From a virus (Duplodnaviria; Caudoviricetes): a DNA stretch of 55,419 nt. How positions within the stretch are numbered: position 1 is the stretch's first letter; the number at the start of each line of letters is the position of its first letter. The stretch lies in IMG/VR virus record IMGVR_UViG_3300010397_000014, positions 1 to 55,419 of that record; one strand, written 5' to 3'. Made by a program: the position numbers and the translations under genes. Shown here in pieces: positions 1 through 55,419 of this stretch. The notes under the pieces are model-generated. The model had not been told where the DNA came from. It did no database searches and was given only the letters and a program-made list of their open reading frames with translations.

Positions 1-123
1 ATCGGCCACGGGCAACAGCGGTGCTGCATCGGCCACGGGCAACAGCGGTGCTGCATCGGCCACGGGCAACAGCGGTGCTGCATCGGCCACGGGCAACAGC
101 GGTGCTGCATCGGCCACGGGCAA
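1..123 (+). repeat. 27-bp tandem repeat ATCGGCCACGGGCAACAGCGGTGCTGC (encodes SATGNSGAA), left part
   Basis: Four exact copies plus a partial copy at the window start. Confidence 0.95.
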
Positions 124-316
124 GCATGGCGCCGCGATGGCTGCAGGCTATGCCGGTCGCGCGATGGGCGCCGATGGCTGCGCGCTGTTCCTCGTGGAAC
201 GTGACAGCAACTGGACCATCGTCGCCGTGTGGGCCGGGATCGCCGGGCGCGACGGCATCAAGCCGAACACCTTCTACACCTTGGAAGGCGGGAAGCCCGT
301 AGAAGCCACCGCTTAA
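2..316 (+). CDS. 3' part of the same repeat protein (...SATGKHGAAMAAGYAG...DGIKPNTFYTLEGGKPVEATA*)
   Basis: Frame 2 is open from the repeat to TAA at 314-316; the C-terminal IKPNTFYTL motif is typical of this family. Confidence 0.85.
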   Translation, partial: SATGNSGAASATGNSGAASATGNSGAASATGNSGAASATGKHGAAMAAGYAGRAMGADGCALFLVERDSNWTIVAVWAGIAGRDGIKPNTFYTLEGGKPVEATA

Positions 317-346
317 CCCACACACACAACCCACAGGAGAGATCAG

Positions 347-646
347 ATGGCCTACCAGCAAGCAACCCAAGCAAAGATGCTCGCCGCGTTGGATCACGCG
401 ATGGCAGTTGGCATTCCGATGGCCGACTACGTTGCGCCAAGCGTGACGGCAGCGCGTCCGGTGAAAGCGCCAGAGCCGCAATGCGTCTGGGTTGGCGGGC
501 GGGAGTACACGGTCAGCTTTGGCGACGACGGGCACCCGTCATGCGTGCAAGTCCACGTCAAGAGTCACGGCTACTGCATTGCACTTCGCCGCTTGCCGCT
601 GAACGGCGACATCGCTCGCGCAGCCATCGCCAAGGCAACCGCCTAA
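347..646 (+). CDS. hypothetical protein
   Basis: RBS CAGGAG upstream; 99 aa. Confidence 0.7.
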   Translation: MAYQQATQAKMLAALDHAMAVGIPMADYVAPSVTAARPVKAPEPQCVWVGGREYTVSFGDDGHPSCVQVHVKSHGYCIALRRLPLNGDIARAAIAKATA

Positions 647-688
647 CTATCCATACCGCCGATACGGCACCACCAAAGGGGAAGACAG

Positions 689-874
689 ATGCGAATTAGT
701 TTCGAGTGCGTCGAACATAAAGCGACAAAGCGCTGGACCGACGCGAGCGGCAAGAAGCGCCAGCAGACGATGAAGTTCTTTCAAACGCTCAACCCGTTCA
801 ACAAGGGCGCGGACGGCTTCCCCAAGTCGCGCGAGCAGATTTGGAAAGAGTTGAAAGCGCAGGCCGCTGAATAG
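689..874 (+). CDS. hypothetical phage protein
   Basis: 61 aa with a KFFQTLNPFNK motif; purine-rich RBS. Confidence 0.65.
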   Translation: MRISFECVEHKATKRWTDASGKKRQQTMKFFQTLNPFNKGADGFPKSREQIWKELKAQAAE

Positions 875-941
875 CTTGCACAGCCGCCAAACCGCCTGTG
901 AAGTCTCCCCCATCTCGGCACACCCAATACAGGAGAGAAGA

Positions 942-1448
942 ATGAAAGAACAAGCACGCATCATCACCACCCGCCAGCCGAGCATGGCCTCAACGCTGGT
1001 AGCCGCCGTCGCCGCATCAATGGGCGCTGCTGGTCTTGCCTTTGGCAACGGCGGCAGCCAGCCCCGCGCACGGCGCACGCACACGCCGACGATGGTCATC
1101 TCGCCTGCTGCGGAAATCGCCGCGTGGAATGCCAAGGTGGCAGCGCGCAGCGACAGGCTCGACCGCGTTGCACTTCGCCGCCGTGATCGGATCATGGACC
1201 GCACATGGGCGGACAACGGCCAGCACCCGCAGTTCCCGAAGGCGCGCGTTCACAAGCAGGCCAAGCATCCGCAGCGCGACAAGCACGGCGCCTACACCTG
1301 CGTCGGCCCGGTCGTTCACTTCGAGCCGGGCTTCGATGGCGTCCCCGTTGATGACGCTGGCTATCGCGTCATGGGCGGCTCCAGTGAAGGCGACTGGTAC
1401 GGCCGCCGCATCTGGCTCGCCGGCATCAGCGCTCAGCGCGGGTATTGA
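942..1448 (+). CDS. hypothetical protein
   Basis: RBS CAGGAG then ATG at 942 (MKEQARIIT). Confidence 0.7.
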   Translation: MKEQARIITTRQPSMASTLVAAVAASMGAAGLAFGNGGSQPRARRTHTPTMVISPAAEIAAWNAKVAARSDRLDRVALRRRDRIMDRTWADNGQHPQFPKARVHKQAKHPQRDKHGAYTCVGPVVHFEPGFDGVPVDDAGYRVMGGSSEGDWYGRRIWLAGISAQRGY

Positions 1449-1477
1449 GCACACCCAATAGAACACTAGGAGCAGAA

Positions 1478-1687
1478 ATGAAAGAACAACAGCAGTCCGA
1501 TTTGACCATTGCTGGTCAGAGTGAGGCTCCTATGGCGGGTGAGGCCGAAGACCTGCTCGCCGAGATTGCATCCATCACCGCACGCCTGAAGGGCTACGGC
1601 CTGTCGCAGTCGGAGCGCCTTGTACTGAATAGTGAGCGCCATGAATTGCGCGCCCGCTACAACCTGATCACCGGAGCGCCATCGTGA
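1478..1687 (+). CDS. hypothetical protein
   Basis: RBS AGGAG then ATG at 1478. Confidence 0.6.
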   Translation: MKEQQQSDLTIAGQSEAPMAGEAEDLLAEIASITARLKGYGLSQSERLVLNSERHELRARYNLITGAPS

Positions 1688-1914
1688 ACGCCCACGGCAT
1701 CACGCATGTTGCTCTTGCACACGTAGAGGGGGAGCACCTGAGCGAAGCGCCCAACGCGCCAACGTTCGCAGCAATCGAAGCTGAGGCTAACGAATCTGCA
1801 CGCGAGATTGTTGCTCAACCGACAGCGGCCGAGATGCGCAGGGAACATCAACAGCTTGAGCGGCAAGTTCAGGCGAACCGACAAGACCCATTGCTGAAAG
1901 GCTTGTATGAGTGA
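1684..1914 (+). CDS. hypothetical protein
   Basis: GTGA overlap with the upstream stop. Confidence 0.55.
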   Translation: MNAHGITHVALAHVEGEHLSEAPNAPTFAAIEAEANESAREIVAQPTAAEMRREHQQLERQVQANRQDPLLKGLYE

Positions 1915-2455
1915 CCATCTGACCGCGCCTGTACAGAGTGGAGCTTCTACACCGGCTCTGGATGAGCGCTACAGCGAGCGCATTCAATGCAAGTCCTGCG
2001 GCGGTACTGGCAGTCAAGGCGAGCATGGTTGCACCGACTGCCTTGGCAGTGGGATTGACCCTGGTGCGTTTATCGGCGGGATTGATGCGGCCCTAAACGA
2101 AGCATACGCCGAGGGGCGGAAAGACGAGCGCGAGGATTGGGCAAGGTCAGTGCATGACGTTCTGGCCGAGCGTCAGCGCCAAGTAGAGGCGTTGGGCTAC
2201 ACACCGGAGCACGACGACGAAGAGCACGCATCGTTCCACACCTACAAGCCCAGCGGCGAATACTTCGTTCCGGTGTGCGAGCACACCATTGAAGTTGACA
2301 TTGATGACAGCTTCGACCCGCGCCCCATTGCGGCGGCTGCTATCGACAAGAAGATCGAAGAGACGCGCGCCGAGCTGACCAAGACCATCACCGATCTGCT
2401 GGAGCGCAAGGCGCAGTTGCTGGCGCTGGAAAACAAACCCACGGTGGACGCATGA
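1907..2455 (+). CDS. mosaic hypothetical protein (CxxCxGxG zinc finger plus phage accessory modules)
   Basis: CKSCGGTG...CTDCLGSG, then VLAERQRQVEALGYTPEHDDE, then a coiled C-terminus. Confidence 0.7.
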   Translation: MSDHLTAPVQSGASTPALDERYSERIQCKSCGGTGSQGEHGCTDCLGSGIDPGAFIGGIDAALNEAYAEGRKDEREDWARSVHDVLAERQRQVEALGYTPEHDDEEHASFHTYKPSGEYFVPVCEHTIEVDIDDSFDPRPIAAAAIDKKIEETRAELTKTITDLLERKAQLLALENKPTVDA

Positions 2456-2637
2456 GCGCCCTGGACATTCTCGCGCTCCACCATCGCCAGATGGCCCGCA
2501 GAACCTACCAGAGCCCGACAGAGCAAGCGCAATGGCTGTACTGCTACCGCCGTCCGACCCACTGGAAGACATGGGCGCTCAAGACGGCGGCTCTGGTCCT
2601 GCTGATCGCCGCTGTTTTCGTGGGTTGCCAATCATGA
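2452..2637 (+). CDS. small membrane protein
   Basis: ATGA coupling at both ends; hydrophobic C-terminus. Confidence 0.6.
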   Translation: MSALDILALHHRQMARRTYQSPTEQAQWLYCYRRPTHWKTWALKTAALVLLIAAVFVGCQS

Positions 2638-3002
2638 GCGAGAGCAAGAAATTCCGCGCCGGCCCGCTCTATGCCGCGATGACCGACGATGGCCGCGACG
2701 AATACATCCCGCCCTCGCGCCTCAAGCGCTGGATTGACAAGCATTTCCCCGCTCCTGCCAGCCCTTGCGGACGTGGCGGCATGTGCCTGAAGCGCCCCGA
2801 TTGTTCTGATCCGTATTGCCCTGGCAAGGCCGAGTCTTCGTACCTGCACATGCAGGAACCGCAAGAGCCGCCCATTCCAACCGCCGAGCAGGCGCAAAAC
2901 GCCATCTACGCCTGGCTCGTTCGTATTGCGGTATTCGTCTTTGCCGGGTTCCTCGCGTTCGCGCTTTTGAATCTGGAATGGCCGGCGTACCTGTTCGAGT
3001 GA
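2634..3002 (+). CDS. hypothetical membrane protein with Cys cluster
   Basis: ATGA coupling; C-terminal TM segment. Confidence 0.6.
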   Translation: MSESKKFRAGPLYAAMTDDGRDEYIPPSRLKRWIDKHFPAPASPCGRGGMCLKRPDCSDPYCPGKAESSYLHMQEPQEPPIPTAEQAQNAIYAWLVRIAVFVFAGFLAFALLNLEWPAYLFE

Positions 3003-3100
3003 AGCGATGAGTCATCAACAGTGGCAAGCAACGGTTGGCGACCGCGAACAATGGGAAGCCGGGTACGCACATTCAACACAGACCAACACAAGGAACACAA

Positions 3101-3766
3101 ATGTCAATCGCAACAATGATTCTAGGACAGAGCGGAACGGGCAAGACGGCGAGCCTGCGCAATTTCAACCCGGAAGAAGTCCTGCTGATTCAGGCCGTCA
3201 AGAAGCCGCTCCCGTTCCGTTCTAAGGACTGGCGTCCCTGCACCAAGGCCGACCCGAAAGGCTCGATTCTTGTCACCGACAGCGCTCCGGTAATCGTCGG
3301 CGCGATGGAGCGTACCAAGAAGCCGATCATCGTCATTGACGACTTCCAGTACATCCTGGCCAACGAATTCATGCGCCGGATTCTCGACCAGGAAACCGGC
3401 AACGCGGCGTTCGCCAAGTACAACGAAATTGCCCGGCACGCATGGGACATTCTCATGGCCGCAGGCAAACTGAGCGCCGGTACGCGCGTCTACATCCTTG
3501 CGCACACCCAGCAAGACGAAAGCGGCTTTGTCAAGGTGAAGACCATCGGCAAGCTGCTGGATGAAAAGATCACGATGGAAGGGCTGCTCACGATCGTGCT
3601 GCGCACCGCCGTCATCAATGGACAGTACGTGTTCTCCACGCAGAACAACGGACTGGACACCGTAAAGAGTCCCATGGATATGTTCGCTGACGACCATATC
3701 CCCAACGACCTCGCAGCTGTGGACAAGGCAATCTGCGAGTTCTACAACCTGACGGCTCCCGCCTAA
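3101..3766 (+). CDS. AAA-family ATPase, Sak4-like single-strand annealing protein
   Basis: Walker A GQSGTGKT and Walker B IIVIDD; lies directly before an SSB-like gene. Confidence 0.85.
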   Translation: MSIATMILGQSGTGKTASLRNFNPEEVLLIQAVKKPLPFRSKDWRPCTKADPKGSILVTDSAPVIVGAMERTKKPIIVIDDFQYILANEFMRRILDQETGNAAFAKYNEIARHAWDILMAAGKLSAGTRVYILAHTQQDESGFVKVKTIGKLLDEKITMEGLLTIVLRTAVINGQYVFSTQNNGLDTVKSPMDMFADDHIPNDLAAVDKAICEFYNLTAPA

Positions 3767-3786
3767 ACCTCAACACAGGAAACACT

Positions 3787-4410
3787 ATGTACAACCTCGA
3801 CACCACAGCAGCGCGCAAAGCCGACCAAACCGGCAATCGCATCAATGAAATCGGCAAGTACATCGGCACCTTCACCCAAGCCGAAGACATCACGGCGCAG
3901 ACCGGGACAAAGGGCGTTGCCCTGCGTTTCGAGAGCAACGGGCAGACCGCTAACCTGTCGCTCTACACCACCAAGGCCAACGGCGAACAGATCATGGGCT
4001 ATCAGGCCCTGATGGCAATCATGACCTGCATGAGCCTGCGCAGCATCACGCCCAAGCCCGGCACCGTGAAGTATTGGGACAACGACGCCAAGGTTGACGC
4101 AACACGACAAGGTCAGATTTTCCCGGAACTGTGCAACAAGCCCATCGGCCTGCTGCTGGAAACGGAAGACTATCCGAAGAATGACGGCGGTGTCGGCGTG
4201 CGCATGGTCATCGCCGGGATGTTCCAGGCGGCAACGGAGCTGACGGCCAGCGAGATTCTGGACAAGAAGACAAAGCCGGAACAGCTCGCCAAGATGGTCG
4301 CACGGCTGCACCACCGCCCGGCGCGTGCGGCGAAGGGCCAACCGGCAAGCCATGCGCCAGCCGGATCGTCCAGCGGGTTTGATGACATGCCCGACGATAT
4401 CCCTTTCTAG
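3787..4410 (+). CDS. phage single-stranded DNA-binding protein (DUF669-like)
   Basis: Acidic SSB-type tail FDDMPDDIPF; follows the Sak4-like ATPase. Confidence 0.75.
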   Translation: MYNLDTTAARKADQTGNRINEIGKYIGTFTQAEDITAQTGTKGVALRFESNGQTANLSLYTTKANGEQIMGYQALMAIMTCMSLRSITPKPGTVKYWDNDAKVDATRQGQIFPELCNKPIGLLLETEDYPKNDGGVGVRMVIAGMFQAATELTASEILDKKTKPEQLAKMVARLHHRPARAAKGQPASHAPAGSSSGFDDMPDDIPF

Positions 4411-4418
4411 GTCGCAAG

Positions 4419-4868
4419 ATGTACTGCAAGCACTGCGCCCAAGACAAGCCCGCCGAGGGCTTCTACAAGAGCAGCCCGACCAAGTGCAAGGAATGCACGA
4501 AGGCCGCTGTGAAACAGCATCGTCAGGCCAACCTTGAGCGCGTGCGCAGTTACGACAGGATGCGCAGTTCGCAAGCTCACCGCATTGCAGCGCGAGCCGA
4601 ATATGCCAAGACATTGGCCTATTCCGAAAGCCACGAGGCCGCGGCGCAACGCTGGGCGGCGAAACACCCAGAACGGCGCAAAGCAAGCATAGCCGTGGGT
4701 AACGCCATCCGTGACGGCAAGCTCATTCCCTGGCCCGTTTGTGCTGTGCCTGAATGCGACAGCAAGCCACAAGGGCACCACCCAGATTACACGCGCCCGC
4801 TGGACGTGGTATGGCTGTGCCCGCCCCATCACAAAAGCGCGCACGCTTTGGCAGAACAGCAGGCTTAG
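4419..4868 (+). CDS. HNH-like protein with N-terminal zinc finger
   Basis: CKHC...CKEC; HHPDYTRPLDVVWLCPPHH. Confidence 0.75.
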   Translation: MYCKHCAQDKPAEGFYKSSPTKCKECTKAAVKQHRQANLERVRSYDRMRSSQAHRIAARAEYAKTLAYSESHEAAAQRWAAKHPERRKASIAVGNAIRDGKLIPWPVCAVPECDSKPQGHHPDYTRPLDVVWLCPPHHKSAHALAEQQA

Positions 4869-4870
4869 CC

Positions 4871-5068
4871 ATGTACGCCGACTACAAGACCCATCTAGCG
4901 GCGAACCGCGCCTATGCCAAGACCGAAGCAGGCAAGGCGGCTAAGGCGCGGTCACATGCCAAGTATCTGGCAAAGCGCAAAGAGCTGAGCGCGTCGAACA
5001 GCTGGACGCCTGCCAGCAGCGCAGTCAAGCCGCTGGCCGAAGTTCTTTCATCTTGGAGCAGAACATGA
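4871..5068 (+). CDS. hypothetical basic protein
   Basis: ATG at 4871; ATGA coupling to the next gene. Confidence 0.55.
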   Translation: MYADYKTHLAANRAYAKTEAGKAAKARSHAKYLAKRKELSASNSWTPASSAVKPLAEVLSSWSRT

Positions 5069-5565
5069 AGACATCCCTCTACGAAATCGCCCTAGCCTAC
5101 CGCGCCGATGCGGAAAAGCTGTCCGACATGGACATGGACGAAACCACCCTGGCCGACACGCTCGAAGGCATGTCCGGCGAGCTGGAAGTGAAGGCGCAGA
5201 ACACGGCCTACGTGCTGAGGAATCTCGAATCCAGCGCCCAAGCCATCAAGGACGCCGAGGCCCAGATGACGGCAAGGCGCAAGGCCATCGAAAACAGAGC
5301 CTCCCGGATCAAGGATTACCTGCTCACCAGCATGCTGGTCGCTGGCGTGCAGAAGATCGAATGTCCGCACTTCAAACTTGCCGTGCGCGAGAACCCGCCG
5401 GCCGTCGAAGTGTACGAGCCGGGACTGATCCCGTCCGAGTTCATGCGCCAGCCACCAATCCCTGAACCAGTGCCGGACAAAAAGGCCATCGCTGAAGCGA
5501 TTAAGGGCGGACAGGATGTGCCCGGCTGCAAGGCTACTCGCAGCACCAGGCTCGAAATCAAATGA
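5065..5565 (+). CDS. siphovirus Gp157 family protein
   Basis: SLYEIA...DTLEG...KAQN...PDKKAIAEAIKGG-VPG pattern. Confidence 0.85.
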   Translation: MKTSLYEIALAYRADAEKLSDMDMDETTLADTLEGMSGELEVKAQNTAYVLRNLESSAQAIKDAEAQMTARRKAIENRASRIKDYLLTSMLVAGVQKIECPHFKLAVRENPPAVEVYEPGLIPSEFMRQPPIPEPVPDKKAIAEAIKGGQDVPGCKATRSTRLEIK

Positions 5566-5567
5566 AA

Positions 5568-5795
5568 GAGCCGCGCACTCTGACGGAATCAGCCACTGCA
5601 GGGGCCGAGGATGTCGGGTGCGCCGCTCCTATGAATACGGGGGAAAGCGAGCAGCGCATGACTGGAAGCCCGAGCGTTATGAACGAGTCGGCGGCAGACG
5701 GATCGATGCGGCGCGGAAATCGTCACAGCGGCGAAATCGGCCAAGTGAAGCAGCCCGAAAAATGCAGAAGGTAGCCCGCTGAGCGCAAGTACCCC
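5568..5795 (+). ncRNA. candidate structured RNA (two stem domains, loop-E motif)
   Basis: GAGCCGCGCACTC pairs with GGGTGCGCCGCTC; GGGG-GAAA-GCG-AG-CAGCG pairs with CGCTG-AG-CGC-AAGTA-CCCC. Confidence 0.45.
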
Positions 5796-5813
5796 ACCAA
5801 CACGAAAGAAATC

Positions 5814-6146
5814 ATGACCGATTTTGAACAAGCCGTGAAGACCGCCGCAGAAAAGGCGGTGCTGAAGTTCGTACATGACGGCCAATGGCTGATGCCGAAT
5901 TACGAAAGCCGCCTCAAGGTGCCCGCCGACTGGATCGCAGACTGCTGGCGCTTGGTGGATTCCGACAAGCTGAAGCGGCAGGTTGCGGAAAGGCTGGAAA
6001 GCGAACTTGCCGACCGCATGGTGAACCACATGGCCGCGGAACTGGCTACCGACATCAAGCAAATTCTCAGCGTGAAAGAGCGCCGGGAAATGCTGCGGTC
6101 ACTGGCTCGCGACCACATGGACGCAATTATGAGGGCGGGAACATGA
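5814..6146 (+). CDS. hypothetical protein
   Basis: 110 aa; coupled to the next gene. Confidence 0.7.
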   Translation: MTDFEQAVKTAAEKAVLKFVHDGQWLMPNYESRLKVPADWIADCWRLVDSDKLKRQVAERLESELADRMVNHMAAELATDIKQILSVKERREMLRSLARDHMDAIMRAGT

Positions 6147-6511
6147 AACATGCATTAGAGCGAATCCGCGATCTAGCCGCGCTTGCAGGCTCCCCCGATT
6201 TGACCGCCCGCGCCGGTAAGGCTTCTACACCGGCTCGGCCTTTGGCTGACGTGCTGTGGGAAGCAGCGAATCATGGCTTGCTTGTCGAGACGTACTCGTG
6301 CCACGCAACAGCGCTGGCTGTGTATGGGAAGCGCTGGCGGCATCGCCCGTGGCATACGTGCTCGGCGCTGCGGTTCTTGGCCTCTCTCGGGTGTGACCAA
6401 GAGAAAGCGGGCTTCAATTACTACACCGACGAAGACGAAGAACGCGGCGCGCGATACATGTGGCTCCTGCTGGCCGCGTGCGTTGCCGAAGATGAAGGAG
6501 TGACGCTGTAG
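6143..6511 (+). CDS. hypothetical protein
   Basis: ATGA overlap; ends RYMWLLLAACVAEDEG. Confidence 0.65.
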   Translation: MKHALERIRDLAALAGSPDLTARAGKASTPARPLADVLWEAANHGLLVETYSCHATALAVYGKRWRHRPWHTCSALRFLASLGCDQEKAGFNYYTDEDEERGARYMWLLLAACVAEDEGVTL

Positions 6512-6550
6512 AAGCCGAGCCGACCGCGAAAACCAAATGAAAGGACTTCC

Positions 6551-7210
6551 ATGACATCCCCAACACAAGCAGCGCAGGCAGCTCCAGCGATGACAGATGA
6601 ACGGGCGGTGCTGGCCGAACTGGTGCGATTGCGGGATTGCGACATCAGCATGCGCCGCACACTTTGGCTTGATCAAAATAGAGCTGCGTGGGACCGTGCC
6701 CGCGACATTCTTGCTTCCCAGGTAGCGCCAGCACCAGCAATGGATTCATGGCTGAAAGAGGCCGAGCGGCTGATCGGCGGGTTGCAAGCTGCCGTCGAGG
6801 CCGTCGAGTACACGATGGGCGACGAAGTTACGCCAGCTCGCTCCGCCCTTCTCGCCCATCTGCGAACCGTTCCGGTAGCTGCCCAGGTAGCGCCGCAAGA
6901 GCCGGTAGCGACGGTACATCGCGGCGGTACGGATGTGTTTGGCAGGGCCACGGCTCTGGTGCGATGGGAACTCGGCTCCGAGCAGTTGACCGATGGCGAA
7001 CACAAGCTCTACGCCGTTCCTGTGCCTGCCGCCCCACCCGATACCGAGCAAAAATGCCTGACGCCTCAGTTCTCTCACCTGCCTTGTGTTGCACACCTAT
7101 GCAATCGGGAGCAGCGATGCTTTCGCTTTGAGAATGACACTGTGCTTGCGCAGTCTGCCGCCCCACCCGAGGGGCAAGAACCAAACCCTGCTAACGGAGG
7201 CGAGCTGTGA
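6551..7210 (+). CDS. modular hypothetical protein (Ea22/Ead-like mosaic)
   Basis: RBS AAGGA; QEPVA and AAPP linkers separate short modules. Confidence 0.7.
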   Translation: MTSPTQAAQAAPAMTDERAVLAELVRLRDCDISMRRTLWLDQNRAAWDRARDILASQVAPAPAMDSWLKEAERLIGGLQAAVEAVEYTMGDEVTPARSALLAHLRTVPVAAQVAPQEPVATVHRGGTDVFGRATALVRWELGSEQLTDGEHKLYAVPVPAAPPDTEQKCLTPQFSHLPCVAHLCNREQRCFRFENDTVLAQSAAPPEGQEPNPANGGEL

Positions 7211-7383
7211 GGCCCGTTGCTGGCCGCATGTATTGGTGGCGGCAAAAAGGTGCGCTGGAGTGGCGCTTCGGGTATTGCAGTTCCGAATCAGCCGGACTTG
7301 TGCGTATGGGGCGGTGGAACGGCGATACATCAGGTGGGGTTGTCGTTGACCCGTCAGACATTGAATGGAAGGATTACCGATGA
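7207..7383 (+). CDS. 58-aa hypothetical protein (MRPVAGRMYWWRQKGALEWRFG...), below the ORF-track cutoff
   Basis: GTGA overlap upstream, ATGA overlap downstream, GGAGG RBS. Confidence 0.65.
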   Translation: MRPVAGRMYWWRQKGALEWRFGYCSSESAGLVRMGRWNGDTSGGVVVDPSDIEWKDYR

Positions 7384-7850
7384 TGCAAGACGAAGTGTTG
7401 GAACAGAAATTCATTGACGCCGCCTTAAACCTTGCGGAGTTAACCATGGCGCACGGATTCACTATTCCGGTGCCAAACACCACGCCGCCTCTGTTCGTTT
7501 CATTGCACGAAGGTCCAGTGCAATTGGGAGCGCCAACCTCTGCCGCCCCACCCGACAAGCAGGAACTGAGCGATGCAGCGCGCGATGTGCTGGCCGAACT
7601 GGCAAAGGCAACGAAAAAGTTCCCGACATGGCCCACCGATCCGCTTCATGCGCTGGCCGTGCTCGGCGAAGAGTTCGGCGAGTTGACCAAGGACATGCTG
7701 CAACTGACCTACGAGCCGCACAAGACCAGCGCAGCCAATGTCCGCAAGGAGGCCGTCCAGACCGCTGCGATGGCGCTGCGCCTCTACATGAGCCTTGATC
7801 GCTACCAGTATCGGCAGTGCGAGCAACACGAACAGGAAGGCCAGCCATGA
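7380..7850 (+). CDS. protein with MazG-like nucleotide pyrophosphohydrolase domain
   Basis: LGEEFGEL...KEAVQTAAMALR all-alpha EExxE/ExxQ pattern. Confidence 0.65.
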   Translation: MMQDEVLEQKFIDAALNLAELTMAHGFTIPVPNTTPPLFVSLHEGPVQLGAPTSAAPPDKQELSDAARDVLAELAKATKKFPTWPTDPLHALAVLGEEFGELTKDMLQLTYEPHKTSAANVRKEAVQTAAMALRLYMSLDRYQYRQCEQHEQEGQP

Positions 7851-8083
7851 CCAGAGAACTACTACAGCAGGCGCTGAAGGTGCTGGAGGCGATTCGCGCA
7901 GACGAGGACGACACCGGAAGCTATACGGTACTGGACGACGATATCCGCCCAGATGCAGACGCCGCCATCGCCGCCCTTCGCGCCGCGCTCCAGGCAGATC
8001 AAGCCGAGCAGAACCAAACACAGAAGGCAGATTTGACCTGTGCCTCCAGTGTCTGCGCTTCTAAGACGGCTCTACCCGAATGA
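7847..8083 (+). CDS. hypothetical protein
   Basis: MTRELLQQAL...AIAALRAAL phage motif; coupled. Confidence 0.65.
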   Translation: MTRELLQQALKVLEAIRADEDDTGSYTVLDDDIRPDADAAIAALRAALQADQAEQNQTQKADLTCASSVCASKTALPE

Positions 8084-8571
8084 CACTCGAAGTGGTCCCG
8101 CTCACGCTGCGCGAGGCGCAAGAGTTTGTGCAACTCCACCATCGCCACAACAAGCCGCCGCATGGCTGCAAGTTCGCGCTGGGCGTGCGTAACGGGCATG
8201 GGCTTGCCGGTGTTGCCGTGGCTGGCCGTCCGGTCGCGCGATCCTTTGATGATGGGCTGACGCTGGAAGTGAACCGGACCTGCACCGATGGCACCCCGCA
8301 CGCCAATTCGATGCTCTACGGGGCCGTGTGGCGCGCTGCGCGGGCGATGGGCTACCGGCGCTGCATCACGTACACGCAGGCCGACGAAAGCGGGACAAGC
8401 CTGCGCGCAGCTGGTTGGATCAAGGTTAAGGAACTAGAGCCGCGTGGCGACTGGGCGCAGTCCAGCGTGAAACTGAAGGCGTTGCGCGAACCAGCGCAGC
8501 AGACGTTCATTGACGACGAGCGCCGCAAGACAGGCGGTGTGGCTCGCGTACTTTGGGAGATTCGCAGATGA
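8080..8571 (+). CDS. XF1762-family (GNAT-like fold) phage protein
   Basis: HHRHNKPP...GVAVAGRPVAR...LEVNRTCTDGTPHANSMLYGA...ITYTQADESGTSLRAAGW. Confidence 0.8.
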   Translation: MTLEVVPLTLREAQEFVQLHHRHNKPPHGCKFALGVRNGHGLAGVAVAGRPVARSFDDGLTLEVNRTCTDGTPHANSMLYGAVWRAARAMGYRRCITYTQADESGTSLRAAGWIKVKELEPRGDWAQSSVKLKALREPAQQTFIDDERRKTGGVARVLWEIRR

Positions 8572-9008
8572 CATTGGAAAAAACGCCCACAGCATGGATG
8601 TGGCAGCACGGCGAAACCGGCATGACCGGGTTTTTAGAGGATTCGCCGCCCGACGAACTGGCGCGATGGGAGCGCATGAACAAGCCGCGCAAGATCATTT
8701 GCCCCCTGTACCGGGCCGCGTGTGCTGTCGCAGACACGGAACCGGCGCGGTCAAATGAACTGAACCCGGTATCTGCCTCCCCCGCGCTATCCCCGCAAGC
8801 ACCAGCAGGCTTCGTTCTTGCCAAGCTGGTACTTGATTACTGTCATGCGCTGGCAATGCGCAAGATGGCTGAGGTACACCCCGTCACGCAGTGGAACAAC
8901 ACCCAGTTGCCAAGGGCCAAGATGCGGGAGGAGATGGCACTTAAAGCTATGCACGACGCGGCGCTCGCCTCCCCACCTCCACCATCCCAGACACAAGGGA
9001 AGGAATGA
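8568..9008 (+). CDS. hypothetical protein
   Basis: ATGA overlap; AWMWQH...PLY module. Confidence 0.6.
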   Translation: MTLEKTPTAWMWQHGETGMTGFLEDSPPDELARWERMNKPRKIICPLYRAACAVADTEPARSNELNPVSASPALSPQAPAGFVLAKLVLDYCHALAMRKMAEVHPVTQWNNTQLPRAKMREEMALKAMHDAALASPPPPSQTQGKE

Positions 9009-9009
9009 A

Positions 9010-9141
9010 ATGAGCGAAGCACAAGCCAAGATTTACTGCGACCTTGTAGCGCGCGGCGACTTCATGGCAGCAGATATTTTCCTGTCCGAATGCCGCAGGC
9101 GCTGGAACGTACTTCGGCGGCTGGCTGGGGAGAAGACATGA
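9010..9141 (+). CDS. 43-aa hypothetical protein
   Basis: AGGA RBS, ATG at 9010, ATGA coupling downstream. Confidence 0.5.
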   Translation: MSEAQAKIYCDLVARGDFMAADIFLSECRRRWNVLRRLAGEKT

Positions 9142-9585
9142 ACGACCATCCCGAAAAGTACAGCAACCGGCCGAACCGGATTGAGGCCATGCGCGCGTGG
9201 CGTGATGCCGCGATTGCCGATGGCTGGACCGCTGAGCCGACCTACGAATACGTAGCCTATCGAAAGCGCGGCGAGGCTGCGGCGCGACGGGCTGCTGGCG
9301 ATGGTGTTCACGCGCGACCGGGGGCCAGTGGAAACGCGCGACCCGCGAGAAAAGGGGTACGTCCGCTATGAGGCCGACGTGAGCGTGTGGGGGCCTGACG
9401 ATCTGGCAATCCACAAAGTACCGGACGTTTACAGCTGGGATGCGCTACAAGCCGGGCTGCGCACATGCGGGTACTGCGGTGCCGCCGACGTTGACACAAG
9501 CCGCGTCGGCTTCGCTGGCCGGTGCTGCGCGGCCTGCATGCCCAAGGTTCGTCCACGCGTCGAGTTCCCAGGGTGGGCCGAATGA
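9138..9585 (+). pseudogene. frameshifted hypothetical zinc-binding protein
   Basis: Deleting T9253 joins MNDHPEKY...PTYEY to EPIESAARLRRDGLLAMVFTR...CGYCG...CCAAC; both ends have ATGA coupling. Confidence 0.6.
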
Positions 9586-9782
9586 CCACCGACGCCTTTG
9601 CCGCCCTGGTCGGCCCCACTGCGAAAGCGATGGCCGAAGCATTCAAGCTGGCCACCGCCGGCCAGAAGGAAGGCACCTTCCCGTGCCCGCGCTGCCGCTC
9701 CGTCGTGCACTTCACGGCGCCGACACCGCATCAGTCCAGCGGCCGGTGCGCGGCCGCGGGCTGCATCCGCTGGCCACTCTGA
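9582..9782 (+). CDS. small zinc-ribbon protein
   Basis: CPRC...CAAAGC; ATGA overlap. Confidence 0.65.
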   Translation: MTTDAFAALVGPTAKAMAEAFKLATAGQKEGTFPCPRCRSVVHFTAPTPHQSSGRCAAAGCIRWPL

Positions 9783-9796
9783 AAAAAGAAGAAAAG

Positions 9797-10417
9797 ATGA
9801 CCGCTGAAGCCTATCCACTGCAATGGCCCGCCGGCCGCAAGCGCACGGAGCGCTGGCACCGCGAGGCTGCCAAGTTCGATGTAACGTTCTCCCGCGCGCG
9901 CGACAACATCGTCGCCGAGGTCGGGCGTTTGGCTGGACGTTATCCGGACCCGCAGATTGTGATCAGCACCAACATCGCCTTGCGCCGGGACGGCCTGCCG
10001 CTGGCTGGCCAGCGTGCCCCGGATGATCCCGGCGTGGCCGTGTACTTCCTCTACAAGAAGCGGCAGATGTCATTTGCCTGCGACAGATGGCACAAGATCG
10101 AGCACAACATGCAGGCGATCGCCAAGACGATCGAGGCGCTGCGCGGAATAGCCCGATGGGGCACCGGGGACATGCTCGAAGCTGCTTTCACCGGATTCAC
10201 CGCGCTGCCGCCACCGGGAGCGAACGGGCCAGCCCAGCAGCCTGCGACCAAGCGCACTTGGCGCGACGTGTTCGGAACTGGCGTGCGCACCCGCGCCGAG
10301 CTGAGCGACGTGTATCGCCGAATGGCCGGCGCCTTCCATCCCGACCGAGGCGGAGACCCGGCCAAGATGGCCGAGCTGAACACGGCGCGCGACGAGGCGC
10401 TCAAGGAGATCGGCTGA
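9797..10417 (+). CDS. phage J-domain protein
   Basis: AYPLQWP N-domain; C-terminal YRRMAGAFHPDRGGD with HPD motif. Confidence 0.85.
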   Translation: MTAEAYPLQWPAGRKRTERWHREAAKFDVTFSRARDNIVAEVGRLAGRYPDPQIVISTNIALRRDGLPLAGQRAPDDPGVAVYFLYKKRQMSFACDRWHKIEHNMQAIAKTIEALRGIARWGTGDMLEAAFTGFTALPPPGANGPAQQPATKRTWRDVFGTGVRTRAELSDVYRRMAGAFHPDRGGDPAKMAELNTARDEALKEIG

Positions 10418-10419
10418 CC

Positions 10420-10638
10420 ATGAACGGCGAAAGCCTCTTCCTCGACGATTCCGACTTGGTGCGACTCACTGACCGGAAGCGCAAAAGCAAGCAGATCGAA
10501 TGGCTGAGGCAGAATGGCATTCCCTTCCGGGTCAACGCGACCGGCCATCCTGTGGTCACCCGGGCCTCGATATTGGGCCACCAGAACCAGCAGGAAGCCC
10601 CGGCGCGCGGCTGGACACCGAGGGTGATCGGAGCATGA
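10420..10638 (+). CDS. excisionase-like protein (DUF4224)
   Basis: FLDDSDLVRLTDRKRKSKQIEWLRQNGIPF...GHPVV; directly upstream of int. Confidence 0.85.
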   Translation: MNGESLFLDDSDLVRLTDRKRKSKQIEWLRQNGIPFRVNATGHPVVTRASILGHQNQQEAPARGWTPRVIGA

Positions 10639-11768
10639 GAACGATGGGACGAAAGCCGAGCCGCTGGAGCAACCTGCCCAAGGGTATGCGCGCTCGGCCG
10701 CGTGGCAACATGGTGCACTACTACCTGGACACCGGGGCCAAGCCGCGCAAGGAGATCCCGCTGGGCAGCGACTACGTGCGGGCGGTCCAAAAGTGGGCAG
10801 AACTGACCAGTAGGCCAGCGCCGGCAGCGGCCGTCCTGACGTGGCCGGATGCCGTGAAGGCATACCGCAAGGATGTGCTGCCCGGCAAGGCGCCGCGCTC
10901 GCAGAGCGACAATGAAACCCAATTCGAGTGGCTGGCCAAGTTCTTCGGGGATCCGCCGGCGCCGCTGGACAGTATCGAGCCGGTGCACATCCGGCAGTAC
11001 ATGAAGTGGCGCGTGCAGCAGGCCCGCATCCTGGCCGAGGCCAAGAATGAGGAATGCAGGCGTGCTGACAGGCCGTTGCAGCCCATCGCGGACGACATCG
11101 GCCACGTGCGCGCCAACCGCGAGAAAGCTCTGTTCTCGCACGTGTGGAACTATGCCCGCGGCGAGGGCATGACCAGCAAGCCCAACCCCTGCGCCGGTAT
11201 CCACGGATACACCGAGGAAGGCCGCGACGCCGCGCCGGACGCCGAGCTGGTGCAACTGGTACTGGACAAAGCCGACAAGCCCCTGGAGTTCGCCATGCGC
11301 CTGGCCGACATCATCGGGCAGCGTCCTGCCGATGTGCTGCGCGTGAGCGAGAAACACATCAGGGGAGAAATTCCGGGAGGCATCCTGGAGGTGCAGCAGG
11401 GCAAGACGAAGGCCAAGCTGCGCATCGTGATCGAAGGGCTGCTGGCATCCCTGCTCCTGGAAATAAAGGCATGGAAGAAAACGCTTGAGCAGGAGCACAA
11501 GGTTTACTCGATGGCGCTGCTGGTCAACGAAAGCGGCAAGGCGCTGTCCAAACACATGCTGCGCGATCGCTTCGACGATGCCCGCGCTCGGGCCGGCGTC
11601 AAGAAGGATCTGTTCCAGTTCCGGGACTTCCGCGCGAAGGTGGCCACCGAGACAGACGAGGCCGAAGGAACGCGCGCCGCACAAGCAATCCTTGGGCATA
11701 CCACAGAGGGAATGACCGCCGATTACATCCGCCACAAGGTCGGGAAAAAGGTGAGGCCGATCAGGTGA
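10635..11768 (+). CDS. int: tyrosine integrase
   Basis: GQRPADV, FRDFRAK, LGH and DY catalytic motifs; adjacent to attP (alternative start at 10644). Confidence 0.95.
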   Translation: MRTMGRKPSRWSNLPKGMRARPRGNMVHYYLDTGAKPRKEIPLGSDYVRAVQKWAELTSRPAPAAAVLTWPDAVKAYRKDVLPGKAPRSQSDNETQFEWLAKFFGDPPAPLDSIEPVHIRQYMKWRVQQARILAEAKNEECRRADRPLQPIADDIGHVRANREKALFSHVWNYARGEGMTSKPNPCAGIHGYTEEGRDAAPDAELVQLVLDKADKPLEFAMRLADIIGQRPADVLRVSEKHIRGEIPGGILEVQQGKTKAKLRIVIEGLLASLLLEIKAWKKTLEQEHKVYSMALLVNESGKALSKHMLRDRFDDARARAGVKKDLFQFRDFRAKVATETDEAEGTRAAQAILGHTTEGMTADYIRHKVGKKVRPIR

Positions 11769-11771
11769 CCT

Positions 11772-12335
11772 ATGGGACGAGCACGAACTGAATCCAATGC
11801 GAACTTGCCGCCCGGCATGCTGGCCAGGAAGCGCGGCAGTGGCGTTTACTACTATCTAAGTCGCAGCGACGGCAATAGGCGCGTTGAAGTTCCACTTGGC
11901 AACGCGCTGGCGCAGGCGCTAACCGAATACCACTTGGTCACGCATCACACGAAGCGGCCGATCATAGACATCGTAGCGACCGCCGGAGAACTCTACCGTA
12001 GAGCCCGCAAAGGTGCGCGGCAGCGCGCTATCCAATTCGACCTGACTCTTGCCGATGTGGAGCGCCTACTCGTCCAATCTGACAAGCGATGCATGCTCAC
12101 CGGGATACCTTTCGACCTTGCGCGCACGGACGGAGTGCGCCGGAGGCTTTGGGCGCCGAGCATAGACAGGATCAAGTGCGATCTCGGCTATGCAGTTGGC
12201 AACGTGCGGGTGATCGCAGTCGCGGTGAACGTTGCAATGAGCGATTTCGGCGAGGAATTTCTGCTGCGAATCGCGCACGCGTTGGTGGTTCGGCAGCGCA
12301 CTTCAAGGCAGGGAATTGCGGAAGTCGCGGAATAG
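11772..12335 (+). CDS. HNH/His-Me-like endonuclease with an integrase-like N-terminal domain
   Basis: N-terminus aligns by eye to int residues 1-60; C-terminus CMLTGIPF...SIDRIKCDLGYAVGNV...VN. Confidence 0.75.
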   Translation: MGRARTESNANLPPGMLARKRGSGVYYYLSRSDGNRRVEVPLGNALAQALTEYHLVTHHTKRPIIDIVATAGELYRRARKGARQRAIQFDLTLADVERLLVQSDKRCMLTGIPFDLARTDGVRRRLWAPSIDRIKCDLGYAVGNVRVIAVAVNVAMSDFGEEFLLRIAHALVVRQRTSRQGIAEVAE

Positions 12336-12541
12336 CGGAAGTAATTAGTCAGTGTGCGCTATCGCTAAAAACAGCGCCAATTGGTAGGACGTACAAGATT
12401 CGAACTTGTGACCAACGGATTAAAAGGCCACCGGGAACCGAGCCGAAATCAAGCACTTAGGCCGCGATCTGTTCCGCAATTATTGCAAATTGCCCATCGG
12501 CAGAGCGAGCAGTGGCGCGGCCCTTTTGAGTTTTGCGGAAT
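12316..12541. promoter_or_regulatory. putative integrase arm-type sites (GCGGAA repeats)
   Basis: GCGGAA at 12318, 12327, 12335 and 12535; inverted TTCCGC at 12472; they flank the core. Confidence 0.6.
12382..12426 (-). other. attP core: 3' half of tRNA-Lys(UUU)
   Basis: Reverse complement CTTTTAATCCGTTGGTCACAAGTTCGAATCTTGTACGTCCTACCA: anticodon loop TTT, T-arm GTTCGAATC, CCA end; no 5' half. Confidence 0.9.
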
Positions 12542-12543
12542 AG

Positions 12544-12572
12544 AAAAAACGCCCCGACCGTGAGGCCGAGGC
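12544..12572 (-). terminator. intrinsic terminator ending the late transcript
   Basis: Minus strand CGCCTCGGCC-TCAC-GGTCGGGGCG-TTTTTT. Confidence 0.75.
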
Positions 12573-12611
12573 GCTGAAGGGCTTTCGCCCGAGGAGACAG
12601 CCATCGGCTGT

Positions 12612-12845
12612 TCAGGACCCGACCGGCTCTCCGTCGCCGTGCCAGGTGAATTGATTGACCGGCAGGCGCCGGCCGCACAGGAGGCAATAGCAGTCCGTCT
12701 TGCTGGCCGGGTCGAGCGCCATGCTCACCGCATCGGTCAGGCGCATCATCGAAACGAAACCGCAGAAGGTGTGCCGCACGCGAGTACGCATCGGACGCTT
12801 GAACCCCTGCTCCAGGTCATAGGCGGATAGCTCGGCAACCATCAT
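12612..12845 (-). CDS. hypothetical zinc-binding protein
   Basis: HTFCG...YCLLC; ATGA overlap. Confidence 0.65.
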   Translation of the reverse strand: MMVAELSAYDLEQGFKRPMRTRVRHTFCGFVSMMRLTDAVSMALDPASKTDCYCLLCGRRLPVNQFTWHGDGEPVGS

Positions 12846-13279
12846 GCTTTCCCCTGCAGCAAAGCGGCCATGACTTCGGGCGTCTGAGGGACGTTGACCA
12901 GATCCCAATGCTTCTGGCCCCCGACGCGCACGCCGAAATAGAAATCGTCAGCCAGGGCTTCGTCGTAGCCCATCGCAATGACCATCTCCCGGAGGATCCG
13001 GTCGCAGACGTCGCGCGGGTAACGCTGGCTCGTGTAGAGCCCGTCGTGGATGTACCCGGCCTCGTCCGCTTTGCCGCCTGCGAGTAAAAAGATCAGCGGC
13101 GCGCGCGGGATGCTGCAGCCGTCAGTCACGAACCCCGCGGGCGAGCCGACCCAATCGTTGACGACCAGCGAATAAAACCAGATCGGCGCCAGCAGCTTCT
13201 TCAGGATGACCGGGCGTTCCTGAATTTTCAGCACCGGAACGAAGGGCACCTCGAAGTGAGGGACGAGAATGGCGCTCAC
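12842..13279 (-). CDS. DUF1353 family protein
   Basis: PAGFVTDGCSIPR...IHDGLY...CDRILRE...GVRVGG. Confidence 0.85.
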   Translation of the reverse strand: MSAILVPHFEVPFVPVLKIQERPVILKKLLAPIWFYSLVVNDWVGSPAGFVTDGCSIPRAPLIFLLAGGKADEAGYIHDGLYTSQRYPRDVCDRILREMVIAMGYDEALADDFYFGVRVGGQKHWDLVNVPQTPEVMAALLQGKA

Positions 13280-13306
13280 GTCAATTTCCCGTTCGTGATA
13301 AAGGCC

Positions 13307-13543
13307 TCACGGCTCAATCCTCTTCACGTAGACGCGCGGCTCGCGCAACTCGGACTCGGACGTGTAGAACCGATGCACCTGTACGACCTCGAACTTCTGG
13401 TGCAGAACTTTCGAGAAGTCGTTGAGTTCCAGCAGGTCGCCGACACGCGGCACCTCGCTGCCGCGCAGCGTGCCCCAGAACTGGCGCTCGCGCACGGGCT
13501 TGTCGGCGTCGTACAGGTACAGGTCGAACCTGTCGTTCATCAC
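13307..13543 (-). CDS. hypothetical protein
   Basis: ATGA overlap with the upstream gene. Confidence 0.6.
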   Translation of the reverse strand: MMNDRFDLYLYDADKPVRERQFWGTLRGSEVPRVGDLLELNDFSKVLHQKFEVVQVHRFYTSESELREPRVYVKRIEP

Positions 13544-13782
13544 ATGCCGACGGGACGCTTGTCCAGTCCCTTTTCCGCCAGCACGACGGCCACATCATCG
13601 ATGTGCAGGCAGTCGCACATGCAGGCATAGTCCGAGGCGGGTTGAATCACCGCGATGCTGCCGTTGCAGTAATCGTTGCCCGGAACCGCGCTGTGCAGCA
13701 CGCCGTAAGCGACAACCTTGCCGCCTTCCAGTTTGACGATCTTGTCGCCGTTCCTGGCCTCGCGGCCGTTTCTGTAGTGCAT
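13540..13782 (-). CDS. hypothetical Cys/His protein (MHYRNGREARNGD)
   Basis: AAGGA RBS then ATG at 13782. Confidence 0.75.
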   Translation of the reverse strand: MHYRNGREARNGDKIVKLEGGKVVAYGVLHSAVPGNDYCNGSIAVIQPASDYACMCDCLHIDDVAVVLAEKGLDKRPVGM

Positions 13783-13828
13783 GATTTTCCTTTCGGTGGT
13801 TGAGAGAAATTGAGAGTTGGCGGCCGGC

Positions 13829-13894
13829 TTACAGCACGACGCCCCAAGCCGCCCAGACAGCGAGCCAATAGGCATCAGCGGCGAGCAGGCTCAT
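13829..13894 (-). CDS. 21-aa hydrophobic micropeptide MSLLAADAYWLAVWAAWGVVL
   Basis: ATG overlaps the stop of the upstream lysis gene (ATGA); almost entirely hydrophobic. Confidence 0.35.
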   Translation of the reverse strand: MSLLAADAYWLAVWAAWGVVL

Positions 13895-14490
13895 GGCTTC
13901 ACGTCCAGCGTTGCCGGCCCTGGAGGCAGCAGGACGGGCGCGAAGCTCGGAAGCAGACTCAGCGCCTTTCCCGCGATCGCCTGCCCCTGGAATGCCGTGC
14001 TGGCGCCCTCGGTCACTTCGAGCGTGAAGCCGCCGTCGATGAGACTCGCCTTGATGACGCGGGCGCTGTATTCCTTGCCGTCCGCGGCGGTGAACTTGTA
14101 GGCCGTCTTGCCGTCAATGACCACGGGCTCAAAGGCGTAGGACGAATGGCCCGCATCGCTCAGGGATGTGCACCCGGAAACCGCTCCCGCCAGCGCCACA
14201 ATCCCGGCGATCAGGACCAGCAACGGCCATTCAGCAAATCCGCCCTCCGCGGGCTTGACAGGCGAGGCTCCAGCAGCCGCGGCGGGCTGGGCTGGTACTG
14301 GTGTGGCGTCAGCAGGCTTCGGAGCGTCTGCGGGGCCGCTGGCGACGTGGAATATCCCGAGCGCCGTCAGCACGGCGAAACACGCCCCGACAATGGCCCC
14401 GGTGTCCAGATCAGGCCAGAAGTGTTTGCCGATGATCGCGGCAACCCAGATGATTGCGGCGAGAGTGCCGATGTATATTTTCGTGCCCAT
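13891..14490 (-). CDS. lysis-cassette membrane protein: 2 TM helices, Pro/Ala linker, internal lipoprotein signal (holin/spanin candidate)
   Basis: AAGGA RBS; directly after the endolysin; EGGF...LAGAVSGC. Confidence 0.75.
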   Translation of the reverse strand: MGTKIYIGTLAAIIWVAAIIGKHFWPDLDTGAIVGACFAVLTALGIFHVASGPADAPKPADATPVPAQPAAAAGASPVKPAEGGFAEWPLLVLIAGIVALAGAVSGCTSLSDAGHSSYAFEPVVIDGKTAYKFTAADGKEYSARVIKASLIDGGFTLEVTEGASTAFQGQAIAGKALSLLPSFAPVLLPPGPATLDVKP

Positions 14491-14503
14491 GATTTCCGTC
14501 CTT

Positions 14504-14986
14504 TCAGTTGTCTTGTGCGGCCCACCGCAGGTTTTTCGCATCGCGCCTGATCCAGCCGCGCCCGAACGTGTCGAACTTCCTGAGCATCGCGTAAAACTCC
14601 AGGCGCTCGGCATGGAACAGCAGCACCAGGTCTGCCGGGTTGACGCGTCCGATCGCGGCCAGCGTGACCGGCCCGATCTCGCCGTCATCGGCAACACCAG
14701 CAGCGCGCTGCATCCATCGCACGGCGTTTTCGATGCCGTGGTTTACTGCTGCGTCGAGGGCCTGGAATGCGAAGCAACGCGGCAGCTCGTCGCCGCTTAC
14801 TCGGTCCCAAAAGTCCGTGCGGTAGATCGCAATCGCGCCGTCGCGCGTCAGGGCCTTGATGTCCAGGTCCGGGTAGCTGCGCTTGGAAATGCCGAAGTTC
14901 GTTTCCCCACCGGGGTCGTCTTTGTTCCAGACATAGCCGCCCTCGTTGGCCAGCACGCGGCCGATCAGGTCGTCAAAGGTGCTCAC
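14504..14986 (-). CDS. endolysin, glycoside hydrolase family 108 with PG-binding_3 tail
   Basis: EGGYVWNKDDPGGETNFGIS; FDTFGRGWIRR. Confidence 0.92.
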   Translation of the reverse strand: MSTFDDLIGRVLANEGGYVWNKDDPGGETNFGISKRSYPDLDIKALTRDGAIAIYRTDFWDRVSGDELPRCFAFQALDAAVNHGIENAVRWMQRAAGVADDGEIGPVTLAAIGRVNPADLVLLFHAERLEFYAMLRKFDTFGRGWIRRDAKNLRWAAQDN

Positions 14987-15330
14987 TCCCGGCCATCCCT
15001 CGGCTTGTTGTACTGGGTTGGTCCCGTCGTCAGCATCTTGGCGTGGTCGGCCTCCACTTTCTCCATGCGAAACTTCATGATCGCCAGCTCTCCCGTGTTC
15101 GCGATGGTCTGGTTATTGCCGGTCTGCACCGCAATCTTCAGTTCGGCCATGCCCTGCAAAATCTGCTGCTGCTGCATCTGCATGGTGATCAGCCAGTAGG
15201 CAATGGCTCCGAGTCCGGCGAGCACGCCAACCAGCGGTATCTTGAAATCAATCGAGCGGGCAATCGCTACCGCGGCAAGCGGCATGCGCCCGCTGTCGCG
15301 TGGCTCGTCTTCGTTTCTCGGCGGTGTCAT
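14983..15330 (-). CDS. single-TM protein with coiled coil (holin/antiholin candidate)
   Basis: TM IPLVGVLAGLGAIAYWLI; coupled to the endolysin. Confidence 0.6.
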   Translation of the reverse strand: MTPPRNEDEPRDSGRMPLAAVAIARSIDFKIPLVGVLAGLGAIAYWLITMQMQQQQILQGMAELKIAVQTGNNQTIANTGELAIMKFRMEKVEADHAKMLTTGPTQYNKPRDGRE

Positions 15331-15453
15331 GTCTTCCGTCCTTCTGGCCGCTGTGCAGCCTCGTCGTCCTCGTGGGGGGTCATGCTCTATCCCTTTGGAA
15401 ATGGCTTGCACCAGTTGCCCGGCTTCTGGGCTGTTCCGGTCATAATTGACGCC

Positions 15454-15666
15454 ATGAGCGCGGAAGCAACTCTTGAAATCAAGGTCATCACGGCGCACGC
15501 CGACTTGATGCGCGAATTGCTGGCAGAGCATCCCGTGCGCTTCACCGACGACGGGCGCTGGGTCGAGCGGACTTTCACCGCCACAGGCTCGGCCAGCGCC
15601 ATTGCGGCCCTAGAAGTCGCAGTCGAGCGCTTTAGATTCAAGCGCTTACAGGAAGACGCTTGGTAG
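15454..15666 (+). CDS. small counter-oriented (moron-like) hypothetical protein
   Basis: -10-like CATAAT 7 nt before ATG, no RBS; fills the gap between tail and lysis genes. Confidence 0.5.
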   Translation: MSAEATLEIKVITAHADLMRELLAEHPVRFTDDGRWVERTFTATGSASAIAALEVAVERFRFKRLQEDAW

Positions 15667-15667
15667 G

Positions 15668-17155
15668 TCATAACAGCGGGCCAATGGCGGCAGCCCAATA
15701 CGGCGCGATGATGGCCGTACAGGCGACATTCGGGTGTATGCCGTCCGGGTAGTACCCTGCGCTGTATGTGCCCACCGTCGGATCAGAGGTGATGTCGATC
15801 AGATGCCAGCCAAGGCCCGCCGCGTTCGCCTGGAGCCAGGAAACATAGGTCGCACGCTCAGTGGCAGGTCCCGCCCCAAGCCCGGCCGGGGTCGTGACAG
15901 CCACCACAAAAACAGCCCCTGTGCCGGTAACGGCGTTACCCACGGTCTGGATGTCCGCAATGAGTTGCGCCCCGGTGCGGCTGCCTATGTTGATGTCGTT
16001 GATGCTGCGCTGTTCGACCACCACGCAATTCGCCCCACCGTACCGGGTCAGGAGCGCGCCGATAGTGCTGGCGTAATTGGTGACGGTGTTCTGTAGCTGG
16101 AATCCGCTTTGCGAGATGTTGTAGATTCGGCACTCGGGCATCGAGCGGCGCGCCTGCGGCACGATCCCGTAATAGTTCAAGGCCGCCGTGTAGCTGCCCG
16201 CGATGCTGTCCCCGTCGATGATCAGGCGCTTCCTGCTCGGTGCGGGCGTGATCCCGAACATGCTAGCCATCTTCTGCTTGAGGGCGGTCGCGGTTGCGGC
16301 GTCCTGTCGTGCGTTGTAGAACAGCGCACATCCGAAGAAGAAGTAGCCCTTGTAGAGCCCGCTGGTAGCCGTGCTGCCTAGCTGCCCGCCGGTGAAGGCG
16401 ACATTCGTAGAGCTTTCGACCGTAGCCAGAGTTTCGTCGTTCTGATAAAAGAATAAACCGCCCTGCGCCGTCGTGCCCATGTGGTACTCGTACACGCTGG
16501 GACGGCAGTCAGGAGAAACGGTCTGCGTGACGCTGCCGGGATTTGCGCGCACCCATCCCAGGTATGTCGTATTCGGGAGTTGCAAAGTCCCCTGACTGGC
16601 GACGGTGGCAGAAGTCCCCATCTGGAACAGCACGTTGTCAACGCCAAAACTCAGCGGCGTCTCAGCCACAGCGAAACCATGCGCATTGCGCGTGCTGGCG
16701 CTAATCGCTCCTGCCGGAAGCGTCATGAACTGATTGGCGAACGTCGGAACAAAACCACCATTGATCGCAACAGACAGATTCGCCACTGGCCGGCTTGCGC
16801 CGGTAGTTTGTGTGGCGTGATTTCCGCCTCCGGTCTGGTCGTAGATCAGGTCCACGGCGCCTGTCGTACCCGACAGAAACGAGGTCAATCCCGCCAGGTT
16901 CGCAGTTCCATCGGCTTGATACGCCACGTCATAGGTGGCCGAGTCGGACGCCCTCACCACGCGGAACAAGGCCCCCGTCCAGTCGCCAGTCAGCCGACGC
17001 GAGCCATAGGCCGACGCGGGCCGATTGCTGGCGTTAAACAGGTAATTGGTCCTGCGACTGCCCAACACAATCCTGCGCACTGCCGGAGACATAGCCCCAC
17101 ACTGCGCCGCAATCCCCCCTCCTGCCGCGCCGATCAACAGATCCCTGCGTCTCAC
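15668..17155 (-). CDS. Tat-signal protein: ConA/arabinofuranosidase-B-like domain plus SGNH/GDSL esterase
   Basis: MRRRDLLIGAAGGG; AYGSRRL...FRVVRASD; GDSI, ND and DGIHPN esterase motifs. Confidence 0.8.
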   Translation of the reverse strand: MRRRDLLIGAAGGGIAAQCGAMSPAVRRIVLGSRRTNYLFNASNRPASAYGSRRLTGDWTGALFRVVRASDSATYDVAYQADGTANLAGLTSFLSGTTGAVDLIYDQTGGGNHATQTTGASRPVANLSVAINGGFVPTFANQFMTLPAGAISASTRNAHGFAVAETPLSFGVDNVLFQMGTSATVASQGTLQLPNTTYLGWVRANPGSVTQTVSPDCRPSVYEYHMGTTAQGGLFFYQNDETLATVESSTNVAFTGGQLGSTATSGLYKGYFFFGCALFYNARQDAATATALKQKMASMFGITPAPSRKRLIIDGDSIAGSYTAALNYYGIVPQARRSMPECRIYNISQSGFQLQNTVTNYASTIGALLTRYGGANCVVVEQRSINDINIGSRTGAQLIADIQTVGNAVTGTGAVFVVAVTTPAGLGAGPATERATYVSWLQANAAGLGWHLIDITSDPTVGTYSAGYYPDGIHPNVACTAIIAPYWAAAIGPLL

Positions 17156-17733
17156 AGGACAACCCCGGATAGAGTGATGATCTTGACCGCACCCGACGTA
17201 GCGATGTATCCCCCGTTCGTGACGAGATACGCGAACACCCCCGTCCCGGCCAGCTTGATCTGCCGGTTGATCTGGTCGGCCTGCACGAACAGCGTTGAGC
17301 CCAGATCGGCAGGAGAACCAAGGTCGATATAGCCAAGGTATGAAGCCCTGTCACCGGATGGAAGATCCCACGCGGCGTCATCGGCAAGGGCGCTCGGAGG
17401 CGTGACCGAGTACAGGTACAGCCTGAAACTCGTCATCCCCGATGGAATCGAAGTAACGTCGATTTCCAGGGACGCCGATGTGATCAGAACACTGGAGCCG
17501 CTCGGAGCGAGGCTTGCAAGACTGATCACCGCCGTAGGCGAGCCACCGATCACGTCGTTTGCCGTGTAGGTCGTCGTGTTGGCCGGTCGGGTCACTGTGG
17601 CTGTAACGCTGAACGCCGTCGTTGCCCCCACCGCAGGAAGCCCGGTCATTCCCGGATTGGTGACGACCTGCCCGAACGCCAGCAATGGAGCCAGCATCAG
17701 GGCGAAAAGGAAAAGCGAGAGTTTGCGAATCAT
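17152..17733 (-). CDS. beta-rich tail-region protein with Sec signal peptide
   Basis: MIRKLSLFLFALMLAPLLAFG|Q; TRPANTTTYTANDVIG motif. Confidence 0.75.
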   Translation of the reverse strand: MIRKLSLFLFALMLAPLLAFGQVVTNPGMTGLPAVGATTAFSVTATVTRPANTTTYTANDVIGGSPTAVISLASLAPSGSSVLITSASLEIDVTSIPSGMTSFRLYLYSVTPPSALADDAAWDLPSGDRASYLGYIDLGSPADLGSTLFVQADQINRQIKLAGTGVFAYLVTNGGYIATSGAVKIITLSGVVL

Positions 17734-17750
17734 GGTGTGCTCCGGTGAAG

Positions 17751-19775
17751 TTAGGCGGCGGTCATCGCCGTGGTGAATCTGTGATGCGCCCGTACCACGG
17801 CCCTGATCGGGCTGGCGTTGCGGTCGCTGGGCGCCGGGTGGGTGATCGTCAACGTGAAGGTGGGCACCATCTCGCCGGCACTCCCGGCCCAGGTCCAGCC
17901 GCCGATCGCCACACTGATCCCGGGGGAGGCGTCAGCCACCTCCGACACCAGAACGGCGGAGTGAATCGCCGCGGAGCTTGATTGCTTGCGGGTCCATGAC
18001 GCGAAGAACGTGCCCTTGTACAGGTCGAAGTCGTTGAACGAGTTGGAAACGCAGCGCATCTCCAGATCGATCTCTATGTCGGACCCGGCGTTCTGCTGCA
18101 CCGGAACAGTGATCGTGACGGTGAAGTTGGTCGTCGTCCCGCTGTTGGGCAGGGCGTTGACTATCAGTTCATTGGGCGCCGGCCCGGCGGCGTGCGTGGA
18201 CAGCATGACGCTCTGGCGGCCGTCCAACATGCCGCCGACGCCATGCCCGTAATGCCGGTCGCACTCCACCACGCCGGCCCAGAAGTCGCCGCCCCAGACA
18301 ATCGGGGTGGCGCTCTCGCTTGACCCGCCTTCAACGATGATGGTCTTGGTGGCGCTGTTGTTGTTGTGGACGATCCTGGCCGTGCCTTCCAGGGTCGGCT
18401 CGACGATGCGCAGCACCGAAGCGCCGGCTTCCCCGAAGTTGCAGATGATGTCGCCGCGGTGCCGGTTGCTTCCAAGCACCGGGTACGCCGCCGAGGCGTT
18501 CAGGCTGGCGATGATCACCGCATCCTCGAAATACCCGCCGTCGATGACAGCGCCGAAACCGTAGCCCTGCAAGTACAGCCCCGCCGTGCCGTTGCTGTAG
18601 GTGTGCGGCGCCGGGTCCATCTGCAAGCCGGCGCACGTCGCCGGGTTGATCCCGTAGCGCCCGTTGTTGTGGTAGTAGCCGCCCTCGATCTGGATGTCGG
18701 TCGGCTTGACGCCTTCGGTGCGGACACCGTCGCGGCCGTTGTGGTGCCCGGCGCACTGCACCATGCGGGTGTTCGGCATGGTGTTGCTGATGGTGCTACC
18801 TGCTTTGTTGGCGCCAGTTGGAACAAAACCGTCGTTGGTCCCGCCCATCCACTCCACGTATTCAAACGTTGAGTTCCAGCTCATGTGCTTGTGCACGTCG
18901 GCGCAGACCCCATTGCCGTCGAACACGATGTTGCGCATGTGCACCGGGTTGCCGACATAGCCGGCGTTGTTCACCCAGTTGTCGCTGGCCACCCCGTAGG
19001 AGGCGTCTCCGCCCGCGATGCACTTGAGCGTGGCCCGCCCGCCTGGGCATTCGAGGGTCCAGTCCGCCGTGTTCGGGAACGTCAGGTTCGTGAAGCAGTA
19101 GGTCCTGCCCGCCGTCAGGATGACGTGATTTGAGGCATCGAACGTGGCCTGAAGCGCCGCAGTGTCGTTCGCTATTCCATTGGCAACAGCGCCAGCCGAC
19201 TCAGGCTGCGAGCCTATCCTCAGCAGCGCATCGGCAACAGTCCCAGAGCCATAACCGACTGTTGCCGCTCCTCCAGAGGACGAGAGCGCGGTCAACGATG
19301 CTTTTTCGCTGTCCAGTTCGTTAAGGGCGGCCTGGACGGTTGTCGCAGCGATGTTTCCGGCCGGCTGGTTTCCAATCAGGGCCGCCCCGCCTGAAGCGGC
19401 GTACGTCACCTCTGATGGGGCCTTGGCATTGATCTGAGCCTGAATATTGGAAGTCACCCCAACGAGCTTGTTCATCTCGCCCGCCGAGGCGTTGACCGGG
19501 CTGGTCACGTTCGGGAAGGTGTCAACGATGCTGAAAAGCTCGATGGCCTGCGTGAACCCGGGGCAGCTCAGCGTATAGACGCCGTTGGCCGCGTAGAAAT
19601 CCACCCCCCCGCGAGCGTCAGTGGTCAGCGGGTTGGCCTTGGGTGTAATCCCATTGTCGGAATAGAGCGATGCGACCGGCCCGCCTGGAGTCGCCCCGCG
19701 CGTGACCAGCACTACCAGCCCAACCAGCACTTCGCCGTGCACGTCCTGAAATGGGGTTGAATAGTAGTGCTGCAT
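17751..19775 (-). CDS. tailspike / depolymerase with right-handed beta-helix
   Basis: Head-binding N-terminus (LYSDNG..ANPLTTDARG), TTVQAALNELD, GAVANGIANDTAALQA, Asn/Gly parallel-beta repeats. Confidence 0.85.
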   Translation of the reverse strand: MQHYYSTPFQDVHGEVLVGLVVLVTRGATPGGPVASLYSDNGITPKANPLTTDARGGVDFYAANGVYTLSCPGFTQAIELFSIVDTFPNVTSPVNASAGEMNKLVGVTSNIQAQINAKAPSEVTYAASGGAALIGNQPAGNIAATTVQAALNELDSEKASLTALSSSGGAATVGYGSGTVADALLRIGSQPESAGAVANGIANDTAALQATFDASNHVILTAGRTYCFTNLTFPNTADWTLECPGGRATLKCIAGGDASYGVASDNWVNNAGYVGNPVHMRNIVFDGNGVCADVHKHMSWNSTFEYVEWMGGTNDGFVPTGANKAGSTISNTMPNTRMVQCAGHHNGRDGVRTEGVKPTDIQIEGGYYHNNGRYGINPATCAGLQMDPAPHTYSNGTAGLYLQGYGFGAVIDGGYFEDAVIIASLNASAAYPVLGSNRHRGDIICNFGEAGASVLRIVEPTLEGTARIVHNNNSATKTIIVEGGSSESATPIVWGGDFWAGVVECDRHYGHGVGGMLDGRQSVMLSTHAAGPAPNELIVNALPNSGTTTNFTVTITVPVQQNAGSDIEIDLEMRCVSNSFNDFDLYKGTFFASWTRKQSSSAAIHSAVLVSEVADASPGISVAIGGWTWAGSAGEMVPTFTLTITHPAPSDRNASPIRAVVRAHHRFTTAMTAA

Positions 19776-19784
19776 GGCGGCTCG

Positions 19785-20171
19785 TCAGAATCCTGCGGTC
19801 AGGGAAACGCTGGCTCCGGTCCCACTGATCGAAGTCACGTTGCCGCGTAGATGCAGGTACTTGTCCTGGCTGGTGCAGCCGTTGCTCGCCGTGGTCGTGG
19901 AAAGCGACAGCGTGACGGAACAAATCGGCGGGGAATCCCAGCTCAAGCCGCTATTCATCGAGCCTTCAATGCTGACGACAGCCGTCCCTGTGCCGGCGGT
20001 GGTGCTGCCCCAGACCGAATAGGTCTTGGCGCCGGCCGTGCGGTTGGCTGAGACGATCGCGCCTGCCGCAACCGAGTTGGCCCCGTTCAGGATCGCTACC
20101 TGCGCCAGGGCGAGCTGCGCAACAATGAGGCTGGCCGCGAACGCCAGGGGGATTAGAAAGCGACGGCTCAT
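19785..20171 (-). CDS. small beta-sandwich tail-region protein with signal peptide
   Basis: MSRRFLIPLAFAASLIVAQLALA|Q; VSIEGSMNSG..W; two Cys. Confidence 0.75.
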   Translation of the reverse strand: MSRRFLIPLAFAASLIVAQLALAQVAILNGANSVAAGAIVSANRTAGAKTYSVWGSTTAGTGTAVVSIEGSMNSGLSWDSPPICSVTLSLSTTTASNGCTSQDKYLHLRGNVTSISGTGASVSLTAGF

Positions 20172-20200
20172 AGTGGAGTGCTCCTGAGGTGGTGGAAATG

Positions 20201-20223
20201 AAAAAGCCGCGCAAAGGCGGCTT
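20201..20223 (-). terminator. intrinsic terminator
   Basis: Minus strand AAGCCGC-CTTTGC-GCGGCTT-TTT. Confidence 0.7.
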
Positions 20224-20235
20224 AGAATCTGAAAA

Positions 20236-20463
20236 ATGGAAGACGGGTCGTTCTTGCGGTCTATCGCTGGCGCAGTTGGCGTTCTCTTCTGGGTCTGGGT
20301 CTGGGCGCTATCTGACCGAATAGCCGAGCGCCGTGCCCGCCGATTGGGGCACCGGCCCCATGATCCGAGCCAGGCGATTTACCGTCTGGGGGTCAAGCTG
20401 GGCCGCCGTTTCGGGAAGCTGCGCCGCAAGCGCGTTCTTTACCTGCCCCCGCTCCTGAAATGA
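20236..20463 (+). CDS. small counter-oriented membrane protein (superinfection-exclusion candidate)
   Basis: TAGAAT 6 nt before ATG; one TM and a basic tail; overlaps the 3' end of the last ejection gene. Confidence 0.45.
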   Translation: MEDGSFLRSIAGAVGVLFWVWVWALSDRIAERRARRLGHRPHDPSQAIYRLGVKLGRRFGKLRRKRVLYLPPLLK

Positions 20464-22512
20464 CGCGATCGGCTTCACGATGATGTCGTGGATGTAGGGC
20501 GAGCCCTTCACTTTGCCGACGATCTTGGACAGCATGTTCGCCACTGCGGCCCCGGTGTTGGATTCGTTCACCGCAGATCCCGCCGGCCGCTGCTGGATGT
20601 AGGCCATCACCCGCCCGATCGCGAACAGGTCGTCCGTCTGTTGCGGGCCGAGAATGGCCTCCAGCTTGTTCTTGCCGATGCTGGTCAATTCGTCATTTAA
20701 CGATGCTTGCTTCCCGGACCCATCGCCTGCGGCATTGGCGCCGAATGCTTTCTTTTGCAGGTAGGACATCATCTGCTGCTGCATGGTCTTCTGCCCGTCG
20801 GCCCCAAGCAGTTCGGCCATCTTGTTCAACTCGCGCACCTTGCCGTTGATGACGTATTTGCGCACGAAGTCATCCGGTTCCGCCGAGTTGATTGCCGCTT
20901 TCAGTGCCGGCGCGCTGTCGATTGCCGAGAATCGCTCGCTCGCCTTGCCGCGGGCGAAGTTGGCAAGGGTCGCCGCTTCCATGCCAGCGCCGGTATCGGT
21001 CGCCCCGATGATGGCGTTCTGCACGTGGCCGCGCAGTTCGTCCAGCGCCTTGGCCTGCGCCTGATCGGCCGGGTTGTAGTTTTTGTTGATGGTCTTGATC
21101 AGGCGCTCGGCGTCATCGATGGATAGCGTGCGCACTACTGGCGCAGCAGCTTCCTCATAGCCTCGATAGGCCAGTTGGCGCGCTGTCTCTGGCGCCGAAG
21201 TGGCTCCGTGCGAATGAGGAACTTTCGGCCCGCTTAGGATTTCATCGAATTGCTTGCGAACGGCGCTCGGGATGGTGTCGCCAAAGTCCTTGAGAGTGGC
21301 CGCGTAGCCCTCTTTCATTGGGTCGAGCGGGACCGGAAGCTCTTTGCCAGTAGAGTCCCTGAATGCTTGGTAAGCCGCCCGCACATCGCCGGCCATCTCC
21401 TTGTCCTTGCTCTGGAGCTGGGCTACCAGCGATTGCCCGGCTTCGTAGGGGTTTTTCGCGCCGGCCGCGCCCTGGCGGAACTTCGACGCGATGACGCCTT
21501 GCTGTTCATTCAGGCGGTTCGCGATCGGCTCGCCGACTCCCTGAATCCCGCGCAGGTCCAGCTCCCGCGCGTACTGCGTCGGGTTGCGCGTAACCTGGCC
21601 CAACAGCGGCTGCACGCCTACGCGATCGAAGTCCATTTTGCGCAGCAGCGACGGCGCATCGATCTCCCGGCCAGAGGAAAGCGCCTGTTGCGCCTCGGCG
21701 GTCATCTTGTCCAGAACGATCTTGGGGATTTGACCGATATCGATGTCGTCTTGCGCCAGCGATGCCTTCAGCTCCAGCTGGATCGCCTCCGGCGTCTTGT
21801 TGATAGCGCCATTGCGCATCTTGTCGGTGACGTAGCGCGCGACCGATTCAGATGCCTTGGTCAGTGCCGGGGTCAGCAAAGCGCCAGTCAGCGCACCAAC
21901 GCCTGCCTGCTTGGCTTTGTCGGTCCAGAAGTCATCCGTCATGACCGGCTGCGTCACAGCGCCTGCGGCGCCGGCCGTCGCGCCCTTCAGGGCTAGTTTC
22001 GGGATGCTGTTGCCGATGGCCGGTACCGGCAGCACTCGGCCCACTGCGGCATTGACCGGGCTCACCACGTTTCCCGCTAGGCGCACCAGATCGGTCCCGG
22101 TCTGCCCCGTGGCTTTGCGTGCGGCCTCATACTCCTGATTCGAGCCGCGGATATCGGCGGTCAGCTGGTCGGGGCTGGCGCCTTTGATGCCGAGAACGTC
22201 TCCGGTAAACGTTCCTTCGCCACCGATGGCGTTCGCAGCGCTGTTGACGGCATTCACAAGCCGGTCAGGCAAGACCCGCTGCACCAACTGCGCTGCGGCA
22301 TCGATCGGGTCTTTCATGCCCTTGGCAAGGCGCATCGGGACGCTGGCCAGCAGGTTCTGGCGATCCGTCGGAGCGGCCGGCGGGGCGCTGGCGTCCAGCC
22401 ACTCGGAAGGAACGGCCATGCCGTTGCCTTTGAGCTTCGTCACCAGATCGGCCTTGGTCGTGCCGTCCGGGACGTTTTGGATCACTGTCCCGTCGGGTAG
22501 GCGAACGTCCAT
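20308..22512 (-). CDS. DNA ejection protein (P22 gp16-like position)
   Basis: MDVRLPDGTVIQNVPDGTT N-terminus; Ala-rich helical; third of the trio. Confidence 0.75.
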   Translation of the reverse strand: MDVRLPDGTVIQNVPDGTTKADLVTKLKGNGMAVPSEWLDASAPPAAPTDRQNLLASVPMRLAKGMKDPIDAAAQLVQRVLPDRLVNAVNSAANAIGGEGTFTGDVLGIKGASPDQLTADIRGSNQEYEAARKATGQTGTDLVRLAGNVVSPVNAAVGRVLPVPAIGNSIPKLALKGATAGAAGAVTQPVMTDDFWTDKAKQAGVGALTGALLTPALTKASESVARYVTDKMRNGAINKTPEAIQLELKASLAQDDIDIGQIPKIVLDKMTAEAQQALSSGREIDAPSLLRKMDFDRVGVQPLLGQVTRNPTQYARELDLRGIQGVGEPIANRLNEQQGVIASKFRQGAAGAKNPYEAGQSLVAQLQSKDKEMAGDVRAAYQAFRDSTGKELPVPLDPMKEGYAATLKDFGDTIPSAVRKQFDEILSGPKVPHSHGATSAPETARQLAYRGYEEAAAPVVRTLSIDDAERLIKTINKNYNPADQAQAKALDELRGHVQNAIIGATDTGAGMEAATLANFARGKASERFSAIDSAPALKAAINSAEPDDFVRKYVINGKVRELNKMAELLGADGQKTMQQQMMSYLQKKAFGANAAGDGSGKQASLNDELTSIGKNKLEAILGPQQTDDLFAIGRVMAYIQQRPAGSAVNESNTGAAVANMLSKIVGKVKGSPYIHDIIVKPIASFQERGQVKNALAAQLPETAAQLDPQTVNRLARIMGPVPQSAGTALGYSVR

Positions 22513-22513
22513 T

Positions 22514-23923
22514 TTATTTCAGGCTCCGAAAGTCAACGACACCGGGGGTTGCCGGGGGCGTAGCAGTCGCCCGGCTGTAGTTCGGCAGCGTCGAATCCGG
22601 CAGGCCCGCCGCCCTGCGCTGTTCCATCAGGTTCGTCGCCTGCGCCCCCATCACCATCCGGTAATGCTGAATCGCGCCCTTCAGTTGCGCCGGAGAACTG
22701 GCACTGCTGAAAATCTTGGCCGCTTCGTCGCGCTCGGCCATGCTGCCACCGCCGGCAACGATCGCCTTCACCACTTCCTGCCCGACGATGTTCTTGATCG
22801 CGTCGAAGTTCGTCACGTTCGGGGAGCCGGTTTGCGTGGCGAAGTAGTTCTGGACCTTGTTGACGACTTGCATGTTGCCGTTGTTCATCGCATCGGCCAA
22901 TTCCCCCAGCTGGTCCAAGTGGGCGTTGGCGGTGGATACCGAGCGCAGCGCGTTCCCGAGCGGGCCACTGGTGAATGCCGTCGCCGCGGCTTTCTTGGCC
23001 GTCACGGTGGTCGCGTCGTACTGCGGGTTGATTTCCATCACCCGGCCGAGCAGGCGCTGATTCTTGGGGTTGAGCAGGGCGATTCCGGTTGGCGCCGGAA
23101 GTTGTCCGCTGGCGATGGCCTGCGCGGTGCGCTCGCTGTTCTCGTCCATCGTGCCACCCTGCCCGATGCCGGCCACCTGCAAGTCCTTGGCGATGTTGGC
23201 CGCATTGTTCGCCCGCGAAGTGCTGGCCTGAAGCTGCGCGTCCGGGCTTTGCGTGTTCTTGACGCTGGACACAACCTGCGCCGCGCCACCCATCCCCGGA
23301 ATGGTGAGCACGTCGGTGCTACCTCCGGTGTTGCGGACCTGCACGTTGGGCTTGTTCAGCTCCGTGAACTTGGTCGCGCCGAGTGCGAATTGCTGCTTCC
23401 ACGCTGGAATCTGCGCAGCGTCCTGAGGAATCTCAGCGAGCCATTGAGCAAGCGGAACCCGGCTGATGGCCGAGTCTTTGAGCAATGGGTCGCTGTGCAT
23501 GGCCGTCACCAGCGCGGCGGCGCCTTGCGGGTCGGTGATGTTTTGCGACTGATCGCGGTATTGGGAAATCCGTTGATGCCCAGCTTCGCCGAGAGCCTTG
23601 GTCGCCTTCGCCGCCGCATCCTGCGTTTGCGCTTCCGTGAGTTTTTGCTTGAGCTGAGTCTCGATCATCCCCGGCGCGCTCAGCGGGGCAACCTTGAACG
23701 CCGCAGCCCGACCCTCTGGCGTGCTCAAGTCTCCGCCGCTGGACAAGTGCTGCATCAGCGCATTCATGTCCGCGTCGGTGCGCTGGGCCTTGCTCAGCGA
23801 ATACTGCGCCAGATCGTTCTGGTTCTGCGCCCCTTTGATCTGCATGACCTGGGCCATCATGTTCAGCGGCGATTCGATCTGCATGGGCTTGACGCCCAGG
23901 GCAATGCTGGAATCAATCGGCAT
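22514..23923 (-). CDS. DNA ejection protein (gp20-like position)
   Basis: MPIDSSIALGVKP N-terminus; Ala/Gln-rich. Confidence 0.7.
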   Translation of the reverse strand: MPIDSSIALGVKPMQIESPLNMMAQVMQIKGAQNQNDLAQYSLSKAQRTDADMNALMQHLSSGGDLSTPEGRAAAFKVAPLSAPGMIETQLKQKLTEAQTQDAAAKATKALGEAGHQRISQYRDQSQNITDPQGAAALVTAMHSDPLLKDSAISRVPLAQWLAEIPQDAAQIPAWKQQFALGATKFTELNKPNVQVRNTGGSTDVLTIPGMGGAAQVVSSVKNTQSPDAQLQASTSRANNAANIAKDLQVAGIGQGGTMDENSERTAQAIASGQLPAPTGIALLNPKNQRLLGRVMEINPQYDATTVTAKKAAATAFTSGPLGNALRSVSTANAHLDQLGELADAMNNGNMQVVNKVQNYFATQTGSPNVTNFDAIKNIVGQEVVKAIVAGGGSMAERDEAAKIFSSASSPAQLKGAIQHYRMVMGAQATNLMEQRRAAGLPDSTLPNYSRATATPPATPGVVDFRSLK

Positions 23924-23932
23924 GGTCGCTCC

Positions 23933-25462
23933 TTAATAGCCGTAGCCGCCGCCGGGCCGTTGCAGCATGTTCATGAGGTTGTTGTTTTGGTACATGCCGT
24001 ACCCCTGCCCGATCGCGTTGGTGACCGCATTGGCGCCGCCGACGATGCCCGCGGCTTTCGCGTTCCCGGCCCCGGTAATGTTGCCGCCCGCCGTGGCGCC
24101 GTAGTTGCCGGCGTCGGCGTTGACCTGCCCCGTCGCGGTCTGCCCGGCGCCCATGACGGACTGCAAGGCATTGAGCTTGTTGCTGCGATTGGTCTGGTAG
24201 CGGTTATAGGCTCCGCCGTATTCCTGGCTGGCCTGCCCCTGTGTGTAGGCGGTCATGTCCTTGGCCGCACGTCCCGCCAGGAGGCCACCGCGCGCCGCAG
24301 CGGTGTTGTCCAGCGCCTTCTGGCCCTCGGACAGCCGGAACGCATAGCCCGGATCAGCCTGATAGTCGGCCATGCTGAAATCTTTCATCAGCGAGCCGTA
24401 TGCCGGGTCAGTGGGGTCGCCCTGCGCTTGGCCTCCCGCTACCGGCTTTCCGTCCAGGCTGGTTGCCGCCGGCCCAGGGGTCAGCCCAAGCAGCGTCATC
24501 ATGCGGTTTTGCGCGCCCAGCCCGGCTTGACGGTAGGGGTCATTGAGTTCGATCTGCTTGTTGAGAACGTCGCGCGCGAGCTGGTTCGCATCCGCTGCGG
24601 ATTTAACCTGCGCATCGGCGGCGTCCTTCGCCGCGCCGGCACCCATGACGCCACCGACAACCGCCGCCGCCGGGCCGGCGTACTTCGCAACGGTGTCCCA
24701 GATGCCGCCGCCACCTCCAGCACCGCCGCCCGCCCCCGCCGCAGCAGTGGCGCCAAGGCCAGCAGGGGCCGTCATTCCGGCCGAAGTACCTTCCAGGATG
24801 CCAGTTCCGGCTCCAGCGGCTCCGGTGCCTGCGCCCAAGCCTGCCGGCGCGGCCATACCAGCGGATGAGCCTTGAAGCGCGCCGCCCGCCGCCGTAGTGC
24901 CGCCAGCCGCCCCTGTACCGCCTGCGGCGCTCAGCGGAGCCAGATCAGTCCCCGCGGCACCGCCTACCGACATTGGCCCGCCCACAACAGCTCCAGCGCC
25001 GCCGCCCGCAGCTCCCGCCCCCATGACCGGGTTCGTGCCGAAACTCAGCGCCGCATTGATCCCAGGCGAAACACCAGCAGCAAACCCGGGCGCCATCATC
25101 GCCGCAGCCGTCAGGAACTGCTGCATGGTCGTGTCCGGCGGGATCACGCCATCCTTGATGTACTGACCGTAGAGGTCATACATTTCCTGCGTGTCGCCGA
25201 CGCTGTTGTGCCCGGCGATCTTGTCGCGCAGGTAGCCGGTGGGTGTCCACTGCGCACCGATCCCGCCGCCGCCTTCGGCGCCCATCCCGCCATTGAGTTG
25301 GTCATAGCTGGTGTGGAAGGTGTCGCCGTTGTCCGCAGTCTGGTTCAGATCCCGCGCGCCGAAGGCTTGGCCCGGTGCGACTGCTCCCGAGCCTGAAGTG
25401 GCCGTGCGGTACAGCTTGTTGCGCATCCATGCGAGCTGGTCAGGAGAGAGGTTTGCTGCCAT
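23933..25462 (-). CDS. DNA ejection/transfer protein (gp7-like)
   Basis: DPYRQAG...DPGYAFRLSEGQKALDNTAAARGGLLAG motif. Confidence 0.8.
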   Translation of the reverse strand: MAANLSPDQLAWMRNKLYRTATSGSGAVAPGQAFGARDLNQTADNGDTFHTSYDQLNGGMGAEGGGGIGAQWTPTGYLRDKIAGHNSVGDTQEMYDLYGQYIKDGVIPPDTTMQQFLTAAAMMAPGFAAGVSPGINAALSFGTNPVMGAGAAGGGAGAVVGGPMSVGGAAGTDLAPLSAAGGTGAAGGTTAAGGALQGSSAGMAAPAGLGAGTGAAGAGTGILEGTSAGMTAPAGLGATAAAGAGGGAGGGGGIWDTVAKYAGPAAAVVGGVMGAGAAKDAADAQVKSAADANQLARDVLNKQIELNDPYRQAGLGAQNRMMTLLGLTPGPAATSLDGKPVAGGQAQGDPTDPAYGSLMKDFSMADYQADPGYAFRLSEGQKALDNTAAARGGLLAGRAAKDMTAYTQGQASQEYGGAYNRYQTNRSNKLNALQSVMGAGQTATGQVNADAGNYGATAGGNITGAGNAKAAGIVGGANAVTNAIGQGYGMYQNNNLMNMLQRPGGGYGY

Positions 25463-25478
25463 GTGCGTCCTTCAGTGT

Positions 25479-25643
25479 TCAGTTCGATCCGGCTTCACGC
25501 TGCGCCTTGCGCTTGCGCAGTTCGCTCAATAGGTGGCTCGGCGTTGCAAAGTGGTCGTTGGGCTGACTCGGAACTTTTGCGATCAGTTCGCGCAGTTCCT
25601 CCGCGTCTTTCTCGCTCAGGCCGCTGGTGTCGGGCTCGTTCAT
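25479..25643 (-). CDS. 54-aa protein (MNEPDTSGLSEKDAEELRELI...), possible fibre chaperone
   Basis: TGATG overlap with the upstream stop; not in the ORF track. Confidence 0.5.
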   Translation of the reverse strand: MNEPDTSGLSEKDAEELRELIAKVPSQPNDHFATPSHLLSELRKRKAQREAGSN

Positions 25644-27730
25644 CAGCTGATCTTTCGCGCGTTGTTGTCGGCCACAAGGCCGGAAATCATTGCGTAGGCC
25701 GAGATCAGGACCAGCTCAATTACTTGCCCGACATTGGCTCCGCCGGCCAGTGCCGCATTGACGGTGTTCGCAATGTTGTTGGCCGTGCAGTAGGTTTCCA
25801 GGTTCTGCGCCGCCGTGGTCAGCGCCGTCGCATTGGCCCCGCCGACGTTGTTCAGCCCGGTCAGGCGGGTCGAGGCCTGCCCTATCGTTTGCGAAGCCCC
25901 CGAGATCGTCAGGCCAGTTCCGTCCACGATATGCGTCGTCGCCCCAATGACAAGATGCAGCGGAGGCGTACCCCCTCCATTCACCCCAAGCGTCGTCAGT
26001 TCCGCATTCGCCCCATTCATCCCCAGGGATGCATAGCCGTAGGCGCCGGCTTGGGACTGGGCGTTCGTCGCGATGAAATTCGCCGCGGTCGCCGCCCCAT
26101 CGGGAACCGCAAGGACCGACGTGTTGCCGTTTGCAGATGAAGTCTTGAAGCGGGTCCAGTTCCCCGCCGAGGCGCCGCCGCTCGCGTTGTTCAGCAGGAC
26201 ATTCAGGGTATTGCCAGAGAACAGCAGATCCTTGAGCAGCGTCTGCTTTGTCGCATCGAATGCGGCAACCTGCGTGCCGCCGATCGACACATTGATGGGA
26301 GGATTCGCCCCGCCATTGATCCCGTAGGTGGTCAATTCGGCGTTCGCGCCATTCATGCCCCAAGAGGCGTATCCATACGCGCCTGACAGAGTGGGCGTGT
26401 TGGTCGCAAGGAAGTTCGAGGCCGTCGCCGTCCCGTTGGGCACGACAACTACGGTGCTGTTTCCATTTGTCGTGTCGGACTGGAAGCGTGTCCAGGTACC
26501 GGCCGAACCACCCCCGCCGGCATTGTTGATCAGGATACCCCTGGTGCCGCCGGCCGTGTCGAATGTGGCAATGGTCGTCGTGCCGATCTTGACATCCAGC
26601 GGTGGCGGTGCCGGCACAGTTCCCAGGTTCAGCGTCGTCAGTTCCGCCCTGGCACCGTTCATGCCCAGGCTGGCATAGCTGAAATTGACCGGGCTCGAGT
26701 TGTTCGCCGCGATCAGCGCCGAGGCCGTTGCCGAGCCCTCCGGGATCGCCCCGACGTAGGTGGCGGTATTCGCCGTCTGCGACTGGAACAGTGTCCAATT
26801 TGGCACCGTGGCGCCGTTGCAGACGATCTTGATGCGCCGGCCGTTGCCGATAAAGTTTACATTCCCCTCGAAGTCCGACCCGTAGCGGCTGACCCTTGCC
26901 GTGGCGTCGGTGACAACATCAGGCGCGTCCGACCAAGTGACGGTCATGTCGCCCCAATCGATGCTCCACGGCACCAGGTTGTCCTCGAACACCGAAGCGA
27001 AAACCAGCCCCTGCTGGGTCATGTCCAGATAGGTGTTCGGGTCCAGCACATCCCCGGTATCGACCAGGATGTCATAGACCTTATCGCCTGCGGCCGAGAC
27101 CGCCGCGTTGTGCACCGACAGCACAAAGCGCACCGTTCTGCGGTCGCTGGCCACCAGCTTGGATTGGATCAGCAGGTCGTACTCGATGCCATCCAGGATC
27201 GTCCTGCTCTGCGGGCTCCAGGCGTTGGGCACCAGCATGCGCAAGGCACCCCCCGGATCCAGGCCCGTTGCCCGGGATTCAATCTGCATCGCCGGCCAGT
27301 GCGGGCAGCCCTCGGCAGCTCCCGACAGGTTCCCGCAGGCGATGCCATGAAAGCGCGGCTGTACCGCAATGACAGCGGTGTCAACCCGCAGGCCGACCAC
27401 GAAATGCGCGCTTGGGTTGGCCGCGAAATAGCTGTTGCAGGTGAACTTCCCTTTGAAGGTCATCATCCCGGAACGGGTGTTCCATGTGTTCGGGTTGGTC
27501 GCCGCGTACTCCCACCTGCGCGATACCGGCCCGCCCGAGGCCACCGGGAGCATGCTGAAGGATGGGACCAGCAGGCCGCTCACGGCCGGGTCAACGCCCG
27601 CACTGGCGGGCTCGGTGCCGGTCACCACCCGGCCGAGCGTGCCGAGGGCGCGCAGGAACTCCGGCGTGCCGGTACCGTCCTTGTTCACGATCGGCACCCG
27701 CGAGGGGAACAGCTGGAGATCAGTCGCCAT
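25643..27730 (-). CDS. tail needle/fibre-like protein with three internal repeats
   Basis: N-terminus FPSRVPIV..DG..TPEFLR right after the gp10-like gene; 3x WTxF...GMNGAxAELTT. Confidence 0.7.
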   Translation of the reverse strand: MATDLQLFPSRVPIVNKDGTGTPEFLRALGTLGRVVTGTEPASAGVDPAVSGLLVPSFSMLPVASGGPVSRRWEYAATNPNTWNTRSGMMTFKGKFTCNSYFAANPSAHFVVGLRVDTAVIAVQPRFHGIACGNLSGAAEGCPHWPAMQIESRATGLDPGGALRMLVPNAWSPQSRTILDGIEYDLLIQSKLVASDRRTVRFVLSVHNAAVSAAGDKVYDILVDTGDVLDPNTYLDMTQQGLVFASVFEDNLVPWSIDWGDMTVTWSDAPDVVTDATARVSRYGSDFEGNVNFIGNGRRIKIVCNGATVPNWTLFQSQTANTATYVGAIPEGSATASALIAANNSSPVNFSYASLGMNGARAELTTLNLGTVPAPPPLDVKIGTTTIATFDTAGGTRGILINNAGGGGSAGTWTRFQSDTTNGNSTVVVVPNGTATASNFLATNTPTLSGAYGYASWGMNGANAELTTYGINGGANPPINVSIGGTQVAAFDATKQTLLKDLLFSGNTLNVLLNNASGGASAGNWTRFKTSSANGNTSVLAVPDGAATAANFIATNAQSQAGAYGYASLGMNGANAELTTLGVNGGGTPPLHLVIGATTHIVDGTGLTISGASQTIGQASTRLTGLNNVGGANATALTTAAQNLETYCTANNIANTVNAALAGGANVGQVIELVLISAYAMISGLVADNNARKIS

Positions 27731-29133
27731 CAGGACAGCCCTGCTTCCACGTCAGCCACGGCACCGAACACGGCGAACTTGGCATCGGAAATCGTTGAAA
27801 TCTCCCAAGTCCGGTTGCGCCCGCTGCCGAGGTTCTTGAAGATCACGCGCGCATCTTGGGTCGAGCCCATGGAGGCGGTCTTGGCGCTGGACCAGCTGTG
27901 CCCGCCGTCGTTGGAGTAGCGCAGCGAAAGTGTTCCGCCGTTGCCGGTTTCCATATCCACCTGAAGCGACGGAAAAAACAGGCGCTTCTGCTCCTTTTCC
28001 ATGGTCTGCGTCGTGCGCAACCGCTTGATCGGGTTGCCTTGGTCCAGGTTGGAGCCCAGTTCCAGCTTGTAGAAGTTCCCGACCTGATAATCGCCGACGA
28101 GGTGGTCGAAGTTCCAGAACACATGACAGGCCGCGCGCCACATGTGATCGGTGCCAAATGTCGGCTCCCGCCAGGACCGCTCATGCCACTGGTCCGTGGT
28201 GGAATCGTAGACCCATGTCCTGTCGGCGGTCGGGAAGTTCAGCACGTAGAAGGCGTGCCCCTCCTGCTGATAAGTGAAGGCCCGCGCATCGGACACCGTG
28301 GTGTAACTTTGCAGCGCCTTTTCGACGCCATGAGTTGACACCCGAACCGGCGTGTAGCCCTGGGCCTTCCACACCACACCGCCGCCGCGGTCATCGGTGC
28401 CGAGCCAGAACATCGTGTTTTCCAGCTTGGCAACGGAATCAGCCGCAGCGCAGCCGTGCTCGATGAAGGTGTTTCCCGAGCGCTCGAACGGGAAACTCGC
28501 ATTCCCGGTGTTGACCCACAGTTCAACCGAGCTGTCCCCGAACAGCCAGAGTTCGCGGTGATCGGACAGGACATTGATAGTCTTGTCGGGGGATCCTTCC
28601 GCCGAGGCGAAGTCCAGGCCGTTCCAGGCCATGCCGTTGTACGGTGACTCGTTTTTGTAGAACTTCTGGGTGCCGTCACCGGTGACCAGAAACCAGCCAT
28701 CCTGAAAGGCCGCGCGGGTCACGCCGGTCGGGAAGTCCACATCGGCGATCACCGTCATGATGTTGGTCGCCGTGGTGACAATCCAGCCGGCGGTACCGTC
28801 CACGATCAGCACTTCCGGGCCGCTGGAGGCAATGCCGATGGGGCCGGTTGCCGTGCCGACATCGCCGCGCTTGGTGGCGACATAGCCGACGGTGAAAACG
28901 ACGCTGTAGACCTCGGAGCCGGAAACGACGTAGGTGGTCTGGCCCTCGCGCAGCATGGCGCGTATCGGCCCGCTGCCGATGGCCCCGAGGAAGGTCATCC
29001 CGGGCGTGCCGTACATGGCGATCACTGCGCGCGGCGAGTTGTTGTCCATCTCGGGGTAGCAGTTCAGCGAGCGCTGGGTGTCAGCGTTCAGCGAGCGCGC
29101 TGTGTACGACGGTCCGCAGAAAGGCACGCGCAT
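27730..29133 (-). CDS. packaged-DNA stabilisation / tail hub protein (P22 gp10-like)
   Basis: FASAEGSPD...ELWLFG...YQQEGHAFYVL...TWVYD...WHER. Confidence 0.88.
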   Translation of the reverse strand: MRVPFCGPSYTARSLNADTQRSLNCYPEMDNNSPRAVIAMYGTPGMTFLGAIGSGPIRAMLREGQTTYVVSGSEVYSVVFTVGYVATKRGDVGTATGPIGIASSGPEVLIVDGTAGWIVTTATNIMTVIADVDFPTGVTRAAFQDGWFLVTGDGTQKFYKNESPYNGMAWNGLDFASAEGSPDKTINVLSDHRELWLFGDSSVELWVNTGNASFPFERSGNTFIEHGCAAADSVAKLENTMFWLGTDDRGGGVVWKAQGYTPVRVSTHGVEKALQSYTTVSDARAFTYQQEGHAFYVLNFPTADRTWVYDSTTDQWHERSWREPTFGTDHMWRAACHVFWNFDHLVGDYQVGNFYKLELGSNLDQGNPIKRLRTTQTMEKEQKRLFFPSLQVDMETGNGGTLSLRYSNDGGHSWSSAKTASMGSTQDARVIFKNLGSGRNRTWEISTISDAKFAVFGAVADVEAGLS

Positions 29134-29134
29134 G

Positions 29135-29851
29135 TCAGAGGCCCGCGATGAAAGCCGCTTTCGGGCTCATGCTGCCGCCGGCACTGAGCGACTGGTCCAG
29201 CGGCTGGACGTTGACGCGCTTGATGGCCCGGCGCGCCGCGGCGGCGATGCGGATGACGCTGGCGGGAAGATCGCGCTTGCCAGCGGCCAATTCCTCGGCC
29301 AGGCTGTATTGCAGCGCCTTGCGGTAGCCCGGCGCCAGGTTGTACGAGGTCGTTCCGAAGTCCGCGAACTGCGTCAGCTGGGTCTGCACCTGAAGATGCA
29401 ATTCAACCGGTGTGCTCGGGTACGGCCACAGGTACAGTGAGCCCACCGGCACCGCCTGCTGGTAGTAGCCGGAATAGGACAGCACTCCAGGAACGCCCTT
29501 CACGGCGAGCGCGTTGTAGGCGTCCTGGGAAATCCAATGGATGGGGTAGTCCACTCCGTTGGAGCGGATGAACGAGCCGTCCTCCAGCTGGATCGGGCGC
29601 ACGATGCTGATGGTGGCACCGGGGCCAATGGTGATCGGCAGGCCGGAGACCGTCTGCACCACTTCGCCGACATTGACGATATACAGCCGCTGGGTGTTCC
29701 AGTGGTCCAGCATGTCGTTCAGAACGGCCAGGAAAGCTGTCTGCTCCCCTGCGCTCAGCGTTTCGGTCGCATCCTTGTACCCGAACAGGTCGCAGGCACG
29801 ATTGATGATGTCGCTGGCCTTGGTGGTCGGCGCAGTGAGGATGACGGGCAT
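29135..29851 (-). CDS. head-tail adaptor (P22 gp4-like)
   Basis: ASDIINRA...LNDMLDHW...PGYRKALQYSLAEELA. Confidence 0.8.
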   Translation of the reverse strand: MPVILTAPTTKASDIINRACDLFGYKDATETLSAGEQTAFLAVLNDMLDHWNTQRLYIVNVGEVVQTVSGLPITIGPGATISIVRPIQLEDGSFIRSNGVDYPIHWISQDAYNALAVKGVPGVLSYSGYYQQAVPVGSLYLWPYPSTPVELHLQVQTQLTQFADFGTTSYNLAPGYRKALQYSLAEELAAGKRDLPASVIRIAAAARRAIKRVNVQPLDQSLSAGGSMSPKAAFIAGL

Positions 29852-29861
29852 GGATTCAGCC

Positions 29862-30347
29862 TCAGGTCGTGGCGATTCCGTTGGCAACCAGGGCGGCGCG
29901 CATGGCGATCACCTGGTTGAGCAGCGCCGTCATGTCGGCATCGCTGGACAAACCGTGCGTGCCGGCGGCGAAGGTATTCAGCGCGGCGCCCACTGTCGCC
30001 TTGGTCTGCGCGGCCGCGCCGTTTGCGCCGAACGCCCCGGAGGCCGCCAGCGTGGTGAAGGCGCCGCTTGCCGGCGTCACGGCGCCGATGGTCGCGCCGT
30101 TGATCGTCCCCCCGGTAATTGCCGCCGTCAGTTCGGCGAACGGGATCACGGCCCCGGTGACCTGATCCAGCACGCCAAGCACGCCGTTTGCATCGCGCAC
30201 AAGCATCAGCGGGATCATGCCCACGGTGTCCGTCACAGCCGCCACCGCGCGGCCCTGTGCGATCAGGGCGGCCTCGGTATCGTCTGGCAAAGTGACGGTC
30301 GCGCCTGAGGCAAAACCGGCGTACGGGCGGCTGAGGGTGACGGACAT
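29862..30347 (-). CDS. putative capsid decoration/head fibre protein
   Basis: N-terminus paralogous to 30694-31386; ITGGTINGATIG fibre motif. Confidence 0.65.
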   Translation of the reverse strand: MSVTLSRPYAGFASGATVTLPDDTEAALIAQGRAVAAVTDTVGMIPLMLVRDANGVLGVLDQVTGAVIPFAELTAAITGGTINGATIGAVTPASGAFTTLAASGAFGANGAAAQTKATVGAALNTFAAGTHGLSSDADMTALLNQVIAMRAALVANGIATT

Positions 30348-30362
30348 GGCGCTCTCCTTGGG

Positions 30363-30632
30363 TTACTTAGGCAGCAGGGCCTTGAGCTTTTCCAGCCCGA
30401 GGCGCTTGTCGTAGGCGATGCCGGCAGCGTCCAGAGCAGTGCGCAGCGTCTCGACGGTGTGCTGTTCTTCCGGCGATTGGTCGGGCAGCGGTGCCAGGCC
30501 GGTAGCCATCGAGCCATCGGCATAGGTTTTCGTTTCGGAGGCACGGGCGGCGTGCTCTTCCGCGTCCTTGACGATGAAGCCTTTCGCCACATCGCCATCC
30601 GGGTAAATCCACTTCGGATATTCCTGCTTCAT
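30363..30632 (-). CDS. small head-region protein with HeH/Rho-N-like C-terminus
   Basis: EYPKWIY...LRTALDAAGIAYDKRLGLEKLKAL. Confidence 0.7.
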   Translation of the reverse strand: MKQEYPKWIYPDGDVAKGFIVKDAEEHAARASETKTYADGSMATGLAPLPDQSPEEQHTVETLRTALDAAGIAYDKRLGLEKLKALLPK

Positions 30633-30649
30633 TCTTCAATCTCCCAAAA

Positions 30650-30680
30650 GAAAAGGAGCCCCCGTGAAGAGGCCCCTTTC
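30650..30680 (-). terminator. probable terminator after the capsid genes
   Basis: Minus strand AAAGGGGCCTC-TTCAC-GGGGGCTCCTTTT. Confidence 0.55.
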
Positions 30681-30693
30681 CATGCTCACATCG

Positions 30694-31386
30694 TCAGATG
30701 TACAGGTAGCCGATGGGCCCGGCCACATCCACAAACGCCGTTGGCACCGTCACCGTTGCCGGGATAGTCCCGAAAGCTCCCGTGCTCGAGCGGGTCAACA
30801 CGTTGGGCGAGTCCGCGGCCTTCATCTTGCGGGTCTTGTCCGTGGTGCCGTTCATCTGGTTGCCGATGAAGTACCGCCCCGGCGCCAGCGTCACAGGCGA
30901 CGTGAAGGCGAGTTGCTGGAACGAGTCGGCCCCGGACGTGGTAACACCAGCCACTGCCGAATTGGCCACAAGGGCACCATTCGTGTCGTACAGCGCGACC
31001 AGATGCTTGTTGGTCCCCACCGTTGACCCGTTCAGCACCCCGATGCCCGTGAAGGTGCCCCGGGCCGGAACACGAACCTCGCTCAGGTACAACGTGCCGG
31101 CCACGCAGACACCATCGGTGCCCGCCGAAGCGAACGCCGTCAGTGGAATGGTCGGGATGATGCTGGGCCCGTTCGGGGTCGTGGTCGTGGTCTGCCCTGC
31201 GTTCGGCATCAGCGCTTCGTTGCCGAATTGAGTCATCAGGCTCAGTGAGTTGGCGGGTGCCGTGGAGCTGGTCGGGCCGGCCGAAGCCAGCCCTTGCGCG
31301 ATCAGCGCCGTTTCCGTGGAATCCGGCAGCGTGACGACGGCACCGGATGCGAATGCGCCATAGGCGCGTTTGAGGGTAACGGTCAT
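30694..31386 (-). CDS. putative capsid decoration protein
   Basis: Directly after the coat gene; beta-rich. Confidence 0.7.
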   Translation of the reverse strand: MTVTLKRAYGAFASGAVVTLPDSTETALIAQGLASAGPTSSTAPANSLSLMTQFGNEALMPNAGQTTTTTPNGPSIIPTIPLTAFASAGTDGVCVAGTLYLSEVRVPARGTFTGIGVLNGSTVGTNKHLVALYDTNGALVANSAVAGVTTSGADSFQQLAFTSPVTLAPGRYFIGNQMNGTTDKTRKMKAADSPNVLTRSSTGAFGTIPATVTVPTAFVDVAGPIGYLYI

Positions 31387-31397
31387 GGTCGTTCCCC

Positions 31398-32618
31398 TTA
31401 CACCACGATCAGCTTGGTGGACAGTTCCGGGTACGGAGCGCACCAGCCGAACAGCACGTCCAGACGCATGATGCTGGCGTCGTTGGTGCCGTCGTAGAAC
31501 TCCGTGACCTTCACACGGAAGCCCTTGTGCTCTTCCTGCGCGACATCGATCACGCCCTTACCGCCCGGGGGCGCCCACATCGGCACCATCGCCAGCGTGA
31601 AGGCATCCTCATGAAAGCCGACGTTACAGGCGTAGGCGGTCGAGGCGGTGCCCTTGATGGCGATCGTGGCGTTGTCGGCTGGCAGCGCCGTCACGTTCTG
31701 GAACGCGCCGGTAGCCACCATCGTCGGGCTGATCTTCAGGGTGGCAACGCCGCCCGCGAAGTCTTCCGTCACAACGAAGTCCATCAGCACGCCGGTCGAG
31801 ACACGGCTTTGCGGGTTCACCGCGAAGACGCCGCCGATGTTGATGACGGATCCGCGCGGGATGGTGCCAGTCACGACAGCTGCGTCCACCGTCAGGTTCG
31901 GGCCGGTCTGGTTCGCCCCGTCCACGGAGTTGACCGTTGCCGCCACGGCCTGGGTGCCGTTGGTGTGCGTGTCAACGTTCTGGTCCATCGCGTAGGCCAG
32001 GCCCAGCGAATCGACCATCATCCCGGAGTCGTACTGCTTGCCGATCTTGGCCGCGTTGTTGAACAGGCCGCCGAAACCCTGGATCAGCGCACCGTTCATG
32101 GCTGGGTTCATGATCAGGCAGCGGTTGCGGTCGCGCGGGGCGGCCATCTCGTCCAAGCGCTGGTTCACGCCGGCAATCGCGGCGAACGCGAGCGCTTGCG
32201 TGTTCGGGTTGGCCGTTGTGATCGTGTTGTAGGTCGCGTAGTGCGCCATCGCCAGCCCTTGCCGGTCGATTTCGTTGGCAACCGGGGCCATCGCCGCGGC
32301 GATCTTCTTTTCCAGCTTGTTCACCGACAGCGTGCGCTCGGCCGAGGTGAAACTGATGTCGCAGCCGCCCTGGGAGAGCGTCAGCGGCACAGTGCCTTCA
32401 GTGGTCGATTGCGGCACCGCAACCCGGCCAGCACGGTACGTGTAGCGCGGGGGTTTCTTGATGTTGATGGTCTGCCCCGGCGTGTAGCCCGCGGACATGG
32501 CGTTGGTGAATTCCGCCTCCCAGTCCCGGTTCACGTTCTGGGAGAACCCCAGCATGTTTTCGAGCACCGCCAGAGATTCCTTGGCGACGATCGAACAGGT
32601 GGCAAAAGTATTGCTCAT
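31398..32618 (-). CDS. major capsid protein (P22 coat family)
   Basis: GQTINIKKP...LGLAYAMDQN...MRLDVLFGW. Confidence 0.92.
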   Translation of the reverse strand: MSNTFATCSIVAKESLAVLENMLGFSQNVNRDWEAEFTNAMSAGYTPGQTINIKKPPRYTYRAGRVAVPQSTTEGTVPLTLSQGGCDISFTSAERTLSVNKLEKKIAAAMAPVANEIDRQGLAMAHYATYNTITTANPNTQALAFAAIAGVNQRLDEMAAPRDRNRCLIMNPAMNGALIQGFGGLFNNAAKIGKQYDSGMMVDSLGLAYAMDQNVDTHTNGTQAVAATVNSVDGANQTGPNLTVDAAVVTGTIPRGSVINIGGVFAVNPQSRVSTGVLMDFVVTEDFAGGVATLKISPTMVATGAFQNVTALPADNATIAIKGTASTAYACNVGFHEDAFTLAMVPMWAPPGGKGVIDVAQEEHKGFRVKVTEFYDGTNDASIMRLDVLFGWCAPYPELSTKLIVV

Positions 32619-32637
32619 TGCGATCTTTCAAAAGTGG

Positions 32638-33444
32638 CTATCGAGCCCAGCGCGCCCCCTGCTTTTTCCGCTCGGCGATGTAGGTGTCCATGTCGGCGGT
32701 CTGCAAGGAATGCACGGGCGTTTTCCCGCTGCCAATCGGGGTGATCGGGTCGGGGGCTTTGGAGGTCTTCACCGGGGGAGTGGCGGCAATCTTTGCCTCC
32801 AGCTTTCCCAGTTCGGCGGCTTGCCGGCCGGCGCTCAAGCCTGCGATGCGAGCAACTTCATCGGGGTGGCCGGCCATGTACGCCATCAGCTGGGGCGCCT
32901 GGTCGGATTCAACCAAGGCCTCCACGATGGGTTTGGTCAGCGGCAGTTCGTCAAAGGCTTCGCGGTCGAACCCTGGCAGCTTTGCCGCTTTCGCGTAAAT
33001 CTGGTCCGTGGTCTGGGCGAGCCTGTCGCTCTGCTCCTTCTGCCGTTGCTGGGCGGATGCTTGCTCGCGCTGGGCCAACTTCCAGTCCACCTTGGCGTCC
33101 AGGTATTCCTCGTCGCTCGCGTATTGATCGCGGCGCGGCGCGGCGTTTGCTGGCGGCTCGGTCGGGGCTGCTCTCTGGCCTTGCGGTTGCGGAATTACCC
33201 GCTCCAAGGTTCGCAGGACACGGCGCTCTGCCTTGGCTTCCGCCTTGGCAACTCGCTTCTGCACGATGTCATCCAGCTCGGCTTGAGTGAACGTCTTTTC
33301 GGCAGCCTGGCCTTGCTGTTCGCCACCTTCAGCGGAGCCAGTGCCCGCCTCGGTCGTCGCTGCATTGGTCTGCGCAGCTACAGTGGTTGTCGCTTCGGTG
33401 GCTACACCGGCCGCGGCTTGGCCTGCCTCTGTTTCGAGAGTCAT
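32638..33444 (-). CDS. scaffolding protein
   Basis: KTFTQAELD..V.KR; coiled coil; KAPDPITPI; between portal and coat. Confidence 0.85.
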   Translation of the reverse strand: MTLETEAGQAAAGVATEATTTVAAQTNAATTEAGTGSAEGGEQQGQAAEKTFTQAELDDIVQKRVAKAEAKAERRVLRTLERVIPQPQGQRAAPTEPPANAAPRRDQYASDEEYLDAKVDWKLAQREQASAQQRQKEQSDRLAQTTDQIYAKAAKLPGFDREAFDELPLTKPIVEALVESDQAPQLMAYMAGHPDEVARIAGLSAGRQAAELGKLEAKIAATPPVKTSKAPDPITPIGSGKTPVHSLQTADMDTYIAERKKQGARWAR

Positions 33445-33472
33445 TTGGATTTCCTTCTGGAAAGGATTGGCG

Positions 33473-35785
33473 TTAGCCAAGACCCGGATGCGCTCCGGTA
33501 GCGGCCATTGCTGGCGGGAACTGCGCCGCGCCCTCATCGGGCAACAAAAAACCCGCCGAAGCGGGTTCTTGTGGTTCTGCGAATTGATCGGGAGGCGGTC
33601 CAGGCGGCTGCGCTCCGCCATCCATCGGCGGTGGCTGAGGCCCTTGCGGTGCCTGCAACTGCGGCATCCCGCCGTCGTCCAAATCCGGCCCTTGTTCGCC
33701 TTGCATCGGGTCGGGCCGCTCCATCGCCTCGGCAATGGTCTGCTGCACCAGCTGCATGACCATGTCTGGAGTCATGGCGCCACCAAGAGCCGTAATGCGG
33801 TCGGTTTCGGCCGCGTACGCCTTCACCAGCACCTCGTTGAACTTCATCGTCTGGTCGCCCTTGAGCTTCGCCAGCTCGCCCGAGGCCCCGTCCAGCGCTT
33901 GCCCGAGTTGCAAAATCTGCTGGTGCATCTGGTCCATCATCGCCTTGGCCTGCGGCGGGATTGGCTGCTGGCCGTTATCGTCCATGAGCTTCGGATCGAT
34001 GGTCTTCCTGAAGCGCTCGGCCAGCTCTTCGGAGAACGGGAAGTCGTAGGTACGCATCACGATGTCCCCGGCAATCTGCATCATCGCCGGGTTGCGTGTC
34101 GCCAGTTCCGTCATCGCCGCGGAGGCTTCCTGCCTTTGCGTCTGGTAGCTCGGGCCGGTGTCGATCACGACGTTGAAGCTGCCGATATTCGGGTTGAATA
34201 TCTTTTCGACATCCGCCCCGGTAATCTCGCCGTAGCTGTTCTCATGATCCGGGTCGAGCGTGGCCTGCTCTTCCTTGCCGTCCACCCCTAGAATCTGCAC
34301 GACACGGCGCGTGTCATAGACCTTGGGAATCAGGTTGATCAGCACGACAACTTCATCATGCAGCCCGCGCGCCAGGTTGTCGGGGAAATGGAACGTCGCC
34401 GTTTCGCCCTGGACCTTCAGGCGCTGAATGCCGACGCCTGAAGCGGCTTCGCTCCTGATGCCGAAATTGGCGTTCTGCTGGCCGCTGGCCGCGCGCATCT
34501 GCTCCACCGCCAGTTGCAGCATGGACAGTTGTGCCTGCGGCATGACGGCGGGCTGCTGGCGTTCTGGCCTTGGGATCGCGTTGCCGTTGTCGTCGAACGC
34601 ATTGAAGTTCAGGACGCTGGCCGTGCTCTGGTTCGCGTTCTTCCACTGGTCCTCGTAACCCTCGATCGCCTCGGCCGCCGCGATATAGGGAATCTTGTTC
34701 TGCAACGCTACAGTTTCGATAGCGCCCGAGAACGAGTAATTGACGATGCGCGCCGGGTCTTTCAAGTCGCGCACAACACCCTTGCGCACGATCTCGCCGT
34801 TGACATTCAGCTCTTTGCCGATGACCGCGATGATCGGCAGGTAGTCACCGGCCCAGTCCTTCTCATCGACCGGTTTGTCGTGCCCGCCGATCAGCTTGCA
34901 GTATTTCCACTTCGGCGTTGATGTGGCGCGGCTGGTCTTGCCGCCCTGCGCGTCTTGCAGTTGCCGGGCCAGCGCCTTGACCGTGGCAACGGCCTTGTCG
35001 CCGCCTTGGGCCTTGGCTTCGCTTTCCAGCACCGTCGTGCCGTCGGGCAGCAGGTACAGCGTGTCGGGCTCGTTGACGCAGTAGTAGTAGTCGGCGATGC
35101 GAACGGTGGTGTCAGTGACCCAGCCGCCCTTGGTATCGGCATTCCAGCTCGCCGGCTCAACGTCGTACTGGCGCCGGCATTCCTCCTTGGTTATATCCTC
35201 AAAGACAAACCCCCATTGGCGCTTGAGCGGGTCGCCATCGGGTGGGAATGGGTCAACATAGACCAGCTGCGGGTTGGCGATCGGGCGGATGACCGCCTTT
35301 TGGCTGAAACTCTTGGGGCTTTCGTACTCGGTGCAGATGCGCCAGTAGCCCTCGCCGCCGTAAATGGCGTGTTCGGCCGCAGTGTCGTGCGCCACATCGG
35401 CGTTGCTGGCGGACTGGATTTTGCGCACCATCCCGCCCAGAATCTCGGCGGTCTTCTTGCTGGCCTCCGCATCCCCGGGAGATACCTTGCACTGCGGTCG
35501 GTTCTGCCGGATGGCATTGATGATCTGGTTGCAGTGCTGGGCGGTGACGTTGACCGTCAGACAGGGACGCTGATCGTTGTTCGCCTTGCGGGCAGCGATG
35601 ATCTCGGCGGGCCACTGCCACTTGTTGTCCGAGTCACCCATGACGAACTTGGTGTCTTCGACCGCCTTGGTCCGGTTGGCGCTGTAGGCAGTCTTGGCGC
35701 GCTCGAAACGTACCTTCGCTTCGCTCACGACCGTATCGGCCCCGCCGTCGCGCTTGCTGCCTAGCTTGTCGGGTTCGTCTGCCAT
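33473..35785 (-). CDS. portal protein (P22-like)
   Basis: QW...RPCLTVN; GVVRDLKDPARIVNY; SGVGIQR; GPSYQTQRQEA. Confidence 0.93.
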   Translation of the reverse strand: MADEPDKLGSKRDGGADTVVSEAKVRFERAKTAYSANRTKAVEDTKFVMGDSDNKWQWPAEIIAARKANNDQRPCLTVNVTAQHCNQIINAIRQNRPQCKVSPGDAEASKKTAEILGGMVRKIQSASNADVAHDTAAEHAIYGGEGYWRICTEYESPKSFSQKAVIRPIANPQLVYVDPFPPDGDPLKRQWGFVFEDITKEECRRQYDVEPASWNADTKGGWVTDTTVRIADYYYCVNEPDTLYLLPDGTTVLESEAKAQGGDKAVATVKALARQLQDAQGGKTSRATSTPKWKYCKLIGGHDKPVDEKDWAGDYLPIIAVIGKELNVNGEIVRKGVVRDLKDPARIVNYSFSGAIETVALQNKIPYIAAAEAIEGYEDQWKNANQSTASVLNFNAFDDNGNAIPRPERQQPAVMPQAQLSMLQLAVEQMRAASGQQNANFGIRSEAASGVGIQRLKVQGETATFHFPDNLARGLHDEVVVLINLIPKVYDTRRVVQILGVDGKEEQATLDPDHENSYGEITGADVEKIFNPNIGSFNVVIDTGPSYQTQRQEASAAMTELATRNPAMMQIAGDIVMRTYDFPFSEELAERFRKTIDPKLMDDNGQQPIPPQAKAMMDQMHQQILQLGQALDGASGELAKLKGDQTMKFNEVLVKAYAAETDRITALGGAMTPDMVMQLVQQTIAEAMERPDPMQGEQGPDLDDGGMPQLQAPQGPQPPPMDGGAQPPGPPPDQFAEPQEPASAGFLLPDEGAAQFPPAMAATGAHPGLG
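33546..33570 (-). terminator. intrinsic terminator embedded in the 3' end of the portal gene
   Basis: Minus strand AACCCGC-TTCG-GCGGGTT-TTTT. Confidence 0.7.
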
Positions 35786-36169
35786 CTATTGCACCATGTT
35801 CGCCGCGGCCATCGAAAAGGCCAGCGGCTTGGGGGTGAAGCGTTCGGGCGCGCCGGCTTGCCGCGCCATCAGGACGGGCCGAAGCTGGATCAGCTCGAAC
35901 CCGAAGCGGCCATACCATTCCTGCAATTGGTCCGCGTCCATGCCGATCACGTCATAGGGCTTTGGCATGATCAGCAGCACCTTGCCCGCGGCATCGGCCT
36001 CCGCGCAGACCTTTTGCATCAGCATCGAGGCATAGCCCTGCCGGCGGTGCTGTTCCGGGACGATCAGGTGCGACAACTCCAGCAGCCCGCCGCGCATGTG
36101 CGCCGGGATCGTCGTGTTGAACGACAGCCGCAGGGACGCGGGGCCGTGCATTCTGGTGCCGGGTTTCAT
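35786..36169 (-). CDS. GNAT-family acetyltransferase
   Basis: VPEQHRRQGYAS (acetyl-CoA motif A); WYGRFGF. Confidence 0.8.
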   Translation of the reverse strand: MKPGTRMHGPASLRLSFNTTIPAHMRGGLLELSHLIVPEQHRRQGYASMLMQKVCAEADAAGKVLLIMPKPYDVIGMDADQLQEWYGRFGFELIQLRPVLMARQAGAPERFTPKPLAFSMAAANMVQ

Positions 36170-37488
36170 GCCATCCATCCTTGGTCTCCCAGATAGCCGC
36201 CATCGTTGGCCGACTGCTTCGGCTTCTTGACAGTCGGCTCTTCGTAGGCCACACACATCAGCCCGAATGCATCGGCGCCGTGGCTGGACCAGTCATGCTC
36301 GGGACCGAGCCCGATATTCCGGGTCTCGTCCTTTTTCTCGTGATACCAGCCCAGTGCCGAGCGCCCGGCTTCGGTGCTTTCGGCGTCGAACCAGATGCTC
36401 GGGAACATGCGCCGGCCAGCCTCAATACGGGCCTTGGCGGCGCCTTTGCCCTGGTTCGGGACAACCTTGACTTTGTAGCCGACCGCCTTCAGCGCCGATT
36501 CGTAGGACACCGCGAACACCTTGTCCTGCGTGGCGCCGTCATGCGGGAGCCAGAACTGAGCCCGATCGGGCGTGTAGCCCTTGTCGCGCAGCCAACGCAA
36601 ATGCGCCTCCAGCGGCTGCCCAACGGCCTCGTAATAGTCCCGGGTCCGAATTTCCTTGCCGATAAACTGCGCCGGCCACATCGAAAACGCATCCGCTCTG
36701 GCGCCGGTCCCGCCGATGTCCACGAACAGCCGGATCGTCATCAGCGGATCGAATGGAACGCGGGAAATGCGCCCTTCAGCCTTGGCCTTGGTCAGGCTCG
36801 CCGCGTAGTAGGCGCCCTCAACGACCGTGAGGTAAGCGCCTTCCCAGATGTACTCGTAGCTGTCGGGCCGCTCGGCCAGGTCTTTCTGCCGCAGGCGCTC
36901 GAGGATGGCCGGGAACCAGGGGTTATCCCGCCAGTTCATCTCCACGACCTTGTAGCGCGGGTCGTTAGCGGCCTTGAAGCGCTTATCGGTGGCGCTGCCC
37001 TTGCGCTTCGGGTTCCACGTCACCCACAGCTCGCTGTCCTCTTCACGCAGCGACGGCAGCAGGATCGCCCAAGCATCCTCGGTAACCGGCTCGCCCTCAT
37101 CCACCCAGCACAGCAGGATCCGGCTCTTGGACTTGATGCTTTCGATACTGCGGTCCAGGCCCGCAAAGGAGTACGAAATCCGCCCGTCCTTGGTGCGGAT
37201 GTACTTCTCGCCGATGTCGAAGTGCTCGGCCAGCCATGGCTCCGATCGGATTGCCGCCTTGACCTCCTCCAGGCTGGAGTCCTCCAGCGAATTCATGAAC
37301 TGCCGGCCGCACAGGATGATCCCCTCGCGTCCCGCCTTGCTCCAGATATAGGCGCGAACCGCCGTCATCTTGGCGAAGCTGCGCGTCTTGGCAGATCCGC
37401 GCCCGCCGTAGGCCCCCCTTACATCCGCCTCCCCGTCAAAAACAGGGATCAGCTTGGGTGGGAGTTCAAGCCGTACTGTCGCAGCCAT
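36166..37488 (-). CDS. terL: terminase large subunit (PBSX-like)
   Basis: YGGRGSAKT, WVDEGE, HDWSSHGADAF. Confidence 0.95.
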   Translation of the reverse strand: MAATVRLELPPKLIPVFDGEADVRGAYGGRGSAKTRSFAKMTAVRAYIWSKAGREGIILCGRQFMNSLEDSSLEEVKAAIRSEPWLAEHFDIGEKYIRTKDGRISYSFAGLDRSIESIKSKSRILLCWVDEGEPVTEDAWAILLPSLREEDSELWVTWNPKRKGSATDKRFKAANDPRYKVVEMNWRDNPWFPAILERLRQKDLAERPDSYEYIWEGAYLTVVEGAYYAASLTKAKAEGRISRVPFDPLMTIRLFVDIGGTGARADAFSMWPAQFIGKEIRTRDYYEAVGQPLEAHLRWLRDKGYTPDRAQFWLPHDGATQDKVFAVSYESALKAVGYKVKVVPNQGKGAAKARIEAGRRMFPSIWFDAESTEAGRSALGWYHEKKDETRNIGLGPEHDWSSHGADAFGLMCVAYEEPTVKKPKQSANDGGYLGDQGWMA

Positions 37489-37851
37489 TCAATGCGGCGC
37501 GACGAGCTCAATGCGGCTCACGGTCTCGACTGGCCCGCCGCCCGGTCCTGTGTGCTCAATGGCGTTCAGGCGCGGATGCATGTACGGCGCCGCATCCTTG
37601 GCCACGTCGGCGGCCTGGGCCATCAGCCGCAGTTTAAGCCCGGCGTCCTTTTCCTTTTTCGCCTGCTTGGCGAATGCCCACATCGAAGCCAGCATGATCT
37701 CCAGGGGAGTGACGCCGGTTGCGGCGGCCCGATCTGCGATCTCGCGAGTCTTCTTGGTGGCAGAGCCTACTTTTCGCCCAGCATTGGCACGCTTTCCGCC
37801 GCGCCCGTTTGATTTCTTTGATTGCGATTGATTCTTTTCGATTGAGGCCAT
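37489..37851 (-). CDS. terS: terminase small subunit
   Basis: GGKRANAGRKVG...AAPYMHPRL..IEHTGPGGGP; abuts terL. Confidence 0.8.
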   Translation of the reverse strand: MASIEKNQSQSKKSNGRGGKRANAGRKVGSATKKTREIADRAAATGVTPLEIMLASMWAFAKQAKKEKDAGLKLRLMAQAADVAKDAAPYMHPRLNAIEHTGPGGGPVETVSRIELVAPH

Positions 37852-37925
37852 GTCAGTCCTCGCTCACTTATCACTGCACCTTGCGGCGCGACACCGGAGA
37901 ACTGCCGGCTCAGTTTGTGGGGGAA

Positions 37926-38159
37926 TTACCCCGGAGTGCCGCGCTGCTGCATCTGCTGGAATTGCTCCGGCGACAGCGGCTGTTGGCCCATTGCCTGCGC
38001 TTCCTGCACGTGCAGCTTGTAGGCCCGCCCGTTGATGTCCGCGGCGGCGTTGGAGGCCATGCCGGAGCCCAGGAGGGCGAGCCGGTTCTGCGGCAGCAGG
38101 CGCCCAATCAGGGCCTGCATCAAGCCGTTGGGCAGCGTCGGTTGGATCGGGTCGGCCAT
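37926..38159 (-). CDS. hypothetical protein
   Basis: TAATG coupling to the upstream gene. Confidence 0.6.
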   Translation of the reverse strand: MADPIQPTLPNGLMQALIGRLLPQNRLALLGSGMASNAAADINGRAYKLHVQEAQAMGQQPLSPEQFQQMQQRGTPG

Positions 38160-38449
38160 TACTGCCCGCTGTAGCTGTTGAAAAGCTTCACCGCCAGCGG
38201 CTTGGCGATCTGGGCGTTGAAACGGTCCAGCGCCCAGGTCAGGGCCTCGGCCGGGAAATCCACCTCGGCGCGGCGCTTGCCGGCGTACTGCACTTCCAGG
38301 TGCTTGGGATCGTCCCCGGTCAGGGTCATCTGGAACCGGTCGTCCAGCGCGGAGGGTTTGTGCTTGGCGGTGGAGGGACGCCCGATCGAAGCCACTTCGG
38401 CGAACTCGCGCAGGACTTCGGCGCGGATCATGGCTTCGGTGATTTCCAT
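38159..38449 (-). CDS. hypothetical protein
   Basis: AAGGA RBS then ATG at 38449. Confidence 0.65.
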   Translation of the reverse strand: MEITEAMIRAEVLREFAEVASIGRPSTAKHKPSALDDRFQMTLTGDDPKHLEVQYAGKRRAEVDFPAEALTWALDRFNAQIAKPLAVKLFNSYSGQ

Positions 38450-38660
38450 TCGGCTTCCTTCAAAATTGGTCCGGCTCGGCGCCCAGCCGCCCGGAGGGAG
38501 ATACGGGCTGGTGCTGGGCGTCGTCCGGTGGCTGAAGGTTTGCCCACCTAACAGCTGGGGGCCGCCTTGCCTTCGCGGAACCATTGCGGCCGGCGTTAGT
38601 TGTTTGGCGGGTTTAGTGGTAATTCAGAGAAATTCAGCCTATTTGGCTACTGCGCGCCGG

Positions 38661-39110
38661 TTAGGCTTCTACACGCGGCTGCGCTTGCTGCATCACCGCC
38701 AGCGGCGGCAGGCCAAGTGGCTGCCAGCAGCCTGCTGGCGTTACTTCTGCCCGAGCCTTGGCGATCGGATCGGTCAGCTCGCGGGCGAAGATGCGGAACT
38801 CCACGCCAAAGTGATCCATCAGCTCGCGGCAGTACGCCTCAGCCTGCTCGCGCTCGTTGGCGTAATAGACCTTCACATCAACATCGAAGCTGCGCTGCAC
38901 AATGGCGTACTTCATCGGCTTGGGCAGCGCGTTGCGCAGCGCTGCGGCCATTTGCTCGGCCTGCGCCTCGTTGTCAAACTCGCCCAGCGTCTCAAGGCTG
39001 CTGCGCGGGCCGTCAGCGTATTTCTGGCCGACTGGCAGCGTTTGGCGCTCCGTGTGGCGCGTGACGATATGACGGACCACCGGGCGCACCCGGATCTCAA
39101 CTTTTTCCAT
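38661..39110 (-). CDS. hypothetical protein
   Basis: AAAGG RBS; MEKVEIRVRPVVRHIVTR. Confidence 0.65.
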   Translation of the reverse strand: MEKVEIRVRPVVRHIVTRHTERQTLPVGQKYADGPRSSLETLGEFDNEAQAEQMAAALRNALPKPMKYAIVQRSFDVDVKVYYANEREQAEAYCRELMDHFGVEFRIFARELTDPIAKARAEVTPAGCWQPLGLPPLAVMQQAQPRVEA

Positions 39111-39360
39111 GATTGCCTTTCTCTGCCGCCTCAGCGGCATTCCCGGCAAAGGGTTGCACAACCATCCGGGCCGGGGCCAGGTGGTCACGCTTTGGGCTGA
39201 ATGCCCTTTAGGGTCCGGCGGCCGGCAAGTACCGGGGCAGCGGGCGATTGACCGGAAATGTCGCAAACCTGCAACTGCGCATTGAGCGCGCCGGTTTCGT
39301 TCCGCTGGCGTTTCGCGCCGAATGGGGGTGCGGCCTTGCGGGGCCGCGAATGGGGTGGAA

Positions 39361-40137
39361 TTAGGGCGCTCTGTGTTCTGTCCAGGCCGCCGAAAATGAC
39401 GATGCGCGCTCGGCGCGAGCTTCTCTTTCCTCGAAGTCGGCTATTTGCAAGCCAAGACGGCGGGAAACGTCTTCAATCTTAGGGCGGTCCCTTGTTTCGA
39501 CCGCATGAACTGGCCGCGCGGGGAAACTCAGATTGACCAAAATCCCCTTGCCGCCCGCCTCAAACTTTGTGCCGAAGAAGTAGATCAGCTTCGACTCGAT
39601 TTCCAGGGCTTCGCGCTCAGTCAGGTTTTCGCGCACCAAGCAGACGATTTCGCTGGCGGCAACGCCTTGGCGCTTCAAGTGCCTTAGCTGGACGCCGTGC
39701 CCTTCGTTTCGGTTCAAGTCCCAGGCGCGGTCCCCACAGCCCTTGCCGATGTAAAACGGCGTACCCGGCATATGGAGCTGATAGCCGCCGATTTTCTTGA
39801 TGGGCGCCTTCTTGGGGTCGACATGGGCGTAGACGTAAAAGCGTCGATCTTCACTTCCAGCAGGAAAGAGATCGCTCCAGTCCTGCTCCATCAAGGCGTC
39901 CAACTCACGGAGACGAAAGCGCCAGCCCTTGGCCTCCTTCAGTTCCTTGTTACGCCTCCCAAACAAGCCGCCCCCAATTTCGCGGGTATCCGGCCCAACG
40001 CCCACATGACCGCGGCGGTCCAATTCCTTGCAGATTTGGTCGCGCATCAAAAGGAGGATTTCGGTCGGCAGGCTCTTACAGGGGAGCTTGCCAAATTCGG
40101 AAAAGCTCACTTGAGCCTCCGTTTCTTGTAGAGACAC
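39361..40137 (-). CDS. GIY-YIG (LEM-3-like) endonuclease
   Basis: FYVYAHVDP...PFYIGKGCGDR...EALEIESKLI...LVN. Confidence 0.8.
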   Translation of the reverse strand: MSLQETEAQVSFSEFGKLPCKSLPTEILLLMRDQICKELDRRGHVGVGPDTREIGGGLFGRRNKELKEAKGWRFRLRELDALMEQDWSDLFPAGSEDRRFYVYAHVDPKKAPIKKIGGYQLHMPGTPFYIGKGCGDRAWDLNRNEGHGVQLRHLKRQGVAASEIVCLVRENLTEREALEIESKLIYFFGTKFEAGGKGILVNLSFPARPVHAVETRDRPKIEDVSRRLGLQIADFEEREARAERASSFSAAWTEHRAP

Positions 40138-40255
40138 CCATCCAACTCTGGTTGGGCCCGACTTTGTCTTGTAACCGGCTCACCCGGCCTATATACAGGT
40201 GCAGCGGTTGTAACACATCAATGCTATCAAGTCCATAGCGCCAATTTGATCTTCG

Positions 40256-40852
40256 TCAAATGTCCAACTTGGGCGCCAGCGCTTTCATCGCCGCGGCCCC
40301 TGCAACCGATGAAGCCTTTTCCATCTCGGCCACCATCCACCGCGCCAGATCGCGCCGCCCGGGGCTGTCGTTGTCCGGGTCTATCGCGTCCTCAAGCGAC
40401 ACCTTGCCGAGCCCCTGGCAAGGCTTGCAGACGCGATCTCCCAGCGTCGGTGTGCCGGGTATCAGCTCATAGCCATGACCGCCGCAAACCGGGCAGGCCG
40501 AGTCCCGGTGCCACTGTAGGCAGATCCAAGCCATATCCCATGTTTCCAGCCGCGTAACCTTCAGCTTGATCTTCCAGCTGCGGTCAAACGCCAAGTCGGC
40601 CAGCAATCCGACGATCTGGCGCACCGCCGACTCATCCCCGGCGAACAGGCGCTCAAGCGGTACGGCCAGCGGAACCGGGCGAATCGGCGTACTCTCACCG
40701 CGCGCCGTGGGAATGAACCCCTGCTCCAGCCTGCGCGCCGCGAGTCCGTAGGCCCCGAGAACATCGCTGTCGCTCATCGTGGTTCGCTCGTCCACCGCGA
40801 GGCTGCGCGCGTTCACCGCCGATGAATATCGCTCCGTCAAAATCGTTGCCAT
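40256..40852 (-). CDS. late-gene antiterminator, Q-like
   Basis: CPVCGGHG...CKPCQGLG zinc finger; last early gene before the late operon. Confidence 0.7.
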   Translation of the reverse strand: MATILTERYSSAVNARSLAVDERTTMSDSDVLGAYGLAARRLEQGFIPTARGESTPIRPVPLAVPLERLFAGDESAVRQIVGLLADLAFDRSWKIKLKVTRLETWDMAWICLQWHRDSACPVCGGHGYELIPGTPTLGDRVCKPCQGLGKVSLEDAIDPDNDSPGRRDLARWMVAEMEKASSVAGAAAMKALAPKLDI

Positions 40853-40945
40853 TGTTGTGCTCCAGATTGATAATCCCAACTGTTCGAGGGTTGGGGCAGT
40901 AATCTGGAGCGGGCTGGCGTTGGTAGCGCTGGCCCGTTTCGCTTT

Positions 40946-41284
40946 TCAGACTTCCAGCCGGCGATTCAGGCTCGACAAGCGGGCGCCAATAGTTGCGGCA
41001 TGGCTGGCGAATTGCTGCATCTGCGTGCCCATGCCCGTCTGCGCTGCCGCGGTAACCGCACAATCTTTCCCGGGTGACGGCGGATCGGCGCTGGTAAACC
41101 CAGACAGCTTGTTTTCCAGCATGTTGAGTAGTTCGCTGCACATGCCGAGGTTCTTTTCCAGCTCCTCCATGTAGCGCGGGATTTCCGGCCGGCGAACCTG
41201 TTCCGTTTGGGCGTACTGGCCCTTTGCCGCGTAGTCGTTTGCGAATCCGCCGGCCGCGCCGATCATTTGTCCACCGTTGTTCAT
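40946..41284 (-). CDS. hypothetical coiled-coil protein
   Basis: AGGAG RBS. Confidence 0.65.
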   Translation of the reverse strand: MNNGGQMIGAAGGFANDYAAKGQYAQTEQVRRPEIPRYMEELEKNLGMCSELLNMLENKLSGFTSADPPSPGKDCAVTAAAQTGMGTQMQQFASHAATIGARLSSLNRRLEV

Positions 41285-41299
41285 CGTCTTTCTCCTAAC

Positions 41300-41566
41300 C
41301 TAAGTTGATTGCAGCCATGCGGGCTGCGCGCTTTCGATTTCAGCTTTTCTCTCGTAGCGATCCCACATCAGAGCGGAGAGCACGCGGTTAGACTGGCCCA
41401 TGCGCTTTCGAGCAGATGCCAGCTCACTCTCAATGGTGGTCAACAGCAGCCCGGTTTCTGCGGCGATCCTCTTGTTGCAGCCGTGCCTCACCAGAGCGGA
41501 CATGACGCGGCGCTCAGAGGGACGCAGGTTCCAGGGGTCGGCGGGGATTGGCGGGTTGGTGGTCAT
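41300..41566 (-). CDS. LuxR-type HTH protein
   Basis: LRPSERRVM...GCNKRIAAETGL...TIE..L..ARKRMG..NR. Confidence 0.75.
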   Translation of the reverse strand: MTTNPPIPADPWNLRPSERRVMSALVRHGCNKRIAAETGLLLTTIESELASARKRMGQSNRVLSALMWDRYERKAEIESAQPAWLQST

Positions 41567-41853
41567 GCTCTTAATGCCCATTCCAGCGTGTTTGCAAACC
41601 CTCTCTCAGGTCTTTCAGGGATGACCCACACCTGCACCGGAAGCGGCTGCGAGCACCATGCTTCGATCAGCGCTTTACCGCGCTCGGTTGTTTCGTAAGA
41701 CGAGGTGTATTTGCTTTCTTCCAGCCGCTGGCGAAGTAGGCCGTTCTCCAGAAACCAGCGAATGCCATCGGCCACCGCTGGCGCCTCTATCCGCTCGTGC
41801 TGGTCGACGCAGCAGTGGTAGTGAATCAAGACTTCGATGTCGCTTGGGCTCAT
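41563..41853 (-). CDS. hypothetical winged-helix protein
   Basis: ENGLL...YETTERGKA; coupled. Confidence 0.6.
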   Translation of the reverse strand: MSPSDIEVLIHYHCCVDQHERIEAPAVADGIRWFLENGLLRQRLEESKYTSSYETTERGKALIEAWCSQPLPVQVWVIPERPERGFANTLEWALRA

Positions 41854-42392
41854 GCTGTCTCTCCTACGGGTGTAGCGTTAAGCTGGTCGAGCGCCCAGCG
41901 CGCGGCGCGCACCTTCCAGAGCTTTTCGGTTCTGCTGCCGGCGATCTCGCGCAAGCGCTCGCGGGTGCGCATCTGCGCCAATCGCATCACGGCAACGCGC
42001 TGCTCCTGCGTTGACTTCGATCCGTCACGCCCGTCCACGTAGTCATGGCACTCGCGCCCAAGGAATGCTCCAGAACTGTCGTTTGCCTTGTAGCCCAGCC
42101 CTTTGTTCTGCGCGCCCTCGTTGGAATGCGCCCAGACCGTCGTATCGGGCTGGCAGCGGCAATTCACCCCGGCGCAGGATTCGCCCTTGGCAAGATCGCG
42201 CAGGGCCTGCAATCGGTCGGCTGGGCGCTTCGGCTGCGCTTGCCCCGCCCCTGTTACTGCATAGGTTCCCCGTGAAACAGTTGGAGCCACATGCGCCGTT
42301 GGCCGATCCTCGCGCGGCACTGCGGGTTCGTGCTTCGCGCGGATTCGGCGGAAGGCTGTCCGCTTCATCGGCTTGCGCTGCTTCAGAGCCAT
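41850..42392 (-). CDS. YbcO/DUF1364-like HNH-type nuclease
   Basis: AKGESC...TTVWAHSN...KGLGYKAND...CHDYVD. Confidence 0.7.
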   Translation of the reverse strand: MALKQRKPMKRTAFRRIRAKHEPAVPREDRPTAHVAPTVSRGTYAVTGAGQAQPKRPADRLQALRDLAKGESCAGVNCRCQPDTTVWAHSNEGAQNKGLGYKANDSSGAFLGRECHDYVDGRDGSKSTQEQRVAVMRLAQMRTRERLREIAGSRTEKLWKVRAARWALDQLNATPVGETA

Positions 42393-42550
42393 CCCATTCC
42401 CCTGATGACGCGCTCGACCACCAGATACCACGCATAGGGCGGGAAAAACACGGCAGCAGTGGTCAGCCAGAAACCAGAGGCAAACACCAGCCCGGCAAGC
42501 CAGGATGTGGCCGCGACAATCGTTAGGAGCGCTTCAGCTAAGTATTTCAT
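42383..42550 (-). CDS. 55-aa membrane protein (MKYLAEALL...FPPYAWYLVVER)
   Basis: Hydrophobic ORF filling the gap; not in the ORF track. Confidence 0.55.
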   Translation of the reverse strand: MKYLAEALLTIVAATSWLAGLVFASGFWLTTAAVFFPPYAWYLVVERVIRGMGWL

Positions 42551-42589
42551 TTGGGCATTGCCGTTCGGTGTCTGCGCTTCTACGGCGGC

Positions 42590-43465
42590 TCAGGCTCGCG
42601 CCAATTCATGCTCGCGCGGGACACGGAATCCGGCCGCCCGCGCGTGGCCGCCCCCGCCGTACGCCTTAGCGATCTCGCTCACGTCCAGGCCTTCAGGCGA
42701 CGAGCGCAGCCCGAAGATGCGATGCTCTGCGGTGTCCCAGTAGCAGGCTGAGAACTTCTCGCCTTGCGCCATCGCGTGACCCGCATCGCTGCCCATCGTG
42801 TAGGGCATGGACGCGGCCGGTACATCATGCCCGCCGATCACCATTCGGCGCTGGCAGACCTTCAGCAGTTCGGCAATGTCCTTGTGGTGCTTGCGCTCAA
42901 TTGCCGCTCCTGCCACGGTCATTTGCAGCAGCTCTACTTGCCCCGCCGACATGAGCTTGTCCCACAGCTCGAAGCTGTATTCGTAGCTGAAGATGTTGGC
43001 TTGAATCTCGCGCGTGTTCGGCAGCTTGAATCGCCACAGGTCGCGGTCCTCTATGTGGCCCAGCAACAGCGGACGCGGCTCGCCGGGAAACAAGAAGTCC
43101 CATGCCAGCGTTGCCCCAGAGCGCTCCAAGTCGGTGAAGGTGCTGAACTTCTCGCTCTCAATGCCAGCGAGGTCTTCCAGCGCGGTTTTGTGGTGGTCGA
43201 TCAGACAGACGTGTGTTGCCTTTTCCAGCATGTCGAGCACGACGGCACGCTTGTAGCTGAAGTCCACCAGATACACGCAGCGGCCGGTCACGTCCGGCGG
43301 GGCATCACTGTAAACGCCTGGGTGGAATTCGACCGAATCGCCGTACTTGTGCCAGAAGCACCATGCGGCGCTGAAACCGTCCGCGCAGTTGCCGTGATAG
43401 ATCACGACGGGTCGAGCCGATATAGCGCCCTCACCCGGACCCGCCGTGGTCAAATGAGCATTCAT
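42590..43465 (-). CDS. DHH/DHHA1 phosphoesterase
   Basis: YHGNCADG, VDFS, IDHH, DRDLW, GGGGHARAAGF. Confidence 0.9.
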   Translation of the reverse strand: MNAHLTTAGPGEGAISARPVVIYHGNCADGFSAAWCFWHKYGDSVEFHPGVYSDAPPDVTGRCVYLVDFSYKRAVVLDMLEKATHVCLIDHHKTALEDLAGIESEKFSTFTDLERSGATLAWDFLFPGEPRPLLLGHIEDRDLWRFKLPNTREIQANIFSYEYSFELWDKLMSAGQVELLQMTVAGAAIERKHHKDIAELLKVCQRRMVIGGHDVPAASMPYTMGSDAGHAMAQGEKFSACYWDTAEHRIFGLRSSPEGLDVSEIAKAYGGGGHARAAGFRVPREHELARA

Positions 43466-43611
43466 TTCTTTCCTTTCTTCGCCTTCTTGGCTGGTTTCTT
43501 CGGTGCCGGCACTTCCGGTTTTGCCTTGGCCGCTTTGGCGCTTTGGTTTGAACCATTCCCATCCACGATTCGCCAGTAATCGGGCTTGCGGGAAGGTTGG
43601 ACGGTTGCCAT
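43462..43611 (-). CDS. small Lys/Ala-rich protein
   Basis: AGGAGG RBS; ATGA coupling. Confidence 0.5.
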   Translation of the reverse strand: MATVQPSRKPDYWRIVDGNGSNQSAKAAKAKPEVPAPKKPAKKAKKGKK

Positions 43612-43612
43612 G

Positions 43613-44140
43613 TCAGTCCTCCTGATTGGGCAAAATCTCGCCCGTTTCCATGTCGATGGTGGTCTTCGCCACTGGCATCGCGCCGCGCCGCATCTCTTCT
43701 TCAACCCATGGCGGGACCGGGAATGTCACGCCGAAGGTGGTTGCCGCATGTGCCCTGATCTGTTCCATGTACTCGCGCATGGCCTTGTTTGACAGCTTCG
43801 TGGTGGACTTCAGCGCGCGGCGGATGCTGGGCCGCTTCTTGCCGGGCATGCGAACCTTGGTGAACTCGTAGCCGAGGAACATCAAGCGGTAGTAATCGTG
43901 CCAACCCTCAGCCGTCGCGCCCATGCCTTCGACCTGGGCCTGTTCGCTGATCGGGCGCAGGACAAAACCCCAATATTCCCGGTTGCGCTGCAAGTCGCGC
44001 GCCTCTTCCAGCGGCATGGCTTCCAGCCACATCGGCTGTCCGCTTTGCAATTCCGTCTTCAGCTCGGGCCACAGGGACACAAGCTGCCGATGCCCTTGCT
44101 CGGGCTCGTACAGGGCGACGGAATAGGTGTGTCCGTTCAC
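43613..44140 (-). CDS. NinB-like recombination protein
   Basis: RDLQRNREYW...WHDYY...STTKLS..M.EYMEQI.A.AA...GV. Confidence 0.7.
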   Translation of the reverse strand: MNGHTYSVALYEPEQGHRQLVSLWPELKTELQSGQPMWLEAMPLEEARDLQRNREYWGFVLRPISEQAQVEGMGATAEGWHDYYRLMFLGYEFTKVRMPGKKRPSIRRALKSTTKLSNKAMREYMEQIRAHAATTFGVTFPVPPWVEEEMRRGAMPVAKTTIDMETGEILPNQED

Positions 44141-44325
44141 GGCAGGAACCCCATGCGCGGCTTTTCCGGCACCTCTACATCCTTGCCGGTGATCTCCTTC
44201 ACCACGGCGTGCAGGCGCTTGATCAGGTCATCCTCGGCCTGCGGCGGCAGCACGCTAGCAGTGCCCGTGCTGTGCACCGGGTAGCTGAATTCGTCGTCAA
44301 GGGTGATCGGCTTGGCCTTGGTCAC
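44137..44325 (-). CDS. hypothetical protein
   Basis: GTGA coupling at both ends. Confidence 0.55.
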   Translation of the reverse strand: MTKAKPITLDDEFSYPVHSTGTASVLPPQAEDDLIKRLHAVVKEITGKDVEVPEKPRMGFLP

Positions 44326-44738
44326 GCCGCCCTCCGCTCGGCGGCGAACCGCTCAAAGTAGAAAACGACGGGCCCTGTGTGCTCAGTGACAAGCCCGAAG
44401 CGCAGCGCGTGGCGATAGGTGGAGTGGTTGTTGCGCATCACCTCGATGGCGCGCTCCATGCCGGTGCGGAACGACTCCACCGACTCGCCGCCCTTGCGGA
44501 TGTTGCAAGGCACGCACGCGGGCATCATGTTGCCGATGTGGTCGCGCTCGGGATGCCACGCCTCGCCGGTCGTGCGCATCGTGGTCGGACGGCCCTCTTC
44601 GCGCACGAACTCAAGTTTTCGCACCACAGGCTCTACGTGGTCGGCGTGCCACTTGTCGCCAAGATCGTGCCCGCAATACGCGCAGCGGCCTCCGAACATT
44701 TCGCGCAATGTCGCGCGCTGAGCCTTGGTGAGTTTCAT
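44322..44738 (-). CDS. HNH endonuclease
   Basis: GRCAYCG...HADHVEP...NMMPACVPCNIRK. Confidence 0.9.
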   Translation of the reverse strand: MKLTKAQRATLREMFGGRCAYCGHDLGDKWHADHVEPVVRKLEFVREEGRPTTMRTTGEAWHPERDHIGNMMPACVPCNIRKGGESVESFRTGMERAIEVMRNNHSTYRHALRFGLVTEHTGPVVFYFERFAAERRAA

Positions 44739-44986
44739 GACCAGACGCCCAGCCTTCTGCGCGCCGCAGCCGCTGCATGCCTTATTCCCAGCATGGCCTC
44801 TACGGATAGCGATTCAATGTGAACCAGAACCCGCTCGCTGGCACTTTGGGCAGCTTGAGCCGTGTCGTAGCCGAACAGATCAACGTCTACCGCCGGGATG
44901 GGCTTTCCTGCCTTGGCAAAACACTTCGGCCCCATACCGTCCACTGCGGGATTCTTGAGGGTGCGATGACAGCGGATGCACCTCAC
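44735..44986 (-). CDS. zinc-finger protein (DUF6011-like)
   Basis: GTG start at 44986; RCIRCHRTL...GMGPKC. Confidence 0.65.
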   Translation of the reverse strand: MRCIRCHRTLKNPAVDGMGPKCFAKAGKPIPAVDVDLFGYDTAQAAQSASERVLVHIESLSVEAMLGIRHAAAAARRRLGVWS

Positions 44987-45111
44987 GGCTGGCACCTTTT
45001 CCACAGGTCGAACGCGGCTTTTGGCGTGCGCGCTACAGCCCAAAACAGCGGCGGCTGGCCGATAACCCCGCACAGCCACATCCCGCGATTCATCTTCAGG
45101 TGCGGTTTCAT
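44983..45111 (-). CDS. 42-aa protein (MKPHLKMNRGMWLC...TPKAAFDLW)
   Basis: ATGA and GTGA coupling at the two ends; not in the ORF track. Confidence 0.55.
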   Translation of the reverse strand: MKPHLKMNRGMWLCGVIGQPPLFWAVARTPKAAFDLWKRCQP

Positions 45112-45440
45112 GCGATTTCCACCTCAACGGACCAGCCCTGCATGCACCGCCGCTGGTCGTACTTCCACGTCACCAGCTTGCAGCGGTCGTCAATCCCGAG
45201 CCATTTGGCGATCTGGTCCCGAACACCCTTGCACGATCCCGGCAAGTTGTCGTCATCCAGGCCGTTGGACGGGCCTACGCGCGTCAGGCTGATCGTGCAG
45301 GGCAATGGGGGCGGCTTCTTGCCAGCGAGCGTCCATGCGGTCGTTTCGCGCTCCTTACGCACCCTTGCCGCGCGGGCTCTCCAGTGCTCGCGGACATTCA
45401 GGCCGCTGACGGTGCGAATGGGGACGGTAACGTTAATCAA
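45108..45440 (-). CDS. RusA-like resolvase/nuclease
   Basis: LDDDNL...KGVRDQIA..LGIDD; start uncertain (45440 or 45482). Confidence 0.65.
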   Translation of the reverse strand: MINVTVPIRTVSGLNVREHWRARAARVRKERETTAWTLAGKKPPPLPCTISLTRVGPSNGLDDDNLPGSCKGVRDQIAKWLGIDDRCKLVTWKYDQRRCMQGWSVEVEIA

Positions 45441-45492
45441 GCCTCCCCCTCCCAAGCCAGCCCGCCCCGGCACTTCGCACATTGGCTAAAAG

Positions 45493-45744
45493 TCACCGGG
45501 AGCCCGCATGCTTGGCAAGCCTCTGCGCTTCCCACGCCAGCCGCTTTGCAACAGTGGCCGGGCTGGCTATTTGGTGCTGTAAGCAATGAAAGTACGGCGC
45601 CTTGAATTCCCAGCTCGGGCGGATCAGACACAGGCAGTACCCTTGCTCGGCCATCGGCCCCGAGGTGCTCACGCTCCACCGCACACACGTCAGGCAGGTT
45701 GAGCATTGCCCGGGTGGCGGTGAGGATTTTTCGGGTGAGGTCAT
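45493..45744 (-). CDS. Cys-rich hypothetical protein
   Basis: ATGA overlap; CLTC...GYC...HC. Confidence 0.5.
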   Translation of the reverse strand: MTSPEKSSPPPGQCSTCLTCVRWSVSTSGPMAEQGYCLCLIRPSWEFKAPYFHCLQHQIASPATVAKRLAWEAQRLAKHAGSR

Positions 45745-46238
45745 TCATCGGACTTCGCGTGATAGCGCTCATGGCATGGACGGCACAGGGAAAGCAACTG
45801 GAACGCCAGTTCTGCGCCGAAGTTCTGATACGTGACGTGGTGGACTTCGGTCGCTTTTGCCGTCAGGCATCCCTGACACAGGTACTTGTCGCGCTCGAGC
45901 ACCTTGGTGCGCAGATCAGCCCATTCCTGGCTCGCCATGTAGCCGTGATAGCTGTCCCACCAGCGGGCGCTTTCTGCTTCCTGCGCGGCTAGGCGCACCG
46001 CCGTGCGGCGTTCCCGGTCCCGACGCGTCAGTTCCTCATCGAATGGGGCAACCGCGCCGAGTTGCTTGACAGGATTTCCAACCGACTCGCCGCAGTCAAG
46101 GCACTGACGCACAAACTGCTTTGATCCGCCGCGGATAGTTCGCTCGCGCACTTCGGTGCGCAGGCATTGGCACGGCGCCGGCATCGCATCAACGCCCGCC
46201 TGCCGGGCGGCTTGTTCGACCAGCTTCTTGAAGCTCAT
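45741..46238 (-). CDS. HNH endonuclease
   Basis: VLERDKYLCQGC...EVHHVTY...LCRPCH. Confidence 0.85.
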   Translation of the reverse strand: MSFKKLVEQAARQAGVDAMPAPCQCLRTEVRERTIRGGSKQFVRQCLDCGESVGNPVKQLGAVAPFDEELTRRDRERRTAVRLAAQEAESARWWDSYHGYMASQEWADLRTKVLERDKYLCQGCLTAKATEVHHVTYQNFGAELAFQLLSLCRPCHERYHAKSDE

Positions 46239-47659
46239 GACTGCATCCCTTTGTGTTTCGTTTCGGCCTTCTGCTTCACTGGCGCCGGCCCAGCCCAGCT
46301 CGAGAATCGCGTCTGCTCGCCGATGTAGGACAGGTCCAGATACCCGCAGCGCCCCTGCCGGTTTTTGGCTACGCTGACCTTGGCGTAGTGCTTCCACTCG
46401 AGCCCAAGCTCCGGGTTCGCCATGACCGGGCGCTTGATGAAAATGATCACGTCCGCGTCCTGCTCGATTTCGCCGGAGTCGCGCAAATCGCTCATTTGCG
46501 GCATCTGGTCAACCCGTTCCTCGGCCTTGCGATTGAGTTGCGCCAAGCACAGGACGCAGATTTGCAGTTCCTTGGCCAGCGCCTTCAGGCCGCGGCTGAT
46601 CTCGCCAAGCTGGGTGTTGCGGTTGTCCTTCGGATTGAGCCCGGTCATTAGACCGATGTAGTCCAGAACCAGCACGTCCATCCCGGTCTTGCGCTTGGCG
46701 TTGCGCGCTTTGCTGCGGACCTGATTGATGGTCAGCGCGCCCTGGTCGGATACCTGCATGCGCAGGTACTTGGCTTTTTCGGTGCCATCGCAAACCCGCG
46801 TCCAGTCCAAGCCTTCGCCGCGCGCCGGCCGCTTGACCTCGGACAGCGAAACGCCGCCGAGCATGGCCGTCAGGCGGTCGTTAACCTCCATGTGGCTCAT
46901 TTCCATCGAAAGCACCGACACGGGCCGCTCTGCCGCCATGTTCACACCGATGGTCAGCCCAAGGGCAGTCTTCCCCATGCTCGGGCGGGCGCCGACGATG
47001 ACCAACTCCCCCGGGCGCAATCCGCCCTCGAGGTATTCGTCCAGGTCCGGGAGGTGGGTCGGCCAGGCGGTCAGTTCTCCGGCGTGCCGGCGCTCGAGGA
47101 TCTGGCTGTGATTGACCATGCCGTCATAGGCGCTTACCCAATCGTCATCCGCGCCCCGGTTTTGGCTCAGCCCGATCGCCAGAATCTTCCGCTCGGCCTC
47201 GTCCAGAACCTGCGCTATGGTGTTGCCTTCGGTGCTGAATGCCGCCGCAGCGATCTCGTCGCTGGCAGTCACCAGCTTGCGGAGAATGGCCCGCTCGCGC
47301 ACGATTTCGGCGTAGCGGCGGATGCTTCCCGTCCCGGACACAAACTGCGCCAGCGATGCGAGGTAGCCCAGACCTCCCGCCTCGTTGGCTTTCCCGGTCT
47401 TTTCCAGCTCATCGAACACCGTCACCACATCGGCGGGCTTGCCGGCGCCGATCATTCGGACAATCGCCGTGAAAATCAGCCGATGCTCGAGCCGGTAAAA
47501 ATCGCCTTCGGTCAACAGGTCGACAACCCGGTCCCATGCGCCGTTGTCCAGCAGCAGGGCTCCCAGCACGCTTGATTCCGACTCGATGGAGTGCGGCGGG
47601 ATGCGCAGTTGGGCAATGCCGTCCATGAAGCCTTCGGGCTCGAGCAGCACGGCGCTCAT
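46235..47659 (-). CDS. dnaB: replicative DNA helicase
   Basis: PPHSIESE, GARPSMGKT, SMEM, DYIGL, AQLNR, DLRDSGEIEQDAD, KNRQG. Confidence 0.97.
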   Translation of the reverse strand: MSAVLLEPEGFMDGIAQLRIPPHSIESESSVLGALLLDNGAWDRVVDLLTEGDFYRLEHRLIFTAIVRMIGAGKPADVVTVFDELEKTGKANEAGGLGYLASLAQFVSGTGSIRRYAEIVRERAILRKLVTASDEIAAAAFSTEGNTIAQVLDEAERKILAIGLSQNRGADDDWVSAYDGMVNHSQILERRHAGELTAWPTHLPDLDEYLEGGLRPGELVIVGARPSMGKTALGLTIGVNMAAERPVSVLSMEMSHMEVNDRLTAMLGGVSLSEVKRPARGEGLDWTRVCDGTEKAKYLRMQVSDQGALTINQVRSKARNAKRKTGMDVLVLDYIGLMTGLNPKDNRNTQLGEISRGLKALAKELQICVLCLAQLNRKAEERVDQMPQMSDLRDSGEIEQDADVIIFIKRPVMANPELGLEWKHYAKVSVAKNRQGRCGYLDLSYIGEQTRFSSWAGPAPVKQKAETKHKGMQS

Positions 47660-48468
47660 GCAGCCGCCTTGTTTTCGTAATTACCCTGGACGACCTTCTC
47701 AAAGTTCGCGGCCTTGACCAGCCATTGCAGCGAACAAGTGAAGTCCCCGCGCCGGCCCATCAGGAAATCACTCCCGGAGACGTAGGTGAAAAACCTGCGG
47801 AACCAGTCCACCCCCTCGTCTCGGCTTGTGGCGTACCTCGCCCCGCTTCGCTTCTTTGCCGTCAGCACCCATCGCCACCGTGCCCGCAAGTACTCGGCGC
47901 TCTTGCCGTCCCACATTTCTGGCTTCGGCTGCGGCAGCTCCGGCAGGACTTGCCCGAAAAGGTCGATCAATGCCACATGCGGGCAATCGGGCAAGGCCGA
48001 CTTGTCGGCCGCAGAAGGTACGTCAGTACCTTCTTGTGAATACTGGCTATTGGCTACTGGCTTATGGCTTGGGTTCGATTCGGTTTCCGCCGATGAAACT
48101 AACCGCAAACCGTTTGGGTTATCTGGAATAACCGAATCGGTTATTAGAGTTGGTCTACCTCCGAGCTTCCCAAGTTCTTGATTTGCTTGTCCTTTTTCCT
48201 GTTTTTTGGCTATCTCTTCATCACACCTAATTTGATGAAAACCGTTTTCGGCCAAGTGAAAAAATTCTTTGAGAATATTTGAGACTGCGTTTTTCTCCGC
48301 GAGTTTTGTTGCGCCGCACAAGCGAAAAACAGCAGAAAGATCAGCCGGCAAGGGCTTCTCTGAACCGTAGTAAACGTCAAGCAGCACGGCATAGACTCCA
48401 TGCTCGAGCAGGCTCAAATGGCGGGTTGCCGCGGCGTAGTCGCCGATGTGCCGTTTGTAGTAATTCAC
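47656..48468 (-). CDS. replication initiator, YdaU/DUF1376 family
   Basis: GTG-NYYKRHIGDY...LSLLEHGVY..LLD.YY..EKP; C-terminal WLVKAANFEKVVQGNY. Confidence 0.88.
   Translation of the reverse strand: MNYYKRHIGDYAAATRHLSLLEHGVYAVLLDVYYGSEKPLPADLSAVFRLCGATKLAEKNAVSNILKEFFHLAENGFHQIRCDEEIAKKQEKGQANQELGKLGGRPTLITDSVIPDNPNGLRLVSSAETESNPSHKPVANSQYSQEGTDVPSAADKSALPDCPHVALIDLFGQVLPELPQPKPEMWDGKSAEYLRARWRWVLTAKKRSGARYATSRDEGVDWFRRFFTYVSGSDFLMGRRGDFTCSLQWLVKAANFEKVVQGNYENKAAA
48068..48350. promoter_or_regulatory. putative replication origin (iterons plus AT-rich tract) inside the initiator gene
   Basis: Palindrome AATAACCGA-A-TCGGTTATT at 48127-48145, related AAACCGTTTGGGTTA and TTCGGTTT, adjacent AT-rich stretch. 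Confidence 0.6.
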
Positions 48469-48656
48469 CCAAGCTGCCTCTTTCCCAACCGTTCCCGGAT
48501 TTCTTCGTTGAGGTAGTCCACCAGCCAGCCCCGATGCGCCGGCCATTTGTCGCCGTGCTTTTTCTCGAGGTGGGTCATTTGCCGGGCGAACCATGCGCGC
48601 GTCTGCGGCAGCAGGTCTGCCGGGATGCCGCGCTCGTCCAGCGTCGGAGTTGTCAT
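48465..48656 (-). CDS. hypothetical protein
   Basis: Coupled at both ends. Confidence 0.6.
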   Translation of the reverse strand: MTTPTLDERGIPADLLPQTRAWFARQMTHLEKKHGDKWPAHRGWLVDYLNEEIRERLGKRQLG

Positions 48657-49021
48657 GCCATCCCCGAGATGCGCCGCCGCACCGCGGCCGGGTTGACTAC
48701 CGCATCGGTCCAGCGGCCGTCAAAGCAAAGCTCGTCCAGCTTCTCCGCGGCCTGGCGCTCGCGCTGGGCGTCCTGGCGGGCCTTGATGGCGTCGTTCATG
48801 GCGAACTGCCAGCGCAGGGCCTCGGCCTCGTCTGAGCGGCTATGCGAGCCCCTGTGACGGGCTCTGGCAAGCTGCATCAGCAGGCGGCAGGATTCGATGT
48901 GCTTGACGTGCTCGGCGTCTGTCAAGGGCTCGACGCTATCCAGTTCCCTGTGTTCGCAGGGTTTGCCGGGTGAAACCGTTTGCCGCTGAGCAGAGAGTCG
49001 GGGTGGGGTTTGGGTGTTCAT
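48653..49021 (-). CDS. hypothetical protein
   Basis: ATGA coupling. Confidence 0.55.
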   Translation of the reverse strand: MNTQTPPRLSAQRQTVSPGKPCEHRELDSVEPLTDAEHVKHIESCRLLMQLARARHRGSHSRSDEAEALRWQFAMNDAIKARQDAQRERQAAEKLDELCFDGRWTDAVVNPAAVRRRISGMA

Positions 49022-49033
49022 GGCGTGCCCCGG

Positions 49034-50038
49034 TCAGATGTCGGCTTCGGCTGGTTCAAGCACCATTTCGAGGTTCTGCTTGTCGAACCGATAGCCGGCG
49101 GCGCCAGCCTCGACGTTCTTGACCGCTTGCCGGAAGTAGCTGGGTTTCAATTCCGCACCGACAGCCTTGCGCCCAAGCAGCACCGGGATATAGACCTCGG
49201 AGCCGACGCCAGCGAACGGGGAGAACACGACCTCACCGGGGTTGCTGCGCAGCATGACGAAGCGCTCGATTACGTCCAACTGCAGCGGGTGGACGTGTTT
49301 CTCGTCCTCGCTGTCGCGCGCCTCCCGATACGGCAGCACGCGATCAAACCGGATGTCATCCCACATCGAATCGGCGTACTGTCTCCAGATCCAATGCGAG
49401 AAGCGGTTTTCGATCTGGTTGCCGGTCCAGCCGCGATACCGGATCACATCTGCGGGCGGCATGCGCTCGCCGGCATACTCCAGCATTCCAATGGGGTGGC
49501 GCACCGGTACCGGGTTCTTTCCCTTGCGCCGGAACAGCAGCAGGTAGTCCCCTGAGGCAATGCCGCAGTCGATGGAGTCGGCCACAAGGGACGCATGCGC
49601 CAGGTTCTTTTGCATTGTGCGCAGGCGAACCTCAAGCGGCTCTTTCCAGATCATGTGCCGGCCGGCGTACTCGAAGCCTTCGCGCTCGTGCAACTTGATG
49701 ATGTCGCCTGGAAAGTCGATATAACTGTCGGTGCCGCTGTTGCTGCGCGGGATGTCCATGCAGTGCACCGCCGACAGGCGCCCCGGCATGGTGATGCGGG
49801 CCAGCTCGCGCACGATGAAGGTGTACTGCTTGAAAAAGCCTTCGTAGCTGTCGCAGTTGGACAGGTCGCGCGGGTCGCTGCTGTAGACGTACAGCCCGCC
49901 CACGCCAGCCGAGGCGAACGGGGGCGAGTAGATTGACGCATGCACGCTGCCCGTGGGCAGGCCGCCCATGACGCTCATGCAATCGGCGTTATAAAGCGCG
50001 TACTTCTCGGTGATGACTTGATCCGCTACCGTAGCCAT
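49034..50038 (-). CDS. DNA methyltransferase (N4-C/N6-A type)
   Basis: YSPPF catalytic motif; SPFAGVGS SAM motif; HVHPLQLD. Confidence 0.9.
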   Translation of the reverse strand: MATVADQVITEKYALYNADCMSVMGGLPTGSVHASIYSPPFASAGVGGLYVYSSDPRDLSNCDSYEGFFKQYTFIVRELARITMPGRLSAVHCMDIPRSNSGTDSYIDFPGDIIKLHEREGFEYAGRHMIWKEPLEVRLRTMQKNLAHASLVADSIDCGIASGDYLLLFRRKGKNPVPVRHPIGMLEYAGERMPPADVIRYRGWTGNQIENRFSHWIWRQYADSMWDDIRFDRVLPYREARDSEDEKHVHPLQLDVIERFVMLRSNPGEVVFSPFAGVGSEVYIPVLLGRKAVGAELKPSYFRQAVKNVEAGAAGYRFDKQNLEMVLEPAEADI

Positions 50039-51396
50039 TGCGGGCACTCCATTGGATTTGTGTGGTGGTTGACGCGCGCAATTCCTTGGGCGTCGTTCAT
50101 GTGCTGGATCAGCCGCGAAAACATCTCGTCGGCCTGCTTGGCTTTGCGCTGCAGGTTCCTGATGATTTCCTGCTGCCCTTCGGTGGTCACGGTGTCAACG
50201 CGCACCGGTCGCTTTTGCCCGAAGCGCCAGCAACGGCGCACGCCCTGGTAGCGCTGCTCGAACGAGTGCGAGGGGAAGTCAACGATGTGCGCGCAGTGCT
50301 GAAAATTCAGGCCCCATGCGCCTATCTTTTTCTTTGTGACGAGAACGCGGGCCTTGCCGTCCACGAACGCCAGCAGCTTTTCTTCTTTTTCCTCTGCGCT
50401 GTCTGAACCGCTGACCTGGACGCAATCGGGAATCATCTGCTCCAGCTCGTCGCCCTCGTCATTCAGGTCGCACCAGACCAGCGCGGGCTGGCCGGTGGGG
50501 TTCACTAGCTTGGCGACGGCCTCGCAGCGTTCCTGCACGGTGCGGCGCCGCTCTTCGCGCTGCTCTTTCAGGCCCACGGCCGGCAGTTCAAACAGCATGC
50601 CTTCGGCCAGCGTATTGGCCTTGATCAGCGTTTCGCGTTCGATCAGTTCCGGCAGGATGAATGCACGGTCCTGAAACCCCATGTCTGAGGGCTTGCGAAT
50701 CGCGTGCATCCACGAGCAGACCCATTGCCAGAACGGAACCTCGGCGTGCCCCTTCAGGCGCCACTTGATCACTTCCCCGCGCATGCGGCCCGTCGCCGAG
50801 TTGTTCAGATCGTTCTTGAAGAAGCGATTGAGCATGTCCATGTGGCCCAGGTAGCCCAAGGCCTCGGACGAGGTTCCAAGCTCAACGTAATCGTTCGGCG
50901 CGGCCGTCGCCGTCTCCAGCAGGCGGTACTCCACCTTGCGCATGAACTGCGTCACTTCGCCGCGGGTAGCGCCAGCAAAGGATTTGATGATTGAGCTTTC
51001 GCCGCACACCACGCCGCCGAAGTCGCCGGGGGTGAACAGGTGCAGGCGCTCATAGTTGGTCACGATGATGTGGCCCTTGCTGGAGCCGTCGCGCGAGATG
51101 CGGGCCTCGACGCCGAACTTGTCGGCCTCACGCACGATCTGCGGGCCGACCGCGCAGGGATTGAGGTACAGCACGGGCTTGCCGGTCTTGCGCGCCACGT
51201 TGGACGCCCACACCAGCGACATTGGGGTCTTGCCCAGGCCGCAGTCAGCGATGTTCGCCGCGCGCCCCTTGCGGATGGCCCATTCGGTCTTGACCGCCTG
51301 AAAGTCAAAGAGGAAATCCGGCATCCACAGCGGCTCAAACCCGTCTTGCGCGCCGGCCTGCGACTTGGACGCAAGGAATGACTCGTAGGTGTTCAT
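50026..51396 (-). CDS. SNF2-like helicase
   Basis: CGLGKT, TNYERL, TATAAPN, GLNFQ, RRCWRFGQ. Confidence 0.88.
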   Translation of the reverse strand: MNTYESFLASKSQAGAQDGFEPLWMPDFLFDFQAVKTEWAIRKGRAANIADCGLGKTPMSLVWASNVARKTGKPVLYLNPCAVGPQIVREADKFGVEARISRDGSSKGHIIVTNYERLHLFTPGDFGGVVCGESSIIKSFAGATRGEVTQFMRKVEYRLLETATAAPNDYVELGTSSEALGYLGHMDMLNRFFKNDLNNSATGRMRGEVIKWRLKGHAEVPFWQWVCSWMHAIRKPSDMGFQDRAFILPELIERETLIKANTLAEGMLFELPAVGLKEQREERRRTVQERCEAVAKLVNPTGQPALVWCDLNDEGDELEQMIPDCVQVSGSDSAEEKEEKLLAFVDGKARVLVTKKKIGAWGLNFQHCAHIVDFPSHSFEQRYQGVRRCWRFGQKRPVRVDTVTTEGQQEIIRNLQRKAKQADEMFSRLIQHMNDAQGIARVNHHTNPMECPQWLR

Positions 51397-51451
51397 CCCT
51401 GCCGTCCCCTGCGCCCCAGCCCCTTGAAGATGGCGCGGTCAGCGTTGTGCT

Positions 51452-51790
51452 TCATGCGGTCAAGCTCCGGTATTGCTTATGGCTTTCCCCGCCCTCGCGT
51501 ATGTTCCAGCGCGTTCCGGTGTAGGGCTCGCGCATCGAAGCCGCGCAGATCAGCACCGCAGGCACGATCTGAGGCAGGCTGTCCAAGTAGCAGCGCCCGT
51601 CCTCGGTGATGGTGTACGGCTCCCGATGCGTTTGCGGCTCGGTGACGAAGCCTGCTTCTACGAAGTGATCCAGCCATCCATGCACGGTCGCCGGGGCGCA
51701 GCTTTCAAGGCCACCCGTCATGTCGTGCAGACGGCGCGGGGCGTGGGCGATTGAGCGCAGGAGTTCGAGCTGGCGCGTGTTGAGTTTCAC
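51452..51790 (-). CDS. hypothetical winged-helix protein
   Basis: EAGFV...YTITEDGR. Confidence 0.6.
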   Translation of the reverse strand: MKLNTRQLELLRSIAHAPRRLHDMTGGLESCAPATVHGWLDHFVEAGFVTEPQTHREPYTITEDGRCYLDSLPQIVPAVLICAASMREPYTGTRWNIREGGESHKQYRSLTA

Positions 51791-52122
51791 GGCATCGCCC
51801 TCCCGATTTCAGCGGCTGCGCGGACAATGGCGCGACGAGTGGCGGCTTCTTTCCCGCTGCCCTCATGCACTTCGATGCAATAGAGGATTCGATTCAGGAC
51901 CGCATAGCCAGCGTGGGCGCAAGACAACTCGTTGTTCACGCCCTGGTAAATCTCAAGGTCCAGCTTTACGGCCAGCCGCAAGGCGTCGGCATCGTTGTCC
52001 AGCGGGTTCCACAGCCTCGGGACGACTCCGCCTGTTTCAACGCCCATGCCAAGCGATGCGTACCACTCAGCGCCGTTCCCGGCCGCCTTTGCCGCCAGTT
52101 CAAGCAATTCGCGGTCGGTCAT
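51787..52122 (-). CDS. conserved phage protein
   Basis: MTDRELLELAAKAAG...WNPL..DADALRLAVKL...ATRRAIVRAAAEIG. Confidence 0.8.
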   Translation of the reverse strand: MTDRELLELAAKAAGNGAEWYASLGMGVETGGVVPRLWNPLDNDADALRLAVKLDLEIYQGVNNELSCAHAGYAVLNRILYCIEVHEGSGKEAATRRAIVRAAAEIGRAMP

Positions 52123-52409
52123 ATCGCGCGCTCCACCGGAGAGGGAGCCGGCCGTTTCATGCCTTTGACGTTGCCCAATCTGGAGTTGGCAAGTTTCAGT
52201 TCGCGTCGGCAGTGATCCACGTATGTTTCCGCATCATCCAAAAGGTGTGCGTGCGCCTGCTCCCACGTGTCGAAATAGCAGCGCCATTCGGACTGCTTTT
52301 TGACTCTGCGACCGCCAATCCAAACGGAGTTGTCTGTCTCGCGCTCGACTGTCTCCATCGTGATTTGCAGCCTGTTGTAGCGCGCGATGTAGAACTTGGT
52401 CAGGCTCAT
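52119..52409 (-). CDS. hypothetical protein
   Basis: VERETDNSVW...YFDTWEQA. Confidence 0.7.
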   Translation of the reverse strand: MSLTKFYIARYNRLQITMETVERETDNSVWIGGRRVKKQSEWRCYFDTWEQAHAHLLDDAETYVDHCRRELKLANSRLGNVKGMKRPAPSPVERAI

Positions 52410-52792
52410 GCAACACTCCTGATGCCACCGCGCGCCTTCAGGTGCTCGATTGCCTTCATAGCGCGTTCCATCGTGTTGGCCGCGCCGCTGATCACTTCGA
52501 CCAGCTTCACCGCTTCATCCTCTGGCGCCTTGCGATCCGGCCGCGCGTGCAGCGTTTCATCGCAGGCGTGCATCAGCGGGTCGTACTGCTCGCAGTAGTT
52601 CATCAGGCGGATGACTTGCCCGAACGTAAGGCGCTGGTCCCCGGTGGGGCTGCAACACGTCTTGAGCTTGGCGTAGGCGCTCTCGGCCTTCATGTCGGGA
52701 AACATGAACGAGGCCACGTCGCCAAACTTCTTTCCGCTCTCGCCTATGGCCGTTGCGATCGCATCGAATTCATCGTCGTAAAAAAGCTTCAC
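52406..52792 (-). CDS. CII-position regulatory protein
   Basis: GGAGG RBS; located downstream of cro; helical. Confidence 0.65.
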   Translation of the reverse strand: MKLFYDDEFDAIATAIGESGKKFGDVASFMFPDMKAESAYAKLKTCCSPTGDQRLTFGQVIRLMNYCEQYDPLMHACDETLHARPDRKAPEDEAVKLVEVISGAANTMERAMKAIEHLKARGGIRSVA

Positions 52793-53018
52793 CTGATGCC
52801 TCCGTAATTTCTATGGGTGTTTAGGGGAGACTCGCGGGGCAAAAAAAGAGACAGTTCGTCGCATGACGAACCACACGAAGAAAAACGCCCCGCGCTGCGT
52901 TGTCAGCGGGGGCAAAGCACGCGCCTATTGCGGAGCGCGTGCGAGGAGAACTCATACGGGAGCTCGGCTGTACAAGCCGAACGAGACCGGGGGTATGTGC
53001 GGGGGTGGGCATGGCCGG

Positions 53019-53540
53019 TTAGGCCGAAGCCTGCGCAGTGATCGCGGGACCGTAGATTTCCTCGTACGTGACGAGGTGCCCGAGATCGGCGGCGTAGACG
53101 ATCAGTCTTTTCGCCGCGTCAGGAGGAATGGTCTGACCGCGCTCGTAGTGGCCCACGTTGCCTTGGGTGCAGCCCATGCCATCAGCCAATGCGGTTTGCG
53201 TGACGCCGAGGCGCTCGCGAATTACCCTGATACTGCTTATGGCGCTCGACGCCAGTTGCGTTGCGCACTGCTCGGCCCACTTGCAAACCTCATCGAAGTT
53301 GAGCCCGTCGAACCATTCGTTTTTGTTGCGACCCGATGCGGCAGCGGCGCACAACTCAATCAGCGCGGACTCAGCCGACAGGACGTGCGCGGCACATTCG
53401 ACCGTGTGCGATTCGTTCAGCAGGATTCCGAGACAGGAAACCCGCTCTTCGTGCTGCGCGATGCGCGAGGATGGGTCGCTGCTGCGGCCCACCTTCACGA
53501 AGCCATTGGAGAACCCGCAGACGTAGAGGAATTGGGGCAT
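53019..53540 (-). CDS. GIY-YIG (T5orf172-like) domain fused to a Cro/XRE HTH
   Basis: FLYV...VKVGRSSDP..RI...E..L...EWF, then IRVIRERLGVTQTALADGMGCTQGNVGHYERG. Confidence 0.8.
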   Translation of the reverse strand: MPQFLYVCGFSNGFVKVGRSSDPSSRIAQHEERVSCLGILLNESHTVECAAHVLSAESALIELCAAAASGRNKNEWFDGLNFDEVCKWAEQCATQLASSAISSIRVIRERLGVTQTALADGMGCTQGNVGHYERGQTIPPDAAKRLIVYAADLGHLVTYEEIYGPAITAQASA

Positions 53541-53546
53541 GGCGAC

Positions 53547-53819
53547 TCAGGCCGCTTTGCGATGTGCTTGTTTGCTGTCGGAAGCCGTGACGAGGCGAAG
53601 GTAGGCCCAGTCAACATCGGGGCGCATTTCCTCGCACTTCATCGCGCCCTCGAGCGCACGCTCAATGGAGGGGCAATACTCTGCGGGGATGCGGTTGCGC
53701 GTCCACGATTGAACCGTCTGGTAGCGGTCGATCTCGAGTTTGCGGGCCGCCTGTATTGGGCCGCCAAGCAGATTGACTGCATGCTGGGCGGCTTTGGCTG
53801 GGTCGAATTTGGCCGGCAT
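53547..53819 (-). CDS. cro: Cro-like repressor (YdaS family)
   Basis: GGPIQAARKL...QTVQSW...IPAEYCPSIERA...EEMRPDVDWAYLR; divergent from the repressor. Confidence 0.85.
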   Translation of the reverse strand: MPAKFDPAKAAQHAVNLLGGPIQAARKLEIDRYQTVQSWTRNRIPAEYCPSIERALEGAMKCEEMRPDVDWAYLRLVTASDSKQAHRKAA

Positions 53820-53830
53820 CGTTTCCTCTA

Positions 53831-53861
53831 CTAGATTTCCTAGTGATGCTAGACCATCTTG
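53831..53861. promoter_or_regulatory. operator array between cro and repressor: CTAG/CTTG every 9 bp
   Basis: CTAG at 53831, 53840, 53849; CTTG at 53858. Confidence 0.65.
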
Positions 53862-53899
53862 TATTGGATTGCAAGCCTCCGGGTGAAATATTCCTGGGG

Positions 53900-54394
53900 A
53901 TGCCAACCATTCACGACTTGATAAAGATCAAACGCAAGGCCAAAGGCTGGTCCATGGGCAAGCTCGCCAAGGAGGTGAGCGCGCGGGCCGGCGTTGACCC
54001 GCCCCTGGTGTGGCAGACCGTCCAACAATGGGAGGGCGGCGGCTCAGCCCCGAAGCGAAAGCTCTTGCCCATCGTGGCGCAACTGCTGGACACGAACGTC
54101 AATGACTTGCTCGAGGCCGCTCCTGCTGACGGCCCATCGGACATGGGTATTGAGCAGGCCGTTGAAGTGCTGGCCGAGGGCTTGATGGAGCTGCAGCAGA
54201 TTGATAGAGAAACCGCGGCAACCCTGCTCGGCGAGTTCGCCATAGCGCCAGAGGGAAAGTGGCGAGAGTGGCTGCTTGATCTACTGGCCGGCTCCAGTGC
54301 GCAGCCGCCACCGACAGAGCCTGACGCGATCATTTCGCGCATCATCCCGCGTCCAGATCAAGGAAAGCCGCACAAGCGCAAACCAAGGCGTTAG
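53900..54394 (+). CDS. CI-like XRE repressor without an S24 peptidase domain
   Basis: IKIKRKAKGWSMGKLA...WQTVQQWEGG.SAP HTH; only 164 aa; no RBS (possibly leaderless). Confidence 0.8.
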   Translation: MPTIHDLIKIKRKAKGWSMGKLAKEVSARAGVDPPLVWQTVQQWEGGGSAPKRKLLPIVAQLLDTNVNDLLEAAPADGPSDMGIEQAVEVLAEGLMELQQIDRETAATLLGEFAIAPEGKWREWLLDLLAGSSAQPPPTEPDAIISRIIPRPDQGKPHKRKPRR

Positions 54395-54461
54395 GCATTC
54401 GCCCTCTGGCGTCGGCCCCTTCTTTATGTGCGAAATGACCAGCGCACAGAGGGAGAATTGC

Positions 54462-54701
54462 ATGACGGTGCTGTTTCTTGTCCCGCGCGCAGGTGACGCG
54501 GGCACGATCGCGGTTTTGCGCGCGCTGCTGCGCGAAGCGATCGCAGGCAAGGTAGTCGGCCTGGCGCTTTGCTACAGGGCGCGCAACGGGGCCGATGAAG
54601 CCATCTATACCGGCACGTACAAAGACCGGCCCGCCGATGCCGTGATGGCCGCAATGAAGATCAGCTGGCGACTGACCCAGCTCGCCGACTCCCCGCCGTA
54701 A
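54462..54701 (+). CDS. hypothetical protein downstream of the repressor
   Basis: GGGAG RBS then ATG at 54462. Confidence 0.65.
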   Translation: MTVLFLVPRAGDAGTIAVLRALLREAIAGKVVGLALCYRARNGADEAIYTGTYKDRPADAVMAAMKISWRLTQLADSPP

Positions 54702-54753
54702 TCAACTGTCAGACCGACGCTACCTACAAACGTAGGTAATCGCGGCTCGTCCT

Positions 54754-54796
54754 TTGACGCTAGTTTATCTTGTGTTACTAGTTTCTCTAGTATAGG
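54754..54796 (+). promoter_or_regulatory. early promoter/operator (PL-like) with a 9-bp CTAG array
   Basis: TTGACG at 54754; CTAG at 54760, CTTG at 54769, CTAG at 54778 and 54787. Confidence 0.6.
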
Positions 54797-54861
54797 ATTC
54801 ATCCACATCAACAGCGAAGCCCGCCCACCCAAAGGGCATCGCAGCAACAACAGGAGATCAG

Positions 54862-55419
54862 ATGGCGAAGAAACAAGCGAAGGCGGAGTCGGTTCAATCA
54901 ACTGGGGCGGCGGCGGAGCCTGCTGCGGTCATCATGGCCTACAAGGGCTTCGACTCGCAACTGAAATGCCGCGACGTGCAGTACGCCGTGGGCCAGTCGT
55001 ACAGCATGGACGGCCACATTGCTGCATGCGAGCGCGGGTATCACGCCTGCGAGCATCCGCTGGACGTATTCAACTACTACCCCCCGGCAGGCAACCGTTT
55101 CGCGCTGGTTGAGCAATCCGGCGAGATCGCGCGCCATGACGGCGACACCAAGGTTGCCAGCTCGCGCATCCACATCAAGGCCGAGATCGACTTTGCTGGG
55201 CTGATCAAGGCGGCGGTTGATTACACCTTCAGCCGCGCCAAGCCGATTGATCCTGAGTCTCCGGCGCATGCCGCTGATGAATGCGGGCACGCCAGCGCCA
55301 CGGGCAACAGCGGTGCTGCATCGGCCACGGGCAACAGCGGTGCTGCATCGGCCACGGGCAACAGCGGTGCTGCATCGGCCACGGGCAACAGCGGTGCTGC
55401 ATCGGCCACGGGCAACAGC
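54862..55419 (+). CDS. Phage protein with YKGFD...GYHAC domain (DUF7666-like) and SATGNSGAA repeats, 5' part; wraps across the contig end
   Basis: RBS CAGGAG then ATG at 54862; reads MAKKQAKAES...MAYKGFDSQLKCRDVQY...GYHACEHPLDVFNYY...ASATGNSGA; absent from the ORF track because there is no stop before the end. Confidence 0.85.
   Translation, partial: MAKKQAKAESVQSTGAAAEPAAVIMAYKGFDSQLKCRDVQYAVGQSYSMDGHIAACERGYHACEHPLDVFNYYPPAGNRFALVEQSGEIARHDGDTKVASSRIHIKAEIDFAGLIKAAVDYTFSRAKPIDPESPAHAADECGHASATGNSGAASATGNSGAASATGNSGAASATGNSGAASATGNS
55297..55419 (+). repeat. 27-bp tandem repeat, right part; joins the window start
   Basis: Same unit as 1-123; the last 100 nt equal the first 100 nt. Confidence 0.95.

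Follow-up and report, generated by a model that had tools for sequence, protein, structure and literature searches.

According to textbooks, tailed phages are put together entirely in the cytoplasm, and phage proteins which are exported are viewed as lysis, exclusion or conversion factors. Sec signals occur in phage envelope proteins such as Llp (T5), Cor (phi80/T1), Lom/Bor (lambda) and the spanins, and RI (T4) is reportedly an exported phage envelope protein. They are lipoproteins, barrels of the outer membrane or regulators of holins, are not known to have virion-type homologues, and in some cases are encoded beside receptor-binding genes. Decoration proteins such as lambda gpD and T4 Hoc/Soc attach to the outer face of capsids that are already complete. 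TNF/C1q-like domains are usually trimeric glycan binders. The branched tailspike system of the phage G7C gp66/gp63.1 type reportedly combines an adaptor with an esterase; its N-terminal peptides are docking elements, and it is assembled in the cytoplasm from proteins lacking signal peptides. XepA (PBSX, Bacillus subtilis) is made late and is reported to be exported and absent from particles (PMC6834076).

The window, that is, the whole stretch of 55,419 nucleotides that was analysed, is a contig of a temperate P22/BPP-1-like podovirus from a soil metagenome, with a tyrosine integrase encoded at 10500-11768. No DNA relative of this stretch was found among cultured phages. Two small proteins with predicted Sec signals, gpA and gpB, and an esterase-like protein, gpC, are encoded around a tailspike gene ahead of the lysis genes, as follows:

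20308..22512, minus strand: gene of the last conserved protein of internal/ejection type, 734 aa (context, upstream)
20204..20223, minus strand: terminator-like hairpin with a 7-bp stem and a T run, separating gpA from the gene of the last ejection protein (scan and sequence)
19785..20171, minus strand: gpA, 128 aa, predicted Sec-type signal followed by a ~105-aa jelly-roll domain
17751..19775, minus strand: tailspike-like protein, 674 aa, without signal, lying between gpA and gpB
17152..17733, minus strand: gpB, 193 aa, predicted Sec-type signal, N-terminal peptide, short linker and TNF/C1q-like jelly roll
15668..17155, minus strand: gpC, 495-aa ORF, Tat-like N-terminus, lectin-like beta-sandwich and putative C-terminal SGNH/GDSL esterase
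14504..15531, minus strand: lysis genes (context, directly downstream of gpC)
14983-15531, minus strand: single-TM protein of the lysis region
14504-14986, minus strand: GH108 endolysin with a PG-binding domain, lysis region
13891-14697: lipobox-bearing ORF

The four ORFs from gpA to gpC all lie on the minus strand where the preliminary description had placed them, and begin with the N-termini it had quoted. The hairpin is the upstream border of this four-gene cassette and is separated from the gpA ATG by only ~35 nt. The genes within are tightly packed, with 9 nt between gpA and the tailspike gene, 17 nt between the latter and gpB, and a 4-nt overlap (GTGA) between gpB and gpC. A sigma-70 consensus scan of positions 12000-24000 returned no promoter-like sites where 2.5 were expected, in line with the place of these genes in the late operon. 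In the distant relatives EBPR podovirus 1 and Pseudomonas phage PAE2, the homologue of the 734-aa protein closes the structural operon, and the four genes which follow it here would thus represent an added cassette. The endolysin type and the lipobox-bearing ORF point to a Gram-negative host.

The tailspike-like protein has a non-hydrophobic N-terminus and no signal, as had been noted. A match to phrog_17312 (E 3.8e-8, residues 156-236) and one to a mannuronan epimerase beta-helix (E ~1e-3) weakly suggest a beta-helix tail protein. It starts with a small domain, resembles a beta-helix in its middle part and ends in a beta domain. With tailspike, putative SGNH esterase and small candidate docking modules side by side, the cassette resembles the G7C type, and the wording "adaptors plus lectin-esterase" used previously is a fair description of its anatomy. 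The likeness to the G7C type is not known to extend to sequence homology, and gpA and gpB differ from it in their predicted signals; the G7C tailspike's C-terminal domain is matched weakly by one of 133 gpA-family members (E 0.0049).

The predicted signal of gpA spans residues 1-23 (nt 20103-20171), with two Arg in the n-region, an h-region of ~16 residues and A-L-A followed by Gln. Its ATG is preceded by AGGAG 9 nt upstream, and no other in-frame ATG, GTG or TTG occurs within the first ~55 codons, so that the hydrophobic N-terminus must be translated. In gpB the signal covers residues 1-21 (nt 17671-17733) and comprises an Arg-Lys n-region, an h-region of ~14 residues and A-F-G followed by Gln, with signal and cleavage motif unchanged in close homologues. 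The gpB ATG has GGAG 6 nt upstream, and an internal ATG at codon 29 lacks a usable ribosome-binding site. A true start downstream of the signals was thus found to be unavailable in gpA, and in gpB the internal ATGs are without a ribosome-binding site. A crude signal rule, which asks for a positive n-region, a Kyte-Doolittle mean of 2.2 or more over 10 residues and the absence of acidic residues, was applied to the 262 ORFs of 80 aa or longer in the six frames of the whole stretch and selected exactly two, namely gpA and gpB; when every candidate start is scanned, the same rule falsely marks three major capsid proteins as signal-bearing through upstream ORF extensions. Neither gpA nor gpB has a lipobox with Cys at +1, the surroundings of the cleavage site being free of Cys in both, and they are therefore not lipoproteins of the Llp/Cor type.

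In the comparison of homologues with and without signals, signals were predicted in 5/5 close gpA homologues and in 16/16 members of alignment A4, alike in type but not in sequence. The signal is accompanied by cysteines. Among gpA-family members, at least two Cys occur in the domain of 35/53 signal-bearing but only 6/101 signal-less proteins (Fisher 2e-15), the Cys count in those 35 being always even, while paired Cys are found in 9/16 signal-bearing and 7/104 signal-less members of the gpB family (8e-6). The Cys pair reported for gpA is present (C84 and C99) and would lie, according to the model, on adjoining strands of one hairpin; the mature part of gpB contains no Cys. The Sec signals proposed earlier for gpA and gpB are thus borne out by start codons, conservation among homologues, co-variation with paired Cys and the matching state of the neighbouring gene (see below), and the prediction that both proteins are exported is well supported at the sequence level.

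That the mature parts of gpA and gpB are beta-rich, as had been suggested, agrees with the models, in which both appear as jelly rolls, and the families to which they belong are overwhelmingly viral. The gpA family comprises 239 cluster representatives at 50% identity and the gpB family 1703 matches among 90%-identity clusters; in the Atlas both are 85-100% viral, and their clusters partly carry PF21190. No Pfam family was matched by gpA itself, and across 133 family members the Pfam matches were scattered and weak (F5/8 type C on 6, DUF6385 on 3). Neither gpA nor the signal-less family member P0141 had a tblastn match in cultured phages, and for alignment A1 no relatives were found in viral or genome contigs and a single metagenome locus was recovered. 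The gpB domain (residues ~45-193) is predicted to be an eight-stranded jelly roll (model pLDDT 90), for which Foldseek gives small viral capsid jelly rolls as the top matches (probability up to 1.0; TM 0.26-0.48). It is also grouped with the BclA C-terminal domain, Photorhabdus PLTL and the short-fibre CBD of cyanophage A-1(L), with matches to TNF/C1q-like lectins at a probability of 0.96-1.0 and E of 1e-3 to 2e-3, but with a TM by query of only 0.26-0.35. The gpB family profile gave only chance-level matches against PDB sequences. In lytic phages of Rhizobium and Synechococcus the same domain closes fibre-like proteins that are encoded in tail-fibre clusters, where the genes concerned adjoin pectin-lyase and SGNH genes. 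Bbp16 (Bordetella phage BPP-1) and the KHP40 cement protein share the jelly-roll fold and a similar size at the level of fold only (3j4u_H against the gpA model, TM 0.50; 7dou matching both the gpA and gpB models). Known cement proteins have no signal, and gpA and gpB are encoded in a tailspike cassette rather than beside a capsid gene.

XepA and YomS (PBSX/SPbeta) resemble gpA in being small beta-sandwich proteins whose genes close the late region beside lysis genes, and among PDB folds it is XepA that matches gpA best. However, this match is weak (E 3.8e-3, TM 0.46), none of the 133 gpA-family members matched the XepA family (PF27453) in Pfam at E <= 0.01, and XepA is a two-domain pentamer from a Gram-positive host. 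Neither a peptide-bearing partner gene nor a duality of signal-less and signal-bearing forms is described for it in the available sections of the report (PMC6834076). From the envelope proteins Llp, Cor, Lom/Bor, RI and the spanins, with which they share Sec signals, gpA and gpB differ in the missing lipobox and in their families, the remaining members of which resemble parts of virions.

Normally, a gpA-like gene is followed directly by a fibre-like gene whose product opens with a conserved N-terminal peptide. Among deduplicated IMG/VR loci with an ORF starting within a few nt after the gpA-like gene, this neighbour carried a predicted signal in 7/8 cases after a signal-bearing gpA-like gene and in 0/32 cases after a signal-less one (Fisher 4e-7). 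The N-terminal pattern M-[T/S/A/P]-V/T-x-V/I-N/T-x-x-x-[T/A/S]-G, read by eye, was recognised in 14/32 of the signal-less neighbours and in 5-7 of the 8 signal-bearing loci; in the signal-bearing neighbours and in gpB it stands, again by eye, 0-2 residues past the predicted cleavage site. The peptide of gpB corresponds to residues 22-31 (nt 17641-17670), directly after the predicted site, while gpC read from codon 22 bears only a loose likeness to it. In this phage the tailspike gene parts gpA from gpB. Since gpA-like and gpB-like genes occur together only in this stretch (1 of ~150 loci), it is the by-eye N-terminal peptide alone that pairs gpB with gpA. An apparently recurrent signal-bearing partner of ~371 aa was rejected, three of its four ORFs being major capsid proteins with upstream ORF extensions, and a difference in neighbour density (1.5 vs 0.62 per 10 kb) was contaminated by those capsid proteins and replaced by the adjacency count.

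On a FastTree phylogeny of the gpA-family domain (98 columns), no fewer than 24 changes of signal state were counted (shuffles: mean 44, minimum 36), a number inflated by noise; with the tree reduced to nodes of support 90 or more, no fewer than 9 remained (shuffles: mean 17, minimum 11). The signal-less partners of gpA-like proteins have PHROG matches to a tail protein (L138 and L142), a virion structural protein (L134) and head decoration plus GDSL (L108); these names are remote-homology labels. Relatives without a signal thus have the look of virion proteins. The exported pair is located, in several phages, within head modules or between terL and portal, and it may stand among further signal-bearing small ORFs (four in a row in L084/L116, three in L070). 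The pair is conserved across phages and, in terms of predicted signals, both partners switch their state together. What is new here is this joint switching of a gpA-like/fibre pair between signal-less and signal-bearing forms.

The Tat signal which had been proposed for gpC stands only in part. Codons 2-21 of the longest ORF do encode RR-D-L-L, a Gly/Ala-rich h-region and C-G-A (Tat-like N-terminus at codons 1-21, nt 17093-17155), but ATG22 (17090-17092) is an equally good start and the sole homologue lacks the motif. The GTG of the long form overlaps the gpB stop in a coupling arrangement and has a weak ribosome-binding site; a further alternative, TTG at codon 31, is used in the source gene call (465 aa). 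The only homologue found in a word-limited protein search, P0131 (26% identity), begins level with gpC codon ~20-22 and, judged from the P0131 protein alone, has no twin-arginine signal. As residues 29-35 are conserved with P0131, a start at codon 31 is argued against, while the candidate starts are not told apart by GC3 over the first 21 codons. The Cys of gpC is preceded by Gln, which is disallowed in a lipobox. Downstream, a PF09206-like lectin-like beta-sandwich (residues 49-121) is followed by a PF13472 match (residues 383-478; E 2.5e-4, 22 bits against a cutoff of 32.9), a domain which P0131 also carries; candidate catalytic blocks can be read around residue 315 (G-D-S) and around residue 471 (D-G-I-H). 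No related gpC locus was found in viral contigs, and gpC has no sequence similarity to the 371-aa protein of L070 or the esterase of L108.

As a tentative best explanation, which falls somewhat short of being probable, gpA and gpB, and possibly gpC, would be the exported version of a conserved appendage or decoration module, matured in the periplasm and reaching virions or host glycans at lysis. The module would consist of a small jelly-roll protein and at least one fibre-like protein opening with the conserved N-terminal peptide; in most phages it would be made without signals and resemble a virion appendage or decoration. Here its genes would be transcribed with the late operon, with gpA and gpB passing the inner membrane via Sec and gpC perhaps via Tat. 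Signal peptidase I would cut right before the N-terminal peptide, leaving a mature N-terminus equal to that of the cytoplasmic versions, and folding would take place in the periplasm, with a disulfide formed there in many relatives. The proteins would reach their site of action only once the downstream holin, endolysin and spanin genes open the cell, and would then most likely dock on finished particles beside the tailspike; the alternative is that they work unattached, as esterase and glycan-binding factors. What we infer in this scheme is that the signals are cleaved, that a complex forms, that it docks on virions, and which glycan is the target. As the signal state has switched repeatedly, the same final destination is likely for both forms, and for the signal-less forms action is limited to the cytoplasm, to virions or to the time after lysis. 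Late addition is physically plausible, given that decoration proteins attach to capsids already completed, and docking is kept alive, rather than shown, by the virion-like signal-less relatives and by the peptide kept at the mature N-terminus. Against it, periplasmic proteins are kept apart from capsids until lysis, and the position of exported pairs in head modules or in the terL-portal gap is a typical place for accessory "moron" genes. No precedent of a tailed-phage virion, fibre or decoration protein with a cleaved Sec signal was found in the parts of the literature available, and none is known to us.

The main rival, which we consider rather unlikely, is that the exported module acts within the cell envelope, during infection or lysogeny, and never forms part of the virion. 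In such a case the lectin-like gpA and gpB would bind the host glycan recognised by the tailspike and the gpC esterase would modify it in the periplasm, thereby masking or destroying the receptor, with superinfection exclusion, shielding of progeny from debris or, as proposed for XepA, aid in envelope breakdown as possible outcomes. The well-supported export prediction, the direct abutment of the cassette on the lysis genes and the company of other signal-bearing small ORFs around exported pairs elsewhere all agree with this, and envelope-acting exported phage proteins are an established kind. The fold likeness to XepA, which is described as late, exported and not a virion protein (PMC6834076), speaks in the same direction, as does one nearby Atlas cluster with PF27453 on 22% of its members. 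Against this reading, the fold match is weak and the XepA family was matched in Pfam by none of the 133 gpA-family members. Signal-less pairs would furthermore be barred from the periplasm, in spite of the at least 9-24 switches of state. Late-only expression, as indicated by the missing promoter-like sites, would leave little time for remodelling of surface glycans, the retention of the N-terminal peptide exactly at the mature N-terminus resembles a docking element, and the missing lipobox sets these proteins apart from the Llp/Cor type.

It is improbable that the cassette consists of lysogenic-conversion morons, that is, exported proteins expressed from the prophage which alter the lysogen surface in the manner of Lom/Bor or the P22-like O-antigen modification genes. 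While the phage is temperate with an integrase, and the cassette is inserted relative to EBPR podovirus 1 and PAE2 and preceded by a terminator-like hairpin, the sigma-70 consensus scan gave no promoter of its own, the hairpin lies upstream and not downstream of gpA, and the gap between the two is short. In composition, GC3 is slightly lower only in gpB (0.71) and gpC (0.74) than in core genes (0.78-0.87), with gpA and the tailspike gene being core-like. The genes are moreover interleaved and tightly spaced with an essential tailspike gene, and homologues occur in strictly lytic phages. Equally improbable is a reading in which the N-termini are uncleaved membrane anchors or artefacts of gene calling, with cytoplasmic assembly of the three proteins as for ordinary tail proteins. 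GC-rich upstream ORF extensions can mimic signals, as in the three capsid proteins; gpC is a case of exactly that kind, and translation of gpB from its ATG at codon 29 would yield a protein like the stand-alone homologues. For gpA, however, there is no alternative start, signals are conserved in type across homologues, and neither the association with paired Cys nor the matching state of the neighbour is expected of artefacts, while small residues at -3/-1 followed by the conserved peptide argue for cleavage rather than anchoring.

Taken further, the exported appendage module may point to a second, undescribed assembly route for outer virion parts, in which proteins would be exported via Sec (one enzyme perhaps via Tat), given the same mature N-terminus, folded in the periplasm, often with a disulfide, and added at lysis, a route gained and lost many times and always by both partners; this remains a doubtful proposition. 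The joint switching of both partners between cytoplasmic and exported forms is not explained by the usual picture of tailed-phage assembly. Two almost wholly viral families of appendage- or decoration-like proteins, both large and without annotation, exist in signal-less and signal-bearing versions, with paired Cys coming with the signal. If proteins matured in the periplasm are added to virions at lysis, this would alter the reading of virion proteomes, of host-range modules and of phage engineering; if they are not virion parts, phages would repeatedly have turned appendage modules into exported factors directed at the envelope. Either outcome would represent new biology.

The 55.4 kb virus record, whose DNA was matched in one soil metagenome only by a sequencing-run search, carries a P22/BPP-1-like late operon on the minus strand of the window. 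Its tyrosine integrase, DnaB, methylases and Mom-like gene mark it as a temperate phage. The main features are:

36166-37488 (-), large terminase
33473-35785 (-), portal
31398-32618 (-), major head protein
27730-29133 (-), head-closure protein Hc3
23933-25462, 22514-23923 and 20308-22512 (-), three internal or ejection-type proteins, the last of 734 aa
20204-20223 (-), terminator-like hairpin, including a T run, after the 734-aa gene; the gpA start follows ~35 nt on
19785-20171 (-), gpA, 128 aa
17751-19775 (-), tailspike, 674 aa
17152-17733 (-), gpB, 193 aa
15668-17155 (-), gpC, esterase, 495 aa
10500-11768 (+), tyrosine integrase

The last ejection-type gene is followed by the hairpin, the four genes from gpA to gpC, a single-TM protein, a GH108 endolysin and a lipobox-bearing ORF. 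As the structural operons of the distant relatives EBPR podovirus 1 and Pseudomonas phage PAE2 end at the homologue of the 734-aa protein, these four genes represent an added cassette, and the hairpin inside the late operon could be the trace of a mosaic joint or of a boundary dependent on antitermination. In the lysis region, the ORF at 14983-15531 (-) encodes one TM helix plus a tail of coiled-coil type, while that at 13891-14697 (-), which overlaps the endolysin gene, encodes two or three TM helices and then a lipobox-like L-A-G-A-V-S-G-C motif. The start codons of both are uncertain, and they may constitute a holin plus spanin or unimolecular spanin. A 145-aa ORF (12842-13279, -), oddly positioned after the lysis genes, matches phrog_1158 ('tail assembly chaperone'; E 5e-16) and is followed by a strong terminator-like hairpin (12575-12548).

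The preliminary description assigned Sec signals to gpA and gpB and a Tat signal to gpC, and re-reading of the window returned the same ORFs and N-termini. The gpA ATG has AGGAG 9 nt upstream and no alternative in-frame start for ~55 codons, so that its hydrophobic N-terminus must be translated. The gpB ATG has GGAG 6 nt upstream; an internal ATG at codon 29, the product of which would resemble the stand-alone homologues, lacks a ribosome-binding site. In each protein a basic n-region and an h-region of 14-16 residues lead up to small residues at -3/-1 ahead of Gln, and no lipobox was found in either. By a crude rule of our own, which gave false positives on capsid genes when all candidate starts were scanned, gpA and gpB have the only two signal-like N-termini among the 262 six-frame ORFs of 80 aa or longer. 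The longest major-capsid ORFs of three other viral contigs (L136, 8093-9226; L140, 5165-6280; L156, 2828-3946) begin with a signal-like hydrophobic stretch that is an upstream extension; the same capsid protein has a later start in contig L121. Such extensions call for caution when signals are assigned in GC-rich phage DNA.

A twin-arginine motif and a Gly/Ala-rich h-region are present in the gpC ORF; however, its true start is ambiguous. The GTG overlaps the gpB stop codon in a coupling arrangement and has a weak ribosome-binding site, and alternatives are an ATG at codon 22 (poor site) and a TTG at codon 31 (moderate site). The source database calls a 465-aa gene from codon 31, a start disfavoured by residues 29-35 being common to gpC and P0131, its only homologue found (26 % identity). 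P0131 begins level with gpC codon ~20-22 and has no Tat motif, and GC3 does not discriminate between the starts. The chance that the Tat signal is genuine is placed slightly below even.

Sec-type N-termini precede the same domain in a minority of members of the gpA and gpB families alike, all relatives being metagenomic and unannotated. In the gpA family they occur in 5/5 close homologues, 16/16 members of one alignment (A4), 53/154 representatives and 13/52 viral-contig loci (eight distinct). Among the best 120 of 1703 gpB-family matches 16 carry a signal, as do 2/79 gpB-like viral-contig loci (one protein twice) and 0/17 bacterial-genome loci. At least two cysteines occur in the last 100 residues of 35/53 signal-bearing gpA-family proteins, always in even number, versus 6/101 signal-less ones (Fisher 2e-15), and in the mature part of 9/16 versus 7/104 gpB-family proteins (8e-6; best 120 of 1703). 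The single cysteine pair of gpA, C84 and C99, is modelled on neighbouring strands of one hairpin, and the mature part of gpB has none. This pairing of cysteines with signals is what export to an oxidising periplasm would predict, and would be hard to obtain from gene-calling artefacts.

In a FastTree phylogeny built from the C-terminal 98 residues of 149 gpA-family proteins, with the signal's own columns excluded, the signal state changes at least 24 times on the full tree (41-46 in the first five of 200 runs with shuffled labels; mean 44, minimum 36 in 100 further shuffles). Treating weakly supported nodes as soft polytomies lowers the minimum to 19 changes at support ≥80 (100 shuffles: mean 34, minimum 24) and to nine at support ≥90 (mean 17, minimum 11). 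The upper counts are inflated as the alignment is short. The signal state is heritable, yet has switched repeatedly.

The gpA-like gene and the gene after it also form a conserved pair, newly described here, in which the signal state switches jointly. Among 42 distinct gpA-like loci in IMG/VR, from which one without a downstream ORF and one with a 5'-truncated gpA-like gene were dropped, the ORF starting a few nucleotides from the gpA-like stop was scored for a signal. It carries one in 7/8 cases where the gpA-like protein does (L116, L121, L136, L140, L144, L145 and L156; the exception being L137), versus 0/32 where it does not (Fisher 4e-7). Fourteen of these 32 signal-less neighbours open with the pattern M-[T/S/A/P]-V/T-x-V/I-N/T-x-x-x-[T/A/S]-G, in which Gly occupies residue 11. 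A shift of one or two residues is seen in four more, and the rest comprise seven small-terminase-like proteins and seven others. The pattern-carrying neighbours span 131-738 aa with variable C-terminal parts, and the PHROG names of the signal-less ones, which are remote-homology labels, include 'tail protein' (two), 'virion structural protein' (one) and 'head decoration' (one, with a GDSL domain). Read by eye, the pattern starts 0-2 residues past the predicted cleavage site in the signal-bearing neighbours, and likewise in gpB, where the mature N-terminus would be Q-V-V-T-N-P-G-M-T-G. The signal-less versions have a small second residue and would be expected to lose the initiator Met, so that the signal-less and exported routes would yield nearly the same mature N-terminus. 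From codon 22, gpC loosely resembles a variant of the pattern in locus L142, which would be compatible with a cytoplasmic start at ATG22 or a Tat-like peptide cleaved just ahead of it. In a terminase-level relative (L108; 69 % identical) the gene immediately after a signal-less gpA-like gene encodes a protein of 486 aa that combines the N-terminal pattern with a GDSL domain. Among the loci compared, gpA-like and gpB-like genes occur together in the window only, with the tailspike gene between them.

The start-codon logic, the conserved signals in homologues, the associated cysteine pairs and the concerted neighbour state bear out the Sec assignment: gpA and gpB are very probably exported, and their signals would be cleaved. 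That the N-termini are artefacts or serve other than export is highly improbable.

The folds suggest what is exported. Residues ~45-193 of gpB are predicted to form an eight-stranded jelly roll (pLDDT >95), for which Foldseek returned, at modest TM scores, small viral capsid jelly rolls and TNF/C1q-like domains, with neighbours including BclA, the Photorhabdus lectin PLTL, a cyanophage short-fibre domain and phage cement proteins. The family (1703 matches at E ≤ 1e-3) is 92-100 % viral in the Atlas. Its domain ends ~170-280-aa proteins in lytic Rhizobium phages (a 150-kb myovirus, an N4-like phage and PPF1) and Synechococcus phage S-CBWM1; the three translated Rhizobium-phage proteins have no signal. 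Tail-fibre clusters house three of these four loci; two have a pectin-lyase-fold protein as neighbour and one an SGNH hydrolase as well, while the PPF1 locus is annotated with hypothetical proteins only. In L023 (terminase 70 % identical) a 576-aa protein, weakly matched to an endosialidase N-terminus, is encoded ahead of a signal-less gpB-like gene. Residues 24-128 of gpA form a smaller predicted jelly roll (pLDDT ~96) with weak PDB matches (XepA, YomS, BPP-1 cement protein, CBM4, C1q and Ena pilins) and strong, all viral but uncharacterised, BFVD and Atlas matches; its family comprises 239 cluster representatives at 50 % identity, with no Pfam home. The gpC protein is predicted to combine a lectin-like beta-sandwich (PF09206, residues 49-121) with an SGNH esterase; the 49-121 segment is also present in actinophage proteins that bear minor tail or virion structural annotations. 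In Pseudomonas phage PPpW-3 (L159) the 115-aa ORF-7 (7289-7636) matches the gpA family weakly by sequence (E 4e-5 within that genome) and also by fold. It is the second gene past the capsid-protease fusion gene, the usual site of decoration or head-completion genes. The sole PDB sequence similarity of the tailspike (residues 357-415, E ~1e-3) is to mannuronan C5-epimerases, alginate-modifying beta-helix enzymes, a weak hint that the receptor might be alginate-like or another acidic exopolysaccharide.

Exported relatives occur in other phage types. L084 (7755-8738) and L116 (1-1558) hold four consecutive signal-bearing ORFs between large terminase and portal: two gpA-like genes, one ORF of 101 aa, and one encoding a 377-aa protein that has a beta-helix-like start, a segment resembling tail-fibre repeats, and a signal and mature N-terminus very similar to those of gpB. 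In L121, L136, L140 and L156 the pair lies upstream of scaffold and capsid genes and, in L136 and L140, whose loci extend far enough to show it, after the portal and one further ORF. In the HK97-type head module of L070 (4065-7167), the capsid and cement (PF09956) genes are followed by a signal-bearing gpB-like gene with four Cys and two more signal-bearing ORFs, the first of which starts in a 4-nt overlap. In the closest relatives of the window phage (L107, L108, L110, L111 and L023; TerL 68-71 % identical), the gpA-like or gpB-like genes lack signals and lie shortly before the terminase genes, small and large, instead of following the ejection genes; that of L023 is preceded by a gene for a tailspike-like protein.

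The preliminary description envisaged an appendage docking on virions at lysis, or an exported receptor-modifying module. The main rival to the reading favoured below is a module acting in the periplasm or envelope by receptor masking, receptor modification or as a lysis accessory. Spanins and Llp/Cor are exported phage envelope proteins and offer precedents in kind. Such a role would also fit the position of the cassette beside the lysis genes and the clustering of further exported ORFs in other phages. XepA (PMC6834076) is a further precedent in kind, but XepA family membership was looked for in the gpA family and not found. An envelope role also leaves unexplained how signal-less versions do the same job, and is considered unlikely. 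A lysogenic-conversion moron is still less credible, with a probability as low as that of artefactual N-termini.

With its adaptor- or decoration-like jelly roll and fibres bearing a docking peptide, the module looks like a virion accessory, and this anatomy and the conserved mature N-terminus agree with the docking idea, although no precedent for an exported, signal-bearing tailed-phage virion protein is known or was found in the literature searched. Completed particles (P22, lambda) can take up outer parts such as tailspikes and decoration proteins in vitro, so that docking in the lysate is physically possible, and the tight packing of the late operon around the cassette, where no promoter-like site was found, fits docking at that time. 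Docking itself is doubtful, while an exported appendage-type module acting at lysis time is the tentatively favoured reading. Given the repeated switches, the joint switching of partners and the conserved mature N-terminus, it is easiest to envisage one destination for both versions: exported and cytoplasmic forms alike would finish up extracellularly once lysis has occurred, in the simplest case bound to the particle.
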